Shown here piece by piece: positions 1 through 64,000 of a stretch of DNA of 64,000 nt (positions are counted from its first letter, which is position 1; every line of letters begins with the position of its first letter). This DNA is from Haliotis cracherodii. Its lineage: Eukaryota. A program made the translations under genes and the position numbers. Where the stretch lies: assembly GCF_022045235.1 (NCBI RefSeq), contig NW_027266275.1, positions 28,396,001 through 28,460,000 on the forward strand, read 5' to 3'. The notes under the pieces were generated by a model that saw only the letters and a list, made by a program, of their open reading frames with translations, searched no databases and had not been told where the DNA came from.

Positions 1-999
1 TTTGACACCATGACCTTTCAAAAGAAACAATCTTGATTTATGATGTTCACAAAAAATCCATGGACTTAGAATAGCTGGATTTACTTGTGGTGCTATGTTC
101 AACCAAATCACCTATACACAGCTGTAACAACCTGGAGGAAAGGTCACACAAAATACACATTTTTTATATATGGTTTGATACATATATGTATGAATCTAAA
201 AGTGCTGTGTCATCAGTTGAACATTGAAGTCTCCCTCTAACCATTGTACATGAGCTGAATCATATCAGCAATGCTGCAGCATCATGCCTTGATGATATTA
301 CTGATCTCTGTCAAACATAACATTTGTAATTCAAACTTCTATATCAGGGCTTTTACATTAACTTTCTTCATTTTTATACCAAGACAAAAATACAATTATA
401 TTGTTGCTTAAAGTGTTTAAATGAAAAGTGAAAAAATAAAATCTAAAAAGAATTCAAAACATGCAGTGAAGAGATCTGTGTGTGTCATGACTGTTATTGT
501 CCCATAGTTGTTAATGTTTGTATGACTGTAAATTAGACATGTTGACACTGGCACTATGTATATAAGGTAAAGTGTTGTGTACAGATACATTGCCATTGTC
601 CACATTGTCTCTACCATTTCCTATCCATTAGATTTGTACAACTTTTATACAAGTATGATATATTATATATACATGAATAAAGATTCTATTTCTATAAAAG
701 AACTATGGTTCTGTTGTTTTTTTCCTGGCATAAAGTTCTGTGGTATGAAACATGCCAAAATTGTAATTGACAATGTATAATATGTGAAGTTCAGAATGGG
801 ACCAGACAGTCACAGACAAGATCAAATTGGCAAATATGTTTAGATTGGAGTAGCATGCTGAGCGAGGGTCTTGTAATGAATCTGGACAGACAGTATGGCA
901 AAGATGGTGTGGCTGTTAAGGAAAAGAGATTGGCTGGACACAGAAAAGGGACATGACGAATAATCGAGTGGGAGTGATGCAGTGTTGGACTGGTGAATG

Positions 1000-2560
1000 A
1001 CAGAAATATGTGCTGGTCAGTGAGAGATGGGCTAGATGACAAAATGGATATATGATCTGGTCAGTGAGTGGAAATATGATGGGTGTGGGCAAGATAAATG
1101 TATATACAATGAGATGGGCTAGATGGAGAGATGGATATATGATGTGGTCAGTGAGTGTTAAACAATGAGATGGGCTAGATGGAGAGATGGATATACATGT
1201 ATGATGTGGTCAGAGAGTGTTAAACAAGATGGGGACATGGGCTAGATGGAGAGAGGGATATACGATGTGGTCAGTGAGTGTTATACAATGAGATGGGCTA
1301 AATCGAGAGATGGATATATAATGTGGTCAGTGAGTGTTAAACAACAAGATGGGGACATGGGCTAGATGGAGAGAGGGATATACGATGTGGTCAGTGAGTG
1401 TTTTATACAATGAGATGGGCTAGATGGAGAGATGGATATATGATGTGGTCAGTGAGTGTTATACAATGAGATGGGCTAGATGGAGAGATTGATATATGAT
1501 GTGGTCAGTGAGTTAAGCAAAGAGATCGGCTATATGGAGAGATGGATATATGATGTGGTCAGTGAGTGTTAAACAATGAGATGGGGACGAGCTAGAAAGA
1601 GAAATGGATATACGATGTGGTCAGTGAGCGTTTAACAATAAGATAGATAAATGAACTGGTCAGTGAGTGTTAAACAACAAGATGGGGACATGGGCTAGAT
1701 GAAGAGATGGATATACGATGTGGTCAGTGAGCGTTAAACAATAAGATAGAAAAATGAACTGGTCAGTGAGTGTTAAACAATAAGATGGGGACATGGGCTA
1801 GATGGAGAGATGGATAAATGATGTGGTCAGTGAGTGTTAAACAATGAGATGGGCTAGATGGAGAGATGGATATATGATGTGGTCAGTGAGTGTTATACAA
1901 TGAGATGGGCTAGATGGAGAGATTGATATATGATGTGGTCAGTGAGTTAAGCAAAGAGATCGGCTATATGGAGAGATGGATATATGATGTGGTCAGTGAG
2001 TGTTAAACAATGAGATGGGGACGAGCTAGAAAGAGAAATGGATATACGATGTGGTCAGTGAGCGTTTAACAATAAGATAGATAAATGAACTGGTCAGTGA
2101 GTGTTAAACAACAAGATGGGGACATGGGCTAGATGGAGAGATGGATATTCGATGTGGTCAGTGAGCGTTAAACAATAAGATAGAAAAATGAACTGGTCAG
2201 TGAGTGTTAAACAATAAGATGGGGACATGGGCTAGATGGAGAGATGGATAAATGATGTGGTCAGTGAGTATTAAACAATGAGATGGGGACATCGGCTAGA
2301 TAGGGAAATGGGTATATGTGGTCTGTTAGTGTTAAACAATAAGATGGGGATATGGGCTAGATAGAGAAATGAATTTAATGAGTTGGTCAGTGAGTATTAA
2401 ACACTAAGATGGGGATATGGGCTAGATAGAGAAATGGATATATGAGCTGATCAATTAGTGTTAAACAATGAGATGGGCTAGATAGAGAAATGGATATATG
2501 AGCTGATCAGTGAGTGTTAAACAATGGGATGGGGACTTGGACAAGATGGAGAGATGGAAA
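1000..2560. repeat. Minisatellite, ~50-60 bp unit (GATGTGGTCAGTGAGTGTTAAACAATGAGATGGGCTAGATGGAGAGATGGATATAT) with variant units
   Basis: The core tggtcagtgag recurs about every 37-60 bp over ~1.5 kb. A multi-unit block at ~1410-1830 is repeated at ~1835-2260. Confidence 0.95.
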
Positions 2561-2629
2561 ATAAGTTCTCGCTCCCTCTGTGTGTACCATGGTTATGTGA
2601 TTGTATCCATGGCGATAGTTGTGACTTAC

Positions 2630-2676
2630 ACTGTCGACCACTGGTTTTCCAGGTAAGGGCCGATTACGCTCATGTG
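2630..2676 (-). CDS. Possible small internal exon of a minus-strand gene (reads xHERNRPLPGKPVVDS or HMSVIGPYLENQWSTV)
   Basis: On the minus strand a pyrimidine tract tctcctatcccctccctCAG precedes it and a GTAAGT donor follows it. No homology recognised. Confidence 0.3.
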
Positions 2677-4905
2677 CTGAGGGAGGGGATAGGAGACAAT
2701 CGTGAGTGGTGATTTAGCAAGAATGGGATGTAGATGGGTTTGACAGATGGGTTTGGTCTGTGACACATTGCAATTGGAAAGAACGTATTATCATACCGCG
2801 AAAGGCAGTTTGACATTGTGCTAAATGCATCATTAATGGTCAAAGCAGTATAAAATACCAGTCTTCGTACCTAACTAGAATCCGAAACAAAAATGCTCAC
2901 CACATAAAGCTGGGAATACAAGTTAAAGCATGCATATGTGCCCATAACAGATATATCACGGTTCTTTCCTTCTGTCCAGAAATACTCGCACGAAATTGTA
3001 AGCAACTGACAAGAACAAATGGTATCTGCTATGTGAATGCGAACTTGTCATGTTCTCAGCTCGGCAAACATCGGCCTCTGTCGGAATAATCCTGCGCATT
3101 GGCCAGGAGTCCGGTCACGTAGCATGTGCCGCGACGGGGAAGATGACAGAAAGCACAAGCTGTTTGTTTGTTTCCCGAGCCTCATGTCTAAACGACACAC
3201 CTAGTCATGGGGCACACAAGCTGTTGACACAGTGTGTATCTTGAAGACATCAACATCGTTTGTTCACAGTAGTCTATGTTGCCATATAAACTCTTAAAAT
3301 ACGACGTAAAGTAAGAGCTTTCGGTGAGGTACATTTACTGGCCACTATTTTCAATTAGTTGTCTGAGTTCGAAAAATATTCTTCCTGATAATAGTGTATT
3401 AATTTTGTTTAAAACATATTGGTTAGGGTTGGTGGTGGTTCGTCATATAGTTATTTGATGAACGAAAATATAGTTGAGCATATCTATCTATCTGTCTATC
3501 TATGTAATTGAAACGTATGAAATATGAATTATATTGAGGACGTGTTATATAAAACGTTTTCGTGATCATATAATCCATAATAAATTATAACCGTTTATCA
3601 GTCAGGGATACTTAGACAACTCCGTTAAATACCATGTGATGTCACATCGTTATTATAGAAGATTTGTAAAGAAGCATTATATTAGTACATAAGTTGTTTT
3701 CCTTAGTCAGGATCTTCTGTTAACGGAAAACTTAGGAAGCATTATAAAGTACATAAGTTGTACCATGTGATTTCAAAGTAGACGTTAATACCTAACGATT
3801 TGCTGACGAATGTCATCGTATCCCAAACAAACAATCTGACGAATGTCAGACAATAACATCTGCTCATCGAAACAGTCGTATGTCCATCATGCACAATATC
3901 TGATTATGTACATGTAAAATTCCCTACTGAAGAAAAGGTCTACCGAAGAAGCTGGGCCTACCACGCTCTTTGAGTTGATCATTATTAAAACTGATATACA
4001 TTGGACGAGTCATAAAAAAGAAATTCTGTGTAGACCTAGGAACACTTCATTTTGAACCATGTCAATACCTTCAGATTCAAAGCATTGATTTGGTTTAATG
4101 TCTGGGCTGGATTCGATTATTTACAAAAAAAACCTATTGTTTTGTAATTCACGTAAGTATAAGTTTGGGGTATGTGTAGTGAGACAGGGATCGGGTCTGC
4201 CACGATTTCTAGCAGGGATGCTGCACTTGCCGCAGGCACTTATAGCGGTTTCTCTGACAGTCAGCTAGTCTGTCATACAGACCCTGAAACAAATATATCC
4301 AATACTGCCCATGCAAGTCTATAGTATTTGGCAAGTCTGGATTACTGCAGTATCTGAAAACGAAGATAATCTCAGGGCTCTATATTGTATTTCATAACTA
4401 TAATTTAACAACTGTTTGTATCCGTAAAATATGTTCATTTCAGAGGTTAGATGTTCATCTAACAGCCTGCCCGTCTCGGTGTCGTTAACCGCAACATCAC
4501 GTGCGATAGATAGTCCGGTAATTAAAGGTTTATTTTTCATGAAGGTTCAACAAAATTGACGGAAAAGGTTTTTTAACACATTTCACTGCCTTGATAGGTC
4601 TACTTTAAAAAAAAAAATAGTTTACCAAAATTTGACTTGGGGAAACACCCAAAATAGGTCAAATCCAAGATGGCCGCCATCAATACAAACGAAAATCGAA
4701 AAAGTAAAAAAAAAAGAATCAATCAAAATCTAAACATGGATGATGACTCTATTTATAATCAACTTCATAAGATTAAGACAGGGAAATATATATTTAACAA
4801 TTTTAAAGTGAAATCTTACACAGAAATAAATTACGGCTGCCCGAAATGTGAAAAAAATGCAATTGTTCCATATCGGACTACAAAATACTTAACACGGCCT
4901 TATAA

Positions 4906-5328
4906 AGAGGGAATAACCCTGCAATACTACAGTTTACAAGTCAAACTTACTATCAATTTAAATGTCTAAAGTTCAAGACAGTCACACAGAGACGATTATT
5001 CAGTAATGTCAGAGAAGTCATGACTTGGTCCATTTGAAAATGTCATCCCTTTGCATTGTCCACATGCTGAGGTACATTGTAGACAAAAAAATTCTGCATG
5101 AGCATGAGCAAAGAGGGAATAACCCTGCAATACTACAGTTTACAAGTCAAACTTACAATCAATTTAAATGTCTAAAGTTCAAGACAGTCACACTCATATA
5201 TTGGACATGAAGAGACGATTATTCAGTAATGTCAGAGAAGTCATGACTTGGTCCATTTGAAAATGTCATCCCTTTGCATTGACCACATGCTGAGGTACAT
5301 TGTAGACAAAAAAATTCTGCATGAGCAT
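4906..5328. repeat. Local ~200 bp tandem duplication inside the Academ element
   Basis: aagagggaataaccctgcaatactac...ctgcatgagcatg occurs at ~4906-5107 and again at ~5111-5329. Confidence 0.85.
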
Positions 5329-7845
5329 GTGTTTTCATCACACTTTCCAGTGCAATTGTATCTGATTATTTTCAACAGAAATTTAGGAGTGACAGCTTGG
5401 TGCCTTGTGATTGGTTTCAATATAGTGCCCTTGTTGCTCTTGTGAAACGTCCAGCCCCATTCTGTCGCATACATATTGTTGCCTAGCCAGGTCTGCACTT
5501 GGAGTCAGACTCGTTGGCTGGGCAATCTGGCAGCATCTGATGTCGGTGGAAGGTGTCGAAGGGTTAGGTAATTTGAGATTGATAGATACCTTCTCAGTGA
5601 ATTTTGTCACACGTTCAGAATTCAAATCCAAGCCAGGCATACAGCCGCAGAGGATTGCAAGTGCCTGATTACCAGCCTGCTCGATTTCTGCATGGTTTCC
5701 ACCTGTCACCATGAAAACCTTTGAATATTCCTGAGACCATCCCTATGCCATATGGCCTCAATGTTGTGTCGGTCCCTGACAATGCATGTACAAAGAGCAA
5801 AGAATGGCTGAGATTAGGATCAAGGATCATCTGTAGGATGAAGATGTCAGTGATCTTTGTACTTGTCTGAAGAAAGATGGCCTCCAGTTCTTCTCTGATG
5901 GGTCTCATCCTTGGTAAAAAAAACACCTCAATAACCATCAAACACGATAACAGCATTGCAGAAGCGGTTCCTCAAGAAATGAGCCCGCACAGCTTGTGAC
6001 ACAGATTTGCCGGACAACATCTGATCTGTACTACCCTCTGAATATACTTGAGTGATGATCTCCTTTAACCCAGATCCAGCCATCAGATTCCCAACTGTAC
6101 CCACAAAACTCATCTAAGTATGGAATCCCCCCAAGACCAGGGCTATTTGATGCAAGGGGCTCTCAGCTGGCCGTGATTCGAAGATCATGTATGCAATTCA
6201 CCAAAGTTGCTGGTCGATTGTAATAACCGGTGTGATTCCATGTCTTCTGGCATACTCCAGCATTGATCTGACACAGGATTCGTCACATGGTGTCACGTTG
6301 ATAATCAACAAGAATATCTCAGAGCTCTTCCTGGGGTATGGAATGTCAGAATGGAGCAACTGCATGCAACCGGAACACAGTGGTCAACACACACAGAAGT
6401 GGCGCACTCCACAAATTATCTAGTTTGCTATTCTTTTCATCACGACAGAAGTCACCAATTGGTGAATAGATAATGTTCGCCAGCACTGCCTTTGGATTTC
6501 TTTGTGAGAATGGTTTGACACTGTTGATTTTTTTAACATCATCCAAGTCCACCTTAACTCTTGGTACCCTCCGTCTCACCATCTCGCCCATAGCATGGAT
6601 TGAGCCAGTCCCATCAAACCTTTTGCTGGCATGATCTATATAACCAGCCTGGTATTGCACGAATGTATCTGCAATGTCTCTGATTAGGTGAACACCATGA
6701 GTGGTCACCGAGAATTTTCTAAATTTACGAGGAGCTGAAACCGAGTTGGCTTATCATATCCACTAAATTACGATGACCATATATGTGTTATAGTGTGATA
6801 CTTTGTCAAACTTGTCGAGGAGGCAGAAATGATGGGGACATTTCGAATGCATTATTGCCTGACCCAATGACGCAGCTCAGCTCTTGATGATAGCTTGAAG
6901 GAGGATGCGTAATGCATGTGGGAGGTAATCAAGATTGGTGTCAATCAATGCCATCTGCTCATTGTCGAGATACACATCAACATTTTTCTACATGCTCTCT
7001 ACCTGCGTATGAATGTATCCTCCTCCAACTTTAATCAAACTGTCCATGTCGGATTTGTCTACCTTTGCAACATTTTCATATGCCGTAAGAGATGCAATGT
7101 TAGGTTGTTGCCTGATTTGTTATGAATACCTTGTTCCCATAGTGATTCATGAATTCCCTTTTCAGCTGAGATGTAGTGTGTAGTTGATTATCACTCAGTG
7201 CACTCATTGACTTCATAATGTGATGCAAATTGTCCAAAGGAATCGTTTCATCATCATTCTCTTCCAAGTAATAAATGGCAATCTCAAATGCTGTCATCTA
7301 GGACATACACTTCGGTCGACCAAGTCTCCATTTCTTTGGTGGAGCCTCCCCATGTTCAATACATGCTGCAGGTATACTTGTCCCTCTCCGAAAATTCTTA
7401 TCACAAGCATGGTGATGGATAGCTTCTTCAGCTGGTAGATTGTATATGGGCACAATACTTGACTGTACCATCTTGGTCCAATCATCTTGCCTGTTGACAC
7501 AGTATGTTGCAGACATATGTTGAGTAACTGAAGAGCCATCGCAGGGCTGAAGTACACTTCTATATGGATGTTTGTATGCAACATCCTGGTCAATACAAGT
7601 ACTGCATAGAAAACAGTGAGTTTTAAAATTTAAGGCTTTAACATATGATCAAAAGGTTTCAGCTACTTTGATTGCCTTTGAATTTTTATGCATACTTCGA
7701 CACTGTCTGTGTACCAACAGGCTACAGTTGTATATGATGTCTGGTGCATCGAATTTACAGCAGCATTTTGCTGTCAACTTCACATAATCCTGGGGTTTGT
7801 CCAGGTTAACTGGTTCCATACATAGCAAACAAGTCGCCATCTGTG
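5241..7845 (-). pseudogene. Frameshifted Academ transposase / XPG-like nuclease / Cys-rich zinc-finger ORF
   Basis: Collinear minus-strand fragments: MATCLLC..VHRQCR; LPAEEAIHHHAC; [11 protein letters not shown]; FVQY..IDH..FDGTGSIHAMG; ITIDQQLW; LGGFHT*MSFVGTVGNLMAGSGL..MLSGKSVSQAVRAHFL; IVFDGY; LLFVHALSGTDTT; QTWLG..EWGW..LLKIIRYNC..C..CSCR. There are many stops and frameshifts, and an apparent internal deletion near 5960. Confidence 0.8.
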
Positions 7846-9114
7846 ATCTACATAGGACACCTTCAGTTGAGAATAGTCACCTGCGAATAGTAACAGTTGA
7901 TAGAAATATGGTTGACATGTGTCCAGATACAAATGTTGCTTTTCCGATTATAGCAAATGATTTTTGTGCTAAATGTCTTGATTATATCTTCTGAATTAAC
8001 TTTTAATAAAGTTTCTGAGAAGCTAATACCATTTGAGAAAAATAACTGCTTCCCGGAGTTTGGATTATCTCCCTTGATTTTCCTTTAAACAAATGTTGAT
8101 GTTAATTTTAAGGCTCTGTTTCAAATTTTATATTTATATTTGTTCATATTTTCATCAGTTATTCCTCTCTAGAGCCAATCAACTATATATCATACAAGTT
8201 TTCATTTTAGCTATAAAAGAAAAATAGCTTATACATACCTTTATGTTCTTGAGGTCTATCTTTAAGACATTGTATGCTCGGCCGCCATTTTGAAGAAGGG
8301 AATACTTTGGGTTTTTTCAATTATATTTGTTTCTAACTTGATTATTTACGTGAAGACAATAAACTGCATGATTTTATATGCAAAACGTCAACATAATAAT
8401 AAATCGGTTCATGTTCTGCAAGAATTACTGATATTAACAAATTTATTTACTTCTTCGTCATTTTGAAGCATTATTTTAAATTTCTATGTGAATTTTCCTT
8501 TCAAAATTGTTAAATATACATTCTTTTGCATTTATCCTGGCAAGCTAATATAGATAGACTCATCATAAATGGGTTTTTTGTTATTGGTTCCACGTTTATG
8601 ACTATTATTACTTTTGTTGGCGGCCATCTTGGATTTGACCTATTTTCGGATGGTTCCCCATGTCCTATTTTGGTAAACTATTTTTTATTTTAATGTATAG
8701 GTGCCAAGGCACCAAAATCCAGCAATAAACCTTTTCCGTCAATTTTGTTGAACCTAGTCCTTTTAATTACTGGACTAAGAAGGCAACCGAGCCGTGCAAA
8801 TATCTGCCCATACATCTTCCCCCATGGGCATGACATGCCTGGTCGCGTAAGCATTTCAAACATGGTCATTCCTAGACGAGTTTCTCCGAAAGTTGGAAAA
8901 CTGCTCAGCCCCATATTCTACAAACATCTAACCATCTGGAAGTTATCAGAAACAATATGCAGGCTTCAGGCCTCTCCGAATCTGCCTGGTAACATTTGTC
9001 CACCGCCATCTGTGGCAACCGATGGTGTAAGTTCTGCCAACGGAGACGAAGACGAGGATTGGTAGATGGCGTTAAAACGATGCCTATGGTGGTGGATTTC
9101 CTCCACAACACTCT

Positions 9115-9262
9115 CTAAAAGACTCTCCACAAGACAAGTGGGATGACTTACACTTTCCATTAGTCAACATTCCTTATGTCGAGCAATATCCCTGCAGCTC
9201 CTAACTTTTGGGGTACAATCGAGCATGCTCTTTCTACCAAGATTTCAAAGAGCGTCATGGAC
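9115..9262 (+). pseudogene. Fragment of a Penelope-like retroelement reverse transcriptase C-terminal (thumb) region
   Basis: With frameshifts it reads RLSTR..KWDDLHFPLVNIPY..SNIPAAP..FGV..RACSFYQDFKERH, resembling the PLE motif LYDKRDDFNFPIVNFPFLSSNIPxxPAYGVY..RACS. Confidence 0.6.
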
Positions 9263-9339
9263 ATGGTCTATTATGGAGGATATTTCCAAATTTGACGCAT
9301 TGGTGACACAAATGATTCCCGATGTAAATTACCTGTTTT

Positions 9340-9472
9340 GTCAGGCGAACAATTGACTTGCCTTTGCACGTGTTTGTGAGAAAGCAAGAGAATTTAAAAA
9401 TCCAGCATTTCTGGGCATTGTTGGAGACTAATGAGCACGTTTTTACTGTGATGGAGCTGGCCGAAGGGGAAC
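9340..9472 (+). pseudogene. Scrambled relics of an older copy of the array kinase
   Basis: 9419-9472 (gttggagactaatgagcacgtttttactgtgatggagctggccgaaggggaac) aligns to the kinase codons for VLETDKHAFTVMELAEGG (10543-10598) with about 6 differences. ~9356-9370 (gacttgcctttgcacg) resembles the DFGLCT codons. Confidence 0.8.
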
Positions 9473-9487
9473 GTAGCTAGTTACCAA

Positions 9488-10270
9488 CTTGACCTTTAAC
9501 CTTTGATCGTCAAGAACCACCAAGAACCACCTTTGATTGTCCAGAATTACAATTACTACATCTCTCCTATTATAAAGTTGACCTTTGACCTTTGATTGTC
9601 CAATGTTGCTGGAATGCAAGTAAAACTAAAATCACAATCACATCGACCTTTTCCTTCATCTCCATTACAAAGTTGACCTTTGACCTTTGATTGTAAAGAA
9701 TCACAATCACATCATAGTTAAAATCAGGCCTCACAATCTCATCCTTCAAATACAAATTTGACCTTTGACCTCTGATTGTCAAGAATCACGAATGACATCG
9801 ACCCTTTCCATCATCTCCATTACAAAGTTGACCTTTGATTGTCAAGAATCACAATTACATAATATAGTTAAAGTTTTGACCTTTGACCTTTGTTTGTAAA
9901 GAATCACAATCGCATCCTCTTCATTACAAATTTGACCTTTGACCTCTGATTGTCAAGAATTACAATCGTAATATCGACCCTTTCACTTCTCGATTACAAA
10001 GTTGACCTTTGACCTTTGATTGTCATCACAACGTCGACCTTTCTATTTTCCAATCACAAAGTTGACCTTTGACCTTTGATTGTTTGCAAGTTGAAACATC
10101 AACAATAGCACTTCCATGACCTTTGGCCTTTCCATTTCCTGTCATTTGCCCCCTTGACCTTTAGAGCACTTGACCTTGAGTCACCTGATGACCGTGGCTT
10201 TGACCTTTGGGTCCCAATGTGTCTTGTTTGACCTTTATGTGCCCTGACCCCAAGAGGTCACATCGTCCGG
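9488..10270 (+). promoter_or_regulatory. Upstream region of copy 1: cluster of DR1 nuclear-receptor elements plus proximal half-sites
   Basis: Seven perfect TGACCTTTGACCT (= AGGTCA-A-AGGTCA on the minus strand); TGACCTTGA at 10171-10179 overlapping TGAGTCA at 10177-10183; everted TGACCC-N4-AGGTCA at 10245-10260. The motifs are seen directly; regulatory function is inferred. Confidence 0.6.
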
Positions 10271-10271
10271 G

Positions 10272-10310
10272 TATAAAAGGAAGAGATCTTCCATTTCCAG
10301 CATTTCATTT
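10272..10310 (+). promoter_or_regulatory. Core promoter of copy 1: TATA box and Inr-like sequence
   Basis: TATAAAAG at 10272, 57 bp upstream of the ATG, with pyrimidine-rich GCATTTCATTT about 30 bp downstream. Confidence 0.8.
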
Positions 10311-10328
10311 CAATATCATTCATCTATC

Positions 10329-11114
10329 ATGTCATCTATTAAGAACGTTTTGCGTTCGATTGGTTACCAAGTTAAATCCCTCTTAGGAGAGGGAAGCTTT
10401 GGTACGGTTTTGCTCTGTGAAAACATGGTTGACCTTTCGGAGGTTGCCATAAAAATCACAGAAAAAGTTCAGAGCTATGTCTCCAATGAGACGTTTGCTC
10501 TGAAGACTGTGAAACATCCCAACATTGTGGACATCTACGCAGTGTTGGAGACTGATAAGCACGCTTTTACTGTGATGGAGCTGGCCGAGGGGGGAAACCT
10601 CCTGGACCTGCTTGCACAGGAAAGCTTTAGCTTGTCTGAGGAGAGAGTCAAGGTGATCTTTTCCCAACTGGTGGAGGCTGTGAACGCCTGTCATCAGGAG
10701 GGGATTGCACACCGAGATCTTAAGCTGGAAAATGTCCTTTTGGACCTGGACGGCAATGTCAAGCTGTCTGACTTTGGCCTTTGCACGCGCCAAGAGCAAA
10801 GAGAGTCCAGTAATACCTTCTGTGGAACTGTAACTTACTCCTCCCCCGAGGTTCTAACCGGAGAGGAGTATGATGCATTCAAGCTAGACATCTGGAGTTT
10901 GGGGGTCATCCTCTATTCTCTGGTGTGTGGCTCCTTCCCCTTTGACGACTTCAGCATCAGCCAGATGGTTCAGCTGCAGAAAGATCACATCCTTCCATTT
11001 CCCGAGCCCATCAGCTCAGAGTGCAAGGATCTTATTCTGCAAATGTGCCAGCCCGATGTTGCTGGAAGGCCCTCTATCAGACAGGTTCAGAACTCTAGCT
11101 GGCTTTGCCAGTGA
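10329..11114 (+). CDS. TSSK1-like: Testis-specific serine/threonine kinase (TSSK1/2-like, CAMK group), copy 1, intronless, 261 aa
   Basis: All catalytic motifs are present: GEGSFG, VAIK (K42), alphaC E54, HRDLKLEN, DFG, TFCGT (T163), SPE and DIWSLGVILY. The C-lobe VCGSFPFDD..QKDH..FP..ECKDLI..QPDV..R..W closely follows vertebrate TSSK1/2. Confidence 0.93.
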   Translation: MSSIKNVLRSIGYQVKSLLGEGSFGTVLLCENMVDLSEVAIKITEKVQSYVSNETFALKTVKHPNIVDIYAVLETDKHAFTVMELAEGGNLLDLLAQESFSLSEERVKVIFSQLVEAVNACHQEGIAHRDLKLENVLLDLDGNVKLSDFGLCTRQEQRESSNTFCGTVTYSSPEVLTGEEYDAFKLDIWSLGVILYSLVCGSFPFDDFSISQMVQLQKDHILPFPEPISSECKDLILQMCQPDVAGRPSIRQVQNSSWLCQ

Positions 11115-11179
11115 AATCTAAAAGCCTAAAAAGCTAATAATATCAATAATAACACATCACACCCTATTAGACAATCAGA

Positions 11180-11900
11180 CTTGAACTTTTGACCTTTGAT
11201 TGTCAAGAATCACACAACATCGACCTTTTCCTTCATCTCCAAAGTTGACCTTTGACCTTTGATCACATCATATCAGTTAAAATGTTGACCTTTGACCTTT
11301 GTTTGTAAAGAATCACAATCTCATCCTTCAATTACAAATTTGACCTTTGACCTCTGATTGTGAAGAATCACGAATGACATCGACCCTTTCCATCATCTCC
11401 AATTACAAAGTTGACCTTTGACCTTTGATTGTCAAGAATCACAATTACATCATATAGTTAAAGTTTTGACCTTTGACCTTTGTTTGTAAAGAATCACAAT
11501 CGCATCCTCTTCATTACAAATTTGACCTTTGACCTCTGATTGTCAAGAATTACAATCGTAATATCGACCCTTTCACTTCTCGAATTACAAAGTTGACCTT
11601 TGACCTTTGATTGTCATCACAACGTCGACCTTTCTATTTTCCAATCACAAAGTTGACCTTTGACCTTTGATTGTTTGCAAGTTGAAACATCAACAATAGC
11701 ACTTCCATGACCTTTGGCCTTTCCATTTCCTGTCATTTGCCCCCTTGACCTTTAGAGCACTTGACCTTGAGTCACCTGATGACCGTGGCTTTGACCTTTG
11801 GGTCCCAATGTGTCTTGTTTGACCTTTATGTGCCCTGACCCCAAGAGGTCACATCGTCCGGGTATAAAAGGAAGAGATCTTCCATTTCCAGCATTTCATT
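11180..11900 (+). promoter_or_regulatory. Spacer/promoter of copy 2: 8 DR1 elements, TATA at 11863
   Basis: Eight perfect TGACCTTTGACCT, the same proximal sites as copy 1, and TATAAAAG at 11863. Confidence 0.65.
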
Positions 11901-11919
11901 TCAATATCATTCATCTATC

Positions 11920-12705
11920 ATGTCATCTATTAAGAACGTTTTGCGTTCGATTGGTTACCAAGTTAAATCCCTCTTAGGAGAGGGAAGCTTTGGTACGGTT
12001 TTGCTCTGTGAAAACATGGTTGACCTTTCGGAGGTTGCCATAAAAATCACAGAAAAAGTTCAGAGCTATGTCTCCAATGAGACGTTTGCTCTGAAGACTG
12101 TGAAACATCCCAACATTGTGGACATCTACGCAGTGTTGGAGACTGATAAGCACGCTTTTACTGTGATGGAGCTGGCCGAGGGGGGAAACCTCCTGGACCT
12201 GCTTGCACAGGAAAGCTTTAGCTTGTCTGAGGAGAGAGTCAAGGTGATCTTTTCCCAACTGGTGGAGGCTGTGAACGCCTGTCACCAGGAGGGGATTGCA
12301 CACCGAGATCTTAAGCTGGAAAATGTCCTTTTGGACCTGGACGGCAATGTCAAGCTGTCTGACTTTGGCCTTTGCACGCGCAAAGAGCAAAGAGAGTCCA
12401 GTAATACCTTCTGTGGAACTGTAACTTACTCCTCCCCCGAGGTTCTAACCGGAGAGGAGTATGATGCATTCAAGCTAGACATCTGGAGTTTGGGGGTCAT
12501 CCTCTATTCTCTGGTGTGTGGCTCCTTCCCCTTTGACGACTTCAGCATCAGCCAGATGGTTCAGCTGCAGAAAGATCACATCCTTCCATTTCCCGAGCAC
12601 ATCAGCTCAGAGTGCAAGGATCTTATTCTGCAAATGTGCCAGCCCGATGTTGCTGGAAGGCCCTCTATCAGACAGGTTCAGAACTCTAGCTGGCTTTGCC
12701 AGTGA
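11920..12705 (+). CDS. TSSK1-like: TSSK1/2-like kinase, copy 2 (Q155K, P227H)
   Basis: Intact 261-aa ORF with two substitutions relative to copies 1 and 5. Confidence 0.93.
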   Translation: MSSIKNVLRSIGYQVKSLLGEGSFGTVLLCENMVDLSEVAIKITEKVQSYVSNETFALKTVKHPNIVDIYAVLETDKHAFTVMELAEGGNLLDLLAQESFSLSEERVKVIFSQLVEAVNACHQEGIAHRDLKLENVLLDLDGNVKLSDFGLCTRKEQRESSNTFCGTVTYSSPEVLTGEEYDAFKLDIWSLGVILYSLVCGSFPFDDFSISQMVQLQKDHILPFPEHISSECKDLILQMCQPDVAGRPSIRQVQNSSWLCQ

Positions 12706-12769
12706 AATCTAAAAGCCTAAAAAGCTAATAATATCAATAATAACACATCACACCCTATTAGACAATCAG

Positions 12770-13497
12770 ACTTGAACTTTTGACCTTTGATTGTCAAGAA
12801 TCACAATCACAACATCGACCTTTTCCTTCATCTCCAAAGTTGACCTTTGACCTTTGATCACATCATATCATAGTTAAAATGTTGACCTTTGACCTTTGTT
12901 TGTCAAGAATCACAAACTCATCCTTCAATTACAAATTTGACCTTTGACCTCTGATTGTCAAGAATCACGAATGACATCGACCCTTTCCACCATCTCCAAT
13001 TACAAAGTTGACCTTTGACCTTTGATTGTCAAGAATCACAATCACATCATATAGTTAAAGTTTTGACCTTTGACCTTTGTTTGTAAAGAATCACAATCGC
13101 ATCCTCTTCATTACAAATTTGACCTTTGACCTCTGATTGTCAAGAATTACAATCGTAATATCGACCCTTTCACTTCTCGATTACAAAGTTGACCTTTGAC
13201 CTTTGATTGTCATCACAACGTCGACCTTTCTATTTTCCAATCACAAAGTTGACCTTTGACCTTTGATTGTTTGCAAGTTGAAACATCAACAATAGCACTT
13301 CCATGACCTTTGGCCTTTCCATTTCCTGTCATTTGCCCCCTTGACCTTTAGAGCACTTGACCTTGAGTCACCTGATGACCGTGGCTTTGACCTTTGGGTC
13401 CCAATGTGTCTTGTTTGACCTTTATGTGCCCTGACCCCAAGAGGTCACATCGTCCGGGTATAAAAGGAAGAGATCTTCCATTTCCAGCATTTCATTT
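12770..13497 (+). promoter_or_regulatory. Spacer/promoter of copy 3: 8 DR1 elements, TATA at 13459
   Basis: Eight perfect DR1 and TATAAAAG at 13459. Confidence 0.65.
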
Positions 13498-13515
13498 CAA
13501 TATCATTCATCTATC

Positions 13516-14301
13516 ATGTCATCTATTAAGAACGTATTGCGTTCGATTGGTTACCAAGTTAAATCCCTCTTAGGAGAGGGAAGCTTTGGTACGGTTTTGC
13601 TCTGTGAAAACATGGTTGACCTTTCGGAGGTTGCCATAAAAATCACAGAAAAAGTTCAGAGCTATGTCTCCAATGAGACGTTTGCTCTGAAGACTGTGAA
13701 ACATCCCAACATTGTGGACATCTACGCAGTGTTGGAGACTGATAAGCACGCTTTTACTGTGATGGAGCTGGCCGAGGGGGGAAACCTCCTGGACCTGCTT
13801 GCACAGGAAAGCTTTAGCTTGTCTGAGGAGAGAGTCAAGGTGATCTTTTCCCAACTGGTGGAGGCTGTGAACGCCTGTCACCAGGAGGGGGTTGCACACC
13901 GAGATCTTAAGCTGGAAAATGTCCTTTTGGACCTGGACGGCAATGTCAAGCTGTCTGACTTTGGCCTTTGCACGCGCCAAGAGCAAAGAGAGTCCAGTAA
14001 TACCTTCTGTGGAACTGTAACTTACTCCTCCCCCGAGGTTCTAACCGGAGAGGAGTATGATGCATTCAAGCTAGACATCTGGAGTTTGGGGGTCATCCTC
14101 TATTCTCTGGTGTGTGGCTCCTTCCCCTTTGACGACTTCAGCATCAGCCAGATGGTTCAGCTGCAGAAAGATCACATCCTTCCATTTCCCGAGCCCATCA
14201 GCTCAGAGTGCAAGGATCTTATTCTGCAAATGTGCCAGCCCGATGTTGCTGGAAGGCCCTCTATCAGACAGGTTCAGAACTCTAGCTGGCTTTGCCAGTG
14301 A
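13516..14301 (+). CDS. TSSK1-like: TSSK1/2-like kinase, copy 3 (I126V)
   Basis: Intact 261-aa ORF. Confidence 0.93.
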   Translation: MSSIKNVLRSIGYQVKSLLGEGSFGTVLLCENMVDLSEVAIKITEKVQSYVSNETFALKTVKHPNIVDIYAVLETDKHAFTVMELAEGGNLLDLLAQESFSLSEERVKVIFSQLVEAVNACHQEGVAHRDLKLENVLLDLDGNVKLSDFGLCTRQEQRESSNTFCGTVTYSSPEVLTGEEYDAFKLDIWSLGVILYSLVCGSFPFDDFSISQMVQLQKDHILPFPEPISSECKDLILQMCQPDVAGRPSIRQVQNSSWLCQ

Positions 14302-14364
14302 AATCTAAAAGCCTAAAAAGCTAATAATATCAATAATAACATCACACCCTATTAGACAATCAGA

Positions 14365-15090
14365 CTTGAACTTTTGACCTTTGATTGTCAAGAATCACAA
14401 TCACAACATCGACCTTTTCCTTCATCTCCAAAGTTGACCTTTGACCTTTGATCACATCATATCATAGTTAAAATGTTGACCTTTGACCTTTGTTTGTCAA
14501 GAATCACAATCTCATCCTTCATTACAAATTTGACCTTTGACCTCTGATTGTCAAGAATCACGAATGACATCGACCCTTTCCATCATCTCCAATTACAAAG
14601 TTGACCTTTGACCTTTGATTGTCAAGAATCACAATTACATCATATAGTTAAAGTTTTGACCTTTGACCTTTGTTTGTAAAGAATCACAATCGCATCCTCT
14701 TATTACAAATTTGACCTTTGACCTTTGATTGTCAAGAATTACAATCGTAATATCGACCCTTTCACTTCTCGAATTACAAAGTTGACCTTTGACCTTTGAT
14801 TGTCATCACAACGTCGACCTTTCTATTTTCCAATCACAAAGTTGACTTTTGACCTTTGATTGTTTGCAAGTTGAAACATCAACAATAGCACTTCCATGAC
14901 CTTTGGCCTTTCCATTTCCTGTCATTTGCCCCCTTGACCTTTAGAGCACTTGACCTTGAGTCACCTGATGACCGTGGCTTTGACCTTTGGGTCCCAATGT
15001 GTCTTGTTTGACCTTTATGTGCCCTGACCCCAAGAGGTCACATCGTCCGGGTATAAAAGGAAGAGATCTTCCATTTCCAGCATTTCATAT
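14365..15090 (+). promoter_or_regulatory. Spacer/promoter of copy 4: 7 perfect and 1 variant DR1, TATA at 15052
   Basis: The last DR1 reads TGACTTTTGACCT. TATAAAAG is at 15052 and the leader has a 6-bp deletion. Confidence 0.65.
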
Positions 15091-15102
15091 CATTCATCTA
15101 TC

Positions 15103-15888
15103 ATGTCATCTATTAAGAACGTTTTGCGTTCGATTGGTTACCAAGTTAAATCCCTCTTAGGAGAGGGAAGCTTTGGTACGGTTTTGCTCTGTGAAAACAT
15201 GGTTGACCTTTCGGAGGTTGCCATAAAAATCACAGAAAAAGTTCAGAGCTATGTCTCCAATGAGACGTTTGCTCTGAAGACTGTGAAACATCCCAACATT
15301 GTGGACATCTACGCAGTGTTGGAGACTGATAAGCACGCTTTTACTGTGATGGAGCTGGCCGAGGGGGGAAACCTCCTGGACCTGCTTGCACAGGAAAGCT
15401 TTAGCTTGTCTGAGGAGAGAGTCAAGGTGATCTTTTCCCAACTGGTGGAGGCTGTGAACGCCTGTCACCAGGTGGGGATTGCACACCGAGATCTTAAGCT
15501 GGAAAATGTCCTTTTGGACCTGGACGGCAATGTCAAGCTGTCTGACTTTGGCCTTTGCACGCGCCAAGAGCAAAGAGAGTCCAGTAATACCTTCTGTGGA
15601 ACTGTAACTTACTCCTCCCCCGAGGTTCTAACCGGAGAGGAGTATGATGCATTCAAGCTAGACATCTGGAGTTTGGGGGTCATCCTCTATTCTCTGGTGT
15701 GTGGCTCCTTCCCCTTTGACGACTTCAGCATCAGCCAGATGGTTCAGCTGCAGAAAGATCACATCCTTCCATTTCCCGAGCCCATCAGCTCAGAGTGCAA
15801 GGATCTTATTCTGCAAATGTGCCAGCCCGATGTTGCTGGAAGGCCCTCTATCAGACAGGTTCAGAACTCTAGCTGGCTTTGCCAGTGA
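15103..15888 (+). CDS. TSSK1-like: TSSK1/2-like kinase, copy 4 (E124V)
   Basis: Intact 261-aa ORF. Confidence 0.93.
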   Translation: MSSIKNVLRSIGYQVKSLLGEGSFGTVLLCENMVDLSEVAIKITEKVQSYVSNETFALKTVKHPNIVDIYAVLETDKHAFTVMELAEGGNLLDLLAQESFSLSEERVKVIFSQLVEAVNACHQVGIAHRDLKLENVLLDLDGNVKLSDFGLCTRQEQRESSNTFCGTVTYSSPEVLTGEEYDAFKLDIWSLGVILYSLVCGSFPFDDFSISQMVQLQKDHILPFPEPISSECKDLILQMCQPDVAGRPSIRQVQNSSWLCQ

Positions 15889-15953
15889 AATCTAAAAGCC
15901 TAAAAAGCTAATAATATCAATAATAACACATCACACCCTATTAGACAATCAGA

Positions 15954-16678
15954 CTTGAACTTTTGACCTTTGATTGTCAAGAATCACAATCACAACATCG
16001 ACCTTTTCCTTCATCTCCAAAGTTGACCTTTGACCTTTGATCACATCATATCATAGTTAAAATGTTGACCTTTGACCTTTGTTTGTCAAGAATCACAAAC
16101 ATCCTTCAATTACAAATTTGACCTTTGACCTCTGATTGTCAAGAATCACGAATGACATCGACCCTTTCCACCATCTCCAATTACAAAGTTGACCTTTGAC
16201 CTTTGATTGTCAAGAATCACAATCACATCATATAGTTAAAGTTTTGACCTTTGACCTTTGTTTGTAAAGAATCACAATCGCATCCTCTTCATTACAAATT
16301 TGACCTTTGACCTCTGATTGTCAAGAATTACAATCGTAATATCGACCCTTTCACTTCTCGATTACAAAGTTGACCTTTGACCTTTGATTGTCATCACAAC
16401 GTCGACCTTTCTATTTTCCAATCACAAAGTTGACCTTTGACCTTTGATTGTTTGCAAGTTGAAACATCAACAATAGCACTTCCATGACCTTTGGCCTTTC
16501 CATTTCCTGTCATTTGCCCCCTTGACCTTTAGAGCACTTGACCTTGAGTCACCTGATGACCGTGGCTTTGACCTTTGGGTCCCAATGTGTCTTGTTTGAC
16601 CTTTATGTGCCCTGACCCCAAGAGGTCACATCGTCCGGGTATAAAAGGAAGAGATCTTCCATTTCCAGCATTTCATTT
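15954..16678 (+). promoter_or_regulatory. Spacer/promoter of copy 5: 8 DR1 elements, TATA at 16640
   Basis: Eight perfect DR1 and TATAAAAG at 16640. Confidence 0.65.
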
Positions 16679-16696
16679 CAATATCATTCATCTATC

Positions 16697-17482
16697 ATGT
16701 CATCTATTAAGAACGTATTGCGTTCGATTGGTTACCAAGTTAAATCCCTCTTAGGAGAGGGAAGCTTTGGTACGGTTTTGCTCTGTGAAAACATGGTTGA
16801 CCTTTCGGAGGTTGCCATAAAAATCACAGAAAAAGTTCAGAGCTATGTCTCCAATGAGACGTTTGCTCTGAAGACTGTGAAACATCCCAACATTGTGGAC
16901 ATCTACGCAGTGTTGGAGACTGATAAGCACGCTTTTACTGTGATGGAGCTGGCCGAGGGGGGAAACCTCCTGGACCTGCTTGCACAGGAAAGCTTTAGCT
17001 TGTCTGAGGAGAGAGTCAAGGTGATCTTTTCCCAACTGGTGGAGGCTGTGAACGCCTGTCACCAGGAGGGGATTGCACACCGAGATCTTAAGCTGGAAAA
17101 TGTCCTTTTGGACCTGGACGGCAATGTCAAGCTGTCTGACTTTGGCCTTTGCACGCGCCAAGAGCAAAGAGAGTCCAGTAATACCTTCTGTGGAACTGTA
17201 ACTTACTCCTCCCCCGAGGTTCTAACCGGAGAGGAGTATGATGCATTCAAGCTAGACATCTGGAGTTTGGGGGTCATCCTCTATTCTCTGGTGTGTGGCT
17301 CCTTCCCCTTTGACGACTTCAGCATCAGCCAGATGGTTCAGCTGCAGAAAGATCACATCCTTCCATTTCCCGAGCCCATCAGCTCAGAGTGCAAGGATCT
17401 TATTCTGCAAATGTGCCAGCCCGATGTTGCTGGAAGGCCCTCTATCAGACAGGTTCAGAACTCTAGCTGGCTTTGCCAGTGA
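16697..17482 (+). CDS. TSSK1-like: TSSK1/2-like kinase, copy 5 (protein identical to copy 1)
   Basis: Intact 261-aa ORF. Confidence 0.93.
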   Translation: MSSIKNVLRSIGYQVKSLLGEGSFGTVLLCENMVDLSEVAIKITEKVQSYVSNETFALKTVKHPNIVDIYAVLETDKHAFTVMELAEGGNLLDLLAQESFSLSEERVKVIFSQLVEAVNACHQEGIAHRDLKLENVLLDLDGNVKLSDFGLCTRQEQRESSNTFCGTVTYSSPEVLTGEEYDAFKLDIWSLGVILYSLVCGSFPFDDFSISQMVQLQKDHILPFPEPISSECKDLILQMCQPDVAGRPSIRQVQNSSWLCQ

Positions 17483-17545
17483 AATCTAAAAGCCTAAAAA
17501 GCTAATAATATCAATAATAACATCACACCCTATTAGACAATCAGA

Positions 17546-18271
17546 CTTGAACTTTTGACCTTTGATTGTCAAGAATCACAATCACAACATCGACCTTTTC
17601 CTTCATCTCCAAAGTTGACCTTTGACCTTTGATCACATCATATCATAGTTAAAATGTTGACCTTTGACCTTTGTTTGTCAAGAATCACAATCTCATCCTT
17701 CATTACAAATTTGACCTTTGACCTCTGATTGTCAAGAATCACGAATGACATCGACCCTTTCCATCATCTCCAATTACAAAGTTGACCTTTGACCTTTGAT
17801 TGTCAAGAATCACAATTACATCATATAGTTAAAGTTTTGACCTTTGACCTTTGTTTGTAAAGAATCACAATCGCATCCTCTTATTACAAATTTGACCTTT
17901 GACCTTTGATTGTCAAGAATTACAATCGTAATATCGACCCTTTCACTTCTCGAATTACAAAGTTGACCTTTGACCTTTGATTGTCATCACAACGTCGACC
18001 TTTCTATTTTCCAATCACAAAGTTGACTTTTGACCTTTGATTGTTTGCAAGTTGAAACATCAACAATAGCACTTCCATGACCTTTGGCCTTTCCATTTCC
18101 TGTCATTTGCCCCCTTGACCTTTAGAGCACTTGACCTTGAGTCACCTGATGACCGTGGCTTTGACCTTTGGGTCCCAATGTGTCTTGTTTGACCTTTATG
18201 TGCCCTGACCCCAAGAGGTCACATCGTCCGGGTATAAAAGGAAGAGATCTTCCATTTCCAGCATTTCATTT
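17546..18271 (+). promoter_or_regulatory. Spacer/promoter of copy 6: 7 perfect and 1 variant DR1, TATA at 18233
   Basis: Same variant pattern as the spacer before copy 4. TATAAAAG is at 18233. Confidence 0.65.
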
Positions 18272-18289
18272 CAATATCATTCATCTATC

Positions 18290-19075
18290 ATGTCATCTAT
18301 TAAGAACGTTTTGCGTTCGATTGGTTACCAAGTTAAATCCCTCTTAGGAGAGGGAAGCTTTGGTACGGTTTTGCTCTGTGAAAACATGGTTGACCTTTCG
18401 GAGGTTGCCATAAAAATCACAGAAAAAGTTCAGAGCTATGTCTCCAATGAGACGTTTGCTCTGAAGACTGTGAAACATCCCAACATTGTGGACATCTACG
18501 CAGTGTTGGAGACTGATAAGCACGCTTTTACTGTGATGGAGCTGGCCGAGGGGGGAAACCTCCTGGACCTGCTTGCACAGGAAAGCTTTAGCTTGTCTGA
18601 GGAGAGAGTCAAGGTGATCTTTTCCCAACTGGTGGAGGCTGTGAACGCCTGTCACCAGGTGGGGATTGCACACCGAGATCTTAAGCTGGAAAATGTCCTT
18701 TTGGACCTGGACGGCAATGTCAAGCTGTCTGACTTTGGCCTTTGCACGCGCCAAGAGCAAAGAGAGTCCAGTAATACCTTCTGTGGAACTGTAACTTACT
18801 CCTCCCCCGAGGTTCTAACCGGAGAGGAGTATGATGCATTCAAGCTAGACATCTGGAGTTTGGGGGTCATCCTCTATTCTCTGGTGTGTGGCTCCTTCCC
18901 CTTTGATGACTTCAGCATCAGCCAGATGGTTCAGCTGCAGAAAGATCACATCCTTCCATTTCCCGAGCCCATCAGCTCAGAGTGCAAGGATCTTATTCTG
19001 CAAATGTGCCAGCCCGATGTTGCTGGAAGGCCCTCTATCAGACAGGTTCAGAACTCTAGCTGGCTTTGCCAGTGA
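18290..19075 (+). CDS. TSSK1-like: TSSK1/2-like kinase, copy 6 (E124V)
   Basis: Intact 261-aa ORF; protein identical to copy 4. Confidence 0.93.
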   Translation: MSSIKNVLRSIGYQVKSLLGEGSFGTVLLCENMVDLSEVAIKITEKVQSYVSNETFALKTVKHPNIVDIYAVLETDKHAFTVMELAEGGNLLDLLAQESFSLSEERVKVIFSQLVEAVNACHQVGIAHRDLKLENVLLDLDGNVKLSDFGLCTRQEQRESSNTFCGTVTYSSPEVLTGEEYDAFKLDIWSLGVILYSLVCGSFPFDDFSISQMVQLQKDHILPFPEPISSECKDLILQMCQPDVAGRPSIRQVQNSSWLCQ

Positions 19076-19139
19076 AATCTAAAAGCCTAAAAAGCTAATA
19101 ATATCAATAATAACACATCACACCCTATTAGACAATCAG

Positions 19140-19720
19140 ACTTGAACTTTTGACCTTTGATTGTCAAGAATCACAATCACAACATCGACCTTTTCCTTCA
19201 TCTCCAAAGTTGACCTTTGACCTTTGATCACATCATATCATAGTTAAAATGTTGACCTTTGACCTTTGTTTGTCAAGAATCACAAACATCCTTCAATTAC
19301 AAATTTGACCTTTGACCTCTGATTGTCAAGAATCACGAATGACATCGACCCTTTCCACCATCTCCAATTACAAAGTTGACCTTTGACCTTTGATTGTCAA
19401 GAATCACAACCACATCATATAGTTAAAGTTTTGACCTTTGACCTTTGTTTGTAAAGAATCACAATCGCATCCTCTTCATTACAAATTTGACCTTTGACCT
19501 CTGATTGTCAAGAATTACAATCGTAATATCGACCCTTTCACTTCTCGAATTACAAAGTTGACCTTTGACCTTTGATTGTCATCACAACGTCGACCTTTCT
19601 ATTTTCCAATCACAAAGTTGACCTTTGACCTTTGATTGTTTGCAAAGTTGACCATTGACCAAGAATCACAATCACATCATATTGTTAAAATGACCGATTG
19701 CAAGTTGAACATCGACATTA
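19140..19720 (+). repeat. Terminal DR1 spacer with no downstream core promoter or gene
   Basis: Eight perfect DR1 subrepeats are followed by diverged subrepeats at 19645-19720, with no TATA box or ORF after them. Confidence 0.9.
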
Positions 19721-19876
19721 CTACTACCCTTGTTCACTGTAGAGTTGCGTCGCTTAGTTGGGGTGTTTTTTCCACGGATTTCTGCGAATGAACAAACTAC
19801 GTCGCGGGAGTTTTACGGGACTCGCGACGTCAGCGCGTGGGGGAACATATGGCATTCATCAGAAATGTACAAGTCT

Positions 19877-19956
19877 TGCACAATGTTACTAAGATACTAG
19901 GAGTTTGTTCTTTATTCAGATAGAACAAACTCCTAGTATCTTAGTAACATTGTGCA
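19877..19956. repeat. Perfect inverted repeat: 35-bp arms, 10-nt loop
   Basis: TGCACAATGTTACTAAGATACTAGGAGTTTGTTCT (19877-19911), loop TTATTCAGAT, exact reverse complement at 19922-19956. Confidence 0.97.
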
Positions 19957-21812
19957 GGAGACCTGCAAGTTAGTCGATATCAAGAAGACACAAACAACAA
20001 GTTTTCACCCATGCTGCATTGGCCAGAGTGAGAGGATGATGTCAACAATCTTGTAACGGGATGACGAATGACCGCACCCAAGAGCGAGAGAGATGATACA
20101 ATCAGTATTTGGAAGAAAATGTACAGTTGATCGACATTGAAGATTGTGAAAATAAGCGGGAATATCCACCTGTGCATTTAAATCGTTCCAACCACATACA
20201 TTCAAATTTACTACAAAATGTACTCCGTTTTGCTACGCTACATCAGCTTCCAAAAGTAGGAGAGATATGAAAATCGGTATTGGAAGTAAAGCTACAGAAA
20301 AGATACGACAGCCCGTTCGCGGAACTCTCTATACTAAAAAGTGTAACGAAGGTATCACGCGTTAGGAAGGAGCTTGGACATTCTGAGTATGAAGGGAGAT
20401 AACTCTGTCAACCTTACTACTTCAAAGTCGTAGGCTCTGTGAAGCGTAACGATTTTTAATTCACTTGATGCCACACTGCCTTGTCAGCTCTTTCTGTGAT
20501 CATCCAGGCGTATCTGATAACACACTGACACAACAACAATGTCATCTGCGGTAGTCAGCCGCTTTATAGCACCGTGCAAACACAACCCATATTGCGCCAA
20601 TCTCCGCGAGGGTCCAGAGCGAGCTAATGGGATTTGAGTGTATTTGTCTTTATGTCTGCATGACGTATGCTCTATGCCGTATGCGACCCTCATTGACAAC
20701 CAGCAATCAATTTGTTCGTATTTAAAAAAATGTTTTTGAGCATCTGATATCTTTTGAGGTGCTGTAATATTATTCTTAATGAATAAATGTTTACGAAAAT
20801 CCACTACGATTTAATGTTTGACTGTGTAATTGTCTATGACAACAACGACTACACGACGAAGTACATTGATAGGGAGCGGGTTGGTATTATAGTTTGGTGT
20901 CTGATATCTCTTGAGTAAAATAGAAACTTTGAAACTAAGGTTCCTGACGTAAATGGTTAATGAAATAGACATTTTAACGACTAATATTTCTGTTCATAAG
21001 AATGTCTATTTCTGTCTATTTCTCTACATGTGTAGAATCCCAATTCGATACGGTACTTGGTGTTATTTATACGAGTATACAATAATGAAAACACAACGTG
21101 CCAAACATGAAATTTGTTAGTATCTAATATATTAATATATAAATGTGTGTTGTTAGGCAGGATATAATTTGATCGGTTTTGAGGTTCCACAGAAAACCAT
21201 CTTCAATCTTGACCGATAAGAATGTCACATCCTGGAGACAACGCATCAATTAAAACCCCTCATGACATCAGTGTACTCATTGGTCGAAATACCAGTTGTT
21301 CATAAGAATCCTGCTTATCACAATCCTGCTTGCAGTGGATGTATTTCACTTCAATGTCATCAAACGCACGTTTTGGTGTGGGAAATGGATATCAAATCTT
21401 TCGTATGATCCACCCGACTGTTTTTCGTTTCAATAGAAATTAAATGTTCATTTCAACATCGGATCAAGGGAATCACTTTCATTATGATCTAACAGTACAC
21501 GGATTAATGCAGTGGCCCCTCAGTAGAAATGGACTCGCCTTCATTAATGTATCAGCTATTCTTGGAGATTATGGTCTTTAACTCGATTATGCACTTTAAT
21601 AAACATGTAACTGCAAGTGTTTTAAAGTCGATTAAAATCTCATAATAAATTTTCAGGTCACTCTGCTGGTGCCATTCAATTACTATGAAAGCAGAAATCG
21701 ATACACCCTACGCCACATGCGGTTTCGTCTGACGGTCGAGCAATCCCAATGTGGTCCAGACAGCATTGCTTGTCGTCACGACGATAGTACCTCTCCAAAG
21801 TTTATGTCAATA

Positions 21813-21905
21813 ATGGCGACTTCCCCACTCACGCTGTTGCTGAGGCGAAATATAGGAAAACATTTCGTACGGAAAAAAGTGCGACCTTTACTAAGCAACT
21901 TCAGG
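21813..21905 (+). CDS. Probable first coding exon of a downstream gene; peptide resembles a mitochondrial presequence (MATSPLTLLLRRNIGKHFVRKKVRPLLSNFR)
   Basis: ataATGG Kozak context in a locally CpG-rich region, 31 codons rich in R/K/L/S with no acidic residue, ending at an AGG|gtaagg donor. Downstream exons were not identified. Confidence 0.5.
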
Positions 21906-22850
21906 GTAAGGACAATATGTTTTATTTGATGCAAAATGCAACTTGTATCCACTGTCAGTGCGTTTCATATGAAGTTTGGTTCGCTGTCCGGCGACTGTTT
22001 CGCTGGATCAAGCTGCTTCTTGCCAACCGATATTCGGCAACTGTAAATGACTTGAGTTCGCGTGAAGTATTGTGACATTTGTTGCAATATCTACGTGTAT
22101 GTGAGCGTTCCCTCTAAGATATTTTCAAATACTGCTGTCCCGTACATGCAATGCAGTTTTGTCAAAATGGGCGGTGTCAAATCCTCTGCTTCAGCACATT
22201 AATGGAATGTATACCTTGAACTTACCTGTGCATTCCTGGATCATATAAAAGTATCACCGTCGGTTAGATATAGTGCACTACCTACTACTTGGTTATTTAA
22301 TACACTGTTGCAAATTTGTAATAATTTCAATATTCATGTATTATTACAAATTTTGCCTCAATGTATATAGCAATATAAACTGATGTTTGGAAATAAACGT
22401 AAACAGCTATGAAAGGTCTGGCTACTAAGGACATGTGATAACATGGGCATGATGAAATGTATCACAGCAGGTGCATCAGAGATTAACAACATCTTTTGGT
22501 TGCTGCTTATATTTGCCAGTGATCTTGTAGTTTTGTTATGAATGGACATTTCTTAATTCAGCCATAGATGTCTCTTCATTTGACATTAATACATGCTACA
22601 GTGTAAGGTTGTCATTGTTTTTTTCCAGATGACAGGCCACTATCCAGAAGAATAAGTATCATGTGATATGCCTGTTCAGTATAAATGTACTTTTTAGTCT
22701 CTGACCTCAGCCACTATTCTGAAGCCCAATGTTTATAAAATTTGGACTTGTTTGGATGTGTAAAGAGCCAAGTTGGGGCTGTGATAAGTTCTAAGTGCAT
22801 TGTCCATTGAAGACTGTTCGCCAAATGATTCAATTATAGATAAGGCTCCA

Positions 22851-22992
22851 TTCAGCCAATTGTGTGGATTGATCATGTTGATGCTCATGATGTCAATCAC
22901 TGGATTGTCTGGTCCAGACTTGATTATTTACAGACCGCCATCATATAGCTGGAATATTGCTGAGTGCGGCGTTAAACAACAAACAAACAAAA
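22851..22992 (+). mobile_element. 3' part of SINE-like family A
   Basis: gatgctcatgatgtcaatcactggattgtctggtccagac..gctggaatattgctgagtgcggcgttaaacaac followed by an (AAAC)n tail. Matches 44795-45060. Confidence 0.85.
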
Positions 22993-23431
22993 CTGTTCAT
23001 TGACGTTTAAGCTGCCTTTAGAATGTTAAGTGCACTGTATTCAGGACGTCTCTATTTAACATTGCACTAGAAATGAATTGACAAGAAATTCTAAGACAGA
23101 AAGTACATATTAATGTTTTTTGTGGGAGAGTTTCAATACATTTGTAGAAAATATTGGTGTGAAGAGAAAAAGGTCACAGTGAAGGTTCTGTAAGGACTGT
23201 GACTGTCTGGTAGTATGGGAGTTAGCTTACACTGTTGTCAGCCATAGAGACGTCAGCCTTCTTGTCATTCATAATCTAAAATCTATATTGGGCTATTGCT
23301 ACATGCTGGATGTTGATTCTACAGTAGGAGAACAATGTAATATATCATTGAAGCAGTTACTTGACAATCAATACTGGTGACCCAATGAATCTGCTCTGCT
23401 TTTAAGAAACATCTCATTTTCATTTGACAAA

Positions 23432-23723
23432 GGGGGGCACGGGTGGCCCAGTCGTCTAAGGTGCCGCGATTCGCTGTGCAGAGTTGCGTCCCCTGGACAC
23501 GCCAGAAACCTATCATTGTGGGTTCGAATCCCGGTTCGCCACGATAATGTTTCTAGGTTTGTCAGCACCATACCCGTGCTCGTGGGTTTCACAGAAGTGG
23601 TAAACGTCCGAGACCTGCATCACTTCGGGCTTTCCTCCCACATTAAGCTGACACGCCGTGATATAACTGGAATAATGTTAAAAGCGGCGTTAAACCCAAC
23701 TCACTCACTCACTCACTCACTCA
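23432..23723 (+). mobile_element. tRNA-derived SINE family B, full length
   Basis: A-box-like TGGCCCAGTCG, B-box GGTTCGAATCC, and 3' gcggcgttaaacccaac with an (ACTC)n tail. A second copy is at 57212-57480 and partial copies are at 23760-23980, 53880-54113 and 54990-55110. Confidence 0.85.
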
Positions 23724-24973
23724 TTTGTCAAAGAAAGATGTGAGTGTGTCGAATGGACATGTGATGAGACAGCTTTGATTTGTTACCTCTGTGGTTTTGA
23801 ATCCCCATTTGTCCCTTTAATGTTTCTAGGTTTGTCAGCACCATACCCTTGCTTGTGGGTTTCACCAAAGTGGTAAATGTCTGAGACCTGCATCAATTCA
23901 GGCTTTCCTCCCGTGTTAAACTGAAACGCTATGATATCACTGGAATACTGTTCACAGTGGCGTTAAACCCAACTCACTCACCCACAGATAGATTGGTTTT
24001 ACAATCCTTTAATAATGAGTGACTGAGTGAATGTTGTTTTGTGTCGGAAGTATTGAACTGTACTATCCCAGTGACCTGGAGGTCACCATGTCTGGGTCAT
24101 TCAAACCAGTGCTTACACTTACATACACCATGAGCAATGATCTACACCATTTGGGTACAAAGATGCACAATCTCCAGGTTGCAGTATGTGACCACTTGAT
24201 TCTGATTAGCAAGCTCTTATCCTGATTCTCCCCCCCCCCCCCCCCCGGAATGCCCAGGGAAAATATATCAAGAAGTCAGATGCTGACAATTATTATGATA
24301 TAGGTACAGTGGGGAAAATGCTGGATAAGAAAGTAATAAATATCAATTTTATTGGGATTTTTTAAGTCTGTGAGAATTGATTGAATTTGCTTTTCCTCAC
24401 TATAGACCTCAGTTCCGTGTATAAAGACAGTTTTATGCACACTTTGGATAACTGAAGATTTCTTTGATAAGAATTTGAAGAAAAACAGTTTTATAATGGA
24501 AGAAATTGACAAGGCTTCTGGTAATTTATTGCTGAGCATTTGAGCACTCAGATAATTTTAATGGAGTTTGCCACTTTAGACATGTTATAAACAAGTTATT
24601 ATATCAATAATTTTGTTGTTATTTCTATAAAAGATTCGTTCATGTCTTTGACTAAAATCATACATTGAAAAAGCTATTCATGGCCATTTGTTCAAAATGT
24701 AATGAAATTTGGGACATGTGTCGTTAGTAATGGGGCTTAACATGTATGTTCCATTTATATACAAGCTGGTAATAAAGCCAATGGACATGTTACAGTTTTC
24801 ACACATGGACAGTTAAATCAATCAAAACCCTGTAAAAAAATTGATTAACTGGAATTAACAGAAATTTGAATGCAGACAAGAGGATGTTTTGTATTCGATC
24901 AGCTGTTGCCAGGTTATTGCTACAAAAGCTTCATTGCATTACGTGTTCCCTTGATATCAATACTGATGAGGTA

Positions 24974-25170
24974 TGTGTGTGTGTGTGCTGTTTAACGCCA
25001 CACTCAGCAATATTCCAGCTCTATGACGGCAGTCTGTAAATATCTAAGGACCATACAAAACAGTGATTAACATTATGAGCATCGATCCATGCAGTTGGGA
25101 AACGATGACATGAAATTGACCAAGTTGCAAGACCTGAGACCATTTAGTCCCCTCTTCAACAAGCCGTAGC
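24974..25170 (-). mobile_element. SINE-like family A, diverged partial copy
   Basis: Reverse complement of the family A 3' end (tttaacgccacactcagcaatattccagct). Confidence 0.75.
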
Positions 25171-26354
25171 TTACTTATTTTTATTGCAAATATAAGGTTT
25201 GTGTGCGCACTTGTGATGTTCTTCATTCCAGGTCACTTTATACACGGAGTATAGGATTTTGGGTCGGTTTTGAAGGTGTGTACAGGGGGGTCGTCTTATA
25301 CGTGGGGTCGACTTATACGCAGCGATATACGTTAAGACACACGTACGAGTCAATGGCATAGAGCCATAACCCCAACACGTGATCTTCTATTCAATATTCC
25401 TCTACATCCAGCTGACATACAGATTCCATCTGACTTTTGATTTCTACACCGGACATTTCATGCTATCATGTTCATCTGAAAGATTTAAAGACTTTACCAT
25501 TTTAAGGTCAGCAATGTAAAATCCTGGGACCCCGTCATAGTGTTGAGGATGAATTATTCAGATCTTTCCCATGTTACATTAGCTGATCACAGCAGAACCC
25601 AGACGGGATGCTATCTCATGGTGTGCTAGGCAGAGCTTGTTGGGTTGGTGGGATCAGCCTGGATTGGCCTCCAACCAAGCACCCGAGCATCAGTGCTTTG
25701 CAATACTTGGTACTAATGTGCCATTATCACTTTACAGTACGATGTCATTTATTCCTGCACAGGGTTAGACACGTCAACTAGTCCGTTGGTCTGAGTCAAG
25801 TGAAAATCCAGAGAAACTGTATTTTCCACCAAAATTTCTTCTGTAAACCACTAGTCCACAATCAGCTCCGGATTAGTTGATATGACCAAAGGTGTCTCCC
25901 CCGAATAATACCCACAATAATCTGGACGGAAAACACATTTCTGTGATATTTTTGTGAAATAATACTCATTTCTTGTGGAATGGGGTTATCTACTTGATGT
26001 TCTTTGCGCTTGGCTGAATGATGAACATGATGAATATGGTGACCTATCAAAAATGGGTCAGATTGGTTTGAGTGAGTGGTTGCTGCTAATTTTGCCCCCA
26101 AGGTTTGGCCATGAGTTGTCCCGTGTTATCTGTTAGACACAAGTTTGTGCGATCGATTCATGTTGAGTCACTGGGCTTTACTGTACAACCAACAGTGTTT
26201 GCATTTTTTGTTTACCTGAACCAAAGGTTTATGATGCTGAGATTTTGCATTGATGGTTCAAGCAATGGTGTCTCTGGGTATGCTCAAAGAATTTGGATCT
26301 GGCTTAAAGGAAATGTGACTGAATACAGTGCCTCGGGGGGGGGGGGGGGGGGAT

Positions 26355-26635
26355 GGGTAGTGGTGTCAGAGATGAATCCAGTGCCACAGATTTGGGGTGG
26401 GTAGTGGTGTCAGAAGTTGAATAGTGTGTCACAGATTGGGGTAGTGGTGTCCAAAGTTGAATATAGTGGCACAGATTTGGGGTAGTGGTGTCCAAAGTTG
26501 AATATAGTGGCACAGATTTGGGGTAGTGGTGTCCAAAGTTGAATAGTGTGTCACAGATTGGGGTAGTGGTGTCCAAAGTTGAATACAGTGCCACAAATTT
26601 GGGGTGGGTAGTGGTGTCAGTTGAATAGAGTGCCA
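26355..26635. repeat. Minisatellite, ~41-46 bp unit (GGGTAGTGGTGTCCAAAGTTGAATATAGTGGCACAGATTT), about 7 copies
   Basis: Directly visible tandem repeat. Confidence 0.9.
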
Positions 26636-27254
26636 TGTTGTGATGTTACAACTAATATGAATTATGAACTTGTTTGACTTGTGTCTATCCATTTCAAAGA
26701 GTTTGGGATTCAGAAAAATTGGTTCAGTTGTAGGCAATAGCTTCCACAAGTGCTAGATAGCTGCAGGGGTTTTGAGTGCCAATGCAAGGCTTATTGGATA
26801 CTTGAAACAAGATATTCCACAAACCATGGGGGAGAAAACAGGTGAAGAACTGACTGACAACAAACCAATCAAGCACCAACACAAACACCTCTACAAAACA
26901 CGTGTTATACACACTACACATAATGAGTCTGTTTTAGCACCAGGAACTTTTCACCTACATACTACCAACATACCATTCTTACATGACGTGCATAACCTGA
27001 ACCTCCCCTAGCCTCAGCATAGAGATGGGATGTGACAGGTATAAGCCCTGTGTGGCTGTTGCTAATATCTGGAGATAGCTGCCTGATGATGATGTATTTT
27101 TGTCTTTGTTGCAGGAAAGCAGCCAAATAGGAGACCATAGCTGCCCCTGTTACTTCTACTGTACCCAAGTGTTATTCAGGAATGGTAAGTGTCACTGCTT
27201 CAGCTATCTTGTGTCCTTGCTCATGGCAACAGTCACTGCAACATGTGGCTGTTG

Positions 27255-27495
27255 TATAACACTCATACCAGGCCTGCTGACAATGTTCAACAAGGAAGGG
27301 AAAACTTGCTTCTGTTTTTGGCGTTATTGGTTTTGAAACATTCCCTTATGAAATTCAGTCACTTATTTATTCCTTATCAGGCATGCTAACAATCGGAGAT
27401 GTTCAACAAAGAGGGTAAAACTTGCATCTATTTTAGGGGGTGATGGGTTTTGAAACATTCCGTAATGAAATTCAGTCACCTATTTATTCCTTCAG
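27255..27495. repeat. Two-copy ~119 bp tandem duplication
   Basis: atgttcaacaa..aaaacttgc..ttttgaaacattcc..gaaattcagtcac..tttattcctt occurs twice. Confidence 0.8.
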
Positions 27496-29195
27496 GACTG
27501 AACCTTGATCATTGCGATCACTTGTCAGAATATATAAGTGGTTTCTTACAACAAGAATTCACATGGTACCGAGTGGGAAATTAGGAAGAGCAGCTGCACA
27601 AAGGTTTTCTGTATAATGTGACATATACGCCTCAGAATGGAGGAGGTGCCCTTTCTCCAAGATTTGGATTTATTTATGACATTGAAGAAAAGGATATTGC
27701 CAAACATTTACTTCAGGACATTTTGTGGAGTATAATCTGAAAGTTTGAAATATGAAACCATTGTTTGCGACAGCTGCATCAATCAGACACAGGATCACTG
27801 AAGATGATAATTTTCATAAAACTCCTAAAATGAAAAAATAGGAATTTAATGCTTCCTAATCAGTGATTCTACAATAGAACACGCTCTTTAGGTCTGTGAT
27901 TATCAACAATGGATGTATATGTGATAAGTACACAGTGTCATTGTGTTTGAAGTGAGATCACTGAAGTAGAATTTGATTTTTATCACAGTGGTGAATCGGG
28001 ATGGCATCATTGCACTTGACTATATAATATGTATGGTTGGATCACCATCGGCTTAACATGAAGCAGTGATATAATATGGTTATTACATCAGAGCACATAT
28101 AGCCATTGCAGCCTTGACACAGTGGGATATAGTCACTGGCACAGTGTGGAAACAGGCTCGAGAGGTTTATTACATCATACATGTATACAATATGGTTACA
28201 TATTTATGGGAGCAATATGGTTGTTATACAATGTATACCGTATGGATACATATGACATCATCAGCACAATATGGGTACAGGATGCCAGGTACAAAAATAA
28301 TAATTGCAACAGAAATTGATCTCTTTGGCATCCAAGGTGGTTGTTGGTGGGTTGGGGTTTACGGAGATTGGATCCTCCATCTTGTTCATATGTAAGAATG
28401 TAATTGCAAATATGTATAAGATGTGGTATAGTGTGTATGATAATTATGATAATAATTGGGGACAGTCATGGATAGTTCCAGTCCAGCCCACAGGATATCA
28501 TTGTATGACAAGCACTGATACTTCAGATGTTTCTACTCATTTTCATCATAATTGTTTGATGATGGAACCATACTATCTGTTGGATGGTTGGACAGTTGTC
28601 TCATGAGGAAATGAAGTGCTATCTGCCTCTTTACTTCAGACGTTGACAAATACATCAATGCAATTATAGTTAATGGGATGGAAAAACATTTCTGTGTGGG
28701 TGTCAGTGCTCTCTCCTTGGACTCGGACACATTATTTTAATTACCATATGTCAGGCATGGGAGCTCTCAATTTTAACAACTGGTTTATTTTGTCTTGTTA
28801 AATCAGGATACTAACCTCAGTATTGCTGACTGGGCTGACACAAGATTTACTCACTTACATAAAATGTCAAGCACTGGTTTGACAATTTATATGTTGTCGA
28901 CCACAAATAAATATTTAATTTATTGCTAAGAAATTCAAGAACACACTGATTTACTCATCATGAGCAGCTGATTAGTCATTGATCATATAAGGGGCAGTTG
29001 GATAGCACAGTGGTTGGTGTTTCCTAGTTGTGTAGAAGGTATGAGTTCAATTCCCTATACAGAAATCCTCCTTGGATATATCCCCTACATTAATTAGAGC
29101 AATATTGCTAAAAGCGGCATAAATAGGATGCCATCATGCCAATAGTGTCATAATTGTGTCTGTGTCTCTTTTGTCATTTGACAGACAGCTCTTAA

Positions 29196-31174
29196 AGGGG
29201 CACTGATCTAACGCAATTCCGCGGACTGGTTGCTGCCTTTGTTATTGTTTTTTTCCCCGTGAGTACCCGGATGATACGCAACGCAACTGAGCGTGACCAG
29301 AGACTGGGCTACCATGTGCAAGGACAGCTAAATGAACTTGAAGGCTGGAGGCAATATTTGTTTTACGCATTTTTGCATAAACACTGATTGGTTAACTGTG
29401 ATCTATAAAGATTTCGACAAAGGCGCATGTTAATTAATTTCTTCGGCCTAAACAAAGAGACAAAAAGAACGGCAGAGCTCATCGGATGTGGTAATTTGGA
29501 AATACACCAGATGGTTATAGTTTAATAATAAAAAAAGTATCCATGCAGTGAACGAATTTTCGGGTTTTGGATTGCGTTGATAATACGATTACTACTCCCT
29601 TGTTGTCATCCACGTTTTCTCGTCTAACCCTACACTTGTGTATTTGTCGTCATTCCCTTGATGCTCAGTTAATGAATTTATTACAGGTACAATTAGTGGT
29701 AGCACCACTTAGATTACCTGACAAAGGTTCCCATTTGGCATTTATTGTGTCTGGGGTAATTATTCAATCTAAATCCAGGTTGGAAGTGAGGTGAAATGTG
29801 TGTTATGTAATATGCATGTGGCAGCCAAGCAAGAGATGAATGATCAGTTCATTTACTTTTTTTGTATATCAACGGATCGTTCCTGGTCATCGAAGGATTA
29901 ACATTAAATACGTTGATTGATTAATCACTGTTCTCTTGCACAGAGGATATGTCAAAAGTGAGTGTTTACATGTCTAGGTTTACTAAAACAAAGGGAATAC
30001 ACTCATATCATGGCGTAAAATGCCGATGTTAAAACAACATACTTTGTTCAAAGGGATAACTGATAATATGTTGATTGATTGATCATTGTTATCTGTCACT
30101 CAATGGAACCGTGGACGTTATGAAAATAGTTGTCATGTGGGCTTTCTCAGCCGACCCTTGAAGACTTGACACCTATGTGAAACACCTGAAACAATCCAAG
30201 TGATCAGTTGAGAAACGAACACGGGTTATAATATCCCGAAACGATATATATTTTTAAAAATATTTGATTGTTACAGAGACACGTGACATCGAATAAGTTT
30301 CTTTGTACAGCTGCAGACGAGTGGGATATTGTTCCTTTGTGTGGATATTCACGGATACATTCCTCGAACAAGGAAGCTGCCTAAAATTTATACACATAAA
30401 TTTGGTGGGTTGTAATTATGGTATTTGCATTTTGTTTTCCTTCATTTGAACCGATTCGTTCTTGTTTCTCTATGTCTTGGTTGGGAAATTCTTCAATGCG
30501 CGATAGACGTTGTTTTCTCCGGTCTTTTCCTTTGTAAGCGTGTATATATTACCGTCAGTTTGTAAAATTTGATTCTCTCAGGCAAGTTATAAAATGTGTA
30601 AATATTTCAGCCATTTTGACTAAGAAATCTGTCCAGATTGATTAAGACGAACAAAAGGGCCTACAAACATCACAACAGATTATTATGTAGGATTAGAAGC
30701 CAAACAACATAGACATGTACTTTTCAACGAAATGTTTTTCAGTCACTTTGTAAAATATTTAGACGTTTAATAAATATGTTACACATTTTGACAGTAAAAA
30801 AATATACACACTATAAAAAAGCAATGCTTAGGTGAAATATTTACTTCGTGTTGCAAGTAAAAATAGTGTAAACGAAAATCGCAAAATTACCAAGCAAGAG
30901 ACTTATCAAAACTTCGTCACCATTACCGATGCTACCCCCAAAGATACCTACATTTCCTTATTATCTCGAAAACTGTATTTCATTTTGTTGATCAATGTGA
31001 CCATACGCCCTTATTACTACCGGTATCCATAAACGTGACTAATGCGCTTACGAAAGGCGCAGCAGAGGTCGCGAACTAGTCTAGATTTCTGCTATACATC
31101 CGGGTACTCACTGGGAAAAAACAATAACAAAGGCAACAACCAGTCCCGGGGAATTGCGTTAGATCAGTGCCCCT
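29196..31174. mobile_element. Non-autonomous Kolobok-like DNA transposon (1979 bp)
   Basis: ~78 bp near-perfect TIRs (AGGGGCACTGATCTAACGCAATTCC..GAGTACCCGGATG) and a TTAA TSD at 29192-29195 and 31175-31178. Purine termini with TTAA favour Kolobok over piggyBac (CCY termini). No transposase ORF. Confidence 0.88.
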
Positions 31175-32571
31175 TTAACTTTTCCTTCAATTGTATAGTG
31201 GCATATGGCCTCATCAACACAAGTGTTATTGTCAGACGTGCAAAGATAATGGCACCCATATTCTTCCCTACTCCTGTGAGGTACACTGAAGTAACAGTAG
31301 GCGCAGTTCAGAAGGTGTAAATAATGCGTATTCACCACTGCTTCTTGTAGAACTTAAACCAATTATCATGGGAGTCTGAATAAACAGGATGCCAATTGTT
31401 CTGTTTTGTGAATGGCAGTAGAATGAAACGTAGAAAATGGGTCTGATAGTTTGACCATTGGTTTGGGGTTTGTGAAGCACCCTGCTGCAATTCAGAACTC
31501 CCTTGGGAACTTCAGTGCAATTTACTTGAGTTACGGGCTATTAGGTATGTATTCTTGAGTGAACTACGTGCAGGGGTAATAAGTGACTTTAATTCATGAA
31601 GCTATTAGCTCATCTACTGCAGTAACACCAACAAAGGTTCTTCTCATGCACTGCCACAGAATTCCACATTCACGACCTTACCCTTGCAGCTCATCTCAAT
31701 ATGCCAGTTATACAGGTGCATATGTGTAGGTACGTACATGTAGATAAGGATAGTATACATCGCTTTACCCCCCTGAGTATTTGGGGTTAGAATTGGTCAC
31801 CAGCATCCTATGCTGGTTGAAGAGGTGACCAAATGGATGTGACTTGGTAGATTGCGTGATGGCGTAGATTATTTACAGGGTGACGTCATATAACTTAAAT
31901 ATTACTCAGTGTGGCGTTAAACAACAAAGTTAAAACATATCCTACTTCAGACAAACTTCTCTTACATATATTAATATATTTTATTTGATCTCAAACTAGT
32001 CAGCAATGATGTAACTGGGGACCAGAATCCCTACAGGAGATGATCTCTGTGAATTCGGAAGATGGATTCTGTGTTCAACACTTGCAGGTGGTAAAGAATG
32101 GATAGGCAAGACGACATCACTGGCTTCTTCAACTCAGGGTTATTGATCATTACTACGATTCTCAATAGACTCCTACAGCTTCCTGTTTCCTGACTGACAG
32201 TTGCACCATCTGAGGCTAATCTCAGATGTTGGGAAGATGATAAATCTGTATAAGCAAGCAAACGCTGTTGGGTAATGTGTGCATAGTTCCCTGGAGGGGC
32301 TTGGAAAGGCTAGTAACAACACATAACTGGTGAAAACTGCGATTACATGGGTTTGTGTAAATCAGTAGGTTTATGGTAGTGATGTTTGTTGTGTAATGCC
32401 ACATTCGGCAATATTATGGCTTTCTTTCCACATCTAGCTGACACTTCACGGTATGACTTTAGTACTGTTAAAAGCAACGTTTAGCTGAACCCACTTGGTC
32501 AATGGTCAACTGTACAATAACAATGATAGGTTCTTCCAACTGGTTTGTCCTTGTTTTGACCTTGATGTGAA

Positions 32572-32736
32572 TGTTTTGTTTTGTTTTTTGTTTATTGCCA
32601 CACTCACCTATTTTCCTGCTATATAGCATGATCGAGTCTGGACCAGACAATCCAGTGATTGACATCATGAGCATCAATACATGCAGTTCTGATACGATGA
32701 TCTGCATTCTATCAAGTCACCGAGTCTGACCGCCTG
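32572..32736 (-). mobile_element. SINE-like family A copy running into a derived minisatellite
   Basis: atcgagtctggaccagacaatccagtgattgacatcatgagcatc is the reverse complement of the family A core. Confidence 0.85.
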
Positions 32737-33900
32737 AACCATGTAGCTGCCTCTTACGACAAGGTTACGACCAGCCTAGGTTGCTCACTGAGGACCTGTG
32801 TTCTTACTCTGACCCTCCGAACCATGTAGCTGCCTCTTACGACAAGGTTACGACCAGCCTAGGTTGCTCACTGAGGACCTGTGTTCTTACTCTGACCCCT
32901 GAACCATGTAGCTGCCTCTTACGACAAGGTTACGACCAGCCTAGGTTGCTCACTGGGGACCTGTGTTCTTACTCTGACCCTCCGAACCATGTAGCTGCCT
33001 CTTAGTCTTACGACAAGGTTACGACCAGCCTAGGTTGCTCACTGGGGACCTATGTTCTTACTCTGACCCTCCGAACCATGTAGTTGCCTCTTACGACAAG
33101 GTTACGACCAGCCTAGGTTGCTCACTGGGGACCTATGTTCTTACTCTGACCCTTCGAACCATGTAGTTGCCTCTTACGACAAGGTTACGACCAGCCTAGG
33201 TTGCTCACTGGGGACCTGTGTTCTTACTCTGACCCTCTGAACCATGTAGTTGCCTCTTACGACAAGGTTACGACCAGCCTAGGTTGCTCACTGGGGACCT
33301 GTGTTCTTACTCTGACCCTTCGAACCATGTAGCTGCCTCTTACGACAAGGTTATGACCAGCCTAGGTTGCTCACTGGGGACCTGTGTTCTTACTCTGACC
33401 CTTCGAACCATGTAGCTGCCTCTTACGACAAGGTTACAACCAGCCTAGGTTGCTCACTGCGGACCTATGTTCTTACTCTGACTTTCTGAACCATGTAGCT
33501 GCCTCTTACGACAAGGTTACGACCAGCCTAGGTTGCTCACTGGGGACCTATGTTCTTACTCTGACCCCTGAACCATGTAGCTGCCTCTTACGACAAGGTT
33601 ACGACCAGCCTAGGTTGCTCACTGTGGACCTATGTTCTTACTCTGACCTTCTGAACCATGTAGCTGCCTCTTACGACAAGGTTACGACCAGCCTAGGTTG
33701 CTCACTGTGGACCTATGTTCTTACTCTGACCCCCTGAACCATGTAGCTGCCTCTTTCGACAAGGTTACGACCAGCCAAGGTTGCTCACTGTGGACCTATG
33801 TTCCTACTCTGACCCTCCGAAGCATGTAGCTGCCTCTTAGTCTTACGACAAGGTTACGACCAGCCAAGGTTGCTCACTGGGAACCTATGTTCTTACTCTT
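32737..33900. repeat. Minisatellite, ~82-83 bp unit, about 14 copies, derived from the 5' part of SINE family A
   Basis: Unit GAACCATGTAGCTGCCTCTTACGACAAGGTTACGACCAGCCTAGGTTGCTCACTGGGGACCTGTGTTCTTACTCTGACCCTCC. Its reverse complement contains CTTGTCGTAAGAGGC, as in family A at 44860-44875. Confidence 0.95.
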
Positions 33901-34914
33901 AATCCAAACGGGTGTGGTAGTAAAGTTTCATTGATTGATTTTATTAGATGATTGGCTACCCTGTAATGATGCAGTGATTGATTGTACCAGGTATGTCTCC
34001 TCAACATGTGTGGGTGGAAGCGAGCTCCAGCTCACAAGCCTTGCCATTTCATCTATGTTTAACGTATCCTGGTGGCTGATAAACTTCAAATCTCATTTCA
34101 TAGTTTTGTGTCAGTGTTTGCATTGTAGACAGTCTGATTTTTACCTATGCTGCGGTATCCATTACTCTTTTTGCTGAGGTCTGATTTATGTGTTTGCAGA
34201 CAACACAGGTTCTTTTGGCGTCATTACAATAGCTAGTTTAATTTTTGTATGACATGGGATACTGGCATGAGATATTTACTTAGAACAAAAGTTGAGTAAG
34301 GTTTTACCAAGTCAATTGTTTACCAGTATTTTTCAAATGCAGCATTCTGAATAGAGTTGGCAAAGTAAAGGTGTCATGTCTGCACAGTCAGTTGTCTTCT
34401 AGCTGAAGCCTATTAACAAATCATTTGAGACATGAACCTTAGATTGCCTGTCAACATCAGTTTGGTTGACTGAAAGGCACACTGTAGTAGTGCAGCAGGT
34501 TGAGAGTTTGGTGCTGACATGTATGAATATTCCATCAGTGTACAGGACAAGTGTAGTACCTCGGAGCCATGTTGATGGTGGGGCAGATGGATCAGACACA
34601 ATAGACTGAGAGGAGATGACACGTCTGATTCCATTCTCCATATTGAAGGGGGCTTATGGAACGAACGTATTGGCATGTGAAATGAATTGAAGGGGTTGCA
34701 TTTATGTCAGAAAGTGACAAAGACTCATGGTAAAATGTCTGATGTATCTGCAGGTGGATTTTACATGTTTTTTTGTTTTTTTTATCAAAGCTGTCCTTGA
34801 CATACCGGTATGCGTATGAATGTTTGTTAATGAAAGACTTAAGCATAAGATAGTTAATCTATTGTTCTTGCATTTTTAAGGTAATGTTAAAATGAATTTG
34901 GAACTTTATATTAC

Positions 34915-35349
34915 TTGGTGTTAAAAATGTGTGTTTGTATTGGAGAGAGATGACAAATGTTTATCTTCAAGTGAGACTGGTGTAAATTGTGTGTTTGTGT
35001 TGGAGTGAGACTACAGTCTGGTGTAAATTGTGTGTTTGTGTTGGAGTGAGACTACAATCTGGTGTAAATTGTGTGTTTGTGTTGGAGTGAGACTACAGTC
35101 TGGTGTAAATTGTGTGTTTGTGTTGGAGTGAGACTACAGAGTCTGGTGTAAATTGTGTGTTTGTGTTGGAGTGAGACTACAGAGTCTGGTGTAAATTGTG
35201 TGTTTGTGTTGGAGTGAGACTACAGAGTCTGGTGTAAATTGTGTGCTTGTGTTGGAGTGAGACTACAGAGTCTGGTGTAAATTGTGTGTTTGTGTTGGAG
35301 TGAGACTACAGAGTCTGGTGTAAATTGTGTGTTTGAGTTGGAGTGAGAC
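34915..35349. repeat. Minisatellite, 41-43 bp unit (CTGGTGTAAATTGTGTGTTTGTGTTGGAGTGAGACTACAGAGT), about 9-10 copies
   Basis: Directly visible tandem repeat. Confidence 0.95.
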
Positions 35350-36177
35350 AAGGGTATTTGTCTATTTGAGGCAAGCCCTGGACCTGATGTAGCGTATGTC
35401 CAGGCTGAGTGACACTGCAGACCAGCCAAAATGTCCATGATTGGTTTTGGCAGGGAGGATAGAGGTAAATTGAATGTTGTCAGATTCATGATTGGCGATA
35501 ATGGAAAATGAACTTGGCTCGGGGAGTCAGTTTTTCACTTGTCGATGTCCTCAAGGGTCAGGTCTTCGTCAGCTTCATGTCATCACGCTCTGGCAGCCAG
35601 CTCTAAGGAAGTACAATAGACATGTTTTCCTGCTGTTTTTCTCAGGAAGTGTTCTGATAATATAAGTAAAAGTGATAAACATAAATATGTCAAGAAAATG
35701 TTCCCTTACTTTCATTAGACATTTCATTTTTTGTGAACACCCGGTGTCATCACTGATTGTCCGTGATCCATTCATGTAATATTCACCGCTAGTATGCCCG
35801 ATGGAATCTGTTTCGGTGGATAGTCAAGACTGGTTATTCTCTGGTGTTAATGTTTATGTTTAGGGTATTCTGGAGCAGGTACGGTACTAACTAGAACAGG
35901 GATTGTGCAGTCCGCTGCAGTGTCTGGCAAAGTGTGAAATCCTTTTCAATGTTTCCATGGTTAACCAACCTTCTTGGTATTAGATATAATCCCAGAAGCT
36001 GATACTGGAATCCTAATTGGAGTTTTGGCAAGCAGTTCGACTTTTAATGAGGATTTCAGTGGGCTCAGTGCCTCTGTGGAGATCGGCCTCTACTGGGATG
36101 CTCCCCACAAGACAGCTCTGCTGCTAAGAGCTTGGCTTCACTAGCTTCACTAGCATCTTGCTGGCTTTGTGGATAAT

Positions 36178-36470
36178 GGTGGCATTCATTCGCTCTAAAA
36201 GGGTGTTACAAAATTAATCTTACCTTATGACTATGTATGGTATGAAAACGGGATATTATGAAATTTTGTCGATTGGATGTGGTAGTGTTGGGTTCACCTT
36301 ATGAAGATCATCTGTTGGCCTGCATTGTATATGGCATTCGTTCGCTCTAAAAGGGTGTTAAAAAATTTATCTTACCTTATGACTATGTATGATGTGAAAA
36401 TGGGATATTATGAATTTTGTCGATTGGTTATGGTAGCGTTGGGTTCCCCTTATGTAGATCATCTCTTGGT
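36178..36470. repeat. Two-copy ~153 bp tandem duplication
   Basis: tggcattc.ttcgctctaaaagggtgtta..cttatg.agatcatct occurs twice. Confidence 0.85.
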
Positions 36471-37290
36471 TGCATTGTTTGTGTCGTTAGGTCATCTGTT
36501 AAACTTTGTCACCAGTAACACAGCTAACCAGTATACGACTTATATCTGTTAGTATTTGTATAGGTAATGATTCTGTCTAGGTTGAGGTTGCTTTTGTATT
36601 TGTTGTCCGTCTCTTGTACCATGAGTCTGTCATAGAAGCTTATAGCCCCTAAAACCAAAAGGGCCGTAGTCCAGTGGCTAGAGTGAGTGGACTGTCAGTG
36701 GTTCCGTCCTCTGGCTGTGTCATACTGCCAGACATTTGAAGATGTCACTCAGCCTGGCCCTGGCAAGGTCGCAATGTATCAGCAATGGTGTCTCTAACCA
36801 ATTTCTTGAAGAATGTGAATTTCATTTTAACCATGTGTGCCTTACTGCAAATGTCACCTTGGTCCATAGTGCAGTATTTCTGCATTATTGATAATACTGT
36901 GACCTTACTTTCAAGAATAAAAAACTTATACATTTTATGTAATTATGTATTTTCGCTGTCTCCACCTGGATTTATGAAACTGGCATTTTTGTATAGGATT
37001 CCACTAATGTTATCTTTTAAACATGAACACAGAAATCCAATCTGATTATATGTTAAATATGAATGCTATAGCAGCCACTTGGAAAATGTCATTTAGCTCA
37101 GCCATTTATGCATATATGATTGTGTAATTTGATATGTATGCAGTAAGCAGGTGGTAGGCAGTTTCTACAAAAAGCTTGTAATTAGCCTGCAATGAACTAT
37201 TCGTTGGCCTTGTGGCTATTGGCTAAGGATTTGCTCAAAAATAATAAAGTCAATTTGTCTCTAAGACCACCACTGTGGTGTATAGGATAG

Positions 37291-37447
37291 CAGAGTTAGA
37301 ATCTAACAGTTTTTGTCCACTAGTCTCTTATAATGATAACATATAGCAAAACCCTTAAAATGGGACAATTTTTACTAGTCCTTAGGATACCTTTACTATT
37401 GGGCAGTTTTGTAAGGACTACAGGACTAGTGCCAATTTCTAACACTG
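37291..37447. mobile_element. Small hAT-like MITE inserted in the head of a tRNA-derived SINE
   Basis: TIRs CAGAGTTAGAA / TTCTAACACTG with a flanking GGATAG duplication (37285-37290 and 37448-37453). The host SINE B-box GGTTCGATACC is at ~37479. A related copy is at ~48765-48925. Confidence 0.75.
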
Positions 37448-38470
37448 GGATAGAGCATTTGCCCGAAGTGCAGGTCAGTGGTTCGATACCCTGACATTGA
37501 GGGTTTGAGTGGGGTATCCATGGTAAACTGCGGCATGATTTCTCAGTGGGCTAGCACAGTAAAACCCGCCTAAGACAGGACGAGTTCATACATGCACATC
37601 ACTATACAAGTGAAGTAATCTTGAATGTGACTTTAAACCATATTTTACCTCACCTATATCTGATGTCCTCGAATCTGGATTTGATTGTTTATTGTTTTTG
37701 TGATACCAAGGTTAACCCTTTATATCCTTCTCGGTCCGTCAGTCTGCCATTATTGATCTGCATGTAGTTATCTGAGCTGTACAGTTGCATGTAGGACTGT
37801 GTTGCTGGGGGACACTTCCTGCCCAAGGGAACCCCTGTCTCTCCCTTCTGAAAAATAATATTTTTGAAAACCTAAATTATACAGTAAGCTTCTGGCACTT
37901 CTTTTCAAACAATGAACCTTTCGACAAACCATTCATTGGGTACCATGTATGTTATTAACAAAGTTGACAGATCTTTTGTGCTGAAGACAAGTGAACATGC
38001 AATGATGGTAGTCCTCATACGAGTCATAGAATAGTAACCTTTGAGTAGTGTTCTGGAAGGCTTTAGACAATTGAATTATTAAGGCTGGTGGTAAATTGTC
38101 ACATTTTCTACATGAAGTGTGTGCCTAATTACAGATCTAGCCATCTATCTCTCTAGTAGGTGTATATAAGCTGACAGTTGGCAGCCGAAAGCTGCTCAAC
38201 ATGTCATCACACTGTTGTCCAACTGGCAAATCTACAAATTGGAACACTGAAGCAAACTATAAAATTATGATTTGGATAGTCAAACAGAAGCAAGTATTTT
38301 TTTTGTCATGTTCATCTCATGTCACTGTAATAGTGGTAGTTCAACTTTACTGTGGAATATATGCATATAATTTTGTCAATTACCATTGTAGCTGATAAGA
38401 AAAAGTCAAGAAAAATATAAAATATTTATTTTTATTTTTGTTGGAGGTGGGGTGTGGGGATGTAGAGATA

Positions 38471-39369
38471 CAGTGATCCCTCGCTATTGGGCTCTTCGAT
38501 AAAGCGCTACCTCGGTTACTACACGCGGTATCGCATGGCTCCCAAAATTTGTGTACACTTTTAATACTGAGAGTTTTACACAGCCGTGATTGTATTGTTG
38601 TTCGTTGTTCATTTGCACATAACGCTTCTCATTGCATAATTAACCGTTTATCGCTGAATGGAGTTCTAATAAACTGTTTGAAAACATCCGCGGCAAGTCC
38701 CGGAAATACGATTGTTCTACTAGTTAACTTTTCACACTATACATCCTTTGATCTTAGGAGCGCATGCATGCAATAAAAGAGAACCACAAGCGAAGTTTAT
38801 TTTCTTAATTAGTGGGCAATCCAATTTGAGGCGACACTGTCAACTCACATGTAGTTGCTGTCACAACACGGCGGTCATTCCTTTTGATTCGGATCAAGTA
38901 ACCATATCAAACCAATTAATCTGGCTTGAATGTGTATCTATATTTGCATGAATGTGTATGAATGCGCATAGTGCTGGTCAAAACTCTCGTTTTCCGTATT
39001 TTAAGCAACATGACCAATCAATGCCACTGAATCACTCTGTACTTGTGTAATGAATTGTGATTGGCTCTTCACTCATAGCGTCTGTTACTACCATTATCGA
39101 TCGATATTTTCATGTAAGTAGACTACATTCACATTGAATGTGACAGTTAAGGCTTGTAAATAATAACAAACGGCGAAAACATAATGGAGATATATTTTTA
39201 CACTATGAACGGTAAACAACTTGTATCATTGCAATGTGCGAGACAAGGCGAAGATCGTGAGATTGGCCGAGCGCGCTCCCCCGCCTCGGCCTCTGTTAAA
39301 CGGCTCATTGTCTATAACGCTCACCAATTATTTGGACCCCATTGGTAGCGTTGTAGCGAGGGACCACTG
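38471..39369. mobile_element. Non-autonomous Tc1/pogo (Tigger-like) element
   Basis: TIRs CAGTGATCCCTCGCTA / TAGCGAGGGACCACTG with TA on both sides. Confidence 0.85.
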
Positions 39370-40911
39370 TACATCATTTATCACCCAAAACTGGCTCCCA
39401 CAGGAGATATCGCTTGGATTAGATCAAGCGGTATCTACACTGTAGATGCAATGAAATAACAGCACAATGCTTTGCAGACCATTGTGATGTCTCTGGTTAC
39501 CATGACGTCACAATCAAATGACATCACTAATGGCTCTGCTACTGAAGCTGTTAGCAGTACTTTTTACACTGAAGACACTGCTAATTACTGTCTACAAATT
39601 GAAAAAGAATGATGTTGGATGATAAATAAAATCTCACCCTCGTGTCATTTGATATCAAATATATCAACACTCGTTGATAAAAGTGATAAACCAGATACCT
39701 GATACTGCAGTAACTTCCTTAGTAACACATGGAATTAGGAAATAACTCAATAACTGTTGCAGCTGATCCACTACCCCCCTCCCCTTTGTTTTTTTATTAA
39801 ACCTTTTGACAATAATCTACTTATCAAAGAAGTTATTCATTTAAAAGTATATCATTTTGAAATATAGAACTTCTTGATGTAATTTAGAACATTTCATGTT
39901 ATTGATTTTCAAGAAATAAATAAAGATTAGAATACTGGTCTATTAGTATTAGAAATTTTAGCAGTCACGGATAAGGTATGTTAGTGCCACCATTGTAATG
40001 ACATCAACGAGTTATATTCCTGATGAGGGAAATACTATGTTGGTAAAATTGGTGATGCAGTGTTGTCTTGCAGTGTCTGTTTAGGAGTCATTAGCCAGGA
40101 TACACACATCCAAACATTGATCCGAAACACGATACACTGCCACATTACACGCTACACCTGTGTGTCTAACAACGCCATTAGTTGTCTCTCTTATAGTGCT
40201 TTGACCAAAGTCAAGGTCACACTTAGGATCATGGAACAAATTCTTAATAAATCATGTTTCTTGTAATGAAAGATACTTCATTTTTGATAAGTTGGGTCCA
40301 GAGGTTCTGTGGTTTTAAGCGAATAGTAGATCTCCATAGATTGCCTATGTATTGAACTGCTTATTTTAATATTTCAAGGACCCTTTATATTTATTCCCGA
40401 ATTTCAAACACTATGAATGATCTTATCCCAATCTCCACCAATGGGTGCTGTTCAACACCAGTTTAAAGGAAAGGGAACCACTTTCAGTTGTGACCAGTGT
40501 TGTCCGTAACAACTCGAAGAAGTAGCTAGTCAGACAGACTATTTCAGTTGTTCTTCTCATCTTGTATCTACTGCAAACAACGACTATCGTCTTGGCACAA
40601 GAAGACAAGTCACACATAAGGTTTGGTGACCATGAATTTCTCAAAGTACCATATTTTGTCTCAAAGTGATGACTTGTTTTCATCTAAGGTATGCTTAATC
40701 TACCAGTTAGGTAGCTGTGTAAGACACAAACTTAGACTAACATCTAGTCTCTGAAATGAGCATATATTACAGAAAAATACAGTTGTTAAATTATCCTGAT
40801 ACTGCAGTAATCTAGACTTGCCAAACATTATAGACTTGCTTGGGCTGTATTGGATATATTTATATGAGGGTCTGTATGACAGACGCGACACAGACTGGAA
40901 CCTGCCTGTTG

Positions 40912-41224
40912 TTGTCCCCTGCCGCGCGAAAGCGCGAAGTGGGGGATATAGTATTCACGACCGTCCGTACGTCCGTCCCAGCTGTTTGTTTCCGCGATAT
41001 CTCAAGAACTAAACACTGGATTGTCTTCATATTTGGAACTATGGTGTCGGTTTTGGTGACCTTGACCCGATTTTCAAGGTCACAGCAGGCAAATCTGCTT
41101 TTGGAGTTGGAAAACGGTGTTGCCGCGATGTCTCAAGAACTAATCGCTGGATTGTCTTCATATTTGGTACTATGGTGTATATACAGGCGGGGGGACATTT
41201 CATCACTTTGTGACACATACTTGT
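40912..41224 (+). mobile_element. Non-autonomous Helentron/DINE-1-like (HINE) element
   Basis: Subterminal IR TGTCCCCTGCCG..GCGGGGGGACA, (CCGT)n microsatellite, two internal ~100 bp core repeats, palindrome GTGACCTTGA..TCAAGGTCAC, 3' hairpin TCACTTTGTGA and T-rich flanks. Confidence 0.7.
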
Positions 41225-42299
41225 TGGGACAGTGTCCAAAGTCTCTCATGACATGGATCAGTTTTCACAATATCAACAATTGCTTTCTCAAGAAACCATG
41301 AAAATATTGAAGTACTGATGTATACTGAACATAAAAAAGGTTAAGGATCATGATTACTTTGGGGAATATTCCTATGAAAAAGCGTCTTCACTTTTAAAAA
41401 TTATCCCACAAATATTCATGACCCCTGACTTTTTTGTTAAAAAAAAATGAAAATGTATATAAGGTTTTATGCCACATATATATGGCATAAAACTATGCCC
41501 TTACCACATGCTTACTTATATACCAAATACCTTTTACCCCTAGCTGTGATGTGCTTACAGGCTTGAGTCAAAGTGGTGTAGTGAAAGGTCTCTCAATGTG
41601 ACATGGCTTATGGCAGTTTGTATCAGAACATTACTTTTTATAGAGCCATTCTGTTACTTCGCAAAATATGACAGCATGAACTTAAAATTAAATAAAAAAG
41701 ATTCTTCCCAGGAAATAGCAATTATATGCAGTCATTTTCTCATATTGCCTCCATTTTGCTAAGAATATTTTATTATCTCCTGCTGCAGGGGGAATCTCTT
41801 CTTAACAGTTATTTGTAGCAACGGATATCAAACAGTTCAATTTAATTTGTTTCTTCTATAAGGAACTAAAATAAATTTTCAAAGCAGTTACATAAACTCA
41901 AATATTTAAATTCTTATATTTTCTTTCACCATTTTCGATCTGGTATTTATGTTGGAATAATTGTTTCTCCACTATTTGGTTAGTTTTTGGTTGCCCACAA
42001 GGATATTGTTATTTGTTTGCTCCAATAATTTGCACATAGTTTTTCATTCAAGGAATTTATTGTTTATAATCACCAGTTTGTCAAATGCATTGATTTTTTA
42101 ATGGGAAGTCAGCATAATTCTTCCTGAGTACAAAGCTGCCTGAGGGAAATATTGATGCATGATTACTTTAATAATTTATTGTGGCTGTACTTCCTGCTGT
42201 GCTTTCCTTGTGTTCTAGGGCCTGGTCATTTATTGTATGGGGTAGGCTGGTGGAATTAGAGGGCATTAGAGACTAGTCTCCTATCAACTGTAGGGACTT

Positions 42300-42458
42300 T
42301 ACGGTAGTCTTGTGGATAGAGCGTTTACTTGTCACTCCAAATGCAAAGGCTCGATTTCAACATCGCTGGAGCACATTTCTGGTGTTCACCGCCGTGATAT
42401 TGTTGGAATATTGCTAAAAGCGACGTAAAACCATACTCACTCACTCACTCACTCACTC
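42300..42458 (+). mobile_element. Short tRNA-derived SINE with (ACTC)n tail
   Basis: Degenerate A and B boxes and the 3' sequence cgccgtgatattgttggaatattgctaaaagcgacgtaaaac. Related copies are at 28991-29120 and 48669-48760. Confidence 0.7.
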
Positions 42459-42921
42459 AACATTGCTGGTTATTCATTTTTTGTGCTCTGTACATCTGAT
42501 TGTTTACCTAAAACTTATATATATTTACCTTACGACAGGTTTGAAAACAGGATTATGTGACTTTGGAAGGCTATATAGAATAACAAAGTCACATTAAGCT
42601 TTAGTCCCTGTGTTATGCAAGGACAATGGCTAACTGCGGTACTATTGAATGCCACTATCACTGACCTGTTACCTCCCTGTCTGTGGTATATGTCAGTGTC
42701 ACACTGTTGCCCACTGGGTCAGTGCTTCAGCTTGCCATGGGGCAATAGATCCTGTTCTGAGAGAAAAATCAGGCAAATTGCTTTTGTGGATAATGAGTAA
42801 ATTGGCTTTAGGAAACTGCTCAAATAAACCTGCAACTGTGCCAGTATGGTGAGTTTATCTGTAGCAGGCTTGATTACAGGTCTTCATAGTGCAGATATTG
42901 CTGTCTACACAGTGTGTAGAA

Positions 42922-43240
42922 GGGTGGGTGGGTGAGTAGTGTAGGTAGGGTGGGATGGTAGTGTAGGTAGGGTGGGATGGTAGTGTAGGTAGGGTGGGAT
43001 GGTAGTGTAGGTAGGGTGGGTAGTGTAGGTAGGGTGGGATGGTAGTGTAGGTAGGGTGGGATGGTAGTGTAGGTAGGGTGGGATGGTAGTGTAGGTAGGG
43101 TGGGTAGTGTAGGTAGGGTGGGATGGTAGTGTAGGTAGGGTGGGTAGTGTAGGTAGGGTGGGATGGTAGTGTAGGTAGGGTGGGTAGTGTAGGTAGGGTG
43201 GGATGGTAGTGTAGGTAGGGTAGGTAGGTAGGAAGGGTAG
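42922..43240. repeat. G-rich tandem repeat (GGTAGTGTAGGTAGGGTGGGAT, 18/22 bp variants)
   Basis: Directly visible. The ORF at 42905-43291 is an artefact of this repeat. Confidence 0.95.
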
Positions 43241-44300
43241 TAAGGCTTGGACTGGTAGCTCGGGTACCGTGGTTACATGGTTAAATGACAATAACAGTAA
43301 TAGTGTAAGTACAATGTGTAAATATTAGGTGATGCTGGCAAAGGAACTTTTTCAGGTTTGTTCAGTTGTATCTATTTTGCATGGTCAGGTCTATTCCCTG
43401 AAACAATTTTTTTTATTGTGGCCTTGTAGACTGCCATGGCTTAAACATATCAGTATTTTGAAGGACAGATTTGAGCATCCTTGTGTGTTTGATTATTATT
43501 GGTAGGATAGAAACTGCCCATGTCATGTCAAATCAGGTTTTACATGTAGGTTAAGCTGATCACTTACGAACCCTTAACATTAGCTCAGACACATTATTCA
43601 ATACATAACAATAACCGTATGAGTATCTATCTTGAGAAGATTGCATTTTAATGGATTCTTTGGAAGCTGAAAGAAGTGGATGTTGGTGTTAATTGAAATA
43701 TTCCTCCAAGTTGACATGTGAGTTCAATCCACTGACAAACCTGACATTTCCATGAACAGTAAACCCTCAAAGTGAACTTGATAACAGAATTGAGGTTGCT
43801 CCTGACAGGTTTTGCTCCATGATATGTAAATGAAGTTTGAAGTCTTTACAGAAATGCCTCTTGCAGGCAAGGGGATCTGTGAAACGTCCTGGGGCATGGA
43901 TGGTTGGCTGTTCTGTATCAAAGTGTCTCCTGAGATTTGATAAAGTTGACAACTATTGATGGTCCTGGTTATTTGGTGCAGCTTTATTGAGGGCTGTTTT
44001 AACAGGAAGAGATTTTATTTTACAAAATCACAACTTTAAATTGTTGTGAATACTTCAGGGAAGCAACCCATTACGCAGTGGTTGAAACAATACATAGAAG
44101 TCCAGGGGCCCCAAATGTCATGACCCTAATGTTGAATGAATGTTAGAATTTGAGGACTTGAGAACTTGGTCCCTAGATTCCAATGCCATAGGAGCAAATC
44201 TCAAGGACCGAGCACCTTCTTTGATACCTCTGTTGCCCATTTTCGGTTTAGGTGATATATTCAGTCCCTCATGAGAGACATGGTCTTTATGTAATTAGGG

Positions 44301-44599
44301 TACCGTATTCGACATAATAAGCGCCCCGGTCTAATAAGCGCCCACGGCGATATTTGCTCATAATATGATATCTTGGCTAGTGAACAATCCCAATTAGCAC
44401 CCCTTCCAATTGATCAATGTACACAAGACTCATGTGTTATATGCACCCTTAATTATGGGCAATGAAATTCTGGAAAAATATATCTTGTCTTACATAAGCA
44501 TAAACCACGATAATTGGTCAAATAATATTCTGATAAGAGCCTCCTATTCCGAATTTTGAGAGCACCCTGGTGCTCGGTATAATACGGTTGAATACGGTA
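44301..44599. mobile_element. pogo/Tigger-like MITE family C (coordinates include the TA TSDs)
   Basis: TA-CCGTATTCGAC..GTTGAATACGG-TA. The body is the reverse complement of 51504-51846. Confidence 0.85.
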
Positions 44600-44794
44600 A
44601 TCATTAATTGTTTGAGTTATATAAACCACACAAATTCAGCAACAGGTTAACAAAGAGTTCCAGTAACGTCATGCTAGAACCAGTCTGTGCCCAAAGCCTT
44701 TGAGACTACTTGCCTAACATGTCTCTTGGCATCAGTTTCAGTTATTTTTAGTTTTATTATGGACTATTATTTGCTCAGCTTACTAGACCAAGCG

Positions 44795-45060
44795 ATCCGT
44801 GAAGATCTGGGATGGAATAGGTCTTCAGCAACTCATGCTTGCCGTAAAAGGTGACTATGCTTGTCGTAAGAGGCGACTAACGGGATCAGGTGGTCAGACT
44901 TGCTGACTTGGTTGATGCATGTCATTGATCCCAATTGCGTGGATCGATGCTCATGATATGAATCACTGGATTGTCTGGTCCAGACTCGATTATTTACAGA
45001 CCGCCATCATAGCTGGAATATTGCTGAGTGCGGTGTTAAACAACCAACCAACCAACCAAC
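44795..45060 (+). mobile_element. SINE-like family A, near full length
   Basis: ccgtgaagatc..cttgtcgtaagaggcgactaa..cactggattgtctggtccagac..gctggaatattgctgagtgcgg with an (AACC)n tail. At least 6 copies occur in the window. Confidence 0.9.
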
Positions 45061-48000
45061 TTGACCGAGCAGAATGTTACGAGGTTTAGGGTTCAGATCA
45101 GTGGTTAAATTTGCACTTTTGGACTGCCAACTTAACTTGTTTTCCCTTCCTGTCACTTCCATCACATGTCCAGTACAAGATGTGAGATGATGTGTTGGTG
45201 GTTACGACTCACTACATCCCTAAACTCTACTTCGGAATTTGAAGTAGAATTGTTACAGCCCTTCTGCATGCAAGCTTATGGATTATTGATATTTCAGATT
45301 TCATATATAGGTTATAACAACAATTTATTGAATTCAGATTTGTTTCTCATTACTCAACAAGAACTAGGACATCTCAACAAGCCAAATACACAACTTCCAC
45401 CTCCTTGCAAGCATCTGGATAGGATGTACTTGTGGCAGAATAATGCAGTGCTGTTCTTGTGTCATGTTGGCATGGAAATCCTTCTAGAGCATGCTGCTTG
45501 GTCTGAAGGAAGAGAGCTTTGGCACCTCTTCCTATAATCATTTTACTATCAAGACATGATTTTTCAATATGGTATGAATAACGAGGGCCTGTACTACCAA
45601 TTATAGAGCACCAAAAGTCTTTCAGTTCAGTAGATAATTGGGGCAGTGGATTTCCAATGACTGTTTCTCAACCTCAGGCAAAGGTTACTAGTTCAACAGA
45701 CAGTATGCCTCTTTGACTAATGGCAAGGGCATATTTAGAGTCAGTGGCGTAACATTAATGACACTAGGTTTGCAGACTTCCTATCTTTTCCAGCGCCAGT
45801 CAGTGATTTGCCGTGTGTATGGCCCCTGAGCAACCCGTTTTTTATGTACATTGATAGAATGGACTGGATTGATTTGTTGAGTTATGGTGTGCATGGATGT
45901 TTGTAGTGTCTAATCAGAGGGAAGAGTTGATATGATTTGTGGTAGATATCTTAAAATCAGTTGCCCTGGGTACAAGAGGTGCAGAGTCCTGGTGAAACAA
46001 GGTTGTATGAAGAAGGGAAGCGATTTGATGAGAACTAGTTTCAGGAGTTGGCATCCTTAGTCAGGCAAGCAGTCCGTGACGTTATCAGTCTGGGTATTTG
46101 GTTGATACGTAGGTATGCCTGTCCAGCCCAGTTTGTGGTCACAGCATGGTCTGTGTCACAGGTTTTATTACAGAAGTTAACAAGGTTTTTCTCGCACACA
46201 GATTGCCTTAAAATATCGATTTTATGAAATCAATTAAAGTTTTTGGCGCCAAGAGAGATTGCACTGGTTGAGGGAGGTGAATGAGAGGAGAAAGTTTACT
46301 GACACCATGGTGGCCTGATGTTGCAGTGTTTGTAGCGTTGGATTGATAACATCAAAAAGAGAAAGAATCAGATTGGAAACAGTGTTTGTCATCCATGGAT
46401 CATTCCATGAAAAATGTGATTCATTCATTTGCACTTGTAATTGTTATGTCTTTATGTAACTGTGGGCAGACTTGGGTCTCTGTTAGATCCACATCATCAG
46501 CAAACATGTCTGTGTTGTCATGTTAGTGTTCATGTGCTGATGGTGGAATTCCGATGTTGGAAGGGATTCTATCATCCCCAGGTTCCTTTTAGTCTGAATG
46601 TGTTTGATAACATTCAAGCTGCCTGGGAAACCATCACACCAATAGATCTTCTCAAGATCTTGAACTTGTTTGTATAAGGAAAACATGTTTCAGATTTTAT
46701 AAATATCGCTTTCTTTGTAAATGTAGTTTGTTACCATGGTTACATTATCCATGCTTAAGTATGTTTTGTGTCGCCTGAAATTGAGATTCTGTCTGCTCTC
46801 TCCTGTGATGAGAAACCATGGTCCTCGTGTTTTGATTACAACTTAGCAGGGACATTTTACATCTGGCTCAGTTCAGAGTGTCTTCTTCTCTCTTGTCTGA
46901 TATTTTCCAGGTTGTGTTCATGCCTCCTTGGAATATCACTTTACATCAGGGATTGGTTGTTTCATCCAGGAATGTTGTGAAAAATTGACTCTCCCATTTT
47001 GAAACCTTCAGGAAATATTTTGTTAGCATTCCTTCACATGAAACCAAATGAGTTTTCATCATAAAGGTCGAAAATGACTTGCCTTTACTGAGGACTTATC
47101 TCCTATTTTATGCTGACACTGCAGTGACTGAAATCATGTTCAAAGCAGCATTAAACCCACTGACAAGATAAGGCAAGGAAGATTATCCAGTTGAATCTTA
47201 TGTCGGACACCTCCATATTGTGAACAAATTGTGTATTCCATGCCAATAAACCTGATTGACATCAGCCTTCAAGAGTTGCGGTGTTCACTGTTCAGCGAGA
47301 GTGAGGATAAGCTTCTGGCTGCTGTCAGTCAGCCTGTATCTTCTCTAGAGGCCTCCGTCTTCGCAGTCAATAAGGCATGGGCCAGGAAGACAGGGTCCTT
47401 GGGTCAGGAAGTGTCTCCCAACAACAGTCCTGCATCCATCTGTACAGTTTAGATAACTGCATGCAGATCAATAATGGCGGACTGCTGGACAGAGCAGGAT
47501 GTTAAGGGTCCACCTGTGTCTTATAATCAAATTACAATCAAATCCACATCTGAAGAAATCAGATGTGAGGAAGTCAGTGGTAAACCATGTGCTTGTCCTT
47601 ATGAGGATAGAAAGATTCTGTTTTCCATGCTATGTAATTATAAGGTCTTACTAACTAATATATACCAGTCAGCGATAGTTAAAAAGGGACAAGTTGAAAT
47701 GAAAAGTATATATCAACAAGTATGGGTTTGATCTATGGATACTTACAGTAAGATACAGCATTTAGTGCCTTTTCATTCATCTTTTTTCATTTTGTTGAAT
47801 TTTGAATTTTTTTGAATAAGCTCATCCATAAAAGAAATGGTTTGTCCTGACAAAAAGATGTTAACAGTTAATTGGTCAAAACTCTCCCATGCATGTTTGC
47901 CACGACATGTTTGCCATTCCAGTTCCCCCATCCCAGTTCCCAACCCCCTTGGGGACCCTTCTGTGATTTAATCAGCATTTTCATAAATGAAATTTACTCA

Positions 48001-48668
48001 CTGCCCATATAAGGACAAACATCTTCAACATGTCCTATTTTCTGTTATCAAAACACTGTTTTTCTTAAGTGCATTTCCAAAAGGTTATGATGTTTTCTGA
48101 ATACAAAATATCAAGGATCACGATGAGTTGATGTTATCTGCTTGGATTTCCTCTAACGATTTGCCTCTTTGGGCCATGTACACCGGATATTATGTACCGT
48201 ATACCTTGATTAATTCCCTTCCAACATGATGCACTGAGCCAATGTGACTATTTTCAAGTACACTGACTCTGTGATGCCTGTGTTTGTCATGCTACTGACT
48301 GAAATATGAAGGGGGCTCTTTCCAGTGTGGTAATCACTTGTTGTGACTGAACAGTGTTGTCATGGGGGATCTTTACGGCCTCACTGCCTGATCAGCTTTC
48401 CCAATTTTAATGTCATTTTGGCTAAATCTATCTGGGACACAAAAATTGGATTTTTCATTTGCAGCGATAGAATTATTAATACTTTTCCCTGACGTAACTA
48501 TGTTAAAAGTGTCCTTAAGGCTAAAAGAAATGTAATCTATTACAAGGTTTTTTTATGTCCTCACAAGAGTTGATATTTAGACAATGAAATTAACCCACAA
48601 AAATACACTTGTGTACACATAAGGCCTACATGGTGTAAGCAGTGTGTCTCCCTGTTCATGTTGGTTTC

Positions 48669-48925
48669 GGGGGCGGTCAGGTAGCCTAGTGGTTAAAGCG
48701 TTCGCTCGTCACGCTGAAGACCCGGGTTCAATTCCCGACATGGGTACAATGAGTGTAGCCTAACCAGCAATAGAAACTGACAGTTTTAGTCCACTAGTTC
48801 TTATAATGATAACATATACCAATACCCTTAAAAAGGGCTGATTTCAACTGCATAAGTTCATATGATACCTTAACTATTGGGAGGTTTGGCATGGACTTTA
48901 GGACGAGTGCAAATTTTAATGCTCT
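48669..48925 (+). mobile_element. tRNA-derived SINE head followed by a diverged copy of the 37291 MITE
   Basis: TAGCCTAGTGG A-box and GGTTCAATTCC B-box, then gtccactag..ttataatgataacatata..cccttaaaa shared with 37291-37447. Confidence 0.7.
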
Positions 48926-50137
48926 TAACTATAGCAATATGAAAGAATTGTGTGGGGGTGGAATATTGGGTAATATATCAACTTACTCCTGTCAACAGTC
49001 AGGGTTACTGTAGCAACTGAACTATACTCCTGTTCTGCTTGCTGAATCCTTTAACTTTAAGCGTGCAATATGACCAGGCCTGGAAGGTGGCAAGGACGAC
49101 ATCGTCTTCTGGTTACTACTACACTAAAGAATCAATGTCTATGATATATTGATGACCTTTGCATCAATGAGTAATGCCCTATGGCAACATTTCTTGATGG
49201 ATGAAGGTGTAACAGTTAAGGAATTCCCACAAAATGACATGAAAATGCTTTTTTAGGTAGTGTGACCAGCATGGGGGTGAACAGTTATTGATGCCATGCA
49301 TATGTGGTTGTGGCAGTTGCTATCTCGAGATCGTCTGTGTTGTACTTAATTTGAGAGGACTCACTTCTGTGAGGCAATCTCTAGCTTTGACTAACGCAAG
49401 CCCGAAACAACAAACCAAACCAAAACCAAAACGTGATTGAGTGTAGGGTATACAAGTTGTGGTTCTGAGATAGTTATGTGGACTAACTCTGATAGGATTT
49501 CAAATCTATGTCCATCTTCATATTTTCATCAATGAGAGGTTGGTAATGACAAGTGTGACTAAGATTGATAAGCTGATGAAACTCTTTTTAATGTTCTTTT
49601 TGATGTCAGAATTGATTTTATAAAAATAGGCCAGAAAAAGAGCCTTCCATTTCAGTTCAATCATGGATAATGCTATGTACAAAAGTCGAATGCTTTGTGT
49701 TGTGGAGGGTGAATTATTCTGAAGTATTGGACTCTAGACAACTACGTTTCCTGCTGGCCGTCTGTCAATATACAAAGGTAGGAGACATAAAATCAATAAA
49801 GTTGGACACTAAGGTTTGATGTTTTCACAAAATAATCAGCTCATGTATGTTTAAATAGTGATGTTTACGCTTTCTTTGATGTGATGAGAAGGAATGAAAC
49901 TGATTTTTGAAGGAAAATAGCAATTATACCCTGGTAACAGGAAGTGTATGACAATGTCTCGACTACAACGATAGAAATGTTCCTCACAATTGTAATGTAA
50001 TGGGGTATGTAGATCTTCAGATTTTCCAAGAGAAGATTGAGGAAGAAGATTCTGATGGTATGTGGCTACATTTGCGCAATCTCCACTATGGCAGTTGTCT
50101 CCCATGATCAGTGGTTATGTTGAATTGGTCTTTGAAC

Positions 50138-50553
50138 CAGGGGTCTGAAAAATTTAAAATCCCAATCGGACATTTGCATTAGGCCACACCCCCTTCAAAT
50201 AGCGTATTTTAGTACGACTTTTAGTTTACGAGAAAATACACACGGTTATCTTAATCTCTGCATATAAAACAATGCCTTTGAGAGCAGGAAAATACATTTT
50301 AAATGGTAAATCATCATGTCTGGTGATGTTTTATATCAAATTTTATACTTTTATTGACCAAGTTTGTTATACCTGTTTATTCACCTGAATTCGCTGAAGG
50401 GATACGATAACGCTCATCAATTATTTTGACCCCGTTTGTTTTTTAAAATGTCTGGACAGAAAAATTTAAATGTCCGGTAAGCAATATTTTAAGCCAGACA
50501 TTTGAGATTCCCAATCGGACATGTCCGGCGCATATGACTGTTTCAGACCCCTG
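50138..50553. mobile_element. hAT-like MITE
   Basis: TIRs CAGGGGTCTGAAA / TTTCAGACCCCTG. The 8-bp flanks CTTTGAAC and CCTTGTAC match at 6/8 positions, consistent with a decayed TSD. Confidence 0.8.
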
Positions 50554-51039
50554 CCTTGTACTTTAATGCAATAACATTTGCAAGAGTTCTCTGAGCTCGT
50601 CACAACATAGCCTTCATAGGCTTCAGGGAGAGTGGAGGGCTCTGCCACACATAAAGAGATGCAGACCACAGTGAATAATGAATGATGAGACTCTGTCAGC
50701 TCAATGAAAAACCAATTAGGTTTCTTTAGGCCATGTGTTTATGTACTCAATGATGACCTTGCTGTAAGAATTGTCTCTGTTAGGAACATGAGTCACTTCA
50801 TGCTTTCCTTCTTCATTTAAATGTGTGGTGGGCTTATATATATATATATGTACCGGTAAGTGGTTATGGCTTTGGCTCATCATGCAGAAGATCCAGGTTT
50901 GATTCCAAAACGTGGGGGACAGCATGTATATTGTACAGTCAGTTCCTGGTGACCTGTATCGGGATATGGACAGAGTAATGTTAACATACTGTAACGGCAC
51001 TAAAGCCTAGCACCCAACTCCTTCAACCACTCAAGTATC

Positions 51040-51886
51040 GCAAACACTAATTATCTTGAAGTGAGCTATAACACTCACTCACACAATCAAATATCTGAGA
51101 CACTGATTATCCTGAAGTGAGCAATAACACTCACTCACTCACCTAATCAAATATCTGAAATACTGATTATCCTGAAGTGAGCAATAACACTCACTCACTC
51201 ACCTAATCAAAAATCTGAAATACTGATTATCCTGAAGTGAGCAATAACACTCACTCACTCACCCAATCAAATATCTGAAATACTGATTATCCTGAAGTGA
51301 GCAATAACACTCACTCATACACCCAATCAAATATCTGAAATACTGATTATCCTGAAGTGAGCAATAACACTCACTCACTCACCCAATCAAATATATGAAA
51401 TACTGATTATCCTGAAGTGAGCAATAACACTCACTAAATATCTGAAATATTGATTATCCTGAAGTGAGCAATAACACTCACTCACCCAATCAAATATATG
51501 AAATACCGTATTCGACATGATAAGTGCCCAGGGCGCTCTTAAAATTAGAAATAGGGGGCTCTTATTAGAATATTATTTTGGTGAAAAACAACAGGGTTAT
51601 AAGTTCATAAATTTCGTGGTTTATGCTGACAGCCTGAAATGTTTATTACGACAGATGTATTTTTCCAGAATCTAATTTCCCACAATTAAGGATGCACATA
51701 ACACACGTATTATACAAGAATAAATAAGTCTTGTGTACATTGATCAATTGGAAGGGGTGCTAATTGGGATTGTTCACTAGCCAATATATTAGCAAATATC
51801 GCCGTGGGTGCTTATTAGAGCGGGGCTTATTACGTCGAATACGGTACTGATTATCCTGAAGTGAACATTAACACTCACTCACTCAC
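51040..51886. repeat. 60-bp minisatellite (TACTGATTATCCTGAAGTGAGCAATAACACTCACTCACTCACCCAATCAAATATCTGAAA), about 9 copies, interrupted by a MITE
   Basis: Exact 60-bp register at 51121-51420; the unit resumes at 51847. Confidence 0.95.
51504..51846. mobile_element. pogo/Tigger-like MITE family C inserted at a TA in the minisatellite
   Basis: gaaaTA-CCGTATTCGAC..GTCGAATACGG-TActgattatcc. Removing it restores the satellite unit. Confidence 0.9.
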
Positions 51887-54676
51887 AGAATGGATTGGGA
51901 AATTACAGTTGTTTCTGTAATTGAGGGCTGCTAACCTCTTGTAGACCAGACGGAACCCTGAACATGCTGAAGCTGGCCACAACGGGCTGAGTTGTGACTG
52001 GAAACAGGCCTTGCTGACAACAATGGCTACCTGTGATGGGGTCCAGAATTGATTGCTGTGCTATATTCTGTATGTAATTCTTGGACTTAATCAATGAAAG
52101 CTAGGGCTTGAATGAGTTTCTCTTTTCTTGATTCCCAGCGGGAATCAGTTCTACCAATTGTGATGGATAAGATAAAAAAGCAGATGATATCTGTGCAGTG
52201 TTAAGTTTATCTTTGTTGACCTTCACCAAATGGCACATTGTCCATCCATCTGTTCATCTGGCTTTATGGGCATCAACCAAGCATTAATGACATGGAAAAA
52301 GGCTTTTGATGTTTTGCCAGTTGTTAAGTTTTAACACATGGTTCATGTATCTAATAATTAGGAAGAATGTATGTGTTGCTGTTGTCAGACATTAACAGTA
52401 ACTGAAGTCACGTCATTAATCATGATAATTATGAAACCTTGCATTCTTTTCACAATGAAAAAAGGATGATAGAATTTCAACCAAGTTATAACACATGCTA
52501 CATCGACATGTTAACAGGGAAAACAAGTTACTGTATTCACCCTAACAAGAGCCCATAGTGCTTAGGAAATTGATAAAGTAAGCACTTAGTAAAGTCATAC
52601 ACAATGGGTTTATTATATTTTCAGAGATTGGGCAGTAGTGAAGAAACTTTGTTCCAATATGAGTGAAATTAAAATGCTTTGATAATAGTACCAAGGCAAT
52701 TAATTTACTACCCTTATACACTCTGTTTTCTCAAAAGAATTTTAGAATTGGTGAGAGAAAATCTGGACTGTAATGTAAATGTTCTGTCTTACTTAAGAGG
52801 CACTTACAAAGATTATCTGTACAAATTGGCCTAGAAGTGGGTTAGTGGGTACTTGTTGGAGCTGAGTGAGGGCACTTATTACAATGAGTATGTTTTTTTT
52901 CCTATGACTTGCCTGGTGCATGGTAACATTAAGGCAGATTTTTAAAATATAAGGAATTTCTACTCGTCTGAAGGATTCCTTAAACAGGGGATCAAAGACT
53001 GCTACTGACAAGATGGGGAATGCCTATTGCCTCTCTGTGTTAAATAAAATATCATCCCAGCTGGAAATCACTGTGATGTCACCCTGCCATCTGTACATCC
53101 TTCCAAGTCAAGGCGGAACTCTTTCTAATTGGTCAAGCCTGACAAAGTGCAGGGATGGTGGTGTTTGTAGAGAGCACCTGTTCTCAAGTAGGATGATAGT
53201 GTGATGTCAAGAAAGGGCAGGTGTGAATCTGGAGTGTACCTGACACTCAAGTCTTCTTGTCTGCTGACAGCTTCTCATCATCGGCTCAGCTGAGTCATTT
53301 CATTCCTTGGTTTTAAAGGTAGTCTTTCTGTGAAGATAGAGTTTAAGTGTCAAAATCATTGTTGACCAAAAGATAATATTTTGTGTCAGTCTAACCTTGA
53401 TAACACTGACAAGTCCAAAATTTGAATCCTTTGTGATATATAGAAGTGGAAATGACTAGAAGTAATTGCTTTTAATGAATAAATCTGCAACCCTGATAAT
53501 ATCTACCACATGCTGCTGGCACGTGTTGCTGGTAGTGATGACACAGCTGTTTATGTTATATTCCTCTATATCTGTATGTCAGATGACTCCGTTTTGGCAG
53601 TCTCTCTCCTCAGCCAGTGCAAGACAGCTTGTGCCAGACCCTTATGTCCCAAAGGAAGATAATGGTCACCCTCCAACTACAGGCTCATTTCTTTGTTGGT
53701 TCAGCTCTTTACATAGTTCCTAAGCAAGTTAGCATGGTTAGGGAGTGAGTACCCTTGTTTCACACAAAATATGTTGGCTGTATATGGAGCTGGCCTGTAA
53801 ATATTCCAGCCTGAGACAAGCAAACCAGTGGTTGATAGCATGAGCAGCAATCCATGCTGATGGGTACAATGACACACCAGTCACCATAGAGTGCTTGGAC
53901 TTGGTCAGGGTTTGATTCACTACTTGGGGATAATTTGTGAAGTTCCATTCTTTCTGTCATTTGAGGGACGGGGCTGTGTCCCTTATTTGCCCCTATTAAG
54001 TTTCTAGGTTTTGTCAGCATAATGCCTATGTTCAAGTGGTAAACTTCAAGATCTACATCATTTTGGACTGTTAAATTCACTCACTCACTCACTCACTCAC
54101 TCACTCACTCACTATCATTTCTGCTGTTATATTGCTGTTAATATTGTTGTTATTATTGCCTTGAGCATTATGAAACAAACTTCCCAGCCAATACATTTTT
54201 TGAACAATTTATGAAGTTCTTTGAAAAGAGATAATTTCAGTGTATGCGGAAACCTGTGTTAAGCAGGTCTTGCTCCTCTTTTTGCATTGTGGATGTTGGA
54301 CCATCTGGCTAAGATATACTCGAGTTAAGATCAAGAAGCTATCACTGTTCCTGGTATGCTTGCATGGTGCCATGGAAACAGGTTGAAAAATCAAATAACG
54401 TCTTTACCAATGATTGTTTTAGCCAAATTGGCTAATAGTGTAATATGTTTAGTGCTTAGCAACCTTCCAGGTGACAGATTTGTTCACTGGTGACATTAAT
54501 TACCGAAGCTGTGATGGTGTTTCTTCCACAGAGGCAGTCATGATTAAGTGACATTACCTTGTCACTCATTGTCATGTTCTTTGCTCAGGGGAAGCCAGAA
54601 TTATGTGTGGGTTTTCGAGATTTTTATTACCCAGTGTACACTTTTGATAGGATGACCTTGATAACTTCAGTCCTAA

Positions 54677-54969
54677 TACTGTATTCGATGTAATAAGCGC
54701 CAAGGGAGGTCTCAAAATTAGAAATAAGAGGCACTTAAAAAACAGAGTTGAAAGATAAATTTCGTGGTTTATGCTGACAGCCTGAAATGTTTATGTACAA
54801 CAGATATATTTTCCAGAATTAAATGCCCATAATTAAGGGTGCATGTAACACACGAGTGTGTATTATACACGATTAAATAAGTCTTGTGTACATTGATCAA
54901 TCGGAAGGGGTGCTAATTGCCAATATCTTAGTAAATGTCGCCTTGGGCGCTTATTACGTCGAATATGGT
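54677..54969. mobile_element. MITE family C, diverged copy
   Basis: TACTGTATTCGATGTAATAAGCGCC..GGCGCTTATTACGTCGAATATGGT; the body matches 51504-51846. Confidence 0.8.
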
Positions 54970-56364
54970 TTGCCATTTGGCAGTCAAATTGTTTCTGTGG
55001 GTTTCACCAAGTGGTAAATGTGAGATCTGCAACACTTCAGGCTTTCCACCCACATTATATGACATACCTAGATACGACTGAAATACTGTGCAGAGTTCGA
55101 TTAATCCCTAGGCATTCATTTAAATTGTCTCTTTCAGTTTCAGTGATAAATTTCAGGAGCAAAACTGATGAATAGGGGAAGAGTGATTCTATTTAATAAA
55201 GTTGACATGTAACAGGCTGTTCCTTACTGCAATACCTGATAAATCGTTGGTTTGTGTGCTGTATTCACCCACACTATTCATGGTCACGTTAAGTACATGT
55301 GTTCATCTGCAATATGTTGGACTTAAGTGTTCATATCATGTGGTCAGTGACAAATGCTTGATGGTTGTGTTAAGGCAGTGTTAAATACATGTTTGTTTAA
55401 GGTAACATGTCCTTAACAGATATCAGTTGTTAGCTAAAAATATATTATGAAAAAAGAAAAACATAATATGTTTTGGTGAGTTTTCTGGAATAGGATAGTT
55501 GGAATGAAAACGGGTCAGGAGAGCTTAGTGCAGTGACGGGCCTGTCTTGTTGCCTGAAACACAGATATTTTATTTTGGCCTTATGGCACTTGTATACAGC
55601 ACTGCAATGCAGATAGCGGAACAAAGCTATTATCACATTAGGTAGTGAGCACAGTAACAGCTGATGAGAGCCATTACAGCAGCTATAGCACTAGCTGACT
55701 GGAGATGTGTGAATAGGTGTCACTGTCATGAATACACTAGACTCTCTGGCAATGAACTTTCTGTGAAGTGTGCTGCCATCAAGTTTGGTCTTAATGCCTG
55801 CATGAAATCGTTCCAATGTGATCCTTGATTATATTGGTGAATGTTCTCAAATTTGAAATTTCAATTAATCTAGAAAATGAAAATAGTGAAATAACATTGT
55901 GTTGTCAAAGAGGACTTAAGATGAGATATTCATACTGGTGTTACAAGCCACCTATTGCTAGAGGCATGTTACAGATGCTACTTGCCGTACTACTACTTGT
56001 GGATGTAGTAGAGGCTTCACCTGACAATGAAGAAACTGATACAGATTGTCTGCATGATACATACATTGCATCTGGTTAAGACATTAACTCAAGCCTGGTT
56101 GCAGATACAGTTGGCCCAGTGATCATGAAGAGAAGAGAGAAATTCCCTTTTTTTGTTGTAGTGTCTTCCTGTATGTATGATTTTTCAATAATTTTTTTTT
56201 TTCAGGGTTGAGTTTTATGGTTGTGTTGTTTTTTTAGCATGGAGAAGAATTCAGTGGTAGCACACAGATCAAGCAACTCAATGGATATTTCCAGTGCACA
56301 CAACATGATTTCATCTTTCCAGTATGCGATCACCAAGTTTACTACCTAGTTTACTGCCTGGTAG

Positions 56365-56634
56365 GCCCGTGAAGATCCTGGGTAGAATAGGTCTTTTTCA
56401 ACCCCTGCTTGCCGTAAAAAGCGACTATGCTTGTCATAAGAGGCAACTAACATGATCGGGTTGTCAGGCTCACTGACTTGGTTGATGCATGGCATTGAAT
56501 CCCAATTGTGTGGATCGATGCTCGTGATGTCAATCACTGGCTTGTCTGGTTCAGACTTGATTATTTACAGACCATCGTCATATAGCTGGAATATTGCTGA
56601 GTGCAGCATTATACAACAAAGAAACAAAACAAAA
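56365..56634 (+). mobile_element. SINE-like family A
   Basis: Collinear with 44795-45060. Confidence 0.9.
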
Positions 56635-57211
56635 TTGCCTGGTATGATTGTATTATGTACATACTGTAAATCATGAAATTAATGTGATAAATGCGAGTGT
56701 TACGCGCATTAATAAAAATAACACATTATTATCTGGACGTACTGGAGTTATTGCCATATCAGGTTCACTGCTGATGTGAAGAAACAATGCCATGCATAAC
56801 ATTATCAAGCTCACAATATACTATGCAAACCATGTTGTACTTCTCGCCACGTTCACTGTCAATTGAGGTCAGTCTGTTATGCAAGTTCATCAAGCAGTTA
56901 TGACAGCTGACAGCTGTCTCTGTCAGGATCTTTGTCCTTGGTTACTGGTAGTCTTGTCAAGTGGACTCTTAGTAGTCAACATGTCCAAAGGATTATGCTG
57001 ACTGGTATAACAACACTTGGTACCTGCACAAGCGCCATCGGTGATCTGGCCTATCTCATTTGAATAGACATTATCTGGTATTTCCTGCTTTTGATTTCAT
57101 GTCAGTTAGATAAGGTGTCAAGCAGTTGAAGTTAACCTTGTGAAGATGGCAGTTGATATTATTCAATCAAACTTCTATCACCCGTACTGTGTAATGGAAT
57201 TCTAAGTCTAC

Positions 57212-57480
57212 AGGGGGCTTGGGTGGCCCAGTCATCTAAGGTGCCGCATTTAGCTGTGCAGAGTCGCATCCCTTTGTCACGCCAGAAACCTATGATTGTG
57301 GGTTTGAATCCCGGTTCACCCCGATAATGTTTCCATGTTTGTCAGCACCATACCCGTGGGTTTCACCGAAGTGGTAAACGTCTGAGACCTGCATCACTTC
57401 TTGTTTTCCTCCCACATTAAGCTGACACACTGTGATATAACTGGAATACTGTTAAAAGCGGCGTTAACCCAACTCACTCC
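57212..57480 (+). mobile_element. tRNA-derived SINE family B
   Basis: Collinear with 23432-23723. Confidence 0.85.
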
Positions 57481-59980
57481 CTATTACAGAGGTAAATGTG
57501 TCAAACCAAAGCCTTGAATAAAATGATTGCCTGGTTATATTTTCTAGCTCCTATCTTAATGTGGGTTAAATGTGGAGTATTCCCGTATGCTAAATGCTAA
57601 GTTGGTAGTTCTGCTATATTTGCCATGAACTACCTTGAGAATGGTTTCACAGCAAGGTTAATTTCAGCGGGTTATGTTGGGATTAACATTCAGCAACAAT
57701 TATCTCAGTGTGATAGCCCAACTGGAAGTCTGCTAATGTGAAAATTGGACCATTGATAATCATTTTGGCTGATTTCTTACGAACTAACTCATGTACGACG
57801 TTCATGAAAATTGAATGATTGATTAATGGCAAACTGTGATGAATTTGTTATGGAGTAATTCAACTATGTAAATGCTGTGTACCCTTTACAAGGAAAGAAG
57901 AGGAAATCAATTGCTTAAGTTTAAATCTTCAAGTGTTCAGAACTAGTCAAACTTTCCAGTTGATATTTGTTTAGTTCTGATTTGAACTTCATCTTTTCCA
58001 GTTTTTAGTGTACAAGTTCATCCTTTGGCATGATACACTGTGGGGAGTTGTCACACTAGGTGACCTGAATAATTGGGGGTCATTTTACCCCAATTTATGG
58101 ATGCTTTGTCTGAAACTTCTTTGCCTTACCCAGAATAGATTATCAACTGGCTGCCATCGTATAGCTGGAATATGTTTTGGCTACTCCAAACAGCATTCAG
58201 TCACTCACTGGAAGGGTATTATATTACATACATGGTTACTCAGGGCCCAGGAAGCAGACATGTTCAACCATTAAATGCCTCTTCTGTCACGACTGTCTCT
58301 GGTTCAACCATCTACTGACCTAGTTTTCAGGAGATTATTTTGGGAAGGCCAAGTTGTTGTAGGCACTTGAGCATGATGTGTGGAGTTGCATCCCTTACCT
58401 GCGCCAGGATCAGCTTGTTGTAATCAGCCCTGTGTTCCTTGGTTAAACATTTATAGCCTGCTGCATGTTACACTGACAAGCTGGGATGTAAATGAAATAC
58501 TCAAATTGCTCTTCAGTTTTTGCATTTATTGATAAGGATGTTGATGACAATAACAAGAGCAGTCTGTCACTTCAGCCTCTAGAAGACTGGTCAAATGTCT
58601 TTCTGTATAGCTCATAATAGCTCACATAGTCATATTTAAGTTACGTCTACTTGAAGCGTATTGTTGGTAGTCCTTTACATGCAATACCTCGTATATTGTT
58701 TGAACCAGCATAAAACTCAATGCAACCACTTTTACTGATGACGTGATCCATATCATACTCAGATCCGAACAGCCATTCTCCATAATACTGAGAGTCTGTG
58801 ACTTCAAACAGTGGTCCTAAGTCCTCAGTTTGGGTCTGTAAAGTATCTTGATTCAACAACTGTGTAAATTATTGCTAAAAATATGAGACAAAAAAGTCCA
58901 TATTTTAAGATAAAAATTAAAAACATATTCAGTCTCACAAACTCAAAATTTGTTTGCACAATACAAGAACGGTCTGTTTAATCAGCCTCACAGAAAATTG
59001 TGTTTGTCATATCATCCCACTTCGAGCAATGCTTTTCCAAGTAAAATACACACAAACAGGAATGAAAAGAACTATATCTGATCATCATGATTAATATTAT
59101 CCTGTTATTGCAAAATATGCTTTCATGGGTTTAATTTAACTCCCATTTACTAAAATGAAGCTTTGAAACACTTCACTGATGTGCAAATATGAGTTTCCAT
59201 GGCAGTTGTTTGACGTTACTGTCAGGATGAAAATCGGCTTAAATGGAAGCGATGGTAAACACCTGGTGTTAATACTGGATCACCCATCTGTGTTGTTTTG
59301 TGGTACGTTCAGGTGTAAACTAACAGCAAGCTTAATATTTATTGATCTCAATTGAAGTTGGAAGGCGATTAGATTGAATTTAGTAAACGTCCAGCTTGCT
59401 AAATGTGTTTGAAAATAGTAAAAGGTCTTTCAGTGAGACTTTAGAGCAGCCACTGAAACTGGAGAAGATTATAGCGTATTGATTATCAAATGCGTATTGA
59501 CAATTGTGATGTATGAATTCTGAAAGGATGTAGTTCTAATGGACCTGTATTGTGAACGTTGGTGTTGGGGAAAGGTCACACTTTTTCCCAGTATAAGGAA
59601 TCTATCATAAAATGATCCTTCTAAAGAGTGATTCATATCCCTAAGTCAGTACGTTAGAATATTGACTTCCTTCATAGGATAATGGGGGTGGATTAAGGAC
59701 GTAAGGGGTTACTGTGTCTGCATCTCCGGGAATTATGGGATGCATAATCAGTTTCTGTTTGACAGTTATTTGATTGGTGGGAAATAATGTCACTGGGAAC
59801 AATGACAATATGTGCATGTCTCATTCCTGGACCAGAAAAACCAATGACTGAAAGCATGACCAATGCATCCTCAAGACATGTTGACATCCAGAGTTCTTGA
59901 ACCTGACAACCTCAACCTTCAGTCAGCTTCTTATGATGAGCACAGGAAAAAGGGGAGCAGTTGTTACTCAGAGTGCCCAT

Positions 59981-60200
59981 AGGTGTAGGTGTAGATGTAG
60001 ATGTAGGTGTATGATTAGGTGGAGGTGGAGGTGTATGATTAGGTGGAGGTGGAGGTGTAGGTGTATGATTAGGTGGAGGTGGAGGTGTAGGTGTATGATT
60101 AGGTGGAGGTGTAGGTGTATGATTAGGTGTAGGTGTATGATTAGGTGGAGGTATATTATTAGGTGTAGGTGCAGATTTGGTGTAGGTGAAGGTGTAGATG
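59981..60200. repeat. Compound microsatellite (AGGTGT/AGGTGG/ATGATT hexamers)
   Basis: Directly visible. It explains the RC/RW-rich and HL-rich ORFs. Confidence 0.95.
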
Positions 60201-61402
60201 TAGAAAAGGGTTGTGGTTTCTGTAACACCACAGACTCTGTTTTGTTATTCTTACCCTGACAATTCAACTGATGTTTATACTGCACTTTTGAATGAATTTT
60301 CTTTCTGTAAAATGAAAGACAACTGTATAATACCAGCTAACCCTAGTTTTGTGAAGATGGAGCCATGTTATATATTTCAAAGCACTGGAACACAGTATTA
60401 GGCTATTAGCTATAATGCCCGTGGACGTGTACACTCAATCTCTATGTGGCACCCTTAACCACTAAGCACCAATTATAAAAAAAGCTTTAGGGATGGTTCA
60501 TAATTTTCCAAGAAACAAGTTTGGGCTATATGTTGAACTTCTCATATCTGTAAATCCAATAGTCTTTTTTGTTGAAAGCCAGGCTGATTATAAAAAAAGC
60601 TTTAGGGATTGTTCATAATTTTCCAAGAAACAAGTTTGGGCTATATGTTGAACTTCTCATACCTCTTTTCACAATTGTTTTTGACACATAGCATCAATTG
60701 AGAATGTTCTCGAGTATAAAATGTTAGTTCCAGTGACGCGCTGAGAACTTTGTTCAACCATGTTGTGTGGAACTCACAACAATCACATAACTGTAAAATT
60801 GTTGAATGTGATGTAAAACAACATTTATCGTTCAATCATTCTGCAGAACTGGATAAGATCGAAATGCGGGTTTCTGCTGTCAGGCATCTATCTCTCACCT
60901 TCCCCAGCCCTGAGTCTGTATCCCTATGGCACCCGTGCCAAACAGTATGATTGTCTTGGTGACAAAAACACATTATAGCCTTTCGGAGAGGCACATTGCC
61001 ATGGTTGTATAGGCTTGCCGCTGCTCAGCAATGACACATGTACAACACAATGACAAGATGGCCACTTGTTTTATGCATAAGTATGTGAGATGAAGTTGTC
61101 AGTTGTCTTATTCAAACAGCCCAAGCTGTCTATTGTGTTGTATGTACCGGATAATAAATAAATTGTTAGGGATATCATGACATTTGATTGGCTAGCCAAC
61201 CACTTATATTTGGGTTTATGTTTTCATAGCCCTCAAAAAAAGGGGAGGCATGCCCACAAGCGGAAATCTCTTTCCTGATTGGCTGATGATGTGGTGGGTG
61301 GGGCTTGTATTGCCTTATAGCATTGAGCGATATATTTTCCGGAATTTGACCTCTGCTGCACATTTTGTTTTTGAAACCATTTGGTGCTTTGACATTTTAG
61401 AG

Positions 61403-61640
61403 ACCCATGAAGATCCAGATTAGAATAGGTCTTCAGCAACCCATGCTTGCCGTAAAAGGCAACGAACGGGACAGGGTGGTCAGGCTCGCTGACTTGATTG
61501 ATGCATGTCATCGTATCCCAATTGCGTGGATCGATGCTCATGATGTCAATCACTGGATTGTCTGGTCCAGACTCGATTACTTACAAACCGACGTCATATA
61601 GCGGGAATATTACTGAGTGCGGTGTTGAACAAGAAACACC
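61403..61640 (+). mobile_element. SINE-like family A
   Basis: Collinear with 44795-45060, lacking one internal duplicated segment. Confidence 0.9.
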
Positions 61641-62645
61641 ACACACCACAGAGATATCACATGCAAATTTCCATTACAGCCCTGGCAAATATTTTCATTA
61701 AATCATTCATTAAGCATGTTTTGGATTATTAGTGGAAGAACATGAATACATGACACTTTTTATGGATAGCAGCTTCTTTTAATTCTTTGTACGATGTTTT
61801 CAGAGTTACTCCTTGCTCCTTCATCAGGTGACTGCTTAAGTCAGTGTATTGAGTACTATATATAGATCATGATGCTTACACTTTACCCCAGCTTTATCTG
61901 CCATAAGGAAACAGTCATGATGAAGATACCGTGTCAGCTGGTTTGACAATCTGCATCGAGGCGAGGGTAATTTCAACTTTATTTGCAGAAATTATTAAAC
62001 TTTATTCAATGAAAGAGATACAAATCATGTTTATGTATGGAAATAGTTATTGGAACAGTTATTTAGGACAAAATGTGAAGTTTTATTGTCAAATGCTGGG
62101 CTGGCTATCGGACGCCGGTTGACATCGCCAGTGGAAAAAAATGTGAGATCTTCGACTCCGTGTATAAGACGACCCCCCTTCTTAGCCCCCTCATTTTAGG
62201 TACGAAAAACTCGCCTTATACACAGCGATATACGGTACCTAAAAATAAGTATATAAATATGTTTTCTCTTTAAAACATATTATGACATGACAGTCATTTC
62301 ATGTTGGCTCTTTTGTATGCAAGGGTTACTGTTATGAACAGTCTATTCTTCCTGTCAATATGGAATGCAAGATTGGCGGTAACCCAAACCATCACGCCAC
62401 CTACAGGATACCAAGGTAGACATTTGATATCTGTTACAGTTGGGTTTTATGTTTGTGCCAAGGTTTAGGATGTAATTGAAGCTGGTTATTTACTAAAACA
62501 GACACATGATCACACGTGCAATAGTAGCCATCGCCTACAGATTGGAAACAGTCTGTTGATTGAAGCTTTGTGTTTCATTATTGGGTATACAGGGGAAAGA
62601 TAGATAAGTGTTCTGAGGCTGTTGCACTTGATTAGCTTTATTACA

Positions 62646-63010
62646 TTGACACCTTGTTTTCTCTGAATGGGATCGTTTGTTGAAGTTGATGTGTCCATAG
62701 AGATGTATACTGGTATATGGGGATTGACACCTTGGTCTCTCTGAATGGGATCGTTTGTTGATGTTGATGTGTACTGGTATATGGGGATTGACACCTTGGT
62801 TTTTTGTGTGAATAGGATCGTTTGTTGAAGTGTCCATGGAGATGTGTACTGGTATATAGGGATTGACACCTTGTTTTTGTGTGAATGGGATTGTTGGTTG
62901 AAGTTGATGTGTCCATGGAGATGTATACTGGTAAATAGGGATTGACACCTTGGTTTTTTTCTGAATGGGATCGTTTGTTGAAATCGATGTGTCCATGGAT
63001 ATGTGTACTG
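62646..63010. repeat. Minisatellite, ~63-79 bp unit (ATTGACACCTTG..TGAATGGGATCGTTTGTTGAAGTTGATGTGTCCATGGAGATGTATACTGGTATATGGGG), 5 copies
   Basis: Directly visible tandem repeat. Confidence 0.9.
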
Positions 63011-64000
63011 CTGTTCTGGTTGAATAAAGTAACATTTACATATATGTTTTCTGATGAATTTAACGAAAAGGCTGTATATGAACTATATAAAAAAAGTGAA
63101 AACACTATCTACAAACTAAATGTAAGAGCTAAATCTTATCTGATGTGTACACTACATTGCCAAATATGTTTTCTGTGATGTTTATTTAGGCGTTTTCTTA
63201 TTCAGTGCTCAAAATTCAGTTGCCTATTTCTCTATCCGAATGCATGAGTGTATGTGCAAGTCATTAATATTTGAGTGTGGGTGGTAGAGCTGGATGTATG
63301 TGGGTGTGCATATTGATCTGTGATAGGTTGTGGCTTAGTTTCTGCTGGGACGCAGTAGGGGTCATGGCAGCACATGTGGTGGTAGCTCATGTATTGTTTC
63401 CAACACTACACTAATGAAACCTCATACATCCTGGGCAAGCTTGAGTGATTCCTGTAGAATAATGCCAGTTCATTATGTCCATGTTATATATATCGTGTAT
63501 GTTCATTCCACATGTCCAACTACTGTATTATAAGCAGCTGTGGGCTTGTGCTACGGAGTGTTGTCACTGATTGGCTGAAAATTCATTTGATCACACTGAT
63601 TGGCTGAAAATTCATTTGTTGATCAGTGTTGATGAGGAGATAGGGATAGATGTATATATATTTGTCTAGACCATACAAAACACTCCAAGCACCTGCCCTG
63701 TCTCTGGAAGTGTTTATGGACAGAATTATGTATAGTATTAGTTAGATGAGGTCGCATTTAATCATCTGCCTGAGGTTGGCCTGGAACAAACGATTGTTTT
63801 CCATAGAACAGTTGGTATATGTATTATGTTTAGGCTGGTTAAAAAAGTAAATCTTTGTTTATGGTTATGATTTCATGTTTTGTCAAAACATATTTTTTCT
63901 GAAAGTTTGTTTTTATTATGCCTGAGGACTTTAAAATTGAAGTACTGGCATTCTTCCAGGTATTGGGTATCTTCAGTCATTTTTTCTTCAGATTTTTTTG

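What the first reader, a model, noticed from the sequence alone, without database searches (positions are those of the whole stretch)
9488..19720. Amplicon of six self-contained, intronless TSSK-like kinase cassettes, each with its own DR1-rich spacer and TATA promoter
Seen: six head-to-tail ~1.59 kb units, each laid out as DR1-rich spacer, TATA/Inr, ~25-30 nt leader and an intact 261-aa kinase; I find only 7 variable sites among the CDSs. Established: the protein is closest to TSSK1/2, post-meiotic male germline CAMK-group kinases that are usually low-copy and often intronless. Homogeneous tandem arrays are typical of histone, rDNA and ampliconic testis genes, and amplified sperm kinases (mouse t-haplotype Smok) and Stellate-type arrays are linked to transmission distortion. 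Inference: this is a recently amplified, dosage-boosted germline kinase module, a candidate for sperm competition or a drive/suppressor system. I know of no description of this architecture, but I cannot search the literature.
Basis: partly seen in the sequence, partly recalled or inferred. Interest (0 to 1): 0.9.

Follow-up and report, generated by a model that had tools for sequence, protein, structure and literature searches.

The report
Six-copy abalone TSSK-family kinase gene array
A black abalone chromosome carries six nearly identical, intact, intron-free copies of a small sperm-type (TSSK-family) kinase gene, and related molluscs also keep this gene in many near-identical copies. No data here show where it is expressed or link it to transmission distortion.

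Summary
Six head-to-tail units of about 1.59 kb (window 9524-19075, plus a seventh partial spacer to 19651) each hold an intact 261-aa kinase ORF. The six CDSs differ at exactly 7 sites. Each unit has one TATA context and 7-8 perfect, co-oriented DR1 motifs.

The genome is Haliotis cracherodii. The proteins are already in NCBI's collection, but I found no paper describing the array.

A careful tree puts the kinase inside the clade of all named TSSKs (support 100/99), in a mollusc-only subclade (95/91). Pairwise scores alone cannot separate it from SNRK or MARK.

The same gene is multi-copy and 97.6-99.4% identical within each of H. rufescens, H. asinina, Sinanodonta and Tegillarca, yet only 41-82% identical between distant species. 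This fits homogenisation or recurrent amplification.

The spacer and its DR1 cluster occur nowhere else in the genome.

Testis expression, read-based copy number and any drive role remain untested.

It also noted an unrelated kinase array elsewhere in this genome.

Verdict: a real, tidy, lineage-specific tandem gene family. Moderately interesting, not a demonstrated drive module.

The parts
9415..9469 (+). Relic fragment of a kinase CDS (nt 211-265), 91% identical, just upstream of the array: a decayed edge copy
   Evidence: blastn of the CDS against the window
9524..10328 (+). Spacer 1: the diverged edge copy of the 805-nt spacer, with 7 DR1 motifs and TATA at 10272
10329..11114 (+). Kinase gene copy 1 (261 aa, intact)
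11115..11919 (+). Spacer 2: short 3' flank, then a 55/181-bp minisatellite with 8 perfect DR1 (TGACCTTTGACCT), then a half-site-rich proximal promoter with TATA at 11863
   Evidence: The spacer is unique to this locus in the genome
11920..12705 (+). Kinase gene copy 2 (Q155K, P227H)
12706..13515 (+). Spacer 3 (8 DR1, TATA at 13459)
13516..14301 (+). Kinase gene copy 3 (I126V)
14302..15102 (+). Spacer 4 (7 DR1, TATA at 15052, 6-nt deletion in the leader)
15103..15888 (+). Kinase gene copy 4 (E124V)
15889..16696 (+). Spacer 5 (8 DR1, TATA at 16640). Unit 5 is nearly identical to unit 3
16697..17482 (+). Kinase gene copy 5 (protein identical to copy 1)
17483..18289 (+). Spacer 6 (7 DR1, TATA at 18233). 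Unit 6 is nearly identical to unit 4
18290..19075 (+). Kinase gene copy 6 (E124V)
19076..19651 (+). Seventh, truncated spacer (first 571 of 805 nt, 97% identical, 8 DR1) with no gene behind it. It fades into degenerate spacer-like sequence up to about 19730
6500..8778 (.). Young high-copy transposable element just upstream. It is not part of the array, but it bounds it and makes this flank unusable as a single-copy reference
   Evidence: 94-100% identical copies on many contigs, 3193 first-look candidates

Best explanation
This is a tandem gene family in the black abalone, Haliotis cracherodii. It consists of six functional copies of a short, kinase-domain-only, intronless Ser/Thr kinase. The kinase belongs to a mollusc-specific branch of the TSSK (testis-specific serine kinase) family.

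Each 1.59-kb unit looks like a complete gene. It has an upstream minisatellite carrying 7-8 co-oriented perfect DR1 nuclear-receptor-type sites, a half-site-rich proximal promoter with a TATA box about 60 nt before the ATG, and the 786-nt ORF.

The array grows and is kept uniform by unequal crossing-over or gene conversion between units. The last event duplicated a two-unit block. The edge copies have decayed. All six copies share derived bases that a dispersed older copy and sister species lack.

Shown here: the array, intact catalytic motifs, purifying selection between species, TSSK-clade placement, multi-copy homogeneity in other molluscs, and uniqueness of the spacer.

Inferred: the copies raise transcript dosage of a kinase needed in bulk, most likely in spermatids (by analogy with every mollusc TSSK examined so far), and the DR1 cluster is a homotypic enhancer bound by an NR2-type receptor (HNF4, RXR, COUP-TF or TR2/4).
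For: - Six intact ORFs differing at 7 sites.
- Pkinase domain at E 2.9e-68. GxGxxG, VAIK, HRDLKLEN, DFG, the T-loop Thr and SPE are all present. The N-terminal VLRSxGY and C-lobe QPDV motifs are shared with TSSK1/2/6 but not with SNRK.
- Careful ML tree: TSSK clade including the array at 100/99, mollusc subclade at 95/91.
- Units 3/5 and 4/6 are nearly identical, which indicates a dimer duplication.
- Decayed edges.
- The solo copy 115 kb away keeps ATC236, CGA251 and CGG254, as the sister-species contigs do, while all six array copies share ATT, AGA and CAG.
- Listed differences to sister-species contigs are 5 syn/4 nonsyn and 9 syn/3 nonsyn over 174 S and 609 N sites, giving omega of about 0.1-0.25.
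- H. rufescens has at least 5 gene models and H. asinina 7, each set about 99% identical internally. Sinanodonta and Tegillarca have runs of consecutive locus tags with 97.6-98.5% identical copies.
- The spacer occurs only at this locus. 28 of the genome's 53 copies of the 17-mer DR1 core lie in the array, and the rest are singletons.
- The assembly was made from 37x HiFi reads averaging 15.7 kb, longer than the 10.2-kb array (PMC9709981).
- Scallop and abalone TSSKs studied so far are testis- or spermatid-predominant (PMC8042308, PMC6905558).
Against: - There is no expression evidence. No listed holder run is on record as RNA. Three RNA-like runs of the same species hold none of the unit's words. 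The 'RNA?' contigs of relatives also contain spacer and flank, so they look like DNA.
- No canonical polyadenylation signal lies within 400 nt after the stop.
- Pairwise similarity to SNRK and to the unlabelled long kinases in the set equals that to TSSK1/2.
- AU tests do not reject the array as sister to all other TSSKs (p 0.51) and only nearly reject it outside TSSK plus the nearest sister group (p 0.079).
- DR1 sites of this exact form are classic HNF4/RXR sites, which would fit gut or digestive-gland expression as well as testis.
- Copy number was not verified with reads; the one raw-read run was uninformative.
Confidence: 0.72

Rival explanations
1. The same functional tandem kinase family, but expressed somatically rather than in the male germline. 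For example, it could be expressed in digestive gland or gut under HNF4/RXR-type control of the DR1 cluster. The 'testis-specific' label would then be only a name inherited from homology.
For: - The repeated element, read on the other strand, is AGGTCAAAGGTCA, the generic HNF4/RXR/COUP-TF DR1 (the motif assignment is from established knowledge).
- The clade sits on a long branch (1.0 substitutions per site) away from characterised TSSKs.
- No RNA data were obtained.
Against: - All five scallop Tssk genes and the abalone TSSK1-like gene are testis- or spermatid-predominant.
- TR2/TR4-type receptors that bind DR1 are also germ-cell factors (my own knowledge).
- Three RNA-like runs of this species lack the gene, which fits restricted expression, but their tissues are unknown.
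Confidence: 0.15
2. A selfish or conflict-driven amplicon: a meiotic-drive, drive-suppressor or sperm-competition module. The amplified kinase and perhaps the kinase-dead solo copy 115 kb away would act like Smok/Tcr in the mouse t haplotype.
For: - Very recent amplification and high homogeneity.
- TSSK-family membership.
- An in-frame, catalytic-loop-deleted but still open 172-aa copy lies on the same chromosome.
- The clade has a fast-evolving stem.
Against: - There are no data on segregation, sex linkage, copy-number polymorphism or expression.
- The same multi-copy state in gastropods and two bivalve orders points to an ordinary, long-lived property of the family rather than a species-specific conflict.
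- Coding sequence is under purifying, not positive, selection between close species.
- The solo copy has lost its promoter beyond -21, and its omega of about 0.4 fits decay.
Confidence: 0.05
3. A young, neutral segmental amplification with no function of its own: silent or redundant copies on their way to decay. Alternatively, an assembly over-expansion of fewer real copies.
For: - Copies differ by less than the species' 1.56% heterozygosity.
- There is no canonical poly(A) signal.
- There is no RNA evidence.
- In one relative's contigs, CDS depth equals flank depth (12 against 9-12), as if the gene were single-copy there.
Against: - All six ORFs and promoters are intact, while the edge copies and the solo copy have decayed.
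- Omega is well under 1 between species.
- The multi-copy state recurs in five mollusc genomes.
- Copies carry distinct SNPs and indels, and HiFi reads of about 15.7 kb can span the array.
- The unit is held by runs from three studies of the same species label.
Confidence: 0.08

Closest known systems
TSSK family (TSSK1-6 of vertebrates; Tssk1/2, 3, 4, 5 and 7 of scallop; TSSK1-like of Haliotis discus hannai)
   Same: - CAMK-group kinase domain with all catalytic motifs.
- Falls inside the clade of named TSSKs.
- Short, kinase-domain-only architecture like TSSK3/6.
- Intronless, like mammalian TSSKs and scallop Tssk3/Tssk7.
- Shared VLRSxGY and QPDV motifs.
   Different: - Only 38-43% identical to any named TSSK, on a long stem branch.
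- Belongs to a mollusc-only subclade.
- Present as six 99.5% identical tandem copies rather than one or two genes.
- Expression is unknown.
- The characterised abalone TSSK1-like gene is a different, four-exon gene.
Classical homogenised tandem gene arrays (histone clusters, 5S rDNA, ampliconic testis genes)
   Same: - Compact head-to-tail units, each with its own promoter.
- Within-genome identity far above between-species identity.
- Decayed edge units.
- A higher-order (two-unit) duplication.
   Different: - Only six units, encoding a signalling enzyme rather than a bulk structural product.
- The spacer is a locus-specific minisatellite of nuclear-receptor-type sites.
Mouse t-haplotype Smok/Tcr and Drosophila Stellate/Su(Ste)
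   Same: - An amplified kinase (or kinase-subunit) gene of a sperm-associated family.
- A truncated relative lies nearby.
   Different: - No evidence of drive, inversions, a fusion gene, an antisense or piRNA partner, or sex linkage.
- Smok is MARK-related, not TSSK (my own knowledge).
Short kinases of Sinanodonta woodiana, Potamilus streckersoni and Tegillarca granosa ('hypothetical protein', protein kinase domain-containing)
   Same: - Nearest relatives outside Haliotis (41-48% identity, subclade support 95/91).
- Also kinase-domain-only.
- Also present as many near-identical copies with consecutive locus tags on one chromosome.
   Different: They are unnamed and unstudied. Their unit structure and spacers could not be fetched here.

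Membership tests
Eukaryotic protein kinase (Pfam PF00069), catalytically competent | Full kinase domain with Gly loop, VAIK Lys, alpha-C Glu, HRD...N, DFG and APE-type motif | tested here: met
   Pkinase residues 13-259 at E 2.9e-68. GEGSFG at 20, VAIK at 39, HRDLKLEN at 128, DFG at 148, SPE at 172. All are conserved in all six copies.
TSSK family | Groups with named TSSKs to the exclusion of other CAMKL kinases (SNRK, SIK, MARK-like, CIPK/SNF1-like) | tested here: met
   Careful IQ-TREE run, 56 rows: a 34-row clade holding all named TSSKs plus the array has UFBoot 100 / SH-aLRT 99 (quick tree gave 99). Metazoan MARK and AMPK references could not be obtained as sequences. SNRK, SIK3, a 'MARK2-like' protein and fungal and plant relatives served as non-TSSK rows.
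TSSK family | The data reject placement outside the TSSK clade | tested here: inconclusive
   AU test: forcing the array outside TSSK plus the nearest sister group costs 21 lnL units, p 0.079. The array as sister to all other TSSKs is not rejected, p 0.51. Pairwise bit scores to SNRK (191.5) and TSSK1/2 (180-198) overlap.
TSSK family | Testis-restricted, post-meiotic expression | tested here: inconclusive
   No holder run is on record as RNA, and three RNA-like runs of the species hold none of it. Contigs of relatives include spacer and flank and so look like DNA.
TSSK family | Small protein consisting essentially of the kinase domain (as in TSSK3/6) | tested here: met
   261 aa, with the domain spanning 13-259 and no other Pfam domain.
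Homogenised tandem gene array (concerted evolution) | Paralogues within a genome are more alike than orthologues between species, with derived states shared by all copies | tested here: met
   Within-species identity is 97.6-99.4%; H. asinina against H. cracherodii is 82% and Haliotis against bivalves 41-48%. All six copies share ATT236, AGA251 and CAG254, whereas the solo copy and sister-species contigs have ATC, CGA and CGG. Independent recent amplification from one copy in each species would give the same pattern.
Homogenised tandem gene array (concerted evolution) | Copy number confirmed by spanning reads or read depth | tested here: inconclusive
   The raw-read run X21 gave 23 partial reads and no flank coverage. 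Indirect support only: HiFi reads averaging 15.7 kb at 37x and distinct SNPs and indels per copy.
Meiotic drive / suppressor amplicon (Smok-Tcr, Stellate type) | Transmission distortion, or linkage to a distorter, inversion or sex chromosome | not testable with these tools
   No cross, population or sex-specific data are available.
Nuclear-receptor DR1 response-element cluster | Perfect AGGTCA-n1-AGGTCA repeats enriched far above chance at the locus | tested here: met
   53 perfect sites in the window, all in the array and all co-oriented, with none outside. There are 20-22 TGACCT half-sites per 805-nt spacer, against an expectation of about 0.2. Genome-wide, 28 of 53 copies of the 17-mer core lie here, and the reversed control gives 67.
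Nuclear-receptor DR1 response-element cluster | Bound by a receptor and required for transcription | not testable with these tools
   Needs EMSA or DAP-seq and reporter assays. The multiplicity itself comes from minisatellite duplication (55/181-bp periods), so it need not reflect selection on each site.

The most novel reading that the evidence does not exclude
A mollusc-specific branch of the TSSK family has existed as a homogenised tandem array since before gastropods and bivalves split. It would be maintained by concerted evolution like histone or 5S genes, because spermatids (or another cell type) need it in bulk. In abalone each unit would be driven by a private minisatellite enhancer of nuclear-receptor DR1 sites. 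Copy number would then be a variable, selectable dosage trait in broadcast-spawning molluscs.
Probability: 0.25. Interest if true: 0.6.

Novelty: new member of a known kind. Interest (0 to 1): 0.38.

Why it matters
If the copies are expressed in spermatids, this is a compact, natural example of dosage amplification of a signalling enzyme in a broadcast spawner. Abalone are a classic model for fast-evolving fertilisation proteins. The recurrence of the same multi-copy, within-genome-uniform state in gastropods and in two bivalve orders makes it a usable case for studying concerted evolution of a protein-coding array outside histones and rDNA.

The unit is small enough (1.6 kb, with promoter, enhancer-like repeat and ORF) to test in reporter assays. 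Seven copy-diagnostic CDS sites would let RNA-seq resolve which copies are active. For conservation genomics of the endangered black abalone, it is also a locus where short-read mapping and copy-number calls will mislead.

It does not, on present evidence, bear on meiotic drive.

Tried and rejected
- The look-up of encoding contigs, tried to fetch the H. asinina locus, was closed. Unit structure and spacers in other species therefore could not be compared.
- The look-up of sequencing runs and read laying gave little:
  - The only raw-read DNA run (X21) gave 23 partially fitting reads and no flank coverage, so there is no copy-number estimate.
  - The 'RNA?' contigs X15-X17 carry spacer and unique flank, and they break at the minisatellite rather than at transcript ends. 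I read them as DNA or read-through, not as proof of transcription.
  - CDS against flank depth (51 against 3-5 in X16; 12 against 9-12 in X17) is noted only as a hint of copy-number difference between relatives.
- The first tree, which included long-branch paralogues, left the backbone unresolved. I rebuilt it without them.
- The search of protein representatives was dominated by multi-kinase fusion models, which were useless for ranking. The single-domain hits were usable as tree rows.
- Rows I first labelled 'SIK-like' turned out to group with a fungal kinase.
- Pfam accessory domains labelled only one reference, SIK3.
- PDB searches to label paralogues L012, L013 and L015 returned nothing at the thresholds I set. 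L014 was identified as SNRK.
- The bacterial promoter/terminator scan is irrelevant to a eukaryote.
- I rejected the idea that the spacer is a genome-wide satellite or transposable element, because it is unique to this locus.
- I rejected retrotransposon or virus carriage, because the units have no such hallmarks and the adjacent transposable element is a separate insertion.

Full report
**1. Observation**

The window holds six + strand ORFs of exactly 261 aa, starting at 10329, 11920, 13516, 15103, 16697 and 18290. No other ORF over 166 aa exists in the 64 kb.
- The six CDSs differ at exactly 7 positions, 3 synonymous and 4 non-synonymous. This gives four distinct proteins.
- Aligned as whole units (spacer plus CDS), units 2-6 differ by 7-9 mismatches in about 1590 nt.
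- Units 3/5 and units 4/6 differ by a single mismatch plus a few gapped positions. The most recent event therefore duplicated a two-unit block.
- Unit 1 has a more diverged spacer.
- A 55-nt relic of CDS nt 211-265 lies at 9415-9469.
- After copy 6 comes a seventh spacer, truncated at 571 of 805 nt (19076-19651).
- Decayed edges and a uniform interior are what unequal exchange produces.

**2. Unit anatomy**

- The context GGGTATAAAAGGAAGAG occurs exactly six times, 60 nt before each ATG. In unit 4 it is 54 nt, because of a 6-nt deletion.
- The proximal 270 nt are identical in units 1, 2, 3 and 5.
- Upstream lies a minisatellite with 55-bp and 181-bp periods. It carries 7-8 perfect TGACCTTTGACCT elements per unit.
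- That makes 53 in the window, all inside the array, all on the + strand, none elsewhere.
- Each spacer has 20-22 TGACCT half-sites against one in each CDS.
- Read on the other strand, the element is AGGTCAAAGGTCA, the generic DR1 of NR2-type nuclear receptors. This assignment is established knowledge, not tested here.
- No AATAAA or ATTAAA occurs within 400 nt after any stop codon, only two AATAAT.
- The transcription start and the short leader are inferences from the TATA position.

**3. Organism and prior annotation**

[quoted passage not shown] It sits on the same 82.36-Mb contig.
- The genome size (1.18 Gb in 80 contigs) matches the published black abalone assembly. That assembly used 37x PacBio HiFi reads with a mean length of 15.7 kb, and reports 1.56% heterozygosity (PMC9709981).
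- The four distinct array proteins are already in the NCBI/UniRef collection.
- Reads of that length can span the 10.2-kb array, and each copy has its own SNPs and indels. An assembly artefact is therefore unlikely, but I could not test it with reads.

**4. Uniqueness in the genome**

- A six-frame search finds the six copies and one further close copy at C12:28,529,063-28,529,578 on the minus strand, about 115 kb beyond the array. The next paralogue is only 37% identical.
- The solo copy is an open 172-aa frame with an in-frame loss of residues 87-174, which contain HRD, DFG and the activation loop. It has no homology to the array promoter beyond -21.
- The 805-nt spacer matches only this locus and the solo copy's 3' flank.
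- The 17-mer TGACCTTTGACCTTTGA occurs 53 times in 1.18 Gb. Of these, 28 are in the array and the rest are singletons. The reversed control occurs 67 times.
- The spacer is therefore not a genome-wide satellite or transposable element.
- The upstream flank (at least 6500-8778) is a separate, very young high-copy transposable element.
- The downstream flank 19652-22880 is unique.

**5. What the protein is**

- Pfam gives a full Pkinase domain (residues 13-259, E 2.9e-68) and nothing else. All catalytic motifs are intact.
The large word-indexed search sees only proteins of 144-457 aa, so MARK, AMPK and SNRK were excluded by length.
- Against solved structures the best hits are SNRK (191.5 bits), MARK (177), AMPK (166) and TSSK6 (153). 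TSSK1/2 score 180-198.
- BLASTP against labelled references gives 38-43% identity to TSSK, to SNRK and to other long kinases alike.
- I therefore built trees. The first, with long-branch paralogues, was unresolved.
- After removing those rows and adding SNRK (including the abalone orthologue L014, identified), SIK3 and other unbiased HMMER hits, the careful IQ-TREE tree gave two supported clades:
  - A 34-row clade containing every named TSSK plus the array (UFBoot 100 / SH-aLRT 99).
  - Inside it, an 8-row mollusc clade (95/91). It holds the Haliotis array proteins, the H. cracherodii paralogue L013, and short kinases of Sinanodonta, Potamilus, Tegillarca and an unnamed ENA source.
- AU tests are softer. 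The array as sister to all other TSSKs is not rejected (p 0.51). The array outside TSSK plus its nearest sister group costs 21 lnL units (p 0.079).
- The alignment shows the N-terminal VLRSxGY and C-lobe QPDV motifs shared with TSSK1/2/6 but not with SNRK.
- I accept family membership, on a long (1.0 substitutions per site), mollusc-specific branch.

**6. The family is multi-copy elsewhere**

- The 90% identity cluster of the array protein also holds at least five H. rufescens gene models.
- H. asinina has seven models that are 98.5-100% identical to each other and 82% identical to ours.
- An H. rubra model runs from the C-terminal half of one copy into the N-terminal part of another. That is what a gene predictor produces on head-to-tail copies.
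- The bivalve relatives behave the same way:
  - Sinanodonta woodiana has ACJMK2_039705 to 039710 plus 039259.
  - Tegillarca granosa has KUTeg_013803 to 013812 plus four more. In each species, all copies lie on one chromosome-scale contig.
- Within-species identity is 97.6-99.4%. Between Haliotis and bivalves it is 41-48%.
- Inside H. cracherodii, all six copies share ATT236, AGA251 and CAG254. The solo copy and the contigs of two sister taxa have ATC, CGA and CGG.
- This is the signature of homogenisation, or of recent re-expansion from one copy in each lineage. The data do not separate the two.

**7. Constraint**

- The differences that read laying listed between copy 6 and the contigs of two relatives are 5 synonymous/4 non-synonymous and 9 synonymous/3 non-synonymous.
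- Over 174 synonymous and 609 non-synonymous sites, this gives omega of roughly 0.1-0.25.
- The list may be incomplete, so this is indicative only. It fits a working protein.
- The solo copy shows 5 synonymous and 7 non-synonymous differences (omega about 0.4), which is compatible with decay.

**8. Expression and copy number: not resolved**

- No holder run is on record as RNA. Three RNA-like runs under the same species label hold none of the unit's words.
- Contigs of the 'RNA?' runs X15-X17 extend about 250 nt upstream of the TATA box and into the 3' spacer, and they break at the minisatellite. They also cover the unique flank.
- That is how DNA, or read-through transcription, would look. 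It is not how a discrete mRNA would look.
- The raw-read run X21 laid only 23 partial reads, with no flank coverage.
- The unit is held by DNA-type runs from three studies of the species label, and at lower share by three other organism labels.

**9. Literature**

- The characterised abalone TSSK1-like gene is a different, four-exon gene with testis expression (PMC6905558).
- An H. discus hannai study finds Tssk genes among the top male-biased gonad transcripts (PMC11989308).
- In bay scallop all five Tssk genes, two of them intronless, are expressed in spermatids and spermatozoa (PMC8042308).
- Searches for TSSK together with tandem duplication, tandem arrays, expansion or concerted evolution in molluscs found no description of this array.

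**10. Reading**

The best-supported account is an ordinary but unusually tidy lineage-specific tandem gene family.
- It consists of six working copies of a mollusc-specific, kinase-domain-only TSSK, kept uniform by unequal exchange.
- Each copy has its own TATA promoter and a private DR1-rich minisatellite that may act as a homotypic nuclear-receptor enhancer.
- Spermatid expression is a reasonable prior from the family, but it is unproven. The DR1 motif would fit HNF4-type somatic control equally well.
- Nothing here speaks for drive. The recurrence of the multi-copy state across two mollusc classes argues for a long-standing dosage property rather than a species-specific conflict.
I score 0.38.

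Noticed in passing
G000:C12:28529063-28529581 (-), loci L007/L009; about 115 kb beyond the array, outside the window: A solo copy of the kinase gene with an in-frame deletion of residues 87-174 (HRD, DFG, activation loop), leaving an open 172-aa frame. It is 97% and 94% identical to the array in its two parts, has no promoter homology beyond -21, and keeps ancestral bases that the array has lost.
   Followed up: partly
window 6500-8778 (extends further left): A very young, high-copy transposable element: 94-100% identical copies of about 2.28 kb on many contigs, with 3193 first-look candidates. It is inserted about 700 nt upstream of the array edge.
   Followed up: partly
window 19780-19960: Just past the array end there is a GC-rich palindromic stretch, then an 86-nt near-perfect hairpin (19874-19959; arms 91% complementary in the self-match). 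This may be a MITE-like element or a breakpoint structure.
   Followed up: no
window 1106-2533; 32725-33899; 34973-35349; 42926-43238; 51023-51506; 59980-60203: Several unrelated minisatellites: 56-bp x25 with a 434-bp higher order, 83-bp x14 at 94% match, 43-bp x9, a G-rich 22/40-bp repeat, 60-bp x7, and a TAGGTG-type 6/30/54-bp repeat.
   Followed up: no
G000:C78:4628402 and C78:3296945 (L024, L028); G000:C45:14258677 and 14265664 (L029, L010): Other TSSK-like or related kinase paralogues in this genome also come in close pairs. L024 and L028 are nearly identical in the tree, and L029 and L010 lie 7 kb apart.
   Followed up: no
Proteins P0235-P0241 and others: Many top HMMER hits are predicted proteins of 1400-2900 aa with 4-10 kinase-domain matches. 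They are probably gene models fused across tandem kinase arrays in other genomes.
   Followed up: no
Read laying, runs X16 and X17 on window 18200-22800: CDS contig depth relative to the unique flank differs between two relatives: about 51 against 3-5 in one, and about 12 against 9-12 in the other. If these runs are DNA, copy number differs strongly between closely related abalone taxa.
   Followed up: no

What the first reader, a model, noticed from the sequence alone, without database searches (positions are those of the whole stretch)
11180..11860. Spacer is a homotypic cluster of perfect nuclear-receptor DR1 elements (7-8 per gene, about 53 in the array), all co-oriented
Seen: TGACCTTTGACCT recurs every ~40-72 bp. 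The sequence between motifs differs from one subrepeat to the next while the 13-mer stays exact, which suggests constraint on the motif. Established: AGGTCA-A-AGGTCA is the consensus DR1 bound by RXR, HNF4, COUP-TF and the testicular receptors TR2/TR4 (NR2C); mollusc RXR is also the organotin target. Inference: a satellite-like sequence acts as a multimerised response element for each kinase copy, resembling a natural reporter construct. The array could also titrate the receptor.
Basis: partly seen in the sequence, partly recalled or inferred. Interest (0 to 1): 0.85.

Follow-up and report, generated by a model that had tools for sequence, protein, structure and literature searches.

The report
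Perfect DR1 repeats before abalone kinase genes
Each copy of a six-fold amplified abalone sperm-type kinase gene is preceded by a short tandem repeat whose only unchanging part is a textbook nuclear-receptor binding site; this arrangement occurs nowhere else in the genome, but whether any receptor binds it is untested.

Summary
Confirmed. TGACCTTTGACCT is the reverse complement of AGGTCAAAGGTCA, the "ideal" DR1. It occurs 53 times, all on the + strand, only inside a 10-kb tandem array of six intact, intronless 261-aa TSSK-like kinase genes in an abalone genome. Seven or eight copies lie 266-674 bp upstream of each ATG, followed by further half-sites and a TATA box.

The array holds 10% of the genome's 524 exact copies. 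Runs of closely spaced exact copies occur nowhere else in 1.18 Gb. The repeat unit matches no dispersed satellite or transposon.

Within one spacer the eight 40-71-bp monomers average about 62% identity outside a 14-nt block, (TTGACCT)x2, which is invariant. Three control minisatellites in the window show nothing similar, so selection on the block is likely.

Limits:
- The gene units are too young (98-99% alike) to show extra constraint.
- One DR1 has mutated in two units, and edge copies have decayed.
- Distant TSSK paralogues lack the motif.
- Orthologue DNA could not be fetched.
- Binding, expression and transcript ends remain unknown.

Best reading (about 0.45): a minisatellite response module for an NR2-type nuclear receptor. 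Rivals are another factor (an HMG/SOX-like site overlaps), a neutral minisatellite, or a 3'UTR element. Receptor titration and the organotin link are speculation.

The parts
9470..19720 (+). Whole tandem array: seven spacers and six kinase genes, unit 1.59 kb. Units 3-4 and 5-6 look like a duplicated two-unit block.
9470..10328 (+). Spacer 1, the older copy (93% identical to spacer 2). It has seven exact DR1s (9579-10075), one DR1 collapsed to a single TTGACCT near 9828, and a one-mismatch copy at 9490.
10329..11114 (+). Kinase gene 1 (261 aa, intronless, TSSK-like)
11182..11680 (+). DR1 minisatellite of spacer 2: a degenerate monomer (TGAACTTTTGACCT at 11182) plus eight monomers of 40-71 bp. 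Each carries an exact TGACCTTTGACCT, starting at 11246, 11286, 11341, 11412, 11467, 11523, 11594 and 11654. A three-monomer unit of about 181 bp is repeated twice.
11681..11862 (+). Non-repetitive proximal promoter with further same-strand half-sites. These are TGACCTTTGGCCT (11708, DR1 with one mismatch), TGACCTTT (11746, 11792, 11820), TGACCTTGA (11762, reverse complement TCAAGGTCA), TGACCG (11780), and TGACCC-caag-AGGTCA (11836-11851).
11863..11869 (+). TATAAAA box, 57 bp before the ATG of gene 2. The same box precedes every gene.
11920..12705 (+). Kinase gene 2 (261 aa). Pkinase domain E = 2e-68; GxGxxG, VAIK, HRD, DFG and SPE motifs all present.
12841..13262 (+). DR1 cluster of spacer 3 (8 exact)
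13516..14301 (+). Kinase gene 3
14435..14855 (+). DR1 cluster of spacer 4: 7 exact copies, and the eighth mutated to TGACTTTTGACCT at 14843
15103..15888 (+). Kinase gene 4
16024..16443 (+). DR1 cluster of spacer 5 (8 exact)
16697..17482 (+). Kinase gene 5
17616..18036 (+). DR1 cluster of spacer 6: 7 exact copies, and the eighth mutated at 18024
18290..19075 (+). Kinase gene 6
19211..19631 (+). DR1 cluster of terminal spacer 7 (8 exact). No proximal promoter and no gene follow it. A decayed monomer (TGACCATTGACCA) lies at about 19645.

Best explanation
The spacer in front of each kinase gene is a promoter-upstream minisatellite. Its selectively maintained core is a consensus DR1 site, AGGTCA-A-AGGTCA on the antisense strand.

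The most likely function is a multimerised docking platform. Eight dimer sites, plus single half-sites next to the TATA box, would bind a nuclear receptor of the AGGTCA-reading NR2 group: RXR, TR2/4-type, COUP-TF or HNF4. Which receptor, and whether it activates or represses, is unknown. The module would set the transcription of each copy of a recently amplified, probably male-germline, TSSK-like kinase.

Shown: the motif, its position, its uniqueness in the genome, and its invariance among otherwise diverged monomers.

Inferred: protein binding, the identity of the binder, the effect on transcription, and testis specificity.
For: 1. There are 53 exact consensus DR1s, against 0 expected in shuffles. 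The sequence is identical to the 'ideal DR1' bound by TR4 (PMC9943680), and gastropod RXRs bind DR1 (PMC4388693, PMC5398557).
2. Position: the sites lie at -674 to -266 from each ATG. A non-repeated 180-bp stretch follows with seven more same-strand TGACC half-sites, including a one-mismatch DR1 at -212, and then TATAAAA at -57. TGACCT density is 27 per kb here against 0.34 per kb in the rest of the window.
3. Constraint among monomers: 14 of 14 block columns are invariant against 6 of 42 outside. Pairwise identity outside the block is 42-88%. Three control minisatellites in the same window have higher identity (0.81-0.94) but shorter invariant runs of 2-12 columns.
4. It is not a dispersed repeat. 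BLAST of the spacer finds only the seven spacers plus one pseudogene fragment. The 32-nt core with up to 3 mismatches matches only there.
5. Exact DR1 pairs 27-88 bp apart occur only in this array, 51 of 51 hits. Only four tiny sites elsewhere have pairs 0-26 bp apart. The array holds 53 of the genome's 524 exact copies.
6. Cognate readers exist: 57 zf-C4 matches, including clear COUP-TF-type and HNF4-type DNA-binding domains.
7. In contigs of three other organism labels at 98-99% identity, none of 19 listed substitution positions and none of 11 indel places in the spacer falls inside a DR1. This is weak: P is about 0.05, and assembly of repeats biases it.
Against: - There are no binding, chromatin, expression or reporter data.
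- Between the young units the DR1 columns change as often as the rest (1/104 against 6/707). One DR1 carries a C>T change in two units.
- Monomers at the array edges and in the dispersed pseudogene fragment have decayed DR1s.
- Three intact TSSK paralogues (36-39% identity) have no TGACCT in 3 kb upstream, so there is no family-wide DR1 code.
- A DR1 is by construction a 7-bp unit repeated twice, so part of its origin may be slippage.
- The conserved core extends beyond the 13-mer into CTTTGWT/ATTGT, so another factor may be the real reader.
- The array contains no canonical AATAAA or ATTAAA. The spacer could therefore be transcribed as 3'UTR or read-through.
Confidence: 0.45

Rival explanations
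1. Neutral minisatellite. A monomer that happened to contain (TTGACCT)x2 expanded by slippage and unequal crossing-over and was then carried along when the gene unit was amplified. The DR1 match has no receptor-related function.
For: - The repeat has a higher-order structure of about 181 bp repeated twice, and monomer lengths vary.
- Monomer number varies in contigs of related organisms, with skips of 59-162 bp.
- Between units there is no excess conservation of DR1 columns.
- DR1s do mutate or collapse.
- (TTGACCT)4 microsatellite-like sites exist elsewhere in the genome.
Against: - Neutral turnover homogenises whole monomers. It does not explain 14 of 14 invariant columns next to 36 of 42 variable ones.
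- More homogeneous control minisatellites in the same window have shorter invariant runs.
- Further TGACCT half-sites occur in the non-repeated proximal promoter.
Confidence: 0.2
2. The array is a functional cis-regulatory element read by something other than a DR1-binding dimer. One option is monomeric receptors on extended half-sites: AAAGGTCA for the NR4A type, TCAAGGTCA for the NR5A/ERR/GCNF type. Another is an HMG-box factor (SOX30/SoxH or TCF) on the overlapping CTTTGAT/CTTTGTT and ATTGT sequence. A composite of receptor and HMG factor is also possible.
For: - The semi-conserved flank reads yTGwTTGTcAAGAATCAC. CTTTGAT or CTTTGTT is present in 6 of 8 monomers, and ATTGT or TTTGT in 7 of 8.
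- Every half-site carries the AAAGGTCA extension.
- A perfect TCAAGGTCA lies at 11762-11770 on the minus strand.
- Sox-30 and Tssk genes are among the most male-gonad-biased transcripts in another abalone (PMC11989308).
Against: - The only fully invariant stretch is exactly the two half-sites.
- The HMG-like core is broken (CTCTGAT) in the two type-B monomers, and the flank is lost in monomer 1.
Confidence: 0.15
3. RNA-level element. The spacer is transcribed as a long 3'UTR of the upstream copy or as read-through RNA. The repeated UGACCUUUGACCU would then be a binding site for an RNA-binding protein or a small RNA that controls storage or translation of the kinase mRNA.
For: - There is no AATAAA or ATTAAA anywhere in 9400-19800. 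Only AATAAT/AATAAC lie just after the stop codon, plus TATAAA at 11863.
- Contigs of runs guessed to be RNA cover the spacer as well as the gene, and cross the unit junction.
- All motifs are on the sense strand.
Against: - The RNA status of those runs is only a guess. Their contig ends coincide with repeat boundaries.
- The TATA box plus a short leader fits a promoter reading.
- I know of no RNA motif of this sequence (own knowledge, not tested).
- Rfam finds nothing.
Confidence: 0.08
4. The spacer derives from a satellite or transposon (Helentron/MITE-type subterminal repeats) that captured the kinase gene.
For: - A rearranged fragment of the array lies 113 kb away next to Tc1/mariner-like sequence.
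- A low-copy repeat abuts the right end of the array.
Against: No other copy of the spacer or of its 32-nt core exists in the 1.18-Gb genome. No transposase ORF lies in or next to the array.
Confidence: 0.03

Closest known systems
Canonical DR1 nuclear-receptor response element (AGGTCA-A-AGGTCA; the 'ideal DR1' used for TR4, RXR, HNF4 and COUP-TF)
   Same: The 13-nt sequence is identical, including the A spacer (PMC9943680). Gastropod RXRs bind this element (PMC4388693, PMC5398557).
   Different: Known natural DR1s are usually single and imperfect. Here there are eight perfect copies per promoter and 53 in 10 kb, and no binding has been shown.
RXR response element of the rat CRBPII promoter (several AGGTCA-like half-sites in tandem, 1 nt apart). 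From my own knowledge; CRBPII is also cited as a strong TR4 target in PMC9943680.
   Same: A natural promoter element made of multiplied DR1-spaced half-sites that confers a strong receptor response.
   Different: In CRBPII the half-sites are contiguous within about 35 bp. Here complete DR1s are spread 40-71 bp apart in minisatellite monomers over about 430 bp.
Repeated enhancer elements in the intergenic spacer of tandem gene arrays, e.g. the 60/81-bp repeats of Xenopus rDNA (own knowledge)
   Same: Subrepeats lying between the end of one gene unit and the promoter of the next, co-amplified with the gene, each carrying a factor-binding core.
   Different: Those serve RNA polymerase I and bind UBF. 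This is a polymerase II-type TATA promoter of a protein-coding gene, with a nuclear-receptor-type core.
Synthetic multimerised DR1/PPRE reporter constructs (own knowledge)
   Same: Several co-oriented perfect DR1s upstream of a minimal TATA promoter.
   Different: This arrangement is natural and the spacing is irregular. The sites sit in semi-conserved flanks, and activity is untested.
Ampliconic testis gene families and intronless TSSK retrogenes (TSSK1/2 in mammals; PMC6905558 for the abalone TSSK1-like gene)
   Same: An intronless TSSK-type kinase domain (41-43% identity to vertebrate TSSK1/2) in a young head-to-tail array. It is also multi-copy in H. asinina.
   Different: The published abalone TSSK1-like gene has 4 exons and 359 aa, so it is a different gene. 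Testis expression of the gene studied here has not been shown.

Membership tests
DR1 nuclear-receptor response element | Two AGGTCA half-sites as a direct repeat with a 1-nt spacer (A preferred) | tested here: met
   53 exact TGACCTTTGACCT, the reverse complement of AGGTCAAAGGTCA. The same sequence is the ideal DR1 of PMC9943680.
DR1 nuclear-receptor response element | Location in a regulatory region of a gene | tested here: met
   The sites lie at -674 to -266 from each ATG, upstream of TATAAAA at -57. The transcription start site itself was not mapped.
DR1 nuclear-receptor response element | Cognate AGGTCA-reading receptors encoded by the organism | tested here: met
   57 zf-C4 matches. A COUP-TF-type DNA-binding domain scores 149 bits and an HNF4-type one scores 143 bits. 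RXR and TR2/4 orthologues were not individually typed here; they are known in gastropods (PMC4388693).
DR1 nuclear-receptor response element | Sequence conservation beyond the neutral level | tested here: inconclusive
   Strong among monomers (14/14 against 6/42 invariant columns). Absent between the young units (1/104 against 6/707). Weak across closely related organisms. Distant orthologues were unreachable.
DR1 nuclear-receptor response element | Receptor binding in vitro or in vivo | not testable with these tools
   Needs EMSA, DAP-seq or CUT&RUN.
DR1 nuclear-receptor response element | Receptor- or ligand-dependent change in transcription | not testable with these tools
   Needs a reporter assay. 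Even the RNA status of the public runs was only guessed.
Dispersed satellite or transposon-borne repeat (Helentron/MITE core) | Many gene-independent copies elsewhere in the genome | tested here: not met
   The spacer and its 32-nt core are found only in this array and in one fragment derived from it. The metagenome scan returned nothing.
Minisatellite (tandem units of 10-100 bp) | Head-to-tail units with length and copy-number variation | tested here: met
   TRF reports periods of 55 and about 181 bp. There are 7-8 exact DR1s per spacer. Monomer-sized skips appear in contigs of other organisms.
HMG-box (SOX/TCF) site cluster | CTTTGWW / ATTGT core kept in all repeats | tested here: inconclusive
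   CTTTGAT or CTTTGTT is present in 6 of 8 monomers. It reads CTCTGAT in two monomers, and the ATTGT flank is lost in one.
TSSK-type protein kinase (the gene served by the spacer) | Complete Ser/Thr kinase domain with catalytic motifs; best named relatives are TSSK | tested here: met
   Pkinase E = 2e-68. GxGxxG, VAIK, HRD, DFG and SPE are present. Top named hits are TSSK1/2-like at 41-43% identity, and Haliotis TSSK2-like at 81%. Testis expression was not tested.

The most novel reading that the evidence does not exclude
The DR1 minisatellite is a natural multimerised, ligand-responsive enhancer that was co-amplified with a male-germline kinase. It would be read by abalone RXR or the TR2/4-type receptor. 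The kinase array would then be a direct high-gain readout of retinoid or organotin-sensitive nuclear-receptor signalling in the gonad. With 53 perfect sites it might also act as a local receptor sink.
Probability: 0.1. Interest if true: 0.7.

Novelty: new member of a known kind. Interest (0 to 1): 0.45.

Why it matters
If a receptor does bind, this is an unusually clean natural enhancer. It has eight perfect, co-oriented consensus sites per promoter, repeated over six gene copies, in an animal group where nuclear-receptor target genes are almost unknown and where RXR is the accepted target of organotin pollutants.

It would give mollusc endocrinology a concrete target promoter and a ready-made reporter. 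It would also show a regulatory minisatellite being built and then amplified together with its gene. If no receptor binds, it is a useful warning that a perfect consensus can be kept in a repeat for other reasons.

Tried and rejected
This was the test I most wanted.
- Metagenome scans. A scan for the monomer core found nothing. A protein-based scan found only unrelated kinases at 27-28% identity.
- Paralogue footprinting. The only near copy (C12:28.53 Mb) is a rearranged pseudogene fragment without an upstream region. The next paralogues are 36-39% identical and have no TGACCT upstream, so no family-wide code emerged.
- Expression. No run is on record as RNA. Runs guessed to be RNA hold the spacer as well as the gene, at depths compatible with DNA, and their contig ends sit at repeat boundaries. 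No start, end or tissue could be read. The single read-laying run was used, on 1,901 letters.
- Between-unit and between-organism substitution counts are too few to test constraint.
- Rfam finds no RNA family in 9000-20500.
- The published abalone TSSK1-like gene (PMC6905558) is a different gene with 4 exons and 359 aa.
- Satellite or Helentron origin is rejected for this genome.
- Co-orientation was rejected as evidence, because it follows from tandem duplication.

Full report
**What is there.** The window is G000:C12:28396001-28460000 of a 1.18-Gb abalone (Haliotis) genome. Earlier notes of this scan call it black abalone; I did not check that. Between 9470 and 19720 lies a head-to-tail array with a 1.59-kb unit.

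- There are six intact 261-aa ORFs, with ATGs at 10329, 11920, 13516, 15103, 16697 and 18290. Seven spacers separate and flank them.
- The ORF is a complete protein-kinase domain: Pkinase E = 2e-68, with GxGxxG, VAIK, HRD, DFG and SPE present.
- Its named relatives are TSSK1/2-like kinases. Identity is 81% to H. asinina 'TSSK2-like' and 41-43% to vertebrate TSSK1/2.
- The six copies differ at 7 of 786 sites.
- The shared variants and the spacer alignment show that units 3-4 and 5-6 are a duplicated two-unit block.
- H. asinina has at least seven accessions in one cluster of 90% identity or more on one chromosome, so the gene is multi-copy there too.

**Check of the observation.**

- TGACCTTTGACCT occurs 53 times, all on +, against 0.00 expected in shuffles. 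With one mismatch allowed there are 62 matches, all on + and all inside the array.
- Each spacer has 7-8 exact copies, 40-71 bp apart. In the older spacer 1 they are 56-118 bp apart.
- In the stated region the eight copies lie at -674 to -266 from the ATG.
- Downstream of them lies a non-repeated 180-bp stretch with seven more same-strand TGACC half-sites. They include a one-mismatch DR1 (TGACCTTTGGCCT at 11708), a TGACCTTGA (TCAAGGTCA on the other strand) and a TGACCC-n4-AGGTCA pair. TATAAAA follows at 11863, 57 bp before the ATG.
- TGACCT density in the spacer is 27 per kb, against 0.34 per kb in the rest of the window.

**Is it a genome-wide repeat?** No.

- The genome has 524 exact 13-mers, against 304 for the reversed control. 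This 10-kb array holds 10% of them, a density roughly 13,000 times that of the rest of the genome.
- Two exact copies 27-57 bp apart occur 33 times, all here. Pairs 58-88 bp apart occur 18 times, all here. Pairs 0-26 bp apart occur at only four small sites elsewhere, of (TTGACCT)4 type.
- BLAST of the whole spacer finds only the seven spacers and one fragment 113 kb away. The 32-nt monomer core with up to three mismatches gives the same result.
- That fragment is a rearranged, internally deleted piece of the array next to Tc1/mariner-like sequence. Its DR1s are decayed (TGACCTTTGACCC; TTTAACCT).

**Is the motif constrained?** Three timescales give different answers.

- *(a) Among the eight monomers of one spacer.* These are old enough to be 42-88% identical outside the core. 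The 14 columns TTGACCTTTGACCT are all invariant, while 36 of the other 42 aligned columns vary.
  - As an empirical control I analysed three other minisatellites in this window in the same way. Their monomers are more alike (0.81-0.94), yet their longest invariant runs are only 2-12 columns.
  - This is the real evidence for selection on the block. The block coincides exactly with the two half-sites plus one base.
  - About 10 nt 5' (aTTACAAAgT) and 20 nt 3' (yTGwTTGTcAAGAATCAC) are semi-conserved, so the functional core may be larger than the 13-mer.
- *(b) Between gene units (98-99% identical).* One of 104 DR1 columns is substituted, against 6 of 707 others. No signal is visible, and none could be expected at this age.
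  - The one hit is a C>T in DR1 no. 8 of spacers 4 and 6.
  - Spacer 1 has one DR1 collapsed by exactly 7 bp and lacks another. The first monomer is exact in spacer 1 but degenerate (TGAACTTTTGACCT) in the others.
- *(c) Between organisms.* Contigs of runs under four organism labels hold the unit at about 98-99% identity and show the tandem junction.
  - None of the 19 listed substitution positions and none of the 11 indel places in the spacer falls inside a DR1.
  - This is only marginal (P about 0.05), and repeat assembly biases it.
  - Monomer-sized skips in these contigs show that the number of monomers varies.

**What could read it.**

- The sequence equals the 'ideal DR1 response element' used for TR4, a receptor concentrated in testis (PMC9943680).
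- Gastropod RXRs bind DR1 as homodimers. Gastropods have one HNF4, RXR, TR2/4-type and COUP-TF each (PMC4388693, PMC5398557).
- This genome has 57 matches to the receptor zinc-finger domain. They include clear COUP-TF-type and HNF4-type DNA-binding domains.
- Every half-site also carries the AAAGGTCA extension that monomeric receptors use.
- The 3' flank overlaps CTTTGAT/CTTTGTT and ATTGT, which look like HMG-box (TCF/SOX) cores (own knowledge). Sox-30 and Tssk genes are among the most male-biased gonad transcripts in H. discus hannai (PMC11989308). However, these flanks are broken in two or three of the eight monomers, unlike the DR1 block.

**What could not be settled.**

- Expression, tissue, transcription start and poly(A) site are all unknown. 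No run is on record as RNA, and the runs guessed to be RNA cover spacer and gene alike.
- The array has no AATAAA or ATTAAA at all. It has only AATAAT/AATAAC just after the stop codon, and the TATAAA itself. A transcribed spacer, as 3'UTR or read-through, is therefore not excluded.
- Rfam finds nothing in the array.
- Three intact distant TSSK paralogues have no TGACCT within 3 kb upstream. The DR1 cluster is therefore a private feature of this young gene family, not a shared TSSK code.
- The decisive comparison is with the upstream regions of the H. asinina and H. rubra orthologues.

**Verdict.** The cluster is unique in the genome, and its DR1 block is kept while the rest of the monomer drifts. 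The most likely reading (about 0.45) is a promoter-upstream minisatellite that serves as a multimerised nuclear-receptor response module for each kinase copy.

The rivals are:
- a neutral minisatellite (0.2);
- a different reader, such as monomeric receptors or an HMG/SOX factor (0.15);
- an RNA-level element (0.08);
- a transposon or satellite origin (0.03, largely refuted).

Receptor titration and an organotin link are not supported by anything I could test. In kind this is a new instance of known things: a DR1 element, a homotypic site cluster, and enhancer subrepeats in the spacer of a tandem gene array. It is unusually clean and directly testable.

Noticed in passing
L001:2330-3130 (= G000:C12:28528830-28529630, minus strand): A rearranged pseudogene fragment of the array lies 113 kb downstream. 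It starts 17 nt before the ATG, lacks codons 87-175, and keeps the 3' end of the gene plus about 2.5 decayed monomers. A second kinase piece follows, and then Tc1/mariner-like transposase remains.
   Followed up: partly
window 9380-9470: The left edge of the array begins with a short, decayed piece of the kinase coding sequence (around ...FTVMELAEGG), joined directly to the oldest and most diverged monomers (TGACCTTTAACCT at 9490).
   Followed up: partly
window 9400-19800: There is no canonical AATAAA or ATTAAA poly(A) signal anywhere in the six-gene array. Only AATAAT/AATAAC lie 20-35 nt after each stop codon, plus the TATAAA of the next promoter.
   Followed up: partly
window 19874-19959: A 38-nt inverted repeat (97% complementary, 10-nt loop) lies just beyond the right end of the array. 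The sequence from about 19910 belongs to a low-copy dispersed repeat with five other copies at 82-86% identity.
   Followed up: partly
G000:C3:43670394, 43828525, 43984643, 44135509, 44300523 (all minus strand): Exact 13-mer hits recur every 150-165 kb on one strand, which suggests a large segmental tandem repeat on contig 3.
   Followed up: no
window 12706-19075: Shared variants show that the array grew by duplicating a two-unit (3.18-kb) block. Spacers 3, 5 and 7 match each other, as do spacers 4 and 6, genes 3 and 5, and genes 4 and 6.
   Followed up: partly
window 1106-2533; 32725-33899; 34973-35349; 42926-43238; 51023-51506: Several unrelated minisatellites are present, with periods of 56, 83, 43, 22/40 and 60 bp. 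Three minisatellites (1106-2533, 26355-26605, 51023-51506) served as controls. The window has no ORF of 180 aa or more outside the kinase array.
   Followed up: partly
proteins P0002, P0121-P0123 (H. asinina): H. asinina has at least seven accessions of this 260-263-aa kinase, at 90% identity or more, on one 79.6-Mb chromosome. The multi-copy state is therefore shared across distant Haliotis species, or arose twice.
   Followed up: no
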